A stretch of DNA of 64,000 nt from Octopus vulgaris (taxonomy: Eukaryota). Each line of letters begins with the position of its first letter. Within the stretch, counting starts at the first letter, position 1. This document shows, one piece after another, positions 1 to 64,000 of this stretch. Below the pieces are notes generated by a model. That model saw nothing but the letters and a program-made list of their open reading frames with translations. It had not been told where the DNA came from and ran no database searches. Location of the stretch: NCBI GenBank assembly GCA_951406725.2, contig OX597833.1:57970001-58034000 (forward strand). Direction: 5' to 3'. The position numbers and the translations under genes are program-made.

Positions 1-65
1 AGATCACTTATAATATGTAATATAATATGATATAACACTCTCTCACACACACATACACACACGCG

Positions 66-1298
66 CAAAAATAATGGAAACACCTAGCATCATAACATCA
101 TAATTTTGAGATATTTATAAAACCGTCAAAACGTTTTTTGATTTATTATTAGTGTTGCTTAATATGTTTTGCTAAAATTGCTTTTTCTTTTCAGATATCA
201 TCAAAATAAGGTAATTAAAATTCATTAAGATGACAGATCTATCGGAGTTTCAAAGCGGTCAAATTGTTGGTGCTCGTATAGCAGGCGCTAGCGTAACGAA
301 AACAGCTGAAATGCTTGGTGTATCAAGAAGTCTCGAAAGTAATGACAGCCTTTGAGAAAGAGGAAAAAAACCTCCTCGTTGAAACAAAACTCCAGAAGAA
401 AACCAAAACTTCCAGATAGGGACCGTTGGATTCTTATGCGAATTATTAGAAAGAATCACAAAAGTACAGCTCCCTAGATTACTGTAGAGCTTAATGACCA
501 CTTCGAGAACCCAGTTTCCACAAGAACAGTTCGCCGGGAGCTACAAAAGGCAGGATTTCAAGGGAGGGCTACAGTCAAGAAAACCACTACTTTCAAAAAC
601 AAACGTTGCAAAGCGTTTAGAGTGGAGTAAAAATCTACAGAATTGGTCCCCAGAGCAGTGGATGAATGTTATTTTCTCGGACGAGTCATCCTTTACCTTT
701 TTTCCGACCACCGAGTGTACTTGTGGAGTCAGCCAAAAGAAGCATTTGACCCAGACTGCTTTCTTCTATTAAACATGGAAGAGGATCTGCAATGATGAGC
801 TTTGGGGGCTATATCTTGAAAATCCGCTGGCCCAATGATTTTCCTTCATGGCAGAATTAATAGACATGACTATTTAAGCATTTTATCTAATCAAATTCAT
901 CCAGTGGTTGCAGAACTGTTTCCGGAGCGAAATGCAATTTTTCAGAATGATAATGCACAAATTCACACAGCTAAAGTTGTTGCTGAATGGTACGAGGAAC
1001 ATTTTAGTGAGGTTGAACATCTTATATGGCCACCACAGTCCCCAGGTCTCAATATTATTGAACACTTATTGGTGCATTTTAGAAAAATAAGGAAGGAGCC
1101 GATATCCTCCACTATCATCACTACAAGAACTGGAGACTGTTTGAACAAAAATTCCTTTGGAAAGAATTCAAACTTTGTACAAGTCCATATCTTGTAGAAT
1201 TCAACTTGTAATTACTGCCAAATATCAAAATTACTGCCATATTAAAATAAATTTGTTTGAAATGTTAAGGTGTTTCCATTATTTTGTCTAAACCCTGT
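66..1298 (+). mobile_element. Tc1/mariner (Tc1-type) DNA transposon, decayed transposase
   Basis: ATG at 230 reads MTDLSEFQSGQIVGARIAGASVTKTAEMLGVSR; catalytic motifs VIFSDESSF, FQNDNAQIH and WPPQSPGLNIIEHL are split over frames; TIR AAAATAATGGAAACACC (~67) / GGTGTTTCCATTATTTTG (~1269-1286), followed by TA. Confidence 0.9.
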
Positions 1299-1529
1299 GT
1301 AGGCTGAAACTGAAATCGCCGCACATTGAAACCGAACCCAGTAGCACAGGGTTGAGAAACAACTTTTATACCTCACAACTACGTTTATAAGTATATAACA
1401 CACACATATACACGCACACATACACTCGCACCTACACATTTATTTATATTCATATATACATACATGTGTGTGTGTGTGTGTGCGCGCGTCTCCGAAAAGC
1501 AGCGAAATTATATATTTCTGTACAATTAA

Positions 1530-1922
1530 TCTCTCTCTATATAAAGCTGAAGTTGTCTGTGTATGGAAGGTTTGGTAGCCTTCAACTAACACTATCTCCT
1601 CCGAGACCCTGCGGCAAAAGTTGACCAAAATTGAGAGTATGATAGAAGAAGGCTTGCTCTTCCTTCCGTAGAAGAAAAAATTCAAATCGGAGCATGTTAA
1701 CAACAACAATTATTTACATGAAAAAGGTGTTTTTTTTCTATGAAAATCCATATTTTTGACGATTTTTTTGACTGCTCTGTCGCCATTTTTCGGTGTATTT
1801 CAAACGGAAAAATGTTCACTTAAAGAGAATAACAAGCTACATAATGCAAAATTTTTACTTTTCAAAAATTCCAATTCTAAAGGGTCGAAAGAAACCCGAG
1901 CAACGCCGGGTTATACTGCTAG
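1530..1922 (+). mobile_element. Non-autonomous Helitron
   Basis: Begins A|TC(TC)nTATATAAA and ends with hairpin CCCGAGCAACGCCGGG plus CTAG|T. Copies at ~17360-17752 and, inverted, ~36137-36530. Confidence 0.75.
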
Positions 1923-2212
1923 TCTTCTATAAAATTGCATCACTATACTAGAGATATAAACGCTGCACTCGATTTTAATACAGAGAAAAGGAATTTTACA
2001 ATTTCATTTCAATAATAACTCAGTTAAACACACGTTTATATTGTCTCCCGTGTTTTATTAATCATGGCAACCTTTCCTTAACTATCATACACAAACCATA
2101 AAAGATTTATTCCACTTCGATGTTCATGTTTTTTTTTTTCTCACGAAAACACGACAGAAAATGAATCTTTTTGATTGCTGTTGTAGCGGTCATAAGACTT
2201 TATCAGCAGCTT

Positions 2213-2644
2213 GGGATCTTTTCGGTTTGAACGGCAGTTTTTTTAGCGGTATCATATGAAATTGTCACCCATAATTATGACCCTAGTATCGATCTATTGC
2301 ATTTCAATCTCTTTTAGGGTTAGGGTTAGTTAGGGTCAGGGTTAAGGGTGGGGGAAGGGTATCTTTTTTTTCTTCACAAGTAAATTAACCCAATCTGTTT
2401 CTTAAACGAGGGACATATTCATACGGCACACAATGCTTTTTAACTCAATAGACGTCACTGATTGGTTGAAATTGCAGAAATTGAAGGCTAAAAACAACAA
2501 ATATCTTACAAACAATAGAATTTTCTAAATAAAGTCAAGAGAAAACGATGTTTTATAAACACATTCTACCAGTATACGAAGTTTAAAATTTTTTAGTTAC
2601 CTAGAAATTATTTTAAAAACTGCCGTTCAAACCGAAAAGATCCC
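2213..2644. mobile_element. MITE with ~30-bp TIRs and internal TTAGGG repeats
   Basis: GGGATCTTTTCGGTTTGAACGGCAGTTTTT ... AAAACTGCCGTTCAAACCGAAAAGATCCC. Other copies or fragments at ~6075-6740, 18053-18485, 35404-35836, 46821-47130, 47190-47900, 55035-55245. Confidence 0.85.
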
Positions 2645-2844
2645 AGGGAGTTTTTGACCTCTAATTGCTTGGGTAATTGCTTGGATAATATCAGGTTATC
2701 AAATTTATCATAGGTTCGAAAAGAAATTGGATCAGTTATTTAGAAAATTTGAAACTTTTCTATTGTGGAAACATTCTACGTAAGAAGTATTTCTCAAGTT
2801 GACAATGGATAAGATTGAAGACATTCTGTGTGTGTGTGTGTGTG

Positions 2845-2890
<46 letters not shown>

Positions 2891-3004
2891 GGTATGTGTT
2901 TGTTTGTGTGTGTATGAGTGTGTTTTTGTGAGCGTTCGCCCGATCGAGTGTGTGTGTGTCTGTGACTATAGGTGTGACTGTATGCAAGTGCGTCTCTGAT
3001 TCTG

Positions 3005-3052
<48 letters not shown>

Positions 3053-4079
3053 TGTATGAGTGTGTATGGTGTGTGAGTGTGCGCACTCCCGATCGAGTGT
3101 GTGTATGTCTGTGACTGTATGCGTGTGCGTCTCTGACTGTGTGTGTGTGTGTGTGCGTGTGCACGCGCGCACCCTTTACCATTACTCGACTGTGTGCGTG
3201 CGTGAGTATGTATACCCCACTGTAGATTCTGGAGAACGTGTGAGAGTGTATATACACTTGTCTATGTGTGACTAGTGTATGTGTGTTTAATGAAACTGAA
3301 AAACCATTTAAATAAACAATGGAATTCATTTTCCCCACAACAATTTCGAAAGCTAATAAGTAGATGATGCTACGCTACCAAATCAATGATCGGTTATTCT
3401 TCTCTTATTATGGTTGCGTTACGAGAAAATTCTAAAATTTGGTTTCAAATGTGGCTACTTACCATTGGCAAGCTATTTATTTCATTAGAATTTGCCACGA
3501 GGGCAGTACATAGATGAGTAGCTGCGGGCTGGTCAAAAGCATCAATGAGATGAGGATGATAAGGATGAACAAAAATAGGAAGGCCACTGGCACCCGCCGC
3601 CCAATAACCCCTCGAATACAAAGTTTCTTTACTAAAATTTATTACAACACAAATTTTTACAACAAAAAATTTTACACCAAAAAATTTTTACAACAAAATT
3701 TTTACAACAAAAATTTTCTTACAATTTTCTTTGTCAGGTCCCCCGAACTAATTGAACTGCCACCTGCAGACAACTCTGCATCGACAGGTCGGGTCCTGAA
3801 AAGAGAAAAGCGAATTCTTTCTTGTCAAAGGTCGCTGTGACCTTTGACAAAGTTTTTTCCGTGACCGCTTCCGCAGCCACTTACCACACAGCCAGTCCTA
3901 TTGTGCATTTGGGGAGTGTATTTTGCCTTGTGTACATACATGTGTGTGTGAGTGTGTGCATGAATGTATGTATGTATGTATGTATATATTTATAGATTGA
4001 AGGCTTCGAATGATTTGTCTGTGTTCCGTGTTTGTCCCTTCCTGTATTTCACGTTCTTTATATATAAAACATTTATTCT

Positions 4080-4114
<35 letters not shown>

Positions 4115-4207
4115 TATATAATTAGGGCTTAGTAAAATAAATTACTTTATATGTACATAAATATATACATACATACATTCATGCACACACTCACACACAC
4201 ATGTATT

Positions 4208-4255
<48 letters not shown>

Positions 4256-4257
<2 letters not shown>

Positions 4258-4620
4258 CGCAGGAGTGGCTGTGTGGTAAGTAGCTTGCTTAACAACCACA
4301 TGATTCCGGGTTCAGTCCCACTGCATGGCATCTTGGGCGCAAGTGTCTTCTACTATAGCCTTGTGATTTGGTAGACGGAAACTGAAAGAAGCCCGTCGTA
4401 TATATGTATATATATATATCTGTGTGTATTTGTGTGTCTGTGCTTGACAACCGATGCTGGTGTGTTTATGTCCCCGTTACTTAGCGGTTCGGCAAAAGAA
4501 ACCTATAGAATAAGTACTGGGCTTACAAAAGAATAAGTCCCGGGGTCGAGTTGCTCGATTAAAGGCGGTGCTCTAACATGGCTGCGGTCAAATGACTGAA
4601 ACAAGTAAAAGAGTAAAAGA
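4256..4620 (+). mobile_element. tRNA-derived CORE-type octopus SINE
   Basis: Head GGCGCAGGAGTGGCTGTGTGGTAAG (A box), GGTTCAGTCCC (B box), CORE-like CTTGGGC(GC)AAGTGTCTT, internal (TA)/(TG), tail GTAAAAGAGTAAAAGAG. Confidence 0.8.
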
Positions 4621-4673
4621 GAGAGTATAGGGTGTACATTTGTTCATGCGAGTGTATATATTGATATACTCAC

Positions 4674-4724
4674 CTGTAGAATTTCCTGCATTTTCCCAGT
4701 TATTTTCTGCATTTCTTCAGCCAT
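4674..4724 (-). CDS. First coding exon (MAEEMQKITGKMQEILQ) of a tandem paralog of the TPR gene; remainder off the left edge
   Basis: ATG...CTACAG|GTGAGT donor, 51 nt, one L>M change versus 23830-23880; downstream intron sequence is paralogous to 15835-18670. Confidence 0.65.
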
Positions 4725-4901
4725 TCCTTTATAGCTGTGTGTGTATAAAAAGGCAAATTTTCTTTGGACAACAAAATCTGTATGTTTTCTTTTTGTGAAA
4801 TTATGCTTTCTGTTGTATTCGTGAAATGAAGAAAGGTCAAGTTGTAGAAATGATATAATGAATAATAACAGTCACTATCTATATCCAATCTCTATCCAAG
4901 C

Positions 4902-5492
4902 TTCTCAGAAGGGTAAATATATGGCAACGAATATTATATACAGAGAGAGTGTCACTTTTTGTAGGTGTTCCTTTCTGGAAACCAGGTCCTATAGGAATGC
5001 TGGAAGTTGTGAAGGGATTAATAAAGTAAAATAGTCGAGATTGAAGAAGTAAAATAATTCAGAAATAATAAATCTGTTTTGGGAGTCTCAGAAAATAATA
5101 ACAACGCCCGTTAATGTCACCAACTAAATGAGTAAAAGTGAAAGAATTCTCTGAAAACACGTCACATCCGGATTGACCAAATCGAATTCTGGTGAATCGG
5201 AATTACGTGTCAAAAGTGAAAGTAATACATCGCTCTATTGTTATGTCAGATACTTTCACTTTAATATTGAAACAATTAAAATGAAACTATTATGTAACAG
5301 GGATGAACTGTAACTGGACATACATTCTGCTAGACTTGCTTAGGGTCCATGTAGTGTCATGAGGAAAAAAAAATTTAACTTCTTGCCTAGGGCGAGCCAA
5401 CAGCAATATCGTATCCTCTCTACTATTTCAGTATTACGTGTCAAAATCGAAAGAAAAACATTTCTCTGTTGTAATGTCAGATACTTTCACTT
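4902..5492 (-). promoter_or_regulatory. IRF-element/GAS motif cluster upstream of the paralog's exon 1
   Basis: AAAAGTGAAAG 5134-5144, AAAAGTGAAAGT 5212-5223, ACTTTCACTTT 5252-5262, ACTTTCACTT 5483-5492; TTCTCAGAA 4902 and TTCTCTGAA 5147. Confidence 0.45.
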
Positions 5493-5742
5493 AAATACTG
5501 AAACTATTATATAACAGGGTTGAACTGTAACTGGACATCCATTCTGCTAGAAGAAGATCCGCCATGGTCTTATATGCTACACCACTGGTTTTAAATTTTT
5601 ACTAATCAAATTAATATTCAATTTTTTACTCTTATTATTTTAAATATAAATTTACATGTATATATATATATATATATACATGTATACATATAGATGTATA
5701 TATATAGAGAGATGTATATATTTATATGTATGTATATGTATA

Positions 5743-6045
5743 TCTTTCTATATAAAATTCAAGTTGTGTGTGAGACTCTGTCTCCTGCAATTTTGATTCC
5801 CAAATACTCCCACATTTTGCGGTGCAATTTAGCCAAAAGCGGGTATGTTATAGTCGTCATTCATATTGAACCCTTCTGCGTATTAGCGCCAATCTACGAT
5901 GAGTTTACGATTTTAAAAAAATTTACCATCATTTCTTCGAATTTTTAATGATTTTTGCTCGGGTTATATAAGGGAAGTAACTCTCTAAAATGCTTATATA
6001 GTTATTTCCTTTACAATGCCGAGCAAAGCCGGGCGATACTGCTAG
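5743..6045 (+). mobile_element. Non-autonomous Helitron (second family)
   Basis: 5' TC...TATATAAAA; 3' hairpin GCCGAGCAAAGCCGGGC plus CTAG|T; related to 55355-55870. Confidence 0.75.
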
Positions 6046-6076
<31 letters not shown>

Positions 6077-7039
6077 GTTTTAGGGTTAGAGTTAGGGTTG
6101 GGGGTTGGGTTAGGGTTAGTGTTAAGGTTAGGGTTAGGGTTTAGGTTAGGGTTAGGAGTGGGGGGAAGGGTAGCTTTTTTATTTCAGAAATGTAAATAAA
6201 CCCAATCTGTTTCTTAAACGAGGGACATTTTCGTATTTCAACGCCAGAAAATTTTACGGCAGATAATGTTTTCACCTCAATAGACGTCATTGATTGGTTG
6301 AAATTGCCAAAATTGAAGAAAACATCTTACCAATATCTTACAAGCTACATAATTTTTTCCAGAGAGCCAAGAGAAAGAGATGGGATGTTTTCGGTTTGAA
6401 CGGCAGTTTTTTTCTAGCATGTCATATGAAATTGTCACCGTAATTATGACCCTAGTATCGATCTATTGCATTTCAATCTCTTTTAGGGTTAGGGTTAGGG
6501 GTGGAAGAAGGGTATCTATTTTTCTTCACAAATGTAAATAAACCCAATCTGGGACATATTCATACCGCACAGAATCTTTTCAGCTCAATAGACATCATTG
6601 ATTGGTTGAAATTGCAGAAATTGAAGGAAAAAAACAACAAATATCTTACAAACTATAGAATTTTCTCAAGAAAGCCAAGAGAAAAAGATGTTTTATAAAC
6701 ACATTCTACCAGAATACGAAGTTTAAAAGTGTTTAGTTACTCTCTCTCTCTTTTACTCTTTTACTTTTTCAGTCATTTGACTGCGGCCATGCTGGAGCAC
6801 CGCCTTTAATCGAGCAACTCCCCGGGACTTATTCTTTTGTAAGCCCAGTACTTATTCTATAGGTCAATGCTAGGGTGGAAAACACGGACACACAAACATA
6901 CACACACACATATACACATATATACATATATACGTCAAGCATCTTTCAGTTTCCGGCAACTGTCTTCTACTATAGCTTCGGGCCAACCAAATACTTGTGA
7001 ATGGATTTGGTAGACGGAAACTGAAAGAAGCCCGTCGTA

Positions 7040-7118
<79 letters not shown>

Positions 7119-7255
7119 ATGCGTTTGTCGTCCCAACATCGCTTCACAACCGATGCTGGTGTGTTTACATCCCCGTAACCTAGCGGTTCGTAACTAATTG
7201 GTAAAATCATTGATTAATAATTAATTGATTAATTTTACCCTTTTTTATTATTGAT

Positions 7256-7317
<62 letters not shown>

Positions 7318-7319
7318 GA

Positions 7320-9378
7320 CAGAGATTGAATCTCTGTCTACTTCTGAAATAGATGCTGAGAACATTGAAGAAGTATACGGCAGCCTCATCAAATTAACAG
7401 AGGAAGTTGCACTAGCAACTCTTCCCAAAAAGAAGAGTAGGGGCCAGAGAAAACCTTCTAATTCCCCAAATGTCATCGAAGCCAGAAACCATCTAAAGTC
7501 TATATCACTAGCTTACCACCGTTCTCCATCCCAGTCACTGAAGATCCAACTCATAGCTGCCAAGAAGAATCTAGATGAGGCTTACTTGAACGCCGAGGTC
7601 GACTTTATTAATGGCAAAATTAGTAAACTATGCAAAGAGCACATTAGTAAAAAACACCATCTTGCCTAGAAATCCATCAAAGACCTATCAGGCAAAAATT
7701 CTGGGTCATCAATTAGAATTAAAGGGGGATCAGCTAAGAAGCGTTTAGAAAATTGGTCAACCCATTTTAAAAACCTCCTTGGGAAGAATGCCAAAATCCC
7801 TGATAACCCCACTCTTCCAAGTGTGCCTATATCAGACACGCGCTGGACATCAACACCTCCCCTTTTGCCATATTTGAACTAACAGCAGCCACCAAGCAAC
7901 TAAAAGCCTCGAAAGCATTTGGTCCCGACAACATCCCAGCTGTAATTTGGAAGGATGATAGATTTCACACACTTTTGCTCAACCTCTGCAACCACACACT
8001 TTCCACCTTTGTCGCTCCAAAGATTTGGCACCAATCTCAAATCATTCCAATACCCAAAAAAGGCGATTTATCCCTCGTCACCAACTACAGAGGTATATCT
8101 CTAATGTCAATTGCTGCAAAACTGTACAACAAACTGATCCTAAATCGTCTTGTCCTTTTTGTTGAACCTTTGCTCCGAAGGAACCAAAATGGATTCAGAC
8201 ATGGGCGCTCAACGCTGAGCCAGATACTATGCCTACGCAGACTTATTGAAGAATCAAAAGCATTTAATCGCGATCTTGCAATGGTATTTGTAGACTTCTC
8301 TAAAGCGTTCGATTCTGTAGATAGGTACAAGATGTTTGAAATCCTTAAGCTCTATGGGATACCAGACAAAATCATTTCTACCATCAAGGCCCTCTACACA
8401 GATACGTCTTCAACCATCTTAACCCCTGACGGAGAAACATCATCTTTCTCAATCAAAGCCGGAATACTGCAGGGAGACACACTCGCCCCATTTCTTTTTA
8501 TCATTGTTGTTGATTATGTGCTACGTATGTCAGTTGATACCATCTCTGGCAAGGGCTTTGAAATAAAACCAAGAAGAAGTTCCAGACACCCAGCTGAGTA
8601 CTTGACAGACACTGACTTTGCTGACGACATCGCTCTTATCAGTGATTCTCTCTCCAATGCCCAGTCTCTTTTACAATCTCTTGAACAAGCCTCAAATTGT
8701 GTAGGTCTTTACCTCAATGAGGCCAAAACTGAATACATAAACAAGTGCCTGTCCAACAGTGATTGCATCATCCATACTCTCAACAACGCGCCCTTAAATA
8801 TGATTTCTGATTATAAATATCTTGGGTCATACATATCATCATCTGGAAAAGAGTTTCTAACTAGAAAGGGTATGGCCTGGTCAGCCTGTAATGACATGCA
8901 TAAGATCTGGTCATCAAATCTAAGTAGAGACTTCAAACTTGAAATATTCAAAGCCACAGTCGACCCAATTCTACTATATGGCTCAGAAACCTGGACGTTA
9001 TCAAAGAGGCTTGAGAGGCGGTTGGATGGAACCTACACTCGCCTCCTTATGAGAGCTCAAAATCTCTCATGGAAGCGCCATCCAACCAAAATGCAAATAT
9101 ATGGGAAACTACTACCTGTGTCATCTCTTGTGAAAGGTAGGAGAGTCCAGTTTGCTGGACATTGTTGTAGAGCTGAAAAAGAAGTAATTTCTACTCTTCT
9201 CCTCTGGAAGCCATCTACTCGCAATACCAGAGGGCGCACACTCTCCTACCCTGATGTAATCTCCAGGGATACAGGCATCCAGCAACAGGACCTCCGTAAA
9301 GCCATGATGGACCGTGAAGTCCGGCGTAGCATGGTAAATTCCATTGTCTCGATCACGGTCGAACAATGATGATGATGA

Positions 9379-9381
<3 letters not shown>
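7320..9381 (+). mobile_element. 5'-truncated RTE-clade LINE
   Basis: RT ORF preceded by a disrupted linker (stop near 7668, frameshift near 7840); ends in (GAT)n; inserted in a CA/TA microsatellite; no endonuclease domain visible. Confidence 0.85.
7975..9369 (+). CDS. Non-LTR reverse transcriptase (open 464-aa remnant of the RTE ORF)
   Basis: Motifs PIPKKGDLS, NYRGISL, QNGFR, FVDFSKAFDSV, GILQGDTLAPFLF, DFADDIAL, YKYLGS, LLYGSETW. Confidence 0.9.
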   Translation: MLNLCNHTLSTFVAPKIWHQSQIIPIPKKGDLSLVTNYRGISLMSIAAKLYNKLILNRLVLFVEPLLRRNQNGFRHGRSTLSQILCLRRLIEESKAFNRDLAMVFVDFSKAFDSVDRYKMFEILKLYGIPDKIISTIKALYTDTSSTILTPDGETSSFSIKAGILQGDTLAPFLFIIVVDYVLRMSVDTISGKGFEIKPRRSSRHPAEYLTDTDFADDIALISDSLSNAQSLLQSLEQASNCVGLYLNEAKTEYINKCLSNSDCIIHTLNNAPLNMISDYKYLGSYISSSGKEFLTRKGMAWSACNDMHKIWSSNLSRDFKLEIFKATVDPILLYGSETWTLSKRLERRLDGTYTRLLMRAQNLSWKRHPTKMQIYGKLLPVSSLVKGRRVQFAGHCCRAEKEVISTLLLWKPSTRNTRGRTLSYPDVISRDTGIQQQDLRKAMMDREVRRSMVNSIVSITVEQ

Positions 9382-9409
<28 letters not shown>

Positions 9410-9419
<10 letters not shown>

Positions 9420-10232
9420 GAGAGTATAACTCCAAACTTACAGGGAAAAATTCAGCTGAGTATTAAATCATATTTCACAGTATAGAGATATAAAATATGA
9501 ATTAGAGATAAAACCACTATTATGCAACTCAAACAGTGATAGACATAAACCAATACATAAATAATTTAATTTTTAAATGTATTTCATGAATATATTATAT
9601 TGATATTTATAATATTTATGTAAGTAATAATGGACTAATTAATTTATTTTTCTTTATGTCCTTATATTTATTGATAGAGTAAATTATATATTTTAATTAC
9701 TATATGTGTTGATTATAATATAGATACTTATTTTTAAATATTTTATAATTATTAGATGTGAACTTAAATTTAAAAATATGAATAGTGATTATTTTCTTAA
9801 ATAATTTGGTAATTAGATATTGGACTATAACTGAGTTAAGGATATTCGAGAGTTTATTATGTTTTTTTTAAACTATATTATATCTTCATAGATAAATACA
9901 TATTTCTATCTATTTTTTTACCTTAAAAATAAATATTTAACATAATAAATGTGTTGTAGGAAATAATCCTAATGATTTAAGCTTCTAATTTAGATAATGG
10001 AGTTTTTTTATAAGAAAAATTGTTATTTTATTTATTTCTTAAATAAATATTGTTTAACTCTATTTGCTTATTTATTTAACTATTATCATTAACCTGAAGA
10101 TTGACTATAATTTTAATTTGAATTTATTTCAATTGAATTTAAACTTAATTGTAATTCAAATTTAATTGTAGCCATGAAACGTACCTTAGTGTTCTTACTT
10201 ATATTATATTTATAATTCATTTTATGCTTTTT

Positions 10233-10236
<4 letters not shown>
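9410..10236 (+). mobile_element. AT-rich Penelope-like non-autonomous element with degenerate hammerhead motif
   Basis: Bounded by (TA)n; CTGAAGA 10094 ... GAAACGTACC 10176; paralog at ~49865-50670, inverted copy ~43628-44327. Confidence 0.5.
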
Positions 10237-10325
<89 letters not shown>

Positions 10326-10740
10326 CTCTTTACAACTGCTTCCTTGTCCACTGAATACCTTTCATCATACACTACACGAAGCATTAAGTTACGTCGAACT
10401 TTGAAATTTTGCAGCCAACCACCACTATAATGACACTTATATTTTAGTTTAAGTATTTTGTGAGTCTAGAAGGTTTGTTTCTTCAATATTAGATCTGCAT
10501 ACAACTCATCACTTTCCCTTATACGTATCCTATGGGATCAAATTCATCAGAAATTCATCTAATTTCGATTTTTTTTCATCTTTCATTGTTTTCTTCTTAT
10601 ACATCTGTTTCTTTGAATAATTTATAGGAAAACAACAATCAAACACAACTGTATACTTTTATTTTTATTTTATTTCAATTTTTATTGTCAATTGTGGAAA
10701 ATCCAGTGCTGTTACAGGCATCTTGTAGACACAATGCTAT

Positions 10741-11479
10741 TGTTACTAACCTGCCGTCGCTCAATCCGAACCCGGGACCCTACTAAGTCGAGCGACGACG
10801 ATTGACAAGGCTCAGTCGAACGGAATCCGCCATAGAGAAAATGGTGGTGGGGGATGGCAGCGAACTCGAACCGGCGACCGGAGATAACAACAACAACAAC
10901 AGCAGGAAGAAGAGAGAGACGGCGGAAGGCATTTGCTTTACGTTTAACAACAGTTTATACAATTATTACAACATGAAATAAAACGTGAAACATATCAGAT
11001 ACATTTAAGAAAATAACCTGCAACAATTAAAAAGAAGAAAACAACAAAAGGCATGCACAAAACAGAACGTCCGGAAACAATCAAAACATTAATGTTTTGA
11101 TGCAATATAGAGTTCGAAACAGTTCAACATTAAAGTCTTTCTCTTTCTTTCTTTTTCTCTTTAACACAATGTTCTTTTTTCTTTCTTTTCTTCCTCGTTT
11201 CCTCAATTCACAAATCTCCTTTTTTGACACAATACTTTTTCTTTTCAACAATTCTTTTTTTCGACACAGTTCACAATTTAAACATAAACAAAACATACCG
11301 TTACAAACTCCTACTACAATAGCCATGCCTTTTCGCCGTAATCCCTCTCTTTCGCTCTACATGTCCCCAATGCTATCTGCCTGTCTTTCTCACCACGCCT
11401 GTCCACACTGTCGTAGCCTCTCCAGACTGCACCTATTGCCAACTCACTGTCTCAGGCAGAACTGACCAACAATCTCACA
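10741..11479 (-). mobile_element. Candidate solo LTR
   Basis: Bounded TGTTAC...CTCACA (TG..CA), ~740 bp, GC-richer than its flanks; TSD only partial (GCTAT/GCTCG). Mirror at ~42390-43120. Confidence 0.3.
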
Positions 11480-12067
11480 GCTCGCCGCATTTTAATGGGT
11501 CGTTTCTTAAACTTTGCTTGACCGGAAAAGGGTCAGAGGTATTTTCCAAACTCATTAATTTCTCTAAAAATAGACAGGACAAAGTGTTTTTCCGTCTGCT
11601 TGGGGCCAAACCACAAAACCAGGCCACAAGCACTCTTTCTCCGAATGACCCCCGTATCACTATTAAATTTCTTTTCAAATCTTCGAATTTATTTTTAATG
11701 AAAATTTTCCGATATTTTCAGTATATGAAATTAAATAAATTTCCTTTATTTATTCGGAAAATGGCAGGGGGTTAGACATGAACGAGATATTATAAGAAAG
11801 AGGAGAACAAATTGGAATAGTTTGTTTGTGTTTGTAAGTAATGTTAACCAAGTGATGCTGCATTGAGCTTATGCTACATGTTGGAACAATGGTATCAGGT
11901 TTCATGTCTGTTTGGTAACCTAGTTTACACACATCGATGCACTTGAAAATACATTTGTCAATCTGTAGTGAAATATGTTGACCATTGATATTAGAAGTCA
12001 TTGAGAGGAATCTGTTGGTGTGTGTGTGTTTATGTGAAATTGCTAAGGTTAATAAAATGTATGTATG

Positions 12068-12132
<65 letters not shown>

Positions 12133-12182
12133 AAAAAAGTCAAGGTAGAAAATGCTAAAATAATTATATAAAAAAAACATTT

Positions 12183-12218
12183 CATTACTGGTTTCAGTCA
12201 TTGAGACTTTTTCAACTG
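12183..12218 (-). ncRNA. Minimal type I hammerhead-like motif, U3:A8 variant (decayed)
   Basis: Minus strand: CAG UUGAAAA AGUC ucaau GACU GAAA CCAG UA AUG. Mirror on + at 41652-41687. Confidence 0.5.
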
Positions 12219-13318
12219 TAAGTATAGAAAACAATTAAATTTTGAAAAAATTAAATGAAAAGTACTTTAAAAGAATGTTTGCATAGTATTCAAATACAAG
12301 GGACATTTTCCGTGTTTCTGCCTGTCTCTGTCTCTCTTGTTTACTCTTGGGGGTTCGCGGTCATTGTGAATTCTTGGCAAAGAAGAAGAAGAAGAAGAAG
12401 AAGAAGAAGAAGAAGAAGAAGAAGGAGAAGAAGAAGAGAAGAAGAAGAAGAAGAAGAAGAAGAAGAAGAAGAAGGAGGAGGAGGAGGAGGAAATAATGTG
12501 GGAGTGCTATGATAGTAGTAGGATGTTAAATGGCGTTGTGCCCAGTAAGTGGATTGTTGTGGATGGTAGTTGTGATTGAATCCTTGTGATATCTCTTTTG
12601 AATGTATTGTTTATAATATTTTCGTAGGTGTTATTCTAAACAGCAGTAGTAGTAAAGTAAGGAAGGAGGTGGCGGAGAGGAACAAGAAGAAGAAAGAGAC
12701 AGAATAATAAGAGAATGCAGGTTGTTAGGATAGTAGTAGGATGTTAAAATTGTCAAGTGATCACTTTTAGGTCACTTGACCATTCAACATCCTACTACTA
12801 TCATAGCACTCCCGCATTATTTTCCTCTTTAAGTTAAAACGTTTTAATAAATAACTAATGTGGTTTGGTTAGTGGAATGTTTACATGTTTTTATGGGAAG
12901 TGCAGGGAAGTAACGAGGGTCTGATGATAAGTTTATATGTATTTTCTCTGTGATGTTTATTACATCGATTTCTTTTATGCCCCTTTAACTGAAAGTTACA
13001 ACACTTCCACGTATGGCTACCCTGTTGAAAGACTTTGCTGCCTCAGTTGTTTGCTTGTGTCCCAGAAAAGAGGCAAACAATTTACAAGGGCCAAATATGC
13101 CATTCAGTTCTTTAGTGCTTTCATATGAAATAGTATTAAAGTTCATCATCAAGACCTGTCACCGATGTTAAGTTACATCTGATGTAGAACTACCACAACA
13201 GCAGTAACTCTTAGATAGGACATTGCCAAAATGCAGACACATGAAATGATCTGCACACTAATGAACACGAACTAATATAGTCTGCAAAGGAAACTAAAAC
13301 TATTCATCTCTCTCTCTC

Positions 13319-13396
<78 letters not shown>

Positions 13397-14028
13397 CATT
13401 GCCATTTAAATTGAGGAAAACTTTTAAAATCTTTTGAAATTTCTGGCTTCATGTTTCCTGATAGTAAAATGTCGTCCTAACTTAGGTTATCGATCTTCAA
13501 TGATTTACTTGGTGTCTTTTGTTTAAATTAGTAATTTTTGATTGTTACTTATAGAATTCCAATATTCCAACGATGTTTCAGTATAATGCAAAAGTTTCGA
13601 GTTTTACATCATCCCAATATGTAGTCACGATTATCAAATGGATCTTTCAAGCAAAAGTATATCTCTAGATTCATTCTAATATTTTCTGCCACTTCTTCAC
13701 TGTTTGGGGATGTTAAAATATGTCAAAATGAAAGTTAGTTATGACGTCATCCTTTGAATGCTCTGACGTCATTTCAACGTTGGTTTCAGGGCCACATCCA
13801 TAACAAAGGCAGTAATATTTCCTGTAGAATTCTTTGCTACATTCAGCTTGTGTTTCAAAGAAAGGAGTAGTCTAAATTTATATGATTTTAAAAATTTAAC
13901 AGTAGATAAACGTGTTTGGTATTACTTCAGAAAACGTGAGATATATAACAATGAATTTCAAAATATTGTTGAGTATTATCAATAAAGAAAGTAATAAGGA
14001 AAGTATATTTATGAACACAATCTATCTT

Positions 14029-15510
14029 TTATAATTCACTCTTGTGAAGTATATTTTGGAACGCTTTGTCATTGGCAAGGTCTTCTACTGAGTGAATGAA
14101 TTCCAAAATAAATTTTTTGTATTCAGTATTTCCATTTCCATACTTATATAAATCAAGTACTATTTCCTTTATCTCCCAAATTTCTATCAGGTCTTTGTTG
14201 AAAGGAAGACATTGTACAGCAGATTTAAGAGCCAGAACAAACCTATTCATTCCAGAACGTCTTAATTGATCTTTTTCTTCTTCATCATTTTTTCCATCTG
14301 CTTCTTCAAAACATAATCTTCCAAACAAAATGTTAAAATTAACATCTTGCATTATATTATCTGCTTTAAATCTTTCACAATACTTCCTGGCATTGTCATA
14401 TTCTTTCAAAGAGATATATAATAAAATGATATCAAAGAGAGTAACTGAACATTCATGAGAAAGTTCAAGAGATTGTTCAAAGTGATATTCAGCTTTGTTG
14501 ATTAACTCATTCCTTTCTCTATGAGGAATACTTCGAACATGATATAAAACTTTCGCAAATACATTCGTTTCTTTTGAGAATTGTTTGTTCATTGGGACAT
14601 ATGTATATGTTGGTGTATACATTCTTAGATAAATTGATCCAAGCCGATGATGAGAATATGATGTTGCTGTTATTTCAATTGCTTTTTCAAACAATTCTCT
14701 TCCTTGTTCAAGCTGATTTGAACGTATATAATGATAGGCACTTTTCTCCAAAACATAGCGGTCATCAGGGGAAATATGAAGAGCTCTCTGAAAATACACT
14801 TCACATGGTTGACTGCGAAGAAGACAAGGAGTATGTTTAAACAAACCTATCAATGCTAATGTTCTACCCATTAGGGCCTTATCAATATGGTGTGGAAAAG
14901 CACATCGTATTTTCTCTAAGTACTGTATTGATTCCTTAATATTTTCACGCATTTTCTCTTGATCCATGGTCTTTCTTAAACAACGATATTGCAACAAAGC
15001 AATAGAAAACATACACAGATAATCGTCTGGACAAACGTTGAGAGACTCTTTGTAAAGTTCGATAGCTCTTTCATGATCTTTAAAAGATATAGTAGCTAAA
15101 CAATAAGCAACATTTCTTTTGCCTTCTGCTTCTATCAGCGAGAAATTTTCTCTTTCTTCAAGCTTGCTTAGATTATCCAAAAGGTTTCTTACCTCAGGGA
15201 TATTTCCATTGTACAAATGAATGAATGCAAGGTTGGTTAATGCCACCAGGTTATCTGGCTTCTTTTCTCGAACTTCATTGGCTAATTTTTCAGCTGAAAA
15301 TTTATCGTTCATCTGCCACAGAATATATACTAGGACGTTCTTTTGACGAATCTCATCTTCTAAACCAAATGAGATATCATTACTTAACGAATTTTCTACT
15401 TTTTTAGAGAGAGACGACCAAACGTCTTTGGTTTTCTCAAAACTTTCTTCCATTACATTTGGAAATCTTTTAATTCTCTCCCTATACGATTCTCTTCTAC
15501 TTCCTTCATC
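14029..15510 (-). CDS. Terminal coding exon (493 aa) of a TPR-repeat protein, IFIT/TTC22-like
   Basis: Open 1.48-kb frame after a polypyrimidine TTTCAG| acceptor; TPR-like helices such as NLVALTNLAFIHLYNG, ERAIELYKESLNVCPDD, YFQRALHISPDDRYVL, ELFEKAIEITATSYSHHRLGSIY, KAEYHFEQSLEL. Confidence 0.85.
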   Translation of the reverse strand, partial: DEGSRRESYRERIKRFPNVMEESFEKTKDVWSSLSKKVENSLSNDISFGLEDEIRQKNVLVYILWQMNDKFSAEKLANEVREKKPDNLVALTNLAFIHLYNGNIPEVRNLLDNLSKLEERENFSLIEAEGKRNVAYCLATISFKDHERAIELYKESLNVCPDDYLCMFSIALLQYRCLRKTMDQEKMRENIKESIQYLEKIRCAFPHHIDKALMGRTLALIGLFKHTPCLLRSQPCEVYFQRALHISPDDRYVLEKSAYHYIRSNQLEQGRELFEKAIEITATSYSHHRLGSIYLRMYTPTYTYVPMNKQFSKETNVFAKVLYHVRSIPHRERNELINKAEYHFEQSLELSHECSVTLFDIILLYISLKEYDNARKYCERFKADNIMQDVNFNILFGRLCFEEADGKNDEEEKDQLRRSGMNRFVLALKSAVQCLPFNKDLIEIWEIKEIVLDLYKYGNGNTEYKKFILEFIHSVEDLANDKAFQNILHKSEL

Positions 15511-15757
15511 CTGAAATAAAAACAAAAAGATTGCGTATGAAATATGATATCACACATTATCATTGACAAAAAAATATTCTCCAATTTTCGATTTTTAGTT
15601 AATGAAACAATGTCAAACCTTCCTAGTCTGATACGGTTGATGTAGTGGCTGAGCATTTTGGATTCGAATGTTCGATGTTTTGAATATACGCACAGAAAAC
15701 TGAGCGTAAATACGTGAGAGAACAATGTAAGGGGTGTGTTTGACAGAGTGATAAATG

Positions 15758-15791
<34 letters not shown>

Positions 15792-15899
15792 GTCAACATC
15801 AACAACAACAACAATATGAAGGACAGGCTGTTGCAGATCACTTATAATATGTAATATAATATGATATAACACTCTCTCACACACACATACACACACGCG

Positions 15900-17129
15900 C
15901 AAAAATAATGGAAACACCTAGCATCATAACATCATAATTTTGAGATATTTATAAAACCGTCAAAACGTTTTTTGATTTATTATTAGTGTTGCTTAATATG
16001 TTTTGCTAAAATTGCTTTTTCTTTTCAGATTTCATCAAAATAAGGTAATTAAAATTCATTAAGATGACAGATCTATCGGAGTTTCAAAGCGGTCAAATTG
16101 TTGGTGCTCGTATAGCAGGCGCTAGCGTAACGAAAACAGCTGAAATGTTTGGTGTATCAAGAAGTCTCGAAAGTAATGACAGCCTTTGAGAAAGAGGAAA
16201 AAAACCTCCTCGTTGAAACAAAACTCCAGAAGAAAACCAAAACTTCCAGATAGGGACCGTTGGATTCTTATGCGAATTATTAGAAAGAATCACAAAAGTA
16301 CAGCTCCCTAAATTACTGTAGAGCTTAATGACCACCTCGAGAACCCGGTTTCCACAAGAACAGTTCGCCGGGAGCTACAAAAGGCAGGATTTCAAGGGAG
16401 GGCTACAGTCAAGAAAACCACTACTTTCAAAAACAAACGTTGCAAAGCGTTTAGAGTGGAGTAAAAATCTACAGAATTGGTCCCCAGAGCAGTGGATGAA
16501 TGTTATTTTCTCGGACGAGTCATCCTTTACCTTTTTTCCGACCACGAGTGTACTTGTGGAGTCAGCCGAAAGAAGCATTTGACCCAGACTGCTTTCTTCT
16601 ATTAAACATGGAAGAGGATCTGCAATGATGAGCTTTGGGGGCTATATCTTGGAAATCCGCTGGCCCAATGAATTTCCTTCATGGCAGAATTAATAGACAT
16701 GACTATTTAAGCATTTTATCTAATCAAATTCATCCAGTGGTTGCAGAACTGTTTCCGGAGCGAAATGCAATTTTTCAGAATGATAATGCACAAATTCACA
16801 CAGCTAAAGTTGTTACTGAATGGTACGAGGAACATTTTAGTGAGGTTGAACATCTTATATGGCCACCACAGTCCCCAGGTCTCAATATTATTAAACACTT
16901 ATTGTGCATTTTAGAAAAATAAGGAAGGAGCCGATATCCTCCACTATCATCACTACAAGAACTGGAGACTATTTGAACAAAAATTCCTTTGGAAAGAATT
17001 CAAACTTTGTACAAGTCCATATCTTGTAGAATTCAACTTGTAATTACAGCCAAATATCAAAATTACTGCCATATCAAAATAAAGTTGTTTGAAATGTTAA
17101 TGTGTTTCCATTATATTGTCCAACCCCTG
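15900..17129 (+). mobile_element. Tc1 copy 2 (intronic, decayed)
   Basis: Near-identical to 66-1298; right TIR ends CAACCCCTG|TA. Confidence 0.9.
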
Positions 17130-19001
17130 TATAGGCTGAAACTGAAATCGCCGCACATTGAAACCGAACCCAGTAGCACAGGGTTGAGAAACAACTTTTA
17201 TACCTCACAACTACGTTTATAAGTATATAACACACACATATACACGCACACATACACTCGCACCTACACATTTATATATATTCATATATACATACATGTG
17301 TGTGTGTGTGTGCGCGCGTCTCCGAAAAGCAGCGAAATTATATATTTCTGTACAATTAATCTCTCTCTATATAAAGCTGAAGTTGTCTGTGTATGGAAGG
17401 TTTGGTAGCCTTCAACTAACACTATCTCCTCCGAGACCCTGCGGCAAAAGTTGACCAAAATTGAGAGTATGATAGAAGAAGGCTTGCTCTTCCTTCCGTA
17501 GAAGAAAAAATTCAAATCGGAGCATGTTAACAACAACAATTATTTACATGAAAAAGGTGTTTTTTTTCTATGAAAATCCTTATTTTTGACGATTTTTTTG
17601 ACTGCTCTGTCGCCACTTCTCGGTGTTTTTCAAACGGAAAAATGTTCACTTAAAGAGAATAACAAGCTACATAATGCAAAATTTTAACTTTTCGAAAATT
17701 CCAATTCTAAAGGATCGAAAGAAATCCGAGCAACGCCGGGTTATACTGCCAGTCTTCTATAAAATTGCATCACTATACTAAAAACTTAGATGTATAAACG
17801 CTGCACTCAATTTTAATACAGAGAAAAGGAATTTTACAATTTTATTTCAAGGGAACTAACTCAGTTAAACACACGTTTATATTGTCTCCCGTGTTTTATT
17901 AATCATGGCAACCTTTCCTTAACTATCATACACAAACCATAAAAGATTTATTCCACTTCGATGTTCATGTTTTTTTTTCTCTCACGAAAACACGACAGAA
18001 AATGAATCTTTTTGATTGCTGTTGTAGCGGTCATACGACTTTAGCAGCAGCTTGGGATCTTTTCGGTTTGAACGGCAGTTTTTTTAGCGGCGTCATATGA
18101 AATTGTCACCCATAATTATGACCCTAGTATCGATCTATTGCATTTCAATCTCTTTTAGGGTTAGGGTTAGTTAGGGTCAGGGTTAAGGGTGGGGGAAGGG
18201 TATCTTTTTTTCTTCACAAATGTAAATTACCCCAATCTGTTTCTTAAACGAGGGATATATTCATACGGCACACAATGCTTTTTAATTCAGTAGACGTCAC
18301 TGATTGGTTGAAATTGCAGAAATTGAAGAAAAAAACAACAAATATCTTACAAACTATAGAATTTTCTCAATAAAGCCAAGAGAAAAAGATGTTTTATAAA
18401 CACATTCTACCAGTATACGAAGTTTAAAACTTTTTAGTTACCTAGATATTATTTTAAAAACTGCCGTTCAAACCGAAAAGATCCCAGGGAGTTTTTGACC
18501 TCTAATTGCTTGGGTAATTGCTTGGATAATATCAGGTTATCAAATTTATCATAGGTTCGAAAAGAAATTGGATCGGTTATTTAGAAAATTTGAAACTTTT
18601 CTATTGTGGAAACATTCTACGTAAGAAGTATTTCTCAAGTTGACAATGGATTAGATTGAAGACATTCTGTGTGTCTGTCTGTGACGGTTTGTGTGTGCGT
18701 CTCTGACTTTGAGTGTGTGTGTTTGTGTGTGTATGAGTGTGTATGTGTGTGAGTGTATACACACACACGCGCGCGCATACACACACACGCACACACACAC
18801 ACAAACAGAGACGCACACGCATACAGTCACAGGCACATATACACACTCATACACACACAAACACATACTCAAACACACACACACACACGCAGAGTCAGAG
18901 ACGCACACGCATACAGTCAGACACAGTCACTGACACGTACACACTCGATCGGACGTGCGCACACAAAAATACTCACACACATACACACTCATACACACAC
19001 A

Positions 19002-19046
<45 letters not shown>

Positions 19047-19109
19047 AGAGTCAGAGACGCACACACAAACCGTCACAGACATGTATATACATGTATATAC
19101 ATGTATATT

Positions 19110-19402
19110 CTATGATTAAATGTTCGAGATATGAAATGTTATGTGGATGACCTTGCCTTTGTTTGTTCTGTAACCATAGTTTCTATATGTGACCACGTGA
19201 GTACCGCTGGCGATTTTTTTCTTCCGTCTTCCCTTCTCGGGATCTTTCCTTCTCCTATGTTTCCGACGAAGAGCTCCGCTCGAAAGGTTAAACCCTCCTT
19301 CTTCCCTTCTTTCCTGAGCGTCCAATAATACTTTATTTGTTCCACGTCCTCGCGTTGTTGTGTGTTTTTACATTTTTTTGTGTTTTCTTGTTTGGATTAA
19401 CT
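19110..19402 (+). mobile_element. Penelope pLTR-like repeat with hammerhead-like core
   Basis: CCGACGA-A-GAGC-TCC-GCTC-GAAA at 19263-19285; same family at ~61590-61780; mirror at ~34488-34780. Confidence 0.4.
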
Positions 19403-19419
19403 ATCATCATCATCATCAT

Positions 19420-19597
19420 CGTCGTTTAACGTCCGTTCTCCATGCTAGCATGGGTTGGACGGTTCGACCGGGGTTCTGGGAAGCCAGAAGGCTGCACCAG
19501 GCTCCAGTCTAATCTGGCAATGTTTCTACAGCTGGATGCCCTTCCTAACGCCAACCACTCCGTGAGTGTAGTGGGTGCTTTTTACGTGCCACCTGCA
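19420..19597 (-). mobile_element. SINE 3' part with RTE-like tail
   Basis: On its own strand GTTGGCGTTAGGAAGGGCATCCAGC ... CCAACCCATGCTAGCATGG..GGACGTTAAAC(GAT)n. Also at ~34292-34487, 48960-49380, 54000-54215, 60445-60716, 61232-61541, 63645-63890. Confidence 0.75.
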
Positions 19598-19598
19598 C

Positions 19599-19637
<39 letters not shown>

Positions 19638-19655
19638 CATATACGTGCCACCTGC

Positions 19656-19733
<78 letters not shown>

Positions 19734-20029
19734 CAACATTAATAGTGAAAGCTTTAGGGTGTGATCCACTGAGATCTGTAAAAACATGCTTCTCAGAGAA
19801 CAGTCATGGTAAAGCAAGAACGCCAATCAGTTTGTTGTTTTTATTCTGACACAGAAGCTTGATAAGCCACAGTTAGTGCTTTTGACTAATTGAAGGTTAT
19901 ATTACTTTACTATATTTTACTAATTGTACTGAGTTCTTTTTCACTCATTTCATACAACTAATGTGTGTGTGTGTGTGTGTGTTTCTCATTGAAGCTACAA
20001 AACGTCACAAACTGAGGTTCATGAAACCA

Positions 20030-20066
<37 letters not shown>

Positions 20067-20485
20067 GGAGGTGGGGAGGAGAGAGATAAATATATTGTTT
20101 AAAAGTTTAACTAATTGTGTAATTGGCCAGGAATGTCAGCAGCAATGTGCGTTCTATAATAGTTCTATAATAGTTCTATAATATATATATATATATATGT
20201 ACATACATTACAACATGTTTTGGCATAGTTTTTAATTAACAAATTCACTCACAAGGCATTGGTCCACCTGAGTCCATAGTAGAAGACACTTTGCCCAAGG
20301 GCTTGCCCAGTGGGATTGAACCAGGAACAATGTGGCTGTTAAGTGAATTTCTTAACCACACAGCCATGCTTATATATCTGTATATACACACATACTCACA
20401 ATTATGCATGGACACATATACATATGTATATACTATATATTGTATTTATATATATAAGACTCTGCATGTGTGTGTGGGGAGAGAG

Positions 20486-20531
<46 letters not shown>

Positions 20532-20943
20532 GATTGGTAGATAGGAAGATAGATAAGCAGATAAATATATAGACAGACAGACAGATTAAGTATGTAGACA
20601 TATGTCTTTATAAAATAAAGAAAAATAGATATATGGCTATATTTGTAATATATTGTATTCTATATATATATATGAATATATATATTTATGCGTGTATGTG
20701 TGTGTAATGTGGCGGTAGAAGTGTATTTTAGCTGAGCAATATACAAGGATACTATCAATGCGTATACAAACTCTCTCTCACACACACACACACATTTGTA
20801 TATGTGTGTGCATGTTCATATGTATACGCCACATTAAATTTGCGCTTGAAACGTAAGTGTATGCATGTATGTTTTTATATATATATATATATTCATTTGA
20901 TTGTCTCTGTAAGTGTATAAATATATATGTATTCGTATATATA

Positions 20944-20980
<37 letters not shown>

Positions 20981-21051
20981 TCATACATACATATATATAC
21001 ACGGGTTATATAAAAGTCTCTAAATTTACACTACATGAGTATAAGTGAATA

Positions 21052-22452
21052 TCAAAAGATATTTTCCGTATCCAACGCCCTCAACAACTCTGTGCCATTA
21101 AGCAGACGATCGCCCGACCAGACTGGAGCATTCACTTCACAGTCAGTCTGCGTGAGGTGTGGGAGCCACTTGGAGGCTGCAGCCAAGTCTGTGGTGAATG
21201 TATACGGCCTCATTAAATTCTGGTGTTTAGGAATTTTGGCTCTGAATTTCAGATTGTTGTTCTGCATCGCAGAAACGTATGCTGGTGACATAGGAAGAGA
21301 TTCAGTGGCCATGCTGTTGCTGCCATTCCTTTGCAGGGATAGTTTATCGCCATTGGAAACCAGAAGATGATCGTCATTATCATTGTACTCAAAGTGGTCG
21401 CCTGTTTTTGCGTCACGAGGGGAGTCAGTGGCACAGCTATTGACGGAGAATGTTCTTTTAGCAACAAGTTGCCAAACATTCTCCTCCTCATTGCTGTCAT
21501 TAGTAGTAGTAGTAGTAGTGTTAGTAGTAGTAGTAGTAGTAGTGGTGGTCGGTGATGGTGGTGTGCCTTCATGTGAATTTGAAACCCTATTCAGCTGTCC
21601 AGCAGGAATGAGATCAACACCGAACAGTGTTCGGATATCAAAGGATGAACTTGATGACCTGGCATCAGGCAAGGCATTAGAAAGGCCAGTCGTGTTGTTG
21701 ACTGCGCTGGTGCCCTCAGCTGAATTTGAACCCTTGGTCATCGTGTTTGACAGTGCCTGATCGTTTTGTCCTCCAGGGAGGTGATCCACACCAAACAGTG
21801 CTCGGCAGTCATCAAAGAGAAATGATGACATACGACGAGTACTACTACTACTGCTACTATTACTACTACTACTGGTGGCAGCGACCCTGGTGGGATTCTC
21901 AACAGAATGAGATACATCAAAGCTGGGGTTCCCTTTTGCTTGGGGAAGCCTCTCACCATACAGGGCTTGGATGTCATTGGAGGAGTCTGATTGTAGAGAA
22001 TTAGGCAAGAGGCAGCCCCCGACCGTGGGGATAAGAGTGCTCTTAACTGGATTTCAAACTCTGGTGGCAGCATTCAGTTCCCTCTGATCCAGCTGACCAA
22101 CTCCAACAAGGTCTTCACCAAACAGCGCTCGCTTATCGTAGGGTGGGCTCGGACTCCGTTGTACCATGGGAGAAGTAATGTTGGTTGTGGTGCCCTTCAT
22201 AGAATTTGAAACTCTGATGTTGTTGTTGCTGCACGAACTGGTGGTAATGACAAAACTGGGACCAGTTAATGTAGGGGACGTGACTGTTGTGTTGAGGGCC
22301 CACCACCATGCCCAATCCTGCTCTTCAGGTTGATTGGTTGACATGGAAGAACCATTGTTGTTGCCATGGGGATTCGCTGCTGTGATGGCCGTGTTGACAC
22401 TGATTGGGTTCTGGGTGGTTTGTCTTCTGCCTGTGAAAAACGAGTTGTCCAA
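21052..22452 (-). pseudogene. ~466-codon S/T/N-rich reading frame with a repeated DxRxLFGxDL motif and one in-frame TGA; unknown family
   Basis: ORFs 22054-22452 and 21052-22008 share a frame (starts 444 nt apart) and are separated by a single stop; GC-richer island between microsatellites; no clear ATG start. Confidence 0.55.
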
Positions 22453-22920
22453 TTTGGGGAGGGATTCTGCTATATATATATAACTATATATATATATATA
22501 TATATAAAATTAATTGTTATCGCCATATTAATATGGCATTCTTATAGATATAAGAATAATCGCTGCCGCAGGTGTCGCCACTGACGTCTCTGTTCGAAGG
22601 TTTCTATTTACCTAGTTTTAGTAGATTATATCCACTTGTTTTCAATAATAGAAATATTAAAATTACTAAGTCTCTATAAAAGAGATTACGGCACCGTTTA
22701 CTGGAAATTAATTGTTATCGCCATATTAATATGGCATTCTTATAGATGTAAGAATAATCGCTGCCGCTGGTCAGCTCCATGAGGCCACCGCCATCAAGAT
22801 AGCTATTGATACACGATCTGTATCCATTATAACCTTCGGTGAGCTAGCAGAAACGTTTGCTTGCCGAGCGTTTCTCTGTCCTTGTTTGTCCCCTCTGTGT
22901 TTAGCCCCTTGTGGGTAGTA

Positions 22921-22995
<75 letters not shown>

Positions 22996-23364
22996 ATACG
23001 CGTACACAAACATGTATACTTACATACATAAAACAAAACATACAAATATGCACGCGTATATATATATACATACAATAATGCCATCTTGTAATACCAGTGT
23101 AGGAGCCTTGATCTAGGTTAGGAACAAAATCTTTCTCTATTGGCAAGACATATTGCAATAAAACTGAATAATGGCATACATACGTATGTACGTATATACC
23201 TATACACATACACTTACAAACACACATGTACATATATGCATACATGCATACATACATACATACATACATACATACATACATACATACATACATACATACA
23301 TACATACATACATACATACATACATACATACATTTACGCACACATTCTGCAAGAAAAGGTATTA

Positions 23365-23776
23365 GGCGCAGGAGTGACTGTGTTAGGTAAGTAGCTTGTT
23401 TACCAACCACATGCTTCCGGGTTCAGTCCCACTGCGTGGCACCTTAGCGAGTGTCTTCTACTATAGCCTCGGGCCGACCAAAGCCTTGTGAGTGGATTTG
23501 GTAGACGGAAACTGAAAGAAGCCCGTCGTATATATGTATATATGTGTATATGTGTGTGTGTGTATGTTTGTGTGTCCGTGTTTTCCACCCTAGCATTGCT
23601 TGACAACCGATGCTGGTGTGTTTATGTCCCCGTTACTTAGCGGTTCGGCAAAAGAGACCTATGGAATAAGTACTGGGCTTACAAAAGAATAAGTCCCGGG
23701 GTCGAGTTGCTCGATTAAAGGCGGTGCTCTAACATGGCTGCGGTCAAATGACTGAAACAAGTAAAAGAGTAAAAGA
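23365..23776 (+). mobile_element. tRNA-derived CORE-type SINE
   Basis: Same head, CORE and tail as 4256-4620. Further copies at ~24924-25338, 30115-30520(-), 47910-48310(-), 48419-48833, 49521-49787, 54627-54995, 56960-57350, 59505-60153(-), 62875-63214. Confidence 0.8.
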
Positions 23777-23829
23777 GAGAGTATAGGGTGTACATTTGTT
23801 CATGCGAGTGTATATATTGATATACTCAC

Positions 23830-23880
23830 CTGTAGAATTTCCTGCAATTTCCCAGTTATTTTCTGCATTTCTTCAGCCAT
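23830..23880 (-). CDS. First coding exon (MAEEMQKITGKLQEILQ) of the TPR gene
   Basis: ATG at 23880, 17 codons, canonical CAG|GTGAGT donor in phase 0, matching the phase-0 acceptor at 15510; implies an 8.3-kb intron and a 510-aa protein; present in all three copies. Confidence 0.7.
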
Positions 23881-24057
23881 TCCTTTATAGCTGTGTGTGT
23901 ATAAAAAGGCAAATTTTCTTTGGACAACAAAATTTGTACGTTTTCTTTTTGTGAAATTATGCTTTCTGTTATATTCGTGAAATGAAGAAAGGTCAAGTTG
24001 TAGAAATGATATAATGAATAATAACAGTCACTATCTATATCCAATCTCTATCCAAGC

Positions 24058-24444
24058 TTCTCAGAAGGGTAAATATATGGCAACGAATATTATATACAGA
24101 GAGAGTGTCACTTTTTGTAAGTGTTCCTTTCTGGAAACCAGGTCCTATAGGAATGCTGGAAGTTGTGAAGGGATTAATAAAGTAAAATAGTCGAGATTGA
24201 AGAAGTAAAATAATTCAGAAATAATAAATCTGTTTTGGGAGTCTCAGAAAATAATAACAACGCCCGTTAATGTCACCAACTAAATGAGTAAAAGTGAAAG
24301 AATTCTCTGAAAACACGTCACATCCGGATTGACCTTCCCGAATTCTGGTGAATCGGAATTACGTGTCAAAAGTGAAAGTAATACATCGCTCTATTGTTAT
24401 GTCAGATACTTTCACTTTAATATTGAAACAATTAAAATGAAACT
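24058..24444 (-). promoter_or_regulatory. IRF-element/GAS motif cluster upstream of the TPR gene
   Basis: AAAAGTGAAAG 24290-24300, AAAAGTGAAAGT 24368-24379, ACTTTCACTTT 24408-24418; TTCTCAGAA 24058-24066, TTCTCTGAA 24303-24311. Confidence 0.5.
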
Positions 24445-25547
24445 ATTATGTAACAGGGATGAACTGTAACTGGACATACATTCTGCTAGACTTGCTTAGG
24501 TTCCATGTAGTGTCATGAGGAAAAAAAAATTTAACTTCTTGCCTAGGGCGAGCCAACAGCAATATCGTATCGAGGCTTCTTTCCCCTTAGCGTCCTACGT
24601 TTAACATTCACAAATTTGCTCAACATCTACTCAGGAGAAATACAAGGCAATATTATCGTTTGTCAACGACACATTTTAGGATGTATTGTGCAAGGTACAT
24701 GATGAGATAGGTCGATATTGCCTACCACTGTACCATTTCAGTGTTAGAGTATGTTTTAGATCTTTTCCTTTTGATAGCCAGATTTCAACACAATTTCTAG
24801 TTAACTAAACACTTTGGAAAAGATCCTATGTTTTATTTTTTGGTGTTATATTTTGATATTTTATTTTGCAATCGGAAATATTTTGTTTGCGCAATATACG
24901 ATCTTTCGTTTAAGGCGCCAATAGGCGCAGGAGTGGCTGTGTGGTAAGTAGCTTGCTAACCAACCACATGGTTCCGGGTTCAATCTCACAACGTGGCACT
25001 TTGGACAAGTGTCTTCTATTATAGCCGCGGGCCGACCAATGCCTTGTGAGTGGATTTGGTAGACGGAAACTGAAAGAAGCCCGTCGTATATATGTATATG
25101 TATATATGTGTGTGTGCACGTAAATGTTTGTGTGTCTGTGTTTGTCACCCCCCCCTCCGAACATCGTTTGACAACCGATGCTGGTATGTTTACGTCCCCC
25201 ATAACTTAGCGGTTCGGCAAAAGAGACCGATAGAATAAGTACTAGGCTTACAAAGAATAAGTCCTGGGGTCGATTTGCTCAACTAAAGGTGGTGCTCCAG
25301 CATGGCCGCAGTGAAATGACTAAAACAAGTAAAAGAGTATATATATATATATACTAAGGAATCTAATACGCTTGGCTTAGATTTTCCTTTGCGGCTGGCC
25401 AGGTCGGAGCAATCTCAAGATTAATCAGCCGAAATTGCGAGGATGATCCGGTTCTTGACTGAAGATTGAAGGCTTCGAATGTCCCGTCCGTGTTTTTTGA
25501 ATCGTCTTCTAAATGTTTTGCGTTCTTATCCCAGTTTGTGTTTTTTT

Positions 25548-25586
<39 letters not shown>

Positions 25587-25645
25587 GTATATATATATAT
25601 ACATATATATATATATACATATATATATGTATATATATATATATG

Positions 25646-25687
<42 letters not shown>

Positions 25688-25693
25688 TAAGTA

Positions 25694-25733
<40 letters not shown>

Positions 25734-26202
25734 CACATATATATATGTGTGTATATATATATACATATATATATATACACACATATATATGTATATATAT
25801 ACACATATATATATATATATACATATATATATACACATATATATATATACATATATATATGTATATATATATATATATGTATGTATGTATATATATATAT
25901 ATATGTATATATATACACATATATATGTATATATATGTATATATATATATATATATATATACATATATATGTGTATATATATATGTATATATATATATAT
26001 ATATATAATACTACAAAATTAGAGAGTGGAGAAACATACTTAAATCAATAAAACATCAACTATCCGATGATACCCAATCAATACTTTAATACACCATTAC
26101 ATATGAGTAGAGGCATTATACAAAAAGAGATATACAGTAATAGTAAAAAGATAAAGAGATATAAGTAAAAAATTTCAAATATAATATGCAATTAAATCAA
26201 AA

Positions 26203-26310
26203 CTGACAGCTGTTTCGGCAGTGAGGGCAGTCATACCTCATTTAACCTATAAGCCATAAAGGCAGATATAAATGAGGCATTAACAAGGATGCCCCACGGC
26301 CTCTTCAGAG
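26203..26310 (-). ncRNA. Type I hammerhead ribozyme motif with long stem II
   Basis: Reverse complement of 27651-27758 with two substitutions in stem II. Confidence 0.7.
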
Positions 26311-26652
26311 AATTAAATTAAATTTGTTATAATTGTGAAAAATATTATATAATCATATACATATAAATTTAAAAATATAAAAATGTAAAATATAAAACTT
26401 ATACATCATAATGCTACACTTATATAATATAATACACATTGGTACAATAAAGGAAGGTAAACAGAACAAAATAAAACAAAATATATATCAGTGTATATAT
26501 TAATATTAATAAGTACCGATATTATACATATTTGGCTAATAGTTTATTTTAAAAAAAACCTAACACATAGGGAGATGAAAAATAATAATTAAAACCATGG
26601 TTCAGTTCATAAAATTCTAAAGCTATAAAAGTTAATAAAAATTACTATTAAT

Positions 26653-26710
<58 letters not shown>

Positions 26711-27235
26711 GATACAGTTAAGTTTGCACCAAGTCCATCCTTTCAAGAACGAAATAACTATGAGTTTAGAAATGCTGACCACTAGGTAAAGAAAATTTAG
26801 ATTAATTCGATTGGCTATTGGTTTGAAATTTAAATCACAAAAGAAAATTATACGGTTGGTTAGTCAAGGAACGCCAATATTCACACACGCATCTACAGAT
26901 CAATCGCACATACACACATAGTTATATGTATATACATACACTTATACGCATACATAATCACAAGCAACAACTAGCACATAGATAAACAAAAAGGGAAGCA
27001 ACTATGCTACCATTTAGTCCTACAAAATTATAACTGTGCCTCAAATAACGAAAAAGAACCATCCATGCATTTCATAAAATATTTAATTTAGATATAAATA
27101 TATTTTTAAATATCAGTATGTTACTAAGTCAGATAATTATTTCATGGGTAACTTAAAATTTATAACACCGGTTTGCTGCATAGTAAACATACGGTTGTTA
27201 GATAAGGATGGACTTGGTGCAAACTTAACTGTATC

Positions 27236-27308
<73 letters not shown>

Positions 27309-27650
27309 ATTAATAGTAATTTTTATTAACTTTTATAGCTTTAGAATTTTATGAACTGAACCATGGTTTTAATTATTATTTTTCATCTCCCTATGTGTTA
27401 GGTTTTTTTAAAATAAACTATTAGCCAAATATGTATAATATCGGTACTTATTAATATTAATATATACACTGATATATATTTTGTTTTATTTTGTTCTGTT
27501 TACCTTCCTTTATTGTACCAATGTGTATTATATTATATAAGTGTAGCATTATGATGTATAAGTTTTTATATTTTACATTTTTATATTTTTATATTTATAT
27601 GTATATGATTATATAATATTTTTCACAATTATAACAAATTTAATTTAATT

Positions 27651-27758
27651 CTCTGAAGAGGCCGTGGGGCATCCTTGTTAATGCCTCATTTATACCTGCC
27701 TTTATAGCTTATAGGTTAAATGAGGTATGACTGCCCTCACTGCCGAAACAGCTGTCAG
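27651..27758 (+). ncRNA. Type I hammerhead ribozyme motif with long stem II
   Basis: CT CTGAAGA GGCCGTGGGGCA...TGCCCTCACTGCC GAAA CAGCTG TC AG; inner hairpin ATGCCTCATTTA/TAAATGAGGTAT; palindromic stem III ACAGCTGT; stem I is short. Confidence 0.7.
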
Positions 27759-28122
27759 TTTTGATTTAATTGCATATTATATTTGAAATTTTTACTTATA
27801 TCTCTTTATCTTTTTACTATTACTGTATATCTCTTTTTGTATAATGCCTCTACTCATATGTAATGGTGTATTAAAGTATTGATTGGGTATCATCGGATAG
27901 TTGATGTTTTATTGATTTAAGTATGTTTCTCCACTCTCTAATTTTGTAGTATTAATTTACGGTAATATTATTAACTTTACCCATATAATACAATAGATGA
28001 ACTGATTGTTTGACAATTTTTAACATCTATGTATTAATCTTGTTGGGTACCTATCTGGCAGTATATTGGATATATATTATCCCATGGTGGGTTGAATTTT
28101 CAACCCCTATCTCATTTTATAA

Positions 28123-28178
<56 letters not shown>

Positions 28179-28186
28179 TATACATA

Positions 28187-28236
<50 letters not shown>

Positions 28237-28445
28237 CATACATATATATATATACATATATATATGTATATATATATATGTATATATATATATGTATATA
28301 TATACATATATATATGTGTTTATATATATATATATGTATATATATATATACACACATATATATATGTGTATATGTATATATATATATATACATATATACA
28401 TATATATGTGTATATATATACATATATATATATATGTATATATAT

Positions 28446-28516
<71 letters not shown>

Positions 28517-30014
28517 CATTTATATATATATATATATATATGTAAAAAAACACAAACTGGGATAAGAACGCAAAACATTTAGAAGATGATACAAAAAACA
28601 CGGACGGGACATTCGAAGCCTTCAATCTTCAGTCAAGAACCGGATCATCCTCGCAATTTCGGCTGATTAATCTTGAGATTGCTCCGACCTGGCCAGCCCC
28701 AAAGGAAAATCTAAGCCAAGCGTATTAGATTCCTTAGTATATATATATATACTCTTTTACTTGTTTTAGTCATTTCACTGCGGCCATGCTGGAGCACCAA
28801 GTTGAGCAAATCGACCCCAGGACTTATTCTTTGTAATAGTACTTATTCTATATCTCTTTTAATAAGTTATACGTAAACATACCAGCATCGGTTGTCAAAC
28901 GATGTTCGGAGATTACAAACACAGACACTACAAACATTTCACACACACACATTATACATATACGACCGGGCTTCTTTCAGTTTCCGATTCCGTTGTGAGA
29001 TTCCTTAGTATATATATATATGCGCAAACAAAATATTTCCGATTGCAAAATAAAATATCAAAATATAACAAAAAATAAAACATAGGATCTTTTCCAAAGT
29101 GTTTAGTTAACTAGAAATTGTGTTGAAAATCTGGCTATCACAAAGGAAAAGATCTAAAACATACTCTAACACTGAAATGGTACAGTGGTAGGCAATATCG
29201 ACCTATCTCATCATGTACCTTGCACAATGCATCCTAAAATGTGTCGTTGACAAACGATAATATTGCCTTGTATTTCTCCTGAGTAGATGTTGAGCAAATT
29301 TGTGAATGTTAAACGTAGGACGCTATCAAAGGAAAGAAGCCTCGATACGATATTGCTGTTGGCTCGAGGCAAGAAGTTAAATTTTTCCTCATGACACTAC
29401 ATGGAACCTAGCAAGTCTACAAATGTATGTCTGATTACAGTTCATCCCTGTTACATAATATTCATTTTAATTGTTTCAATATTAAAGTAGATATCTGACA
29501 TAACAATAGAGCGATGTATTACTTTCACTTTTGACACGTAATTCCGATTCACAGAATTCGGAAGGTCAATCTGTGATGTAGAATGTTTTCAGAGAATTCT
29601 TTCACTTTACTCATTTAGTTAATTGACATTAACGGGCGTTGTTATTATTTTCTGAGACTCCCAAAACAGATTTATTATTTCTGAATTATTTTACTTCTTC
29701 AATCTCGACTATTATTTATTAATCCCTTCACAACTTCCAGCATTCCTATAACCTGGTTTCCAGAAAGGAACACTTACAAAAAGTGACACTCTCTCTGTAT
29801 ATAATATTCGTTGCCATATATTTACCCTTCTGAGAAGCTTGGATAGAGATTGGATATAGATAGTGACTGTTATTATTCATTATATCATTTCTACAACTTG
29901 ACCTTTCTTCATTTCACGAATATAACAGAAAGCATAATTTCACAAAAAGAAAACGTACAAATTTTGTTGTCAAAGAAAATTTGCCTTTTTTTATACACAC
30001 ACAGCTATAAAGGA

Positions 30015-30065
30015 ATGGCTGAAGAAATGCAGAAAATAACTGGGAAATTGCAGGAAATTCTACAG
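30015..30065 (+). CDS. First coding exon of the inverted TPR gene copy
   Basis: Reverse complement of 23830-23880; GTGAGT donor at 30066. Confidence 0.6.
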
Positions 30066-30914
30066 GTGAGTATATCAATATATACACTCGCATGAACAAA
30101 TGTACACCTATACTCTCTCTTTTACTCTTTTACTTGTTTCAGTCATTTGACCGCAGCCATGTTAGAGCACCGCCTTTAATCGAGCAACTCGACCCCGGGA
30201 CTTATTCTTTTGTAAGCCCAGTACTTATTCCATAGGTCTCTTTTGCCGAACCGCTAAGTAACGGGGACATAAACACACCAGCATCGGTTGTCAAGCAATG
30301 CTAGGGTGGAAAACACGGACACACAAACATACACACACACACATATACATATATACGACGGGCTTCTTTCAGTTTCCGTCTACCAAATCCACTCACAAGG
30401 CTTTGGTCGGCCCGAGGCTATAGTAGAAGACACTCGCTAAGGTGCCACGCAGTGGAATTTAGACCCGGAAGCATGTGGTTGGTAAACAAGCTACTTACCT
30501 AACACAGTCACTCCTGCGCCTAATACCTTTTCTTGCAGAATGTGTGCGTAAATGTATGTATGTATGTATGTATGTATGTATGTATGTATGTATGTATGTA
30601 TGTATGTATGTATGTATGTATGTATGTATGTATGTATGCATGTATGCATATATGTACATGTGTGTTTGTAAGTGTATGTGTATAGGTATATACGTACATA
30701 CGTATGTATGCCATTATTCAGTTTTATTGCAATATGTCTTGCCAATAGAGAAAGATTTTGTTCCTAACCTAGATCAAGGCTCCTACACTGGTATTACAAG
30801 ATGGCATTATTGTATGTATATATATATACGCGTGCATATTTGTATGTTTTGTTTTATGTATGTAAGTATACATGTTTGTGTACGCGTATATACATGTATA
30901 TATATATATATATA

Positions 30915-30964
<50 letters not shown>

Positions 30965-31431
30965 TACTACCCACAAGGGCTAAACACAGAGGGGACAAAC
31001 AAGGACAGAGAAACGCTCGGCAAGCAAACGTTTCTGCTAGCTCACCGAAGGTTATAATGGATACAGATCGTGTATCAATAGCTATCTTGATGGCGGTGGC
31101 CTCATGGAGCTGACCAGCGGCAGCGATTATTCTTACATCTATAAGAATGCCATATTAATATGGCGATAACAATTAATTTCCAGTAAACGGTGCCGTAATC
31201 TCTTTTATAGAGACTTAGTAATTTTAATATTTCTATTATTGAAAACAAGTGGATATAATCTACTAAAACTAGGTAAATAGAAACCTTCGAACAGAGACGT
31301 CAGTGGCGACACCTGCGGCAGCGATTATTCTTATATCTATAAGAATGCCATATTAATATGGCGATAACAATTAATTTTATATATATATATATATATATAG
31401 TTATATATATATAGCAGAATCCCTCCCCAAA

Positions 31432-32831
31432 TTGGACAACTCGTTTTTCACAGGCAGAAGACAAACCACCCAGAACCCAATCAGTGTCAACACGGCCATC
31501 ACAGCAGCGAATCCCCATGGCAACAACAATGGTTCTTCCATGTCAACCAATCAACCTGAAGAGCAGGATTGGGCATGGTGGTGGGCCCTCAACACAACAG
31601 TCACGTCCCCTACATTAACTGGTCCCAGTTTTGTCATTACCACCAGTTCGTGCAGCAACAACAACATCAGAGTTTCAAATTCTATGAAGGGCACCACAAC
31701 CAACATTACTTCTCCCATGGTACAACGGAGTCCGAGCCCACCCTACGATAAGCGAGCGCTGTTTGGTGAAGACCTTGTTGGAGTTGGTCAGCTGGATCAG
31801 AGGGAACTGAATGCTGCCACCAGAGTTTGAAATCCAGTTAAGAGCACTCTTATCCCCACGGTCGGGGGCTGCCTCTTGCCTAATTCTCTACAATCAGACT
31901 CCTCCAATGACATCCAAGCCCTGTATGGTGAGAGGCTTCCCCAAGCAAAGGGAACCCCAGCTTTGATGTATCTCATTCTGTTGAGAATCCCACCAGGGTC
32001 GCTGCCACCAGTAGTAGTAGTAATAGTAGCAGTAGTAGTAGTACTCGTCGTATGTCATCATTTCTCTTTGATGACTGCCGAGCACTGTTTGGTGTGGATC
32101 ACCTCCCTGGAGGACAAAACGATCAGGCACTGTCAAACACGATGACCAAGGGTTCAAATTCAGCTGAGGGCACCAGCGCAGTCAACAACACGACTGGCCT
32201 TTCTAATGCCTTGCCTGATGCCAGGTCATCAAGTTCATCCTTTGATATCCGAACACTGTTCGGTGTTGATCTCATTCCTGCTGGACAGCTGAATAGGGTT
32301 TCAAATTCACATGAAGGCACACCACCATCACCGACCACCACTACTACTACTACTACTACTAACACTACTACTACTACTACTAATGACAGCAATGAGGAGG
32401 AGAATGTTTGGCAACTTGTTGCTAAAAGAACATTCTCCGTCAATAGCTGTGCCACTGACTCCCCTCGTGACGCAAAAACAGGCGACCACTTTGAGTACAA
32501 TGATAATGACGATCATCTTCTGGTTTCCAATGGCGATAAACTATCCCTGCAAAGGAATGGCAGCAACAGCATGGCCACTGAATCTCTTCCTATGTCACCA
32601 GCATACGTTTCTGCGATGCAGAACAACAATCTGAAATTCAGAGCCAAAATTCCTAAACACCAGAATTTAATGAGGCCGTATACATTCACCACAGACTTGG
32701 CTGCAGCCTCCAAGTGGCTCCCACACCTCACGCAGACTGACTGTGAAGTGAATGCTCCAGTCTGGTCGGGCGATCGTCTGCTTAATGGCACAGAGTTGTT
32801 GAGGGCGTTGGATACGGAAAATATCTTTTGA
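31432..32831 (+). pseudogene. Inverted copy of the DxRxLFGxDL-repeat frame
   Basis: Mirror of 21052-22452 with the same TGA plus a 1-nt deletion near 31948. Confidence 0.5.
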
Positions 32832-32902
32832 TATTCACTTATACTCATGTAGTGTAAATTTAGAGACTTTTATATAACCCGTGTATATATATGTATGTAT
32901 GA

Positions 32903-32945
<43 letters not shown>

Positions 32946-33359
32946 TATATATACGAATACATATATATTTATACACTTACAGAGACAATCAAATGAATAT
33001 ATATATATATATATAAAAACATACATGCATACACTTACGTTTCAAGCGCAAATTTAATGTGGCGTATACATATGAACATGCACACACATATACAAATGTG
33101 TGTGTGTGTGTGAGAGAGAGTTTGTATACGCATTGATAGTATCCTTGTATATTGCTCAGCTAAAATACACTTCTACCGCCACATTACACACACATACACG
33201 CATAAATATATATATTCATATATATATATAGAATACAATATATTACAAATATAGCCATATATCTATTTTTCTTTATTTTATAAAGACATATGTCTACATA
33301 CTTAATCTGTCTGTCTGTCTATATATTTATCTGCTTATCTATCTTCCTATCTACCAATC

Positions 33360-33403
<44 letters not shown>

Positions 33404-33820
33404 CTCTCTCCCCACACACACATGCAGAGTCTTATATATATAAATACAATATATAGTATATACATATGTATATGTGTCCATGCATAATTGTGAGTATGTG
33501 TGTATATACAGATATATAAGCATGGCTGTGTGGTTAAGAAATTCACTTAACAGCCACATTGTTCCTGGTTCAATCCCACTGGGCAAGCCCTTGGGCAAAG
33601 TGTCTTCTACTATGGACTCAGGTGGACCAATGCCTTGTGAGTGAATTTGTTAATTAAAAACTATGCCAAAACATGTTGTAATGTATGTACATATATATAT
33701 ATATATATTATAGAACTATTATAGAACTATTATAGAACGCACATTACTGCTGACATTCCTGGCCAATTACACAATTAGTTAAACTTTTAAACAATATATT
33801 TATCTCTCTCCTCCCCACCT

Positions 33821-33860
<40 letters not shown>

Positions 33861-34156
33861 TGGTTTCATGAACCTCAGTTTGTGACGTTTTGTAGCTTCA
33901 ATGAGAAACACACACACACACACACACATTAGTTGTATGAAATGAGTGAAAAAGAACTCAGTACAATTAGTAAAATATAGTAAAGTAATATAACCTTCAA
34001 TTAGTCAAAAGCACTAACTGTGGCTTATCAAGCTTCTGTGTCAGAATAAAAACAACAAACTGATTGGCGTTCTTGCTTTACCATGACTGTTCTCTGAGAA
34101 GCATGTTTTTACAGATCTCAGTGGATCACACCCTAAAGCTTTCACTATTAATGTTG

Positions 34157-34232
<76 letters not shown>

Positions 34233-34250
34233 GCAGGTGGCACGTATATG

Positions 34251-34291
<41 letters not shown>

Positions 34292-34844
34292 GTGCAGGTG
34301 GCACGTAAAAAGCACCCACTACACTCACGGAGTGGTTGGCGTTAGGAAGGGCATCCAGCTGTAGAAACATTGCCAGATTAGACTGGAGCCTGGTGCAGCC
34401 TTCTGGCTTCCCAGAACCCCGGTCGAACCGTCCAACCCATGCTAGCATGGAGAACGGACGTTAAACGACGATGATGATGATGATGATAGTTAATCCAAAC
34501 AAGAAAACACAAAAAAATGTAAAAACACACAACAACGCGAGGACGTGGAACAAATAAAGTATTATTGGACGCTCAGGAAAGAAGGGAAGAAGGAGGGTTT
34601 AACCTTTCGGAGCGGAGCTCTTCGTCGGAAACATAGGAGAAGGAAAGATCCCGAGAAGGGAAGACGGAAGAAAAAAATCGCCAGCGGTACTCACGTGGTC
34701 ACATATAGAAACTATGGTTACAGAACAAACAAAGGCAAGGTCATCCACATAACATTTCATATCTCGAACATTTAATCATAGAATATACATGTATATACAT
34801 GTATATACATGTCTGTGACGGTTTGTGTGTGCGTCTCTGACTCT

Positions 34845-34887
<43 letters not shown>

Positions 34888-36760
34888 TGTGTGTATGAGT
34901 GTGTATGTGTGTGAGTATTTTTGTGTGCGCACGTCCGATCGAGTGTGTACGTGTCAGTGACTGTGTCTGACTGTATGCGTGTGCGTCTCTGACTCTGCGT
35001 GTGTGTGTGTGTGTTTGAGTATGTGTTTGTGTGTGTATGAGTGTGTATATGTGCCTGTGACTGTATGCGTGTGCGTCTCTGTTTGTGTGTGTGTGTGTGC
35101 GTGTGTGTGTATGCGCGCGCGTGTGTGTGTATACACTCACACACATACACACTCATACACAAACAAACACACACACTCAAAGTCAGAGACGCACACACAA
35201 ACCGTCACAGACAGACACACAGAATGTCTTCAATCTAATCCATTGTCAACTTGAGAAATACTTCTTACGTAGAATGTTTCCACAATAGAAAAGTTTCAAA
35301 TTTTCTAAATAACCGATCCAATTTCTTTTCGAACCTATGATAAATTTGATAACCTGATATTATCCAAGCAATTACCCAAGCAATTAGAGGTCAAAAACTC
35401 CCTGGGATCTTTTCGGTTTGAACGGCAGTTTTTAAAATAATATCTAGGTAACTAAAAAGTTTTAAACTTCGTATACTGGTAGAATGTGTTTATAAAACAT
35501 CTTTTTCTCTTGGCTTTATTGAGAAAATTCTATAGTTTGTAAGATATTTGTTGTTTTTTTCTTCAATTTCTGCAATTTCAACCAATCAGTGACGTCTACT
35601 GAATTAAAAAGCATTGTGTGCCGTATGAATATATCCCTCGTTTAAGAAACAGATTGGGGTAATTTACATTTGTGAAGAAAAAAAAGATACCCTTCCCCCA
35701 CCCTTAACCCTGACCCTAACTAACCCTAACCCTAAAAGAGATTGAAATGCAATAGATCGATACTAGGGTCATAATTATGGGTGACAATTTCATATGACGC
35801 CGCTAAAAAAACTGCCGTTCAAACCGAAAAGATCCCAAGCTGCTGCTAAAGTCGTATGACTGCTACAACAGCAATCAAAAAGATTCATTTTCTGTCGTGT
35901 TTTCGTGAGAGAAAAAAAAACATGAACATCGAAGTGGAATAAATCTTTTATGGTTTGTGTATGATAGTTAAGGAAAGGTTGCCATGATTAATAAAACACG
36001 GGAGACAATATAAACGTGTGTTTAACTGAGTTAGTTCCCTTGAAATAAAATTGTAAAATTCCTTTTCTCTGTATTAAAATTGAGTGCAGCGTTTATACAT
36101 CTAAGTTTTTAGTATAGTGATGCAATTTTATAGAAGACTGGCAGTATAACCCGGCGTTGCTCGGATTTCTTTCGATCCTTTAGAATTGGAATTTTCGAAA
36201 AGTTAAAATTTTGCATTATGTAGCTTGTTATTCTCTTTAAGTGAACATTTTCCGTTTGAAAAACACCGAGAAGTGGCGACAGAGCAGTCAAAAAAATCGT
36301 CAAAAATAAGAGATTTTCATAGAAAAAAAACACCTTTTTCATGTAAATAATTGTTGTTGTTAACATGCTCCGATTTGAATTTTTTCTTCTACGGAAGGAA
36401 GAGCAAGCCTTCTTCTATCATACTCTCAATTTTGGTCAACTTTTGCCGCAGGGTCTCGGAGGAGATAGTGTTAGTTGAAGGCTACCAAACCTTCCATACA
36501 CAGACAACTTCAGCTTTATATAGAGAGAGATTAATTGTACAGAAATATATAATTTCGCTGCTTTTCGGAGACGCGCGCACACACACACACACATGTATGT
36601 ATATATGAATATATATAAATGTGTAGGTGCGAGTGTATGTGTGCGTGTATATGTGTGTGTTATATACTTATAAACGTAGTTGTGAGGTATAAAAGTTGTT
36701 TCTCAACCCTGTGCTACTGGGTTCGGTTTCAATGTGCGGCGATTTCAGTTTCAGCCTATA

Positions 36761-37989
36761 CAGGGGTTGGACAATATAATGGAAACACATTAACATTTCA
36801 AACAACTTTATTTTGATATGGCAGTAATTTTTGATATTTGGCTGTAATTACAAGTTGAATTCTACAAGATATGGACTTGTACAAAGTTTGAATTCTTTCC
36901 AAAGGAATTTTTGTTCAAATAGTCTCCAGTTCTTGTAGTGATGATAGTGGAGGATATCGGCTCCTTCCTTATTTTTCTAAAATGCACAATAAGTGTTTAA
37001 TAATATTGAGACCTGGGGACTGTGGTGGCCATATAAGATGTTCAACCTCACTAAAATGTTCCTCGTACCATTCAGTAACAACTTTAGCTGTGTGAATTTG
37101 TGCATTATCATTCTGAAAAATTGCATTTCGCTCCGGAAACAGTTCTGCAACCACTGGATGAATTTGATTAGATAAAATGCTTAAATAGTCATGTCTATTA
37201 ATTCTGCCATGAAGGAAATTCATTGGGCCAGCGGATTTCCAAGATATAGCCCCCAAAGCTCATCATTGCAGATCCTCTTCCATGTTTAATAGAAGAAAGC
37301 AGTCTGGGTCAAATGCTTCTTTCGGCTGACTCCACAAGTACACTCGTGGTCGGAAAAAGGTAAAGGATGACTCGTCCGAGAAAATAACATTCATCCACTG
37401 CTCTGGGGACCAATTCTGTAGATTTTTACTCCACTCTAAACGCTTTGCAACGTTTGTTTTTGAAAGTAGTGGTTTTCTTGACTGTAGCCCTCCCTTGAAA
37501 TCCTGCCTTTTGTAGCTCCCGGCGAACTGTTCTTGTGGAAACCGGGTTCTCGAGGTGGTCATTAAGCTCTACAGTAATTTAGGGAGCTGTACTTTTGTGA
37601 TTCTTTCTAATAATTCGCATAAGAATCCAACGGTCCCTATCTGGAAGTTTTGGTTTTCTTCTGGAGTTTTGTTTCAACGAGGAGGTTTTTTCCTCTTTCT
37701 CAAAGGCTGTCATTACTTTCGAGACTTCTTGATACACCAAACATTTCAGCTGTTTTCGTTACGCTAGCGCCTGCTATACGAGCACCAACAATTTGACCGC
37801 TTTGAAACTCCGATAGATCTGTCATCTTAATGAATTTTAATTACCTTATTTTGATGAAATCTGAAAAGAAAAAGCAATTTTAGCAAAACATATTAAGCAA
37901 CACTAATAATAAATCAAAAAACGTTTTGACGGTTTTATAAATATCTCAAAATTATGATGTTATGATGCTAGGTGTTTCCATTATTTTTG
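36761..37989 (-). mobile_element. Tc1 copy 3 (mirror of copy 2)
   Basis: TA|CAGGGGTTGGAC start; reverse complement of 15900-17129. Confidence 0.9.
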
Positions 37990-38097
37990 CGCGTGTGTGT
38001 ATGTGTGTGTGAGAGAGTGTTATATCATATTATATTACATATTATAAGTGATCTGCAACAGCCTGTCCTTCATATTGTTGTTGTTGTTGATGTTGAC

Positions 38098-38131
<34 letters not shown>

Positions 38132-38379
38132 CATTTATCACTCTGTCAAACACACCCCTTACATTGTTCTCTCACGTATTTACGCTCAGTTTTCTGTGCG
38201 TATATTCAAAACATCGAACATTCGAATCCAAAATGCTCAGCCACTACATCAACCGTATCAGACTAGGAAAGGTTTGACATTGTTTCATTAACTAAAAATC
38301 GAAAATTGGAGAATATTTTTTTGTCAATGATAATGTGTGATATCATATTTCATACGCAATCTTTTTGTTTTTATTTCAG

Positions 38380-39870
38380 GATGAAGGAAGTAGAAGAGAA
38401 TCGTATAGGGAGAGAATTAAAAGATTTCCAAATGTAATGGAAGAAAGTTTTGAGAAAACCAAAGACGTTGGGTCGTCTCTCCTCTAAAAAAGTAGAAAAT
38501 TCGTTGAGTAATGATATCTCATTTGGTTTAGAAGATGAGATTCGTCAAAAGAACACGTCCTAGTATATATTCTGTGGCAGATGAACGATAAATTTTCAGC
38601 TGAAAAAAGGTAGCCAATGAAGTTCGAGAAAAAAGAGAAGCCAGATAACCTGGTGGCATTAACCAACCATGCATTCATTCATTTGTACAATGGAAATATC
38701 CCTGAGGTAAGAAACCTTTTGGATAATCTAAGCAAGCTTGAAGAAAGAGAAAATTTCTCGCTGATAGAAGCAGAAGGCAAAAGAAATGTTGCTTATTGTT
38801 TAGCTACTATATCTTTTAAAGATCATGAAAGAGCTATCGAACTTTACAAAGAGTCTCTCAACGTTTGTCCAGACGATTATCTGTGTATGTTTTCTATTGC
38901 TTTGTTGCAATATCGTTGTTTAAGAAAGACCATGGATCAAGAGAAAATGCGTGAAAATATTAAGGAATCAATACAGTACTTAGAGAAAATACGATGTGCT
39001 TTTCCACACCATATTGATAAGGCCCTAATGGGTAGAACATTAGCATTGATAGGTTTGTTTAAACATACTCCTTGTCTTCTTCGCAGTCAACCATGTGAAG
39101 TGTATTTTCAGAGAGCTCTTCATATTTCCCCTGATGACCGCTATGTTTTGGAGAAAAGTGCCTATCATTATATACGTTCAAATCAGCTTGAACAAGGAAG
39201 AGAATTGTTTGAAAAAGCAATTGAAATAACAGCAACATCATATTCTCATCATCGGCTTGGATCAATTTATCTAAGAATGTATACACCAACATATACATAT
39301 GTCCCAATGAACAAACAATTCTCAAAAGAAACGAATGTATTTGCGAAAGTTTTATATCATGTTCGAAGTATTCCTCATAGAGAAAGGAATGAGTTAATCA
39401 ACAAAGCTGAATATCACTTTGAACAAGCTCTTGAACTTTCTCATGAATGTTCAGTTACTCTCTTTGATATCATTTTATTATATATCTCTTTGAAAGAATA
39501 TGACAATGCCAGGAAGTATTGTGAAAGATTTAAAGCAGATAATATAATGCAAGATGTTAATTTTAACATTTTTGTTTGGAAGATTATGTTTTGAAGAAGC
39601 AGATGAAAAAATGATGAAGAAGAAAAAGATCAATTAAGACGTTCTGGAATGAATAGGTTTGTTCTGGCTCTTAAATCTGCTGTACAATGTCTTCCTTTCA
39701 ACAAAGACCTGATAGAAATTTGGGAGATAAAGGAAATAGTACTTGATTTATATAAGTATGGAAATGGAAATACTGAATACAAAAAATTTATTTTGGAATT
39801 CATTCACTCAGTAGAAGACCTTGCCAATGACAAAGCGTTCCAAAATATACTTCACAAGAGTGAATTATAA
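38380..39870 (+). pseudogene. Inverted copy of the TPR terminal exon with frameshifts (pseudogene or consensus errors)
   Basis: Fragments 38617-39594 and 39649-39870 match the 14029-15510 protein; indels cluster at ~38465-38640 and ~39570-39610, mostly in homopolymers. Confidence 0.7.
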
Positions 39871-40504
39871 AAGATAGATTGTGTTCATAAATATACTTTC
39901 CTTATTACTTTCTTTATTGATAATACTCAACAATATTTTGAAATTCATTGTTATATATCTCACGTTTTCTGAAGTAATACCAAACACGTTTATCTACTGT
40001 TAAATTTTTAAAATCATATAAATTTAGACTACTCCTTTCTTTGAAACACAAGCTGAATGTAGCAAAAATTCTACAGGAAATATTACTGCCTTTGTTATGG
40101 ATGTGGCCCTGAAACCAACGTTGAAATGACGTCAGAGCATTCAAAGGATGACGTCATAACTAACTTTCATTTTGACATATTTTAACATCCCCAAACAGTG
40201 AAGAAGTGGCAGAAAATATTAGAATGAATCTAGAGATATACTTTTGCTTGAAAGATCCATTTGATAATCGTGACTACATATTGGGATGATGTAAAACTCG
40301 AAACTTTTGCATTATACTGAAACATCGTTGGAATATTGGAATTCTATAAGTAACAATCAAAAATTACTAATTTAAACAAAAGACACCAAGTAAATCATTG
40401 AAGATCGATAACCTAAGTTAGGACGACATTTTACTATCAGGAAACATGAAGCCAGAAATTTCAAAAAAAGATTTTAAAAGTTTTCCTCAATTTAAATGGC
40501 AATG

Positions 40505-40557
<53 letters not shown>

Positions 40558-41737
40558 GAGAGAGAGAGATGAATAGTTTTAGTTTCCTTTGCAGACTATA
40601 TTAGTTCGTGTTCATTAGTGTGCAGATCATTTCATGTGTCTGCATTTTGGCAATGTCCTATCTAAGAGTTACTGCTGTTGTGGTAGTTCTACATCAGATG
40701 TAACTTAACATCAGTGACAGGTCTTGATGATGAACTTTAATACTATTTCATATGAAAGCACTAAAGAACTGAATGGCATATTTGGCCCTTGTAAATTGTT
40801 TGCCTCTTTTCTGGGACACAAGCAAACAACTGAGGCAGCAAAGTCTTTCAACAGGGTAGCCATACGTGGAAGTGTTGTAACTTTCAGTTAAAGGGGCATA
40901 AAAGAAATCGATGTAATAAACATCACAGAAAATACATATAAACTTATCATCAGACCCTCGTTACTTCCCTGCACTTCCCATAAAAACATGTAAACATTCC
41001 ACTAACCAAACCACATTAGTTATTTATTAAAACAATTTAACTTAAAGAGGAAAATAATGCGGGAGTGCTATGATAGTAGTAGGATGTTGAATGGTCAAGT
41101 GACCTAAAAGTGATCACTTGACAATTTTAACATCCTACTACTATCTAACAACCTGCATTCTCTTATTATTCTGTCTCTTTCTTCTTCTTGTTCCTCTCCG
41201 CCACCTCCTTCCTTACTTTACTACTACTGCTGTTTAGAATAACACCTACGAAAATATTATAAACAATACATTCAAAAGAGATATCACAAGGATTCAATCA
41301 CAACTACCATCCACAACAATCCACTTACTGGGCACAACGCCATTTAACATCCTACTACTATCATAGCACACCCACATTATTTCCTCCTCCTCCTCCTTCT
41401 TCTTCTTCTTCTTCTTCTTCTTCTTCTTCTTCTTCTCCTTCTTCTTCTCCTTCTTCTTCTTCTTCTTCTTCTTCTTCTTCTTCTTCTTCTTTGCCAAGAA
41501 TTCACAATGACCGCGAACCCCCAAGAGTAAACAAGAGAGACAGAGACAGGCAGAAACACGGAAAATGTCCCTTGTATTTGAATACTATGCAAACATTCTT
41601 TTAAAGTACTTTTCATTTAATTTTTCAAAATTTAATTGTTTTCTATACTTACAGTTGAAAAAGTCTCAATGACTGAAACCAGTAATGAAATGTTTTTTTT
41701 ATATAATTATTTTAGCATTTTCTACCTTGACTTTTTT

Positions 41738-41800
<63 letters not shown>

Positions 41801-43535
41801 CATACATACATTTTATTAACCTTAGCAATTTCACATAAACACACACACACCAACAGATTCCTCTCAATGACTTCTAATATCAATGGTCAACATATTTCAC
41901 TACAGATTGACAAATGTATTTTCAAGTGCATCGATGTGTGTAAACTAGGTTACCAAACAGACATGAAACCTGATACCATTGTTCCAACATGTAGCATAAG
42001 CTCAATGCAGCATCACTTGGTTAACATTACTTACAAACACAAACAAACTATTCCAATTTGTTCTCCTCTTTCTTATAATATCTCGTTCATGTCTAACCCC
42101 CTGCCATTTTCCGAATAAATAAAGGAAATTTATTTAATTTCATATACTGAAAATATCGGAAAATTTTCATTAAAAATAAATTCGAAGATTTGAAAAGAAA
42201 TTTAATAGTGATACGGGGGTCATTCGGAGAAAGAGTGCTTGTGGCCTGGTTTTGTGGTTTGGCCCCAAGCAGACGGAAAAACACTTTGTCCTGTCTATTT
42301 TTAGAGAAATTAATGAGTTTGGAAAATACCTCTGACCCTTTTCCGGTCAAGCAAAGTTTAAGAAACGACCCATTAAAATGCGGCGAGCTGTGAGATTGTT
42401 GGTCAGTTCTGCCTGAGACAGTGAGTTGGCAATAGGTGCAGTCTGGAGAGGCTACGACAGTGTGGACAGGCGTGGTGAGAAAGACAGGCAGATAGCATTG
42501 GGGACATGTAGAGCGAAAGAGAGGGATTACGGCGAAAAGGCATGGCTATTGTAGTAGGAGTTTGTAACGGTATGTTTTGTTTATGTTTAAATTGTGAACT
42601 GTGTCGAAAAAAAGAATTGTTGAAAAGAAAAAGTATTGTGTCAAAAAGGAGATTTGTGAATTGAGGAAACGAGGAAGAAAAGAAAAAAGAACATTGTGTT
42701 AAAGAGAAAAAAAGAAAGAGAAAGACTTTAATGTTGAACTGTTTCGAACTCTATATTGCATCAAAACATTAATGTTTTGATTGTTTCCAGACGTTCTGTT
42801 TTGTGCATGCCTTTTGTTGTTTTCTTCTTTTTAATTGTTGCAGGTTATTTTCTTAAATGTATCTGATATGTTTCACGTTTTATTTCATGTTGTAATAATT
42901 GTATAAACTGTTGTTAAACGTAAAGCAAATGCCTTCCGCCGTCTCTCTCTTCTTCCTGCTGTTGTTGTTGTTGTTATCTCCGGTCGCCGGTTCGAGTTCG
43001 CTGCCATCCCCCACCACCATTTTCTCTATGGCGGATTCCGTTCGACTGAGCCTTGTCAATCGTCGTCGCTCGACTTAGTAGGGTCCCGGGTTCGGATTGA
43101 GCGACGGCAGGTTAGTAACAATAGCATTGTGTCTACAAGATGCCTGTAACAGCACTGGATTTTCCACAATTGACAATAAAAATTGAAATAAAATAAAAAT
43201 AAAAGTATACAGTTGTGTTTGATTGTTGTTTTCCTATAAATTATTCAAAGAAACAGATGTATAAGAAGAAAACAATGAAAGATGAAAAAAAATCGAAATT
43301 AGATGAATTTCTGATGAATTTGATCCCATAGGATACGTATAAGGGAAAGTGATGAGTTGTATGCAGATCTAATATTGAAGAAACAAACCTTCTAGACTCA
43401 CAAAATACTTAAACTAAAATATAAGTGTCATTATAGTGGTGGTTGGCTGCAAAATTTCAAAGTTCGACGTAACTTAATGCTTCGTGTAGTGTATGATGAA
43501 AGGTATTCAGTGGACAAGGAAGCAGTTGTAAAGAG

Positions 43536-43628
<93 letters not shown>

Positions 43629-44327
43629 TCAAAAAGCATAAAATGAATTATAAATATAATATAAGTAAGAACACTAAGGTACGTTTCATGGCTACAATTA
43701 AATTTGAATTACAATTAAGTTTAAATTCAATTGAAATAAATTCAAATTAAAATTATAGTCAATCTTCAGGTTAATGATAATAGTTAAATAAATAAGCAAA
43801 TAGAGTTAAACAATATTTATTTAAGAAATAAATAAAATAACAATTTTTCTTATAAAAAAACTCCATTATCTAAATTAGAAGCTTAAATCATTAGGATTAT
43901 TTCCTACAACACATTTATTATGTTAAATATTTATTTTTAAGGTAAAAAAATAGATAGAAATATGTATTTATCTATGAAGATATAATATAGTTTAAAAAAA
44001 ACATAATAAACTCTCGAATATCCTTAACTCAGTTATAGTCCAATATCTAATTACCAAATTATTTAAGAAAATAATCACTATTCATATTTTTAAATTTAAG
44101 TTCACATCTAATAATTATAAAATATTTAAAAATAAGTATCTATATTATAATCAACACATATAGTAATTAAAATATATAATTTACTCTATCAATAAATATA
44201 AGGACATAAAGAAAAATAAATTAATTAGTCCATTATTACTTACATAAATATTATAAATATCAATATAATATATTCATGAAATACATTTAAAAATTAAATT
44301 ATTTATGTATTGGTTTATGTCTATCAC

Positions 44328-44427
44328 NNNNNNNNNNNNNNNNNNNNNNNNNNNNNNNNNNNNNNNNNNNNNNNNNNNNNNNNNNNNNNNNNNNNNNNNN
44401 NNNNNNNNNNNNNNNNNNNNNNNNNNN
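44328..44427. other. Assembly gap (100 N)
   Basis: Run of exactly 100 N. Confidence 1.
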
Positions 44428-47400
44428 ATATTTTATTCCTTTACCATGTGAATTTAAAAACAAATGAATTTTTCTCGTAAGTTTGGAGTTATACTCCCTA
44501 ATATTCACTATATTATTAATCCTAATAAATAAAGGCAATTAATTTTAATTATAATTAATATTTTACCAATTATTACCCCTTTGATGAAAAAAGATCTTGG
44601 TCAAGCGATGTTCCTACACACAATACGTTTTCTACATGTCAGCTTATGTCTACCAAATCCACCAAAGGTTTCCATAGTGCAATACATGCCGCTAATGCCA
44701 CGCATGCTGAACCCCATAAACAAGCACTTACAACACAGCCTACTGTGCCTAACCACCATAAACACAGGTTTATGCTTAGTATAGAAAATAAAATTTAAAA
44801 TTAATGATTTTGTAGCTCCCTGTGTTCGCATCTATATAATTATTGGTGTGATTTATCCAGTGTAAAAATACATACATAAAACATAAATGATATATATACC
44901 TTATAAAATATAATAATTTACTTGATGGTGGCAAATAAATCATGGCCGTTGCCAGCCTTGCCTGGCACCTGTGCCGGTGGCAAGTAAAGGACCAACAGAT
45001 CGTGGCCGTTGCTAGCCTCCCCTGGTAACCTGTGCCGGTGGCACGTAAAAAGCATCACTACACTCACAGAGTGGTTGGCGTTAGGAAGGGCATCCAGCCA
45101 TAGAAACATTGCCAGACAGCTGGCCTGGCGCAGCCTTCTGGCTTCCCAGACCCCAGTTGACCGTCCAACCCATGCTAGCATGGAAAGTGGATGTTAAATG
45201 ATGGTGATGATGATGATGATGATGATGATATATATATACATACATATATATGTATATCTACATTTATACATATATATATATATATATACATATATACATA
45301 TATGTGTGTGTCTGTGTGTGTGTGTGTGTGTGTGTAAACTCTTTTACTATTTTACTTGTTTCAGTCATTTGACTGTGGCCATGCTGGAGCACTGCCTTTA
45401 GTCAAGCAAATCGACCCCATGACTTATTCTTTGTAATTCCTAGTACTTATTCTATCTGTCTCTTTTGCTGAATTGCAAGTTATGGGGACATAAACACACC
45501 AGCATCGGTTGTCAGCTGATGTTGGGGGGACAAACACAGACACACACACACACACACACACACATATAAATATTATTATTAAAGAGTATACGATGGGCTT
45601 CTTTCAAGTTTCCATCTACCAAATCCACTCACAAAAAAGGGTTTGGTCGGCATTGAAGGCTAGTAGAAAGATATCTCAGCCTGCAGCCAATGCAGTGGGG
45701 ACAACTCGGAACCATGGGGTTTGTAACCAAGGCAACACAAAGCCACTCCTACGCCTATTTAAATGTGTTTGTAGGTATTTAAATAAACGTATCCGGGTTA
45801 CTCATTTATAAATGACATTGGATCTTTTCGGTTTGAATGGCAGTTTTTAAAAATAATTTCCACGTAGGAGTGGCTGTGTGGTAAGTAGCTTGGTTTACCA
45901 ACCATGTTTTGGGTTCAGTCCCACTGTGTGGCACCTTGGGCAAGTGTCTTCTACTATAGCCTCGTGGCCAACCAAAGCCTTGGGAGTAGATTTGGTAGAC
46001 AGAAACTGAAAGAAGCCTGTCGTATATATGTATATATATATATGTGTGTGTGTGTTTGTGTGTCTGTGTTTGTCCTAGCATTGCTTGACAACCGATGCTG
46101 GTGTGTTTACGTCCACATAACTTAGCGGTTTGACCAAAGAGACCTATAGAAAATTTTCAAAAGTAATTGTTGTGGATTAAATGTTCGCATGGCCGAGTCA
46201 AATGACTGCTGTTTGAGTAAAAGAGATGCGAGTGTCTAAAATTTTGATATTGTGTTTGGTAGAATGTGTTTATAATTTTTTCTCAGAATTGGTTTTCTGA
46301 GAAAATGAGTGTTTGTAAGAACATTTGTCTGTTTTCCAATTTCTGCATTTAGCAACAACAATGATAAAATCTATTGAGCTTCAGTGGCCTTGTAAGAAAC
46401 AGGCATTGCCGAACACATTTGAAAGATACCCTTTTCATTAACCTCTATACTAAAAAGAGATTGAAACAATAGAGATACTTACACAAAATACAGATTATTG
46501 GCCCATACTCTTGGAAAATTTTTGAAAATATCTCAGATATTTGTGATATTCTTGCAAAATTTTACTTGTCCGAATATGGGAGTCGAGGTGAAAAATTATC
46601 ACCGTAAAATTTTCTGAAACATGTCTCCTCATTTAAGAACAGATTGGGTTAAAATGCCATAACCTAAACCTAACCCTAACCAACCCAACCCCTAACCCTA
46701 ACTCTAACCCTAAAACAGATTGAAGTGCAATAGATCGATACTCAGGGTCATAATTATGGGTGGACACTAAAAAGGGAACGGTTTTGTTATCCAGCTCTGT
46801 ATTACGACTGACCCCACTCAGATCTTTTCGGTTTGAACGGCAGTTTTTTAAAATAATTTCTATGTAACTAAAAAATTTTAAACTTCGTATACTGTATACA
46901 TGTTTTTCTCTACTGGTAGAATGTGTTTATAAAACATGTTTTTCTCTTGGCTTTCTTGAGAAAATTCTATAGTTTGTAAGATATTTGGTCTTTAATTTCT
47001 TGCATTTCGGCAATTTCAACCAATCAATGATGTCTATTGAGGTGAAAACGATTTCTGCCGTAACATTTTATGGCGGCGTCAAATGAAAATGTCCCTGTTT
47101 TTTTTATGAGAAAAAAGATACCCTTTGGCCATAAACTGAGGGGTCAGTCGTAAACAGAGCTGGATAACAAAACCGTTCCCTCTTTAGTGTCCACCCATAA
47201 TTATGACCCTAGTATCGATCTATTGCACTTCAATCTGTTTTAGGGTTAGGGTTAGGGTTAGGGGTTGGGTTGGGTTAGGGTTAGGGTTTAGGTTAGGGTT
47301 AGGTGTGGGGGGAAGGGTATCTTTTTTACTTCAGAAATGTAAATTAACCCAATCTGTTTCTTAAACGAGGGACATTTTCGTATTTCAACGCCAGAAAATT

Positions 47401-49930
47401 TTACGGCAGATAATGTTTTCACCTCATTAGACGTCATTGATTGGTTGAAATTGCCAAAATTGAAGAAAATATCTTACAAATATCTTACAAACTACAGAAT
47501 TTTTTCAAGAAAGCCAAGAGAAAAAGATGGGATGTTTTCGGTTTGAACGGCAGTTTTTTCTAGCATGTCATATGAAATTGTCACCCGTAATTATGACCTT
47601 AGTATCGATCTATTGCATTTCAATCTCTTTTTAGGGTTAGGGTTAGGGGTGGGGAAAGGGTATCTTTTTTCTTCACAAATGTAAATAAACCCAATCTGTT
47701 TCTTAAACAAGGGACATATTCATACCGCACAGAATGTTTTCAGCTCAATAGACATCATTGATTGGTTGAAATTGCAGAAATTGAAGGAAAAAAACAACAA
47801 ATATCTTACAAACTATAGAATTTTCTCAAGAAAGCCAAGAGAAAAAGATGTTTTATAAACACATTCTACCAGAATACGAAGTTTAAAAGTGTTTAGTTAC
47901 TCTCTCTCTCTTTTACTCTTTTACTTGTTTCAGTCATTTGACTGCGGCCATGCTGGAACACCGCCTTTAATCGAGCAATTCGACCCCGGGACTTATTCTT
48001 TTGTAAGCCCAGTACTTATTCTATAGGTCTCTTTTGTCAAACCGCTAAGTTATGTGGACGTAAACACACCAGCATCGGTTGTCAAGCAATGCTAGGGGGA
48101 CAAACACAGACACACAAACACACACACACATATATATATATACATATATACGACAGGCTTCTTTCAGTTTCTGTCTACCAAATCTACTCCCAAGGCTTTG
48201 GTTGGCCCGAGGCTATAGTAGAAGACACTTGCCCAAGGTGCCACACAGTGGGACTGAACCCAAAACCATGTGGTTGGTAAACAAGCTACTTACCACACAG
48301 CCACTCCTACGTGGAAATTATTTTTAAAAACTGCCATTCAAACCGAAAAGATCCAATGTCATTTATAAATGAGTAACCCGGATACGTTTATTTAAATACC
48401 TACAAACACATTTAAATAGGCGTAGGAGTGGCTTTGTGTTAAGTACCTTGGTTACAAACCCCATGGTTCCGAGTTTAGTCCCACTGCGTGGCACCTTGGG
48501 CAAGTGTCTTCTACTACAGCCTCTATTGCCGACCAAACCCTTGTGAGTGGATTTGGTAGATGGAAACTGAAAGAAGCCCATCGTATATATGTATATTTAT
48601 ATGTGTGTGTGTGTGTGTGTGTCTGTGTCTGTGTTTGTCCCCCCCCCAACATCGCTTGACAACCGATGCTGGTGTGTTTATGTCCCCATAACTTTGCAAT
48701 TCAGCAAAAGAGACAGATAGAATAAGTACTAGGCTTACAAAGAATAAGTCATGGGGTCGATTTGCTTGACTAAAGGCAGTGCTCCAGCATGGCCACAGTC
48801 AAATGACTGAAACAAGTAAAATAGTAAAAGAGTTTACACACACACGCACACCACACACACAGACACACACATATATGTATATATGTATGTATATATATAT
48901 ATATGTATAAATGTAGATATACATATATATGTATGTATATATATATCATCATCATCATCATCATCATCATCATTTAACATCCACTTTCCATGCTAGCATG
49001 GGTTGGACGGTTCAACTGGGGTCTGGGAAGCCAGAAGGCTGCGCCAGACCCAGCCTGATCTGGCAATGTTTCTACGGCTGGATGCCCTTCCTAACGCCAA
49101 CCACTCTGTGAGTGTAGTGAGTGCTTTTTACGTGCCACCGGCACAGGTGCCAGGGGAGGCTAGCAACGGCCACGATCTGTTGGTCCTTTTACTTGCCACC
49201 GGCACAGGTGCCAGGCAAGGCTGGCAACGGCCATGATCGGTTGGTGCATTTTACATGCCACCGGCACGGAAGCCAGTCAAGGCAGCGCTGGCATCGGCCA
49301 CATTCGGATGGTGCTTTTTACGTGCCACCGGCACAGGTATCACAACTACAATTTCCATTGATTTTGATGTTGATGTATTTGACTAATCACACTGGATAAA
49401 TCCCACCAATAGAATTATATAAACAGAAGCGATCAGGCACAGGGAGCGGGGCTAAAAAGTCATTAATTTTCAAATTTTTATTTTTTATAAAGCATAAATG
49501 TGTTTATGGTGAAAGATATAGGCGCAGGAGTGGCTGTGTTGTAAGTAGCTTGTTTACCAACCACATGGTTCCGGGTTCAGTCCCACTGCGTGGCACCTTG
49601 GGCAAGTGTCTTCTACTATAGCCTCGGGCCGACCAAAGCCTTGTGAGTGGATTTGGTAGACGGAAACTGAAAGAAGCCCGTCGTATACATGTATATATAA
49701 ATGTATGTGTGTGTATGTGTTTGTCCTCCCAACATCGCTTGACAACAAATGCTGGTGCGTTTACATCCCCGTAACTTAGCGGTTCGTAACTAATTGGTAA
49801 AATCATTAATTATTAATTAATTAATTAATTTTACCCTTTATTATTATTGATTATATATATATATAATAATATTAGGGAGTATAACTCCAAACTTACAGGG
49901 AAAAATTCAGTTTAGTATTAAATTAAATTT
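44428..49930. repeat. Second inverted repeat: noisy arm 44428-46821 vs clean arm 47136-49930
   Basis: 46745-46821 is the reverse complement of 47136-47210 and 45750-45900 of 48280-48430; the left arm is full of small indels. Confidence 0.85.
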
Positions 49931-50670
49931 CACAGTATAGAGATATAAAATATGAATTAGAGATAAAACCACTATTATGCAACTCAAACAGTGATAGACA
50001 TAAACCAATACATAAATAATTTAATTTTTAAATGTATTTCATGAATATATTATATTGATATTTATAATATTTATGTAAGTAATAATGGACTAATTAATTC
50101 ATTTATTTTTCATTACATGTCTTTGTATTTATTGATAGAGTAAATTTTAGATTTTAATTACTATATTTGTTGATTATAATTTAGATACTTATTTTTAAAT
50201 ATTTTATAATTATTAGATGTGAACTTAAATTTAAAAATATGAATAGTGATTATTTTGTTAAATAATTTGGTAATTAATTATTGGACTATAACTGAGTAAA
50301 GGATATTCGAGAGTTTATTATGTTTTTTCTAAAGCTATATTATATCTTCATAGATAAATACATATTTTTATCTATACCTTAAAAATAAATATTTAACATA
50401 ATAAATATGTTGTAGGAAATAATCCTAATGATTTAAGTTTCTAATTTAGATAATGGAGTTTTTTCTATAAGAGAAATTATTATTTTATTTATTTCTTAAA
50501 TAGATATTGTTTAACTCTATTTAACCTGAAGATTGACTATAATTTTAATTTGAATTTATTTCAATTGAATTTAAACTTAATTGTAATTCGAATTTAGTTA
50601 TAGCCATGAAACGTACCTTAGTGTTCTTACTTATATTATATTTATAATTTATTTAATACTTTTTGAAATA
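47232..50670 (+). repeat. Direct paralog of ~6075-10236 lacking the RTE insertion
   Basis: Same nested-MITE/SINE junction (6740 vs 47900), same GGTTCGTAACTAATTGGTAAAATC junction (7185 vs 49781), same AT-rich element. Confidence 0.8.
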
Positions 50671-51145
50671 TATATACATATATATATATATAAATACATA
50701 TTATATTAATTATATATATTATTTGTTATTTGTGTATTGGTTTACATCCATCACTGTTTGAGTTACATAATAGTGGTTTTATAAGAGATTCATATTTTAT
50801 GTATATATATGTGTGTGTGTGTGTATAATATATATATATATCTTTTTCTCTTTTCTCTTTTACTTGTTTCAGTCATTTGACTGCGGCCATGCTGGAGCAC
50901 CGCCTTTAATCGAGCAACTTGACCCCAGGACTTATTCTTTTGTAAGCCCAGTACTTATTCTATCGGTCTCTTTCGCCGAACCGCTAAGTAACGGGGACAT
51001 AAACACACCAGCATCGGTTGTCAAGCAATGCTAGGGGACAAACACACACACGCATATATATATATATACATATATACGACGGGCTTCTTTCAGTTTCCGT
51101 CTACCAAATCCACTCACAAGGCTTTAGTCGGCCCGAGGCTATAGT

Positions 51146-51219
<74 letters not shown>

Positions 51220-51585
51220 GGGGATTACATGTGGGTGTTCCTTTTTTTGTGTCTGTGTGGTTATCTGTGTGGCTGTGTAAACGGATATCTTTAACAACGG
51301 TGGGGTGGTAACGTATGAGTAAGGTATTTGCTTTTTGTTGACTGTTCGTTAACGGTGGCAATAATTATAGTCCTGGCGTTGTTGCTGTTGTTGCTGTTGC
51401 TGTTGCTATTGCTTACTAATACCTGCTGAAAGCACATGTATGCACATGTTTGTATGCGTAAACACATGTAACAAATACAAGCAAATATGTGTGTATGTGT
51501 GTATGTGTGTATGTGTGTATGTGTGTATGTGTGTATGTGTGTGTGTGTGTATGTGTGTGTGTATAACGGTGTGCTTTGATGGACA

Positions 51586-51627
<42 letters not shown>

Positions 51628-51674
51628 TGTGTGTGTGTGTGTGTGTGTACGTATGTAAGTATGTATGTATGTGT

Positions 51675-54030
51675 GTGTGCCGGTGGCACATAAAAAGCAC
51701 CATCCGATTGTGACCGATGCCAACCCCGCCTCGAATGGCTTCTGTGCCGGTGACGCATAAAAAGCACCATCCAAACGAGTGCAGCCTCCACTGGCTTCTG
51801 TGCCGGTGGCACATAAAAAGCACTATTCGATCGTGACCGATGCCAACCCCGCCTCGAATGGCTTCTGTGCCGGTGGCACATAAAAAACACCATCCGAACG
51901 TGACTGATGCCAACGCCGCCTCGAATGGCTTCTGTGCCGGTGGCACATAAAAAGCACCATCCGAGCGTGGCCGATGCCAACCCCGCCTCGAATGGCTTCT
52001 GTGCCGGTGGCACATGAACATCGAACCAAATATCAATGGAAACAGTAGTTGTGATACCTGTGCCGGTGACGCATAAAAAGCACCATCCAAACGAGTGCAG
52101 CCTCCACTGGCTTCTGTGCCGGTGGCACATAAAAAGCACTATTCGATCGTGGCCAATGCCAGCACCACCTCGACTGGCTTCTGTGCCGGTGGCACATAAA
52201 AAGCACCATCCGAACGTGACCGATGCCAGCACCACCCCGACTGGCTTCTGTGCCGGTGGCACATAAAAAGCACCATCCGAGCGTGGCCGATGCCAGCACC
52301 ACCTCGACTGGCTTCTGTGCCGGTGGCACATAAAAAGCACCATCCGAACGTGACTGATGCCAACCCCGCCTCGAATGGCTTCTGTGCCGGTGGCACATAA
52401 AAAGCACCATCCGAACGTGACCGATGCCAACCCCGCCTCGAATGGCTTCTGTGCCGGTGGCACATAAAAAGCACCATCCGAACGTGGCCAATGCCAGCAC
52501 CGCCCCGACTGGCTTCTGTGCCGGTGGCACATAAAAAGCACCATCCGAACGTGACCGATGCCAACCACGCCTCGAATGGCTTCTGTGCCGGTGGCACATA
52601 AAAAGCACCATCCGAACGTGACCGATGCCAACCCGCCTCGAATGGCTTCTGTGCCGGTGGCACATAAAAAGCACCATCCGAACGTGACTGATGCCAACCC
52701 CGCCTCGAATGGCTTCTGTGCCGGTGGCACATAAAAAGCACCATCCGAACGTGACCGATGCCAACCCCGCCTCGAATGGCTTCTGTGCCGGTGGCACATA
52801 AAAAGCACCATCCGAACGTGACCGATGCCAACCCGCCTCGAATGGCTTCTGTGCCGGTGACGCATAAAAGCACCATCCAAACGAGTGCAGCCTCCACTGG
52901 CTTCTGTGCCGGTGGCACATAAAAAGCACTATTCGATCGTGACCGATGCCAACCCCGCCTCGAATGGCTTCTGTGCCGGTGGCACATAAAAAACACCATC
53001 CGAACGTGACTGATGCCAACGCCGCCTCGAATGGCTTCTGTGCCGGTGGCACATAAAAAGCACCATCCGAACGTGACAGATGCCAACCCCGCCTCGAATG
53101 GCTTCTGTGCCGGTGGCACATAAAAAACACCATCCGAACGTGACTGATGCCAACGCCGCCTCGAATGGCTTCTGTGCCGGTGGCACATGAACATCGAACC
53201 AAATATCAATGGAAACAGTAGTTGTGATACCTGTGCCGGTGACGCATAAAAAGCACCATCCAAACGAGTGCAGCCTCCACGGGCTTCTGTGCCGGTGGCA
53301 CATAAAAAGCACTATTCGATCGTGACCGATGCCAACCCCGCCTCGAATGGCTTCTGTGCCGGTGGCACATAAAAAGCACCATCCGAACGTGGCCAATGCC
53401 AGCACCGCCCCGACTGGCTTCTGTGCTGGTGGCACATAAAAAGCACCATCCGAGCGTGGCCGATGCCAGCACCACCTCGACTGGCTTCTGTGCCGGTGGC
53501 ACATAAAAAGCACCATCCGAACGTGACTGATGCCAACCCCGCCTCGAATGGCTTCTGTGCCGGTGGCACATAAAAAGCACCATCTGAAAGTGGCCGATGC
53601 CAGCACCGCCTCAACTGGCTTCTGTGCTGGTGGCACATAAAAAGCACCAACCGATCATGGGATCCCGGAACATCTTGCTGTGCTTGAGGAGACCTGTTAA
53701 GTCAAGTGCATGTACATGAATATCGAACCAAATATCAATGGAAACAGTAGTTGTGATACCTGTTCCGGTGACACATAAAAAGCACCATCCGAACGTGGCC
53801 GTTGCCAGTGCAGCCTCCACTGGCTTCTGTGCCGATGGCACATAAAAAGCACCATCCGAACGTGACCGATGCCAACCCTGCCTCGAATGGCTTCTGTGCC
53901 AGTGGCACATAAAAAGCACCATCCGAACGTGGCCGATGCCAGCACCGCCTTGACTGGCTTCTGTGCCGGTGGCACATAAAAAGCACCAACCGATCGTGGC
54001 CGATGCCAGACCCCTCTGGCACCTGTGCAG
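51675..54030 (+). repeat. ~67-bp tandem array derived from a SINE-internal repeat
   Basis: Unit GGCTTCTGTGCCGGTGGCACATAAAAAGCACCATCCGAACGTGACCGATGCCAACCCCGCCTCGAAT, roughly 33-35 copies, running into the SINE tail at 54030-54215. Confidence 0.9.
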
Positions 54031-55295
54031 GTGGCACGTAAAAAGCACCCACTACACTCGCGGAGTGGTTGGCGTTAGGAAGGGCATCCAGCTGTAGAAA
54101 CACTGCCAGATCAGACTGGAGCCTGGGGCAGCCCCTGGCTCCCCAGACCCCAGTCGAACCGTCCAACCCGTGCTAGCGCGGAAAAACGGACGTTAAACGA
54201 TGATGATGATGATGATATATATATATTTATATATATATATATATATATGTGGGCATGGCTGTGTGGTTAGGGAGCTTGCTTCCTAGCAACATGGTTTCGG
54301 GTTCAGTCCCACTGCGCGGCACTTTGGGTAGGTGTCTTCCACTATAGCCCCGAGCCGACCAGAGCTTTGCGATTGCATTCGGTAGGTGGAAGTTACTGCC
54401 GTGTGTGTATATGTGCGTGTAGGTGCTTGTGCTTCTCCGAAAGAGTGAGAGGGATATATATGTCTTCAAGTCTATTTTTAATGTCACTACATTATAATAA
54501 TTATAATCGGTTCAGACATTGAATCCGCTCATATGTAATGTGTTAAAATGTTTTCATAACTGATATTTATATGAAGTGTGTGTGTGTGTGTAAATATAAG
54601 TTTATGTCTGCATATAAATATGTATAGGCATAGGAGTGGCCGTGTGGTAAGTAGCTTGCTTACCAACCACATGGTTCCGGGTTCAGTCCCACTGCATGGC
54701 ACCTTGGGCAAGTGTCTTCTACTATAGGCTTGGGCCGGCAAAAGCTTTTGGTAGACAGAAACTGAATGAAGCCCATCGTATATATGTATGTGTGTGTGTG
54801 TGTGTGTGTGTGTTTGTCCCCCCAACATCGCTTGACAACCGATGCTGGTGTGTTTATGTCCCCGAAACTTAGCGGTTCGGCAAAAGTACTCAGCTTACAT
54901 AGAATAAGTCCTGGGGTCGATTTGCTCGACTAAAGGCGGTGCTTCAGTATGGCCACAGTCAAAAAATGGCTGAAACAAATAAAAGAGTAAAAGAGTACAC
55001 GCACACGCACACTCACCGGGTTGGTTAAAACTTCAGAGTTTTCACCTCAATAGATGTCATTGATTGGTTGAAATTGCAGAAATTGAAGGAAAAAACAACA
55101 AATATCTTAGAAACTATAGAATTTTCTCAAGAAAGCCTAGAGAAAAGATGTTTTATAAAAACATTTTACCAGTATACGAAGTTTAAAATTTTTTAGTTAC
55201 ATAGAAATTATTTTTAAAAACTGCCGTTCAAACCGAAAAGATCCATGGCATTTTTTCACAGAATACTTTCACTTTTATACTTTTAGTTGGCTGCT

Positions 55296-55946
55296 GCTGT
55301 TACCGAAAAACTGAAGGAGCGCTGCAATAAGTTTGTGAATCTGAGAGGGGAATATCTATATATATAAAACTGTAGTTGTGTGAGTGTCTGTCCCCTTCGA
55401 TTTAGATTCCTAACTACTCCCACATTTTGCGGTGCAGTTTAACCAAATTTGGGTATCTTATAGTCGTGATTCATATCGAGCCCGTCTGAGTATTGGCGCG
55501 CATCTACGATGAGTCTACGATTTTAAAAATAATTTAACATCATTTTTTATTCCATTTTAATGCATAATTTTTCGTGTGTCGATGGCAGCGGAGTTGGCAT
55601 CCACGCTCAAACACCTGCACCTGTGTTTGCTTCTCCCCTTCTTCCCTCCCTCGTGAAGCTGTGGGGAAGGGAGTGTAAAGAAATCAACGTCGTAAAGCGT
55701 TGTCAAGGAGACCAGCGTTCTTTTAGAACAACGACTTCATGGCTTGAAGACACCAAAACAGAAATGGCTAAGAAAGCCCGAATTGGCATCTATAAGGGAA
55801 GTAACTCTCTAAAAATGCTTATATAGTTATTTCCCTTACAAACCCGAGCAACGCCAGGCAATACTGCTAGTGTTGAATAAAATCATAATTGACTGATCCT
55901 GTATTTTGTTTTACCCAACGCCTGGAGCTTTTCAGCAATCCCTTGT
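55296..55946 (+). mobile_element. Mariner 3' remnant interrupted by a Helitron
   Basis: Joining the flanks of 55355-55870 restores KLKERCNKFVNLRGEYVE*; a TIR-like CTTTTCAGCAATCCCTTG follows. Confidence 0.6.
55355..55870 (+). mobile_element. Non-autonomous Helitron
   Basis: A|TCTATATATATAAAA ... CCCGAGCAACGCCAGG + CTAG|T, no TSD. Confidence 0.85.
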
Positions 55947-55977
55947 GTCTGTCTATCCATCTATGTGTGTTTGTGTG

Positions 55978-56009
<32 letters not shown>

Positions 56010-56165
56010 GTCTTTTATTTGTTACTGTCATTTGACTGCAGCCATGCTAATCCAACCCCAGGACTTATTTTTTTAAAATCTTAGTACTTATTCTATCTGT
56101 TACTTTGCCAAACTGCTAAGTTACAGGGATATAAACACACCAACACCAGTTGTCAAGACACAAAG

Positions 56166-56228
<63 letters not shown>

Positions 56229-56439
56229 TGTGTGTGTGTGTGTATATATATAAATGTATATATATATAAATAACGTAAAGTATACTAGCCATCAATACGG
56301 CTAACCACTAAGGGTGGGTGTTATTGTAGCTTTTAGCCCCAGGAGATCATCGTCTCCAGCTGGCTTTAGACACACTATCTGTGCCCTTATGGTATTTGCA
56401 AAGGGAGGTCATCCCTCTCTCATAAGCCTAAGTGATACA

Positions 56440-56480
56440 CACGGACTGCAGTTTCGAGGTGTTTGCCTCTTGTCAACGTA
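56440..56480 (-). ncRNA. Minimal type I hammerhead, U3:A8 variant
   Basis: Minus strand: UACG UUGACAA GAGG caaaca CCUC GAAA CUGCAG UC CGUG; mutated inverted copy on + at 56645-56687. Confidence 0.7.
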
Positions 56481-56890
56481 CGGCAATCACCGGTTTACAA
56501 TGAAAAGGAAGACCTGTTTGCAAATACTTATGGGTTTTTCTAGTAACTACTGTCACTGATTTCGAAAAACTGTCTGCAAGCAATAATAAATCTCTGAATG
56601 AGATGTAAACAGGTCTTTCTTTTCATTGTAAACTGGTGATTACCGTGCGTTGACAAGAAGCAAACACCTCAAAACTGCAGTCCGTGCGTATCACTTAGGT
56701 TTACGAGAGAGGGATGACCTCCCTTTGCAAATATCATAAGGGCACAGATAGTGTGCCTAAAGCCAGCTGGAGACGATGATCTCCTGGGGCTAAAAGCTAC
56801 AGTAACACCCACCCTTAGTGGTTAGCCATATTGATAGCTAGTATACTTTACATTGTCGAGCGGTTACTGTTTACATCTCGTTCAGAGATT

Positions 56891-56961
<71 letters not shown>

Positions 56962-57348
56962 CACAGGAGTGGCTGTGTGGTAAATAGCTTGCTAACCAAC
57001 CACATGGTTCCGGGTTCAGTCCCATTGCGTGGCATCTTGTGCAAATGTCTTCTGCTATAGCCCCAGGCTGACCAATGCCTTGTGAGTGGATTTGGTAGAC
57101 GGAAACTGAAAGAAGCCTGTCGTATATATGTATATATATATGTATATGTATGTGTGTTTGTGTGTCTGTGTTTGTCCCCCTAGCATTGCTTGACAACCGA
57201 TTCTGGTGTGTTTACGTCCCCGTCACTTAGCGGTTCAGCAAAAGAGACCGATAGAATAAGTCCCGGGGTCGATTTGGTCGACTAAAGGCAGTGCTCTGGC
57301 ATGGTCGCAGTCAAATGACTGAAACAAGTGAAAGAGTAAAGAGTAAGA

Positions 57349-57388
<40 letters not shown>

Positions 57389-57951
57389 CAGAGGTTTGGT
57401 TATGTGGTAAGAGGTTTGCTTCACAACCACATGGTCCTGGGTTCAGTCTCACTGTGTGGCACCTACCTTGGGCACATGTCTTCTACTATAGCATCGGGCT
57501 GACCAAAGCCTTGTATGTGGATTTAGTGAATGGAAACTGAAAGAAGCCTGTCGTATATATATATGTATATGTTTGTGTGTCTGTGTTTGCTCCCCCATCG
57601 CGTGTCTTCTACTATAGCCTCGGGCCGACCAAAGCCTTGGGAGTGGATTTGGTAGACAGAAACTGAAAGAAGCTTGTTGCATATATGTATATATATATAT
57701 GTATGTATGTATGTGTGTGTGTATGTGTTTGTGTGTCTGTGTTTGTCTCCCCAACATCGCTTGACAACCGATGCCGGTGTGTTTACGTCCCTGTAACTTA
57801 GCGTTTCAGCAAAAGAGACCGATAGAATAAGTACTGGGCTTACAAAGAATAACTCCTGGGGTCGATTTGCTCGACTAAGGGCGGTGCTCCAGCATGGCCG
57901 CTGTCAAATGACTGAAACAAGTAAAAGAGTAAAAGAGTAAAGAGAGTAAGA

Positions 57952-57988
<37 letters not shown>

Positions 57989-58088
57989 CGTGATCGACCA
58001 GGCTATCAGTTGTTGCTACACATCACTGGTCACAATGCACTTCGCATTGTTTTAGCCTTCAAACCACCTCGCTGGCCAAGCAAGCAGG

Positions 58089-58134
<46 letters not shown>

Positions 58135-58295
58135 AAATGAAGAAAATGCTGACAAAATAATTTAAGTAAGGGAGAGTGTATTTAATTAGGTGAAAGTTCT
58201 TTTTACCGGTTGCGCATTTTTTATGCTTATCAAAAGATATTTTGAGTGAGATAGAGTTCCTTTCTGATTGATTTTTTTCTCTTATCTTTTTTTCT

Positions 58296-58328
<33 letters not shown>

Positions 58329-58845
58329 CCTCTCTCTCTCTTTGGGAGAGGCACAAGCACCTACACGTACATGTACACACACGGCAGTAACGTCCGCCTG
58401 CCGAATTCAATCACAAAGCTTCGGTCGGCTCGGGGCTATAGCAGAAGACACCTACCCAAAGTGCCACGCAGTGGGACTGAACCCGAAACCATGTAGCTAG
58501 GAAGCAAGCTCCCTAACCACACAGCCATGCCCATATATATATATATATATATATATATAGTAAGGCACGCAGAACCATACATTTCCAGGAGATGCCGACA
58601 CTCTGCTCTGATGAATCCCTGTCTATTCTGTGGACTAATGAGAATATCCTTAATAGAATTCCTGAAAGACTGTTGAGATGCCTACATGCGTATAAATGTG
58701 CTTTCACACAATGCAGCGAGAATTAATTAATTTACTCTAAAGTATGGATGACTTAAATTTACCGTCAACCTCCCCATTCTCACAAACAGCAAGTAGATAG
58801 TTAACTCATTTTGTGATTGTGAATGCACCAAAATTTATGCATGCA

Positions 58846-59358
58846 CTAGCAGTATTGCCCGGCGTTGCTCGGGTTTGTAAGGGAAATAACTATATAAGCA
58901 TTTTTAGAGAGTTACTTCCCTTATAGATGCCAATTCGGGCTTTCTTAGCCATTTCTGTTTTGGTGTCTTCGAGCCATGAAGTCGTTGTTCTAAAAGAACG
59001 CTGGTCTCCTTGACAACGCTTTACGACGTTGATTTCCTTACACTCCCTTCCCCACAGCTTCACGAGGGAGGGAAGAAGGGGGAGAAGCAAACAGGTGCAG
59101 CTGTGAGCGTGGAAGCCAACTCTGCCGCCATCAACACACGAAAAATTATGCATTAAAATGGAATAAAAAATTATGTTAAATTATTTTTAAAATCGTAGAC
59201 TCATCGTAGACGCATGCTAATACTCAGACGACCTCGATATGAATCACGACTATAAGATACCCAAATTTGGTTAAACTGCACCGCAAAATGTGGGAGGAGT
59301 TAGGAATCTAAATCGAAGGGGACAGACACTCACACAACTACAGTTTTATATATATAGA
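58846..59358 (-). mobile_element. Non-autonomous Helitron (inverted sister of 55355-55870)
   Basis: Reverse-complement match including CTAG and the terminal hairpin. Confidence 0.85.
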
Positions 59359-59744
59359 TATGCTCACATTTTCGTGGATGCTCGTAAGAACGAGTGTACT
59401 CGTGCCATGCTACTTGCCCGAGGGCATTTATACATCCACAGCTATTTTTTTAATACTTTTCTCGCCGCATTGTGTGTTCATTTCTCTTTTTCCCATCTTT
59501 TTATCTTTTACTTGTTTCAGTCATTTGACTGCGGCCATGCTGGAGCACTGACTTTAGTCGAGCAAATCGACCCCGGGACATATTCTTTGTAAGCCCAGTA
59601 CTTATTCTATCGGTCTCTTTTTGTCGAACCGCTAAGTGACGGGGACGTAAACACACCAGCATCGGTTGTCAAGCAATGCTAGGGGGACAAACACAGACAC
59701 ACAAACACACACATGCATATATATATATATATACATATATACAA

Positions 59745-59976
59745 GGCGGCGAGCTGGCAGAACCGTTAGCACGCCGGGCGAAATGCGTGGCCGTTTTTCG
59801 TCTGCCGTTACGTTCTGAGTTCAAATTCCGCTGAGGTCGACTTTGCCTTTCATCCTTTCGGGGTCGATAAATTAAGTACCAATTACGAACTGGGGTCGAT
59901 GTAATCGACTTAATCCGTTTGTCTGTCCTTGTTTGTCCTCTCTGTGTTTAGCCCCTTGTGGGTAGTTAAAGAAATA
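59745..59976 (+). mobile_element. tRNA-derived SINE with Nin-like domain, nested in another SINE
   Basis: Head GGCGGCGAGCTGGCAGAA, B box GAGTTCAAATTCC, GCCTTTCATCCTTTCGGGGTCGATAAATTAAGTACC; sits in the (TA)n of a minus-strand SINE. Confidence 0.7.
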
Positions 59977-60270
59977 TATATACATATATACGACAGGCTT
60001 CTTTCAGTTTCTGCCTACCAAATCCACTCACAAGGCATTGTTCGGCCCGGGGCTATAGCAGAAGACACTTACCCAAGGTGCCACGCAGTGGGACTGAACC
60101 TGGATCCATGTGGTTGGTTAGCAAGCTACTTACCACACAGCCACTCCTGCGCCTATGATTTTATTTTTGATCTTCTATGTAAATGAAAATATTTCCGTCG
60201 TCTGCTTTTTTTGTTTTTTCAGCAAAACGGGAAGTTACAATGCGGAACTGTTATTTTAACAAGTTGTTTC

Positions 60271-60386
60271 TATTTATCACCTGATGAGATATATCTGCAC
60301 TGCCGGATACTCCTGAAACAGTTGTTGAGTGTCTCACCCGTGAGACATCGCTGCTAGATGTGTCGAAACAGCTGTCGTGATAAATA
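60271..60386 (+). ncRNA. Type I hammerhead ribozyme, canonical core
   Basis: TATTTATCAC CTGATGA GATATATCT...AGATGTGTC GAAA CAGCTG TC GTGATAAATA: perfect 10-bp stem I, 9-bp stem II with G-U pairs, palindromic stem III, GUC site, AATAAA directly after. Confidence 0.85.
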
Positions 60387-60776
60387 ATAAATTCTTGGAT
60401 ATTCCATCTTCTGTCTTTCATATACATAACAATATACCATATACTGCCAGCCTCGCCTGGCCCCCGTGCAGGTGGCACGTAAAAAGCACCACCCGTGCGT
60501 GGCCGTTTGCCAGCTCCGTCTGGCACCTGTGCGGGTGGCACGTAAAAAGCACCCACTACACTCACGGATTGGTTGGCGTTAGGAAGGGCATCCAGCCGTA
60601 GAAACACTGCCAGATCAGACTGGGCCTGATGCAGCCTTCTGACTTCACAGACCCCAGTTGAACCGTCCAACCCATGCTAGCATGGAAAGCGGACGCTAAA
60701 TGATGATGATGATGATAACGATCACTGTGAAAGTGACCATGCTTTACCAGTAAGATACCAGGTGTAAACCATTCAT

Positions 60777-60832
<56 letters not shown>

Positions 60833-61185
60833 GAAGGTTGAAAAGAAACACACAAGTTGGTATATATGGAGAAAAAAGTCTAGGTAGAAAATAGTAAAAT
60901 GATTTTATAAAAAAATTTCAGTACCTATATATGTATAGATATATATTTAGAGTGTTTTGGAAATTCCTTTATACAGTTATAATATTTGGAGAGAAGATTC
61001 TTTTCTCAAAGAGATAAGATTGAGAAAAAAACCTTTTTAGAAAGTTGAAAGACACTAACTTTTGGGAAGTGATTTCACAAACTCTTGCGACATTCTAAAA
61101 AGGTTCTTTTCTCAATCTCAACTCTTTGAGAAAAAATCTTCTCTCCAAATATTATAACTGTATCAAGGAATTTCCAGAACACACA

Positions 61186-61236
<51 letters not shown>

Positions 61237-61644
61237 ACACATAAGAAAACACCATCCGAGCGTGGCCGTCTGCCAGCCTCGTCTGGCACCTGTGTCGGTG
61301 GCACATAAATAACACCATCCGATGGCCGTCTGCCAGCCTCGTCTGGCACCTGTGTCGGTGGCACATAAAATCACCCACTACACTCTTGGAGTGGTTGGCA
61401 TAGGAAGGGCATCCAGCTGTAGAAACACTGCCACATCTGACTGGCCTGGTGCAGCCTTCGGGCTTCCCAGACCCCAGTTGAACCGTCCAACCCATGCTAG
61501 CATGGAAAGCGGACGTTAAACGATGATGATGATGATGATGATATATATATATATATATAAATATATATATTTTATATATATGACTGTGTGTGTGTATCGT
61601 TGGCAATTTTCTTTCCCCGTCTTCCCTTCTTTGGACTTTTTCTA

Positions 61645-61716
61645 TATTACTGAAGAAGAGCTCCGCTCGAAACGTAAAATCCTCTTTCTTTTCATTCCTT
61701 TCCTGAACGTATAATA
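61645..61716 (+). ncRNA. Hammerhead-like variant with an extra A after the core
   Basis: TATTA CTGAAGA A GAGC TCC GCTC GAAA CGT ... ACGT A TAATA. Confidence 0.45.
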
Positions 61717-61778
61717 ACACAGTACTTGTTCTATGTCCTCATGTTGTTGTTTTTTCTCACTTGTTCTTGTTTGGATTG

Positions 61779-61814
<36 letters not shown>

Positions 61815-62092
61815 AGGTATGGTAGATAAGTTCAGTAAAATTTAGATTCAGATGAATATGGTACTTAAGTTAAAGGCACCAGAATTTAGTATGGTATTAT
61901 CCATATAATTCAAAATGGGGTGATTGTAATCAAAATAAGCCTCTCGATATCCTTGTTATATATTTTTATATATATATATATATATATTATCTATATATAT
62001 ATATACAACTACAATTTCCATTTGATTTTTATTTTGATGTTGATGCACTTGACTCAATAGGTCTCCTGTCGCCCTACGATTATATATATACA

Positions 62093-62133
62093 TGCAGACA
62101 TGTTTCAGGGTTGTTGCCCTTTATCAATGCAGC
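62093..62133 (-). ncRNA. Minimal type I hammerhead, U3:A8 variant (downstream copy of the tandem)
   Basis: Same sequence as 62453-62495; the element ends 4 nt past the predicted cleavage site. Confidence 0.7.
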
Positions 62134-62452
62134 GTAGTCAGACCCGCAGGTGTCGCTACTGACCATCTCTGTTCGAAGATTATATTTACCTAGTTACAGT
62201 GGAATACATCCACTTGTTTTCAATAATAGAAATATTAAAATTACTAAGTCTCTCTAAAGGAGATTACGGCAGCGTTACTGGAAATTAATAGTTATCGCCA
62301 TACTAATATGGCAGTCTTATAAATATAAGACTAAAGCTGTCGCTGATTAGCTCCAAGAGGCCACAGCCTCTAGCTAGCTATTTGACACAACCTGCGTCCA
62401 TTACAAACCTTCGAACAGGGGAGGTCAGCCGCTTCATCCTGCTAGTCAGACA

Positions 62453-62495
62453 GCTGCAGACATGTTTCAGGGTTGTTGCCCTTTATCAATGCAGC
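62453..62495 (-). ncRNA. Minimal type I hammerhead, U3:A8 variant (upstream copy of the tandem)
   Basis: Minus strand: GCUGCA UUGAUAA AGGG caacaa CCCU GAAA CAUG UC UGCAGC. Confidence 0.75.
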
Positions 62496-62812
62496 GTAGT
62501 CAGGCCCGCAGGTGTCGCTACTGACCATCTCTGTTCGAAGATTATATTTACCTAGTTACAGTGGAATACATCCACTTGTTTTCAATAATAGAAATATTAA
62601 ATTTACTAGCAGGATGAAGCGGCTGACCTCCCCTGTTCGAAGGTTTGTAATGGACGCAGGTTGTGTGTCAAATAGCTAGCTAGAGGCGGTGGTCTCTTGG
62701 AGCTAATCAGCGACAGCTTTAGTCTTATATTTATAAGACTGCCATATTAGTATGGCGATAACTATTAATTTCCAGTAACGCTGCCGTAATCTCCTTTAGA
62801 GAGACTTAGTAA

Positions 62813-62876
<64 letters not shown>

Positions 62877-63212
62877 CGCAGGAGTGGCTGTGTGGTAAGT
62901 AGCTTGCTAACCAACCACATGGTTCTGGGTTCATTCCCACTGCGTGGCACCTTGGGCAAGTGTCTTCTGCTACAGCCCTGGGCCGACCAATGCCTTGTGA
63001 GTGGATTTGGTAGACGGAAACTGAAAGAAGCCTGTCGTATATATGTATATATATATATATGTGTGCATGTTTGTGTGTCTGTGTTTGTCCCCCTAGCATT
63101 GCTTGACAACCGATGCTGGTGTGTTTACGTCCCCGTCTCTTAGCGGTTCGGCAAAAAGAGACAGATAGAATAAGTACTGGGATTACAAAGAATAAGTCCC
63201 GGGGTCGATTTG

Positions 63213-63268
<56 letters not shown>

Positions 63269-63903
63269 CTTTACTTCCACACATGACAGCTTAATTTAAT
63301 TCATCCTTAGTCGAAAGACACCTATTGTTATGTCCTGTTATTTGTATTTGTGTAACATTTCTCTTTTGTTTTTCCGTCCTTGTTTTTGTATACATTTGCT
63401 GCTTTTTTCCAAGGAATGCAATGCTCTTAGCTTAGTTTTTCCTTGAGGCTGGCCAGATTGGAGCAATCTCAAGTATAACCAGCTGAAATTGCAAAGATAA
63501 TCTGGAACTCGACTGAGGATAGAAAACTCCGAATGATCCGTCCTTGTTTTCCTTGTATCGTCTGTCTGGATATTTTGTTCTCCCTTCTTTGATTCACCTA
63601 ACTGTTTGGATGTTTTGCATTCTTGTCCCATTTTTGTATTATATTGCCGGTGGCACGTAAAAACCACCATCCGATCGTGGCCATTTGCCAGCCTCGTCTG
63701 GCACCTGTGCCGGTGGCACATAAAAAGCACCCACTACACTCACGGAGTGGTTGGCGTTAGGAAGGGCATCCAGCTGTAGAAACACTGCCAGATCAGACTG
63801 GAGCCTGGTGCAGCCTTCTGGCTTCCCAGACCCCTGTTGAACCGTCCAACCCCTGCTAGCATGGAAAGCGGACGTTAAACGATGATGATGATGAGGAGGA
63901 GGA

Positions 63904-63967
<64 letters not shown>

Positions 63968-64000
63968 GTAAAATAATATGTGACAATTATTCAGTAGCCA

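Follow-up and report, generated by a model that had tools for sequence, protein, structure and literature searches.

A cluster of IRF-type elements in the candidate promoter of a tandemly duplicated octopus gene with a predicted IFIT fold

Did IRFs drive IFIT-like effectors before interferon existed, and if so, by descent or by convergence? One locus of Octopus vulgaris is a concrete case for asking this. The origin of IFITs and of their link to the ISRE has been placed in jawed vertebrates, together with interferons, and invertebrate matches have been rejected (PMC3688568, according to its account of the family); an IFIT-like gene paired with IRF control before interferon would, if true, contradict this. 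It is already known that IRF elements occur at invertebrate immune genes, and NCBI automatic names call these octopus genes IFIT-like. We analyzed a stretch of 64,000 nucleotides, which we call the window, containing one such gene on the minus strand. The gene has two coding exons:

23830 to 23880, minus strand: coding exon 1, 17 codons followed by a GTGAGT donor (phase 0)
14029 to 15510, minus strand: coding exon 2, 493 amino acids and a stop codon, preceded by a TTTCAG acceptor; a TPR protein with a predicted IFIT fold

Joined, the two exons make an open frame of 510 codons. In the database paralogues P0002 and P0011, the N-terminal peptide of exon 1 is fused straight to exon 2, so the relevant ATG is the one at 23880. 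An additional middle exon near 15.7 kb was considered and dropped, since the paralogues fuse exon 1 to exon 2 directly. We also checked for an intron in the 5′ UTR: an acceptor-like tract precedes the ATG, and the 880 bp upstream contain no GT[AG]AG donor.

Upstream of this ATG lie four IRF-type sites and two GAS-like elements:

24290 to 24301, plus strand: site 1, AAAAGTGAAAGA, IRF-E with one mismatch; the closest of the four to the gene
24368 to 24379, plus strand: site 2, AAAAGTGAAAGT, exact IRF-E; also of Blimp-1 type
24408 to 24419, minus strand: site 3, TAAAGTGAAAGT, exact IRF-E, in the opposite orientation to sites 1, 2 and 4
24433 to 24444, plus strand: site 4, TAAAATGAAACT, IRF core AANNGAAA with an ISRE-like 3′ end, GAAACT; outside the Blimp-1 G3/G9 rule
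24303 to 24311, no strand assigned: GAS-like element TTCTCTGAA, 2 bp from site 1
24058 to 24066, no strand assigned: GAS-like element TTCTCAGAA, at chance level and possibly within the 5′ UTR

A motif scan found AAAGTGAAAG at 24291-24300 (+), 24369-24378 (+) and 24409-24418 (-); counted from 24290 to 24419, the three span 130 bp. This agrees with a sequence-only reading of the locus, which had reported three such motifs on both strands within 130 bp. The extended form, AAAGTGAAAGT, is present at 24369 (+) and 24409 (-), not at 24291. The three motifs and the two GAS-like elements lie 178 to 539 bp upstream of the minus-strand ATG, and the earlier estimate of 180 to 550 bp is therefore confirmed. 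For scoring we used AAASYGAAASY, which we take to be the extended IRF-E consensus, built on the core AANNGAAA. A scan with this consensus added the fourth site, AAAATGAAACT, with one mismatch at 24434 (+); the segment marked in the sequence-only reading ended at 24444 and also takes it in. By this measure two of the four sites are exact and two have one mismatch, all inside 155 bp (24290-24444) and 410 to 565 bp 5′ of the ATG. The core itself, AANNGAAA, is described as the IRF core (PMC7819612).

We then asked how often such a cluster arises by chance. Against 20,000 dinucleotide shuffles of the 880 bp upstream of the ATG, there were 2 exact matches to AAASYGAAASY (shuffle mean, 0.016; P 3e-4) and 5 matches at no more than one mismatch (mean, 0.33; P 5e-5); the fifth of these, at 24104, has a broken GAAA core and was left out of the site count. 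We also simulated 12 Mb with an order-2 and 12 Mb with an order-4 Markov model, both built from the 41,354-base remainder of the window after de-duplication, microsatellite masking and removal of the promoter copies. This remainder contains no exact IRF-E match. Four such sites within 160 bp occurred in neither simulation, and three within 130 bp occurred 0 and 4 times. Tested against a matched background, as the earlier reading had proposed, the IRF elements are thus in clear excess: the cluster is non-random, far above chance. It would still hold after roughly correcting for several hundred families of motifs, and the IRF family was predicted from the identity of the gene.

Single IRF-like words carry little information in this DNA. 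An abundant SINE with GAAACTGAAAG supplies 15 of the 30 one-mismatch matches in the background, so such a word by itself is no sign of a regulated gene. The signal is the cluster, lone IRF-like words being common in this genome. The SINE carries (G/A)GAAACTGAAAGA, a tandem-GAAA, ISRE-like word; 17 of 21 GAAACTGAAA matches stand in that context. SINE copies are found, for example, at 4378, 7017, 23508, 25066, 46002, 48162, 48563, 49663, 51088, 57102 and 63017; one is about 320 bp into intron 1, and another is about 620 bp past the cluster. It is possible that this SINE is a source of candidate IRF sites genome-wide. The window holds other repeated DNA as well: an array at 51676-54049, in which a 67-bp unit that comes from a common octopus repeat stands about 35 times, and interstitial TTAGGG tracts (6080-6156, 46663-46713 and 47240-47303) inside an element of about 430 to 800 bp with inverted ends.

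The promoter segment itself recurs in the window in four places:

4624 to 5415, minus strand: copy A, promoter and exon 1 (ATG 4724), with AAAGTGAAAG sites at 5135-5262
5428 to 5551, no strand assigned: older partial duplicate of sites 2 to 4, 79% identical, with a 14-base deletion
29015 to 30114, plus strand: copy C, promoter and exon 1 (ATG 30015), within an inverted duplication
55246 to 55290, minus strand: relic of site 1 and its GAS-like neighbor, 45 bp, between two repeat insertions

All nine AAAGTGAAAG matches in the window (9/9) trace to one promoter: three in copy A, three in the copy described above (copy B), two in copy C and one in the relic, at 55266. All copies go back to one ancestral promoter, and the effective sample is one. 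Copy A, whose exon 2 would fall before base 1 of the window, differs from copy B by 10 substitutions in 792 bases, none of them in motifs; against 70 in 2,914 bases of intron, this conservation of the promoter does not reach significance (P 0.053). Between these two copies, four adjacent substitutions at 24335-24338 convert TTCCCGAA to AAATCGAA. The surrounding interval between sites 1 and 2 (24314-24365) holds TGACGT and two ACGTG words, which we take to be CRE/HRE-like. NF-κB consensus patterns have no match in the 64-kb window, including the 880 bp upstream of the gene. Between copies A and B lies a 520-amino-acid open frame (7807-9369, plus strand) for a non-LTR-type reverse transcriptase (RVT_1, E 4.2e-32).

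The two partial copies are more diverged. The duplicate at 5428-5551 has 15 substitutions in 124 aligned bases and none in 17 invariant core positions (P 0.095). The relic at 55246-55290 matches at 37 of 45 bases (E 4e-6), and outside the 10-mer its flanks agree at 27 of 35 bases; its 8 substitutions in 45 bases spare all 12 invariant positions (P 0.064). Taken together, the two give P 0.037 for constraint, a weak value that is biased on the side of the relic, which was found via its motif. The sequence-only reading had mentioned a lone IRF-like motif at about 55265. This motif is not lone: it is the site 1 homologue within the relic, complete with its GAS neighbor, and we ruled it out as background. 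Beyond the relic, from 55.3 to 64 kb, neither tblastn with four paralogues and with their N-termini nor a scan for an ATG with a donor turned up a gene copy.

Copy C is indel-rich, has lost site 3 and is followed by a frameshifted exon 2. Its arm differs by 66 indel events versus 29 substitutions in 15.4 kb, with 34 of the 95 difference events in the last 0.9 kb, and ends at a 100-N gap. Given this indel load, the frameshift and the end at the gap, we treated copy C as a probable artifact of assembly and did not count it as an independent paralogue. The whole near-palindromic duplication (9536-24898 and 29015-44327; center, 26714-27248; N gap, 44328-44427) is 98.9% identical, with indels rising towards the center, and is probably an assembly artifact. 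Database protein P0008 derives from its frameshifted gene copy. The duplication also mirrors, at 31375-32831, a HIF-alpha fragment of intron 1 (21052-22509, minus strand) that ends in the C-terminal transactivation domain (PF08778, E 5.2e-13). This fragment is on the strand of the gene, has an in-frame stop near 22054, finds no match in the copy A intron, and is probably a displaced piece of the last HIF-alpha exon.

Where transcription begins decides how close the cluster is to the start. Three features bear on this:

23881 to 24320, minus strand: ATG-free stretch of 440 bases, candidate 5′ UTR
24287 to 24278, minus strand: Inr-like TCATTTAGTT, candidate start near site 1
24096 to 24090, minus strand: TATA-like TATATAA, alternative start-site element

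On the strand of the gene, 23881-24320 contains no ATG against 5.3 expected (P 0.0012; 5,000 shuffles), versus 8 on the opposite strand, and only 2 of 1,587 background ATG gaps are as long as 440 bases. The ATG-free stretch suggests that the transcript may begin just after site 1 and have a leader of about 400 bases. Inr-like words, of which there are 9 in 880 bp, occur too often to carry weight. A predicted start near 24285 would put the four sites within about 160 bp of it; a start from the TATA-like element at 24096 would not. With a start just after site 1, the placement would be that of vertebrate IFIT promoters, which are described as having at least two ISREs near the start site, within about 200 bp (PMC3688568).

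The sequence-only reading had counted the GAS sites as support for the module, while cautioning that they arise often by chance. It is the caution that held. Both elements, at 24058 and 24303, are TTCN3GAA palindromes. Their count in the 880 bp upstream, 2 against a mean of 0.40, is not significant (P 0.058; 20,000 dinucleotide shuffles), and we do not claim a GAS excess. At least two GAS are present in 601 and 543 of 12,000 simulated 1-kb blocks, about 5%, so two per kilobase is ordinary. Only the element at 24303 is suggestive. It had been described as directly following an IRF motif; it is there, at 24303-24311, although two bases after site 1 and not abutting it.

A GAS adjoins only about 0.5% of simulated IRF sites, and site 1 with the GAS-like element at 24303 could possibly form an IRF-STAT composite. 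This rarity is one argument for a two-tier IRF and STAT module in which both GAS sites function, a reading that would add to the IRF reading and does not exclude it. Another is the relic, whose GAS-like element, TTCTGTGAA, is at unchanged spacing from site 1 and has changed only in the variable middle. We nevertheless consider it unlikely that both GAS sites function: apart from their ordinary number, neither is TTCCNGGAA, the canonical high-affinity STAT1 GAS, which has 0 occurrences in the 64-kb window, and the element at 24058 may lie in the transcribed leader.

The canonical ISGF3-type ISRE is a tandem GAAA, GAAANNGAAA. This form is absent from 23881-24760 and occurs 28 times elsewhere in the window, the nearest instances being the SINE copies at 23508 and 25066. 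Since there is no TTCCNGGAA in the window and no tandem GAAANNGAAA upstream of the gene, we type the sites, by their motifs, as IRF1/2-type (IRF-E) elements and not as ISGF3-type tandem-GAAA ISREs. The proposal of an interferon-stimulated-gene-like module thus survives in one part, the non-random IRF cluster, which is linked to exon 1 in 3/3 full copies, and finds no support in the other, with the GAS count at chance level and no tandem ISRE upstream of the gene.

Could the sites belong mainly to another factor? Sites 1 to 3 contain AAGTGAAAG, the BLIMP1 consensus core, with both G positions that are critical under the G3/G9 rule, and the overlap of IRF-E and BLIMP1 sites is described as probably ancient (PMC2938208). 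Blimp-1/PRDM1 might therefore be the main reader, repressing or patterning the gene, with IRFs in a minor role. This is quite unlikely in our estimate. Site 4, AATGAAAC, and site 2 of the diverged duplicate, ATCGAAAG, lose the BLIMP1 G positions and keep AANNGAAA; in that duplicate, site 2 became AAAATCGAAAGA by changes at two variable positions that removed the Blimp-1 GTG and left the IRF core. In mammals, moreover, overlapping sites are reported to act as antagonistic IRF/BLIMP1 switches, with IFIT2 among the targets (PMC2938208), so Blimp-1 would be a co-reader rather than an alternative.

The sequence-only reading had also warned that the segment could be repeat-derived. A low-copy repeat or small hairpin element with no regulatory role at the gene would account for the 12-bp inverted repeat that sites 2 and 3 form and for the 45-bp piece 31 kb away, which sits among repeats and downstream of which no exon turned up; octopus repeats such as the SINE can carry IRF-like words. 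However, all three full promoter copies in the window are attached to exon 1, and, apart from the two homologous pieces, none of the many repeat copies in the window has a match in 23881-24750. In the diverged duplicate the inverted repeat is broken while the IRF cores are retained, and the flanks of the four sites differ from one another. The distribution of the segment within the 64-kb window is not that of an interspersed repeat: there are three gene-linked copies, one adjacent duplicate and one relic. From what the window shows, a repeat origin without a regulatory role is quite unlikely.

We turned next to the protein. A phmmer search of PDB with exon 2 gave IFIT5 (E 4.2e-7) and IFIT1 as the five best matches. 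The AlphaFold2 model of the exon-2 protein has a pLDDT of 91.0 and a pTM of 0.88, and Foldseek with this model again put IFIT5 and IFIT1 first (E 7.5e-11). In a VIA structure comparison, IFIT chains filled the top 13 rows, the best of them, IFIT1, aligning over 420 residues with Z 27.6 and rmsd 4.1, and the best non-IFIT TPR protein reached Z 20.4 with 291 residues aligned. The window protein is thus predicted to have the full-length IFIT TPR fold, and the IFIT-like call stands on this fold. A family profile of 56 sequences (window exon 2, 8 named octopus proteins and 47 further relatives) found IFIT1 and IFIT5 as its best natural matches (E about 1e-30), which extend from the N-terminus onward. 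TTC22 clusters, however, have Atlas scores of 0.96 to 0.97, equal to those of IFIT clusters. Read by eye from the phmmer alignment to IFIT5, R186, Y250 and H287 are kept, K150, R253 and Q288 are changed (K150 and R253 to T and E), and 33-41 are outside the alignment; we take these IFIT5 positions to be residues that bind 5′-triphosphate/cap RNA.

Homologues of the exon 2 open reading frame (15510-14029, minus strand) fall into 14 clusters; for 13 of these the named source is Octopus vulgaris, O. sinensis or O. bimaculoides. Eight of the 14 share one 73.56-Mb contig, and the gene has the two exons and the tandem clustering of the IFIT family. A profile search for further relatives returned the same 14 octopus proteins and 23 generic TPR proteins. 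Longer members of the family, of 736 to 741 amino acids, have a C-terminal TIR-like domain by Atlas features (0.89-0.90, a lead), and the C-terminal part of the family profile matches the TIR of TLR15 (E 6.2e-8). Pfam found no TIR family in P0012 and P0013; among 31 of the 150 listed relatives, with the best 5 families for each, it showed TIR_2 for one (P0056, E 2e-4, below the cut-off). A trace of this domain is left behind our gene:

13393 to 13940, minus strand: decayed C-terminal region with a TIR-like domain, behind the stop codon of the 510-amino-acid gene

By tblastn this region is 44 to 47% identical to the 736- to 741-amino-acid paralogues in two frames, and it has stops in all frames. 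The same C-terminal region is intact in P0012 and P0013, and an IFIT-fold TPR protein fused to a TIR could be a directly signaling sensor. The family profile, with its C-terminal TIR match, resembles invertebrate TPR-TIR proteins, from which the window gene differs in having lost the TIR region. Longer members with a TIR domain also set the family apart from vertebrate IFITs, none of which, to our knowledge, has one. By these alignments and profiles, the gene is a member of an IFIT/TTC22-like TPR family whose longer members are TIR-bearing. The motifs had been offered as independent support for the IFIT call. Because the Atlas scores are equal and longer members carry a TIR, what the motifs support is an immune role, not IFIT orthology.

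We give the least credence to a promoter that binds IRF for constitutive, tissue-level expression, or that is the functionless inheritance of a decaying duplicate: the copy in the window no longer has its C-terminal domain, has a HIF-alpha fragment in its intron and is changed at the K150 and R253 positions, and IRF1 supports basal expression of defense genes, as suggested also for invertebrates (PMC7819612), but the 510-codon frame is open and the shortened, TIR-less form is annotated in three Octopus species.

What we see directly is the cluster, its position and its linkage to exon 1, together with a predicted IFIT fold. We think it probable, from these motifs and alignments, that the segment serves as proximal promoter in an octopus family of IFIT-fold TPR proteins that has expanded in tandem, and that an IRF-family factor reads the cluster of four sites. 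Pathogen sensing, of the RLR-MAVS or STING type, would activate an IRF1/2-like factor, which would occupy several AANNGAAA sites at once. Transcription would then begin, probably just downstream of site 1, and produce a leader of about 400 bases. Control by IRF would be direct, with no need for interferon. More tentatively, a STAT may add input at the GAS-like element at 24303 beside site 1, and Blimp-1 may compete at sites 1 to 3 and switch the gene off. The product, derived from a TPR-TIR protein by loss of the TIR, would serve inside the cell as an immune effector or decoy. A broader idea, which we hold to be possible though doubtful, is that the pairing of an IFIT-fold effector with an IRF promoter predates interferon and was present in the bilaterian ancestor as IFIT/TTC22-like TPR(-TIR) genes. 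Vertebrate IFITs would then be TIR-less descendants that were later wired to interferon, while octopods would have independently lost the TIR, expanded the family in tandem and kept the IRF switch. For practical use, the locus provides work on cephalopod IRF signaling with a candidate target and reporter that is endogenous, and the gene is a likely marker of the antiviral state in a farmed species.

How does this promoter compare with known systems? In titles and the beginnings of abstracts, mostly of papers from outside the subscription journals, we found no report of a mollusc IFIT-like gene, of its promoter or of its induction. In the octopus hemocyte study, IRF3, IRF7 and Stat-1 are named only in the legend of a figure color-coded for presence and absence (PMC4199593). 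Other invertebrates provide a context for IRF control. Invertebrate IRFs are described as retaining the GAAA-contact residues (PMC7819612). Oyster CgIRF2 and CgIRF8 are reported to be induced by poly(I:C) and to activate ISRE reporters (PMC5557890), and shrimp LvIRF to bind the endogenous Vago4 ISRE in EMSA (PMC4602278). In Nematostella, genes induced by poly(I:C) show an enrichment of IRF and STAT motifs (PMC8476169), and single knockdown of IRF or STAT is reported to have left cGAMP-induced genes unreduced (PMC8713801). The likeness, on these accounts, is that IRF-type elements stand at immune genes of animals without vertebrate interferons; the targets there are cytokine-like genes, mammalian reporter promoters and gene sets, whereas ours is an IFIT-fold gene of a cephalopod.

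Among mammalian sites, the closest are the overlapping IRF-E/BLIMP1 elements. The AAAAGTGAAAGT core in the BTN3A3 and SP110 probes is also that of sites 2 and 3; BTN3A3, SP110, PSMB8/10 and IFIT2 were assigned by ChIP and EMSA in human cells, the octopus sites from sequence alone (PMC2938208, as it presents these targets). Vertebrate IFITs are the nearest counterpart as whole genes. Their promoters carry tandem-GAAA ISREs, whereas the octopus sites are of the AAAAGTGAAAGT IRF-E type with one of the four inverted. Their exon 1 is described as holding the ATG and two further bases, in contrast to 17 codons in phase 0 here (PMC3688568). The shared features are several IRF-family elements 5′ of the gene, as described for IFIT1, IFIT2, IFIT3, IFIT5 and the zebrafish genes, together with a two-exon structure, tandem duplicates and nearly all of the coding sequence in exon 2 (PMC3688568).
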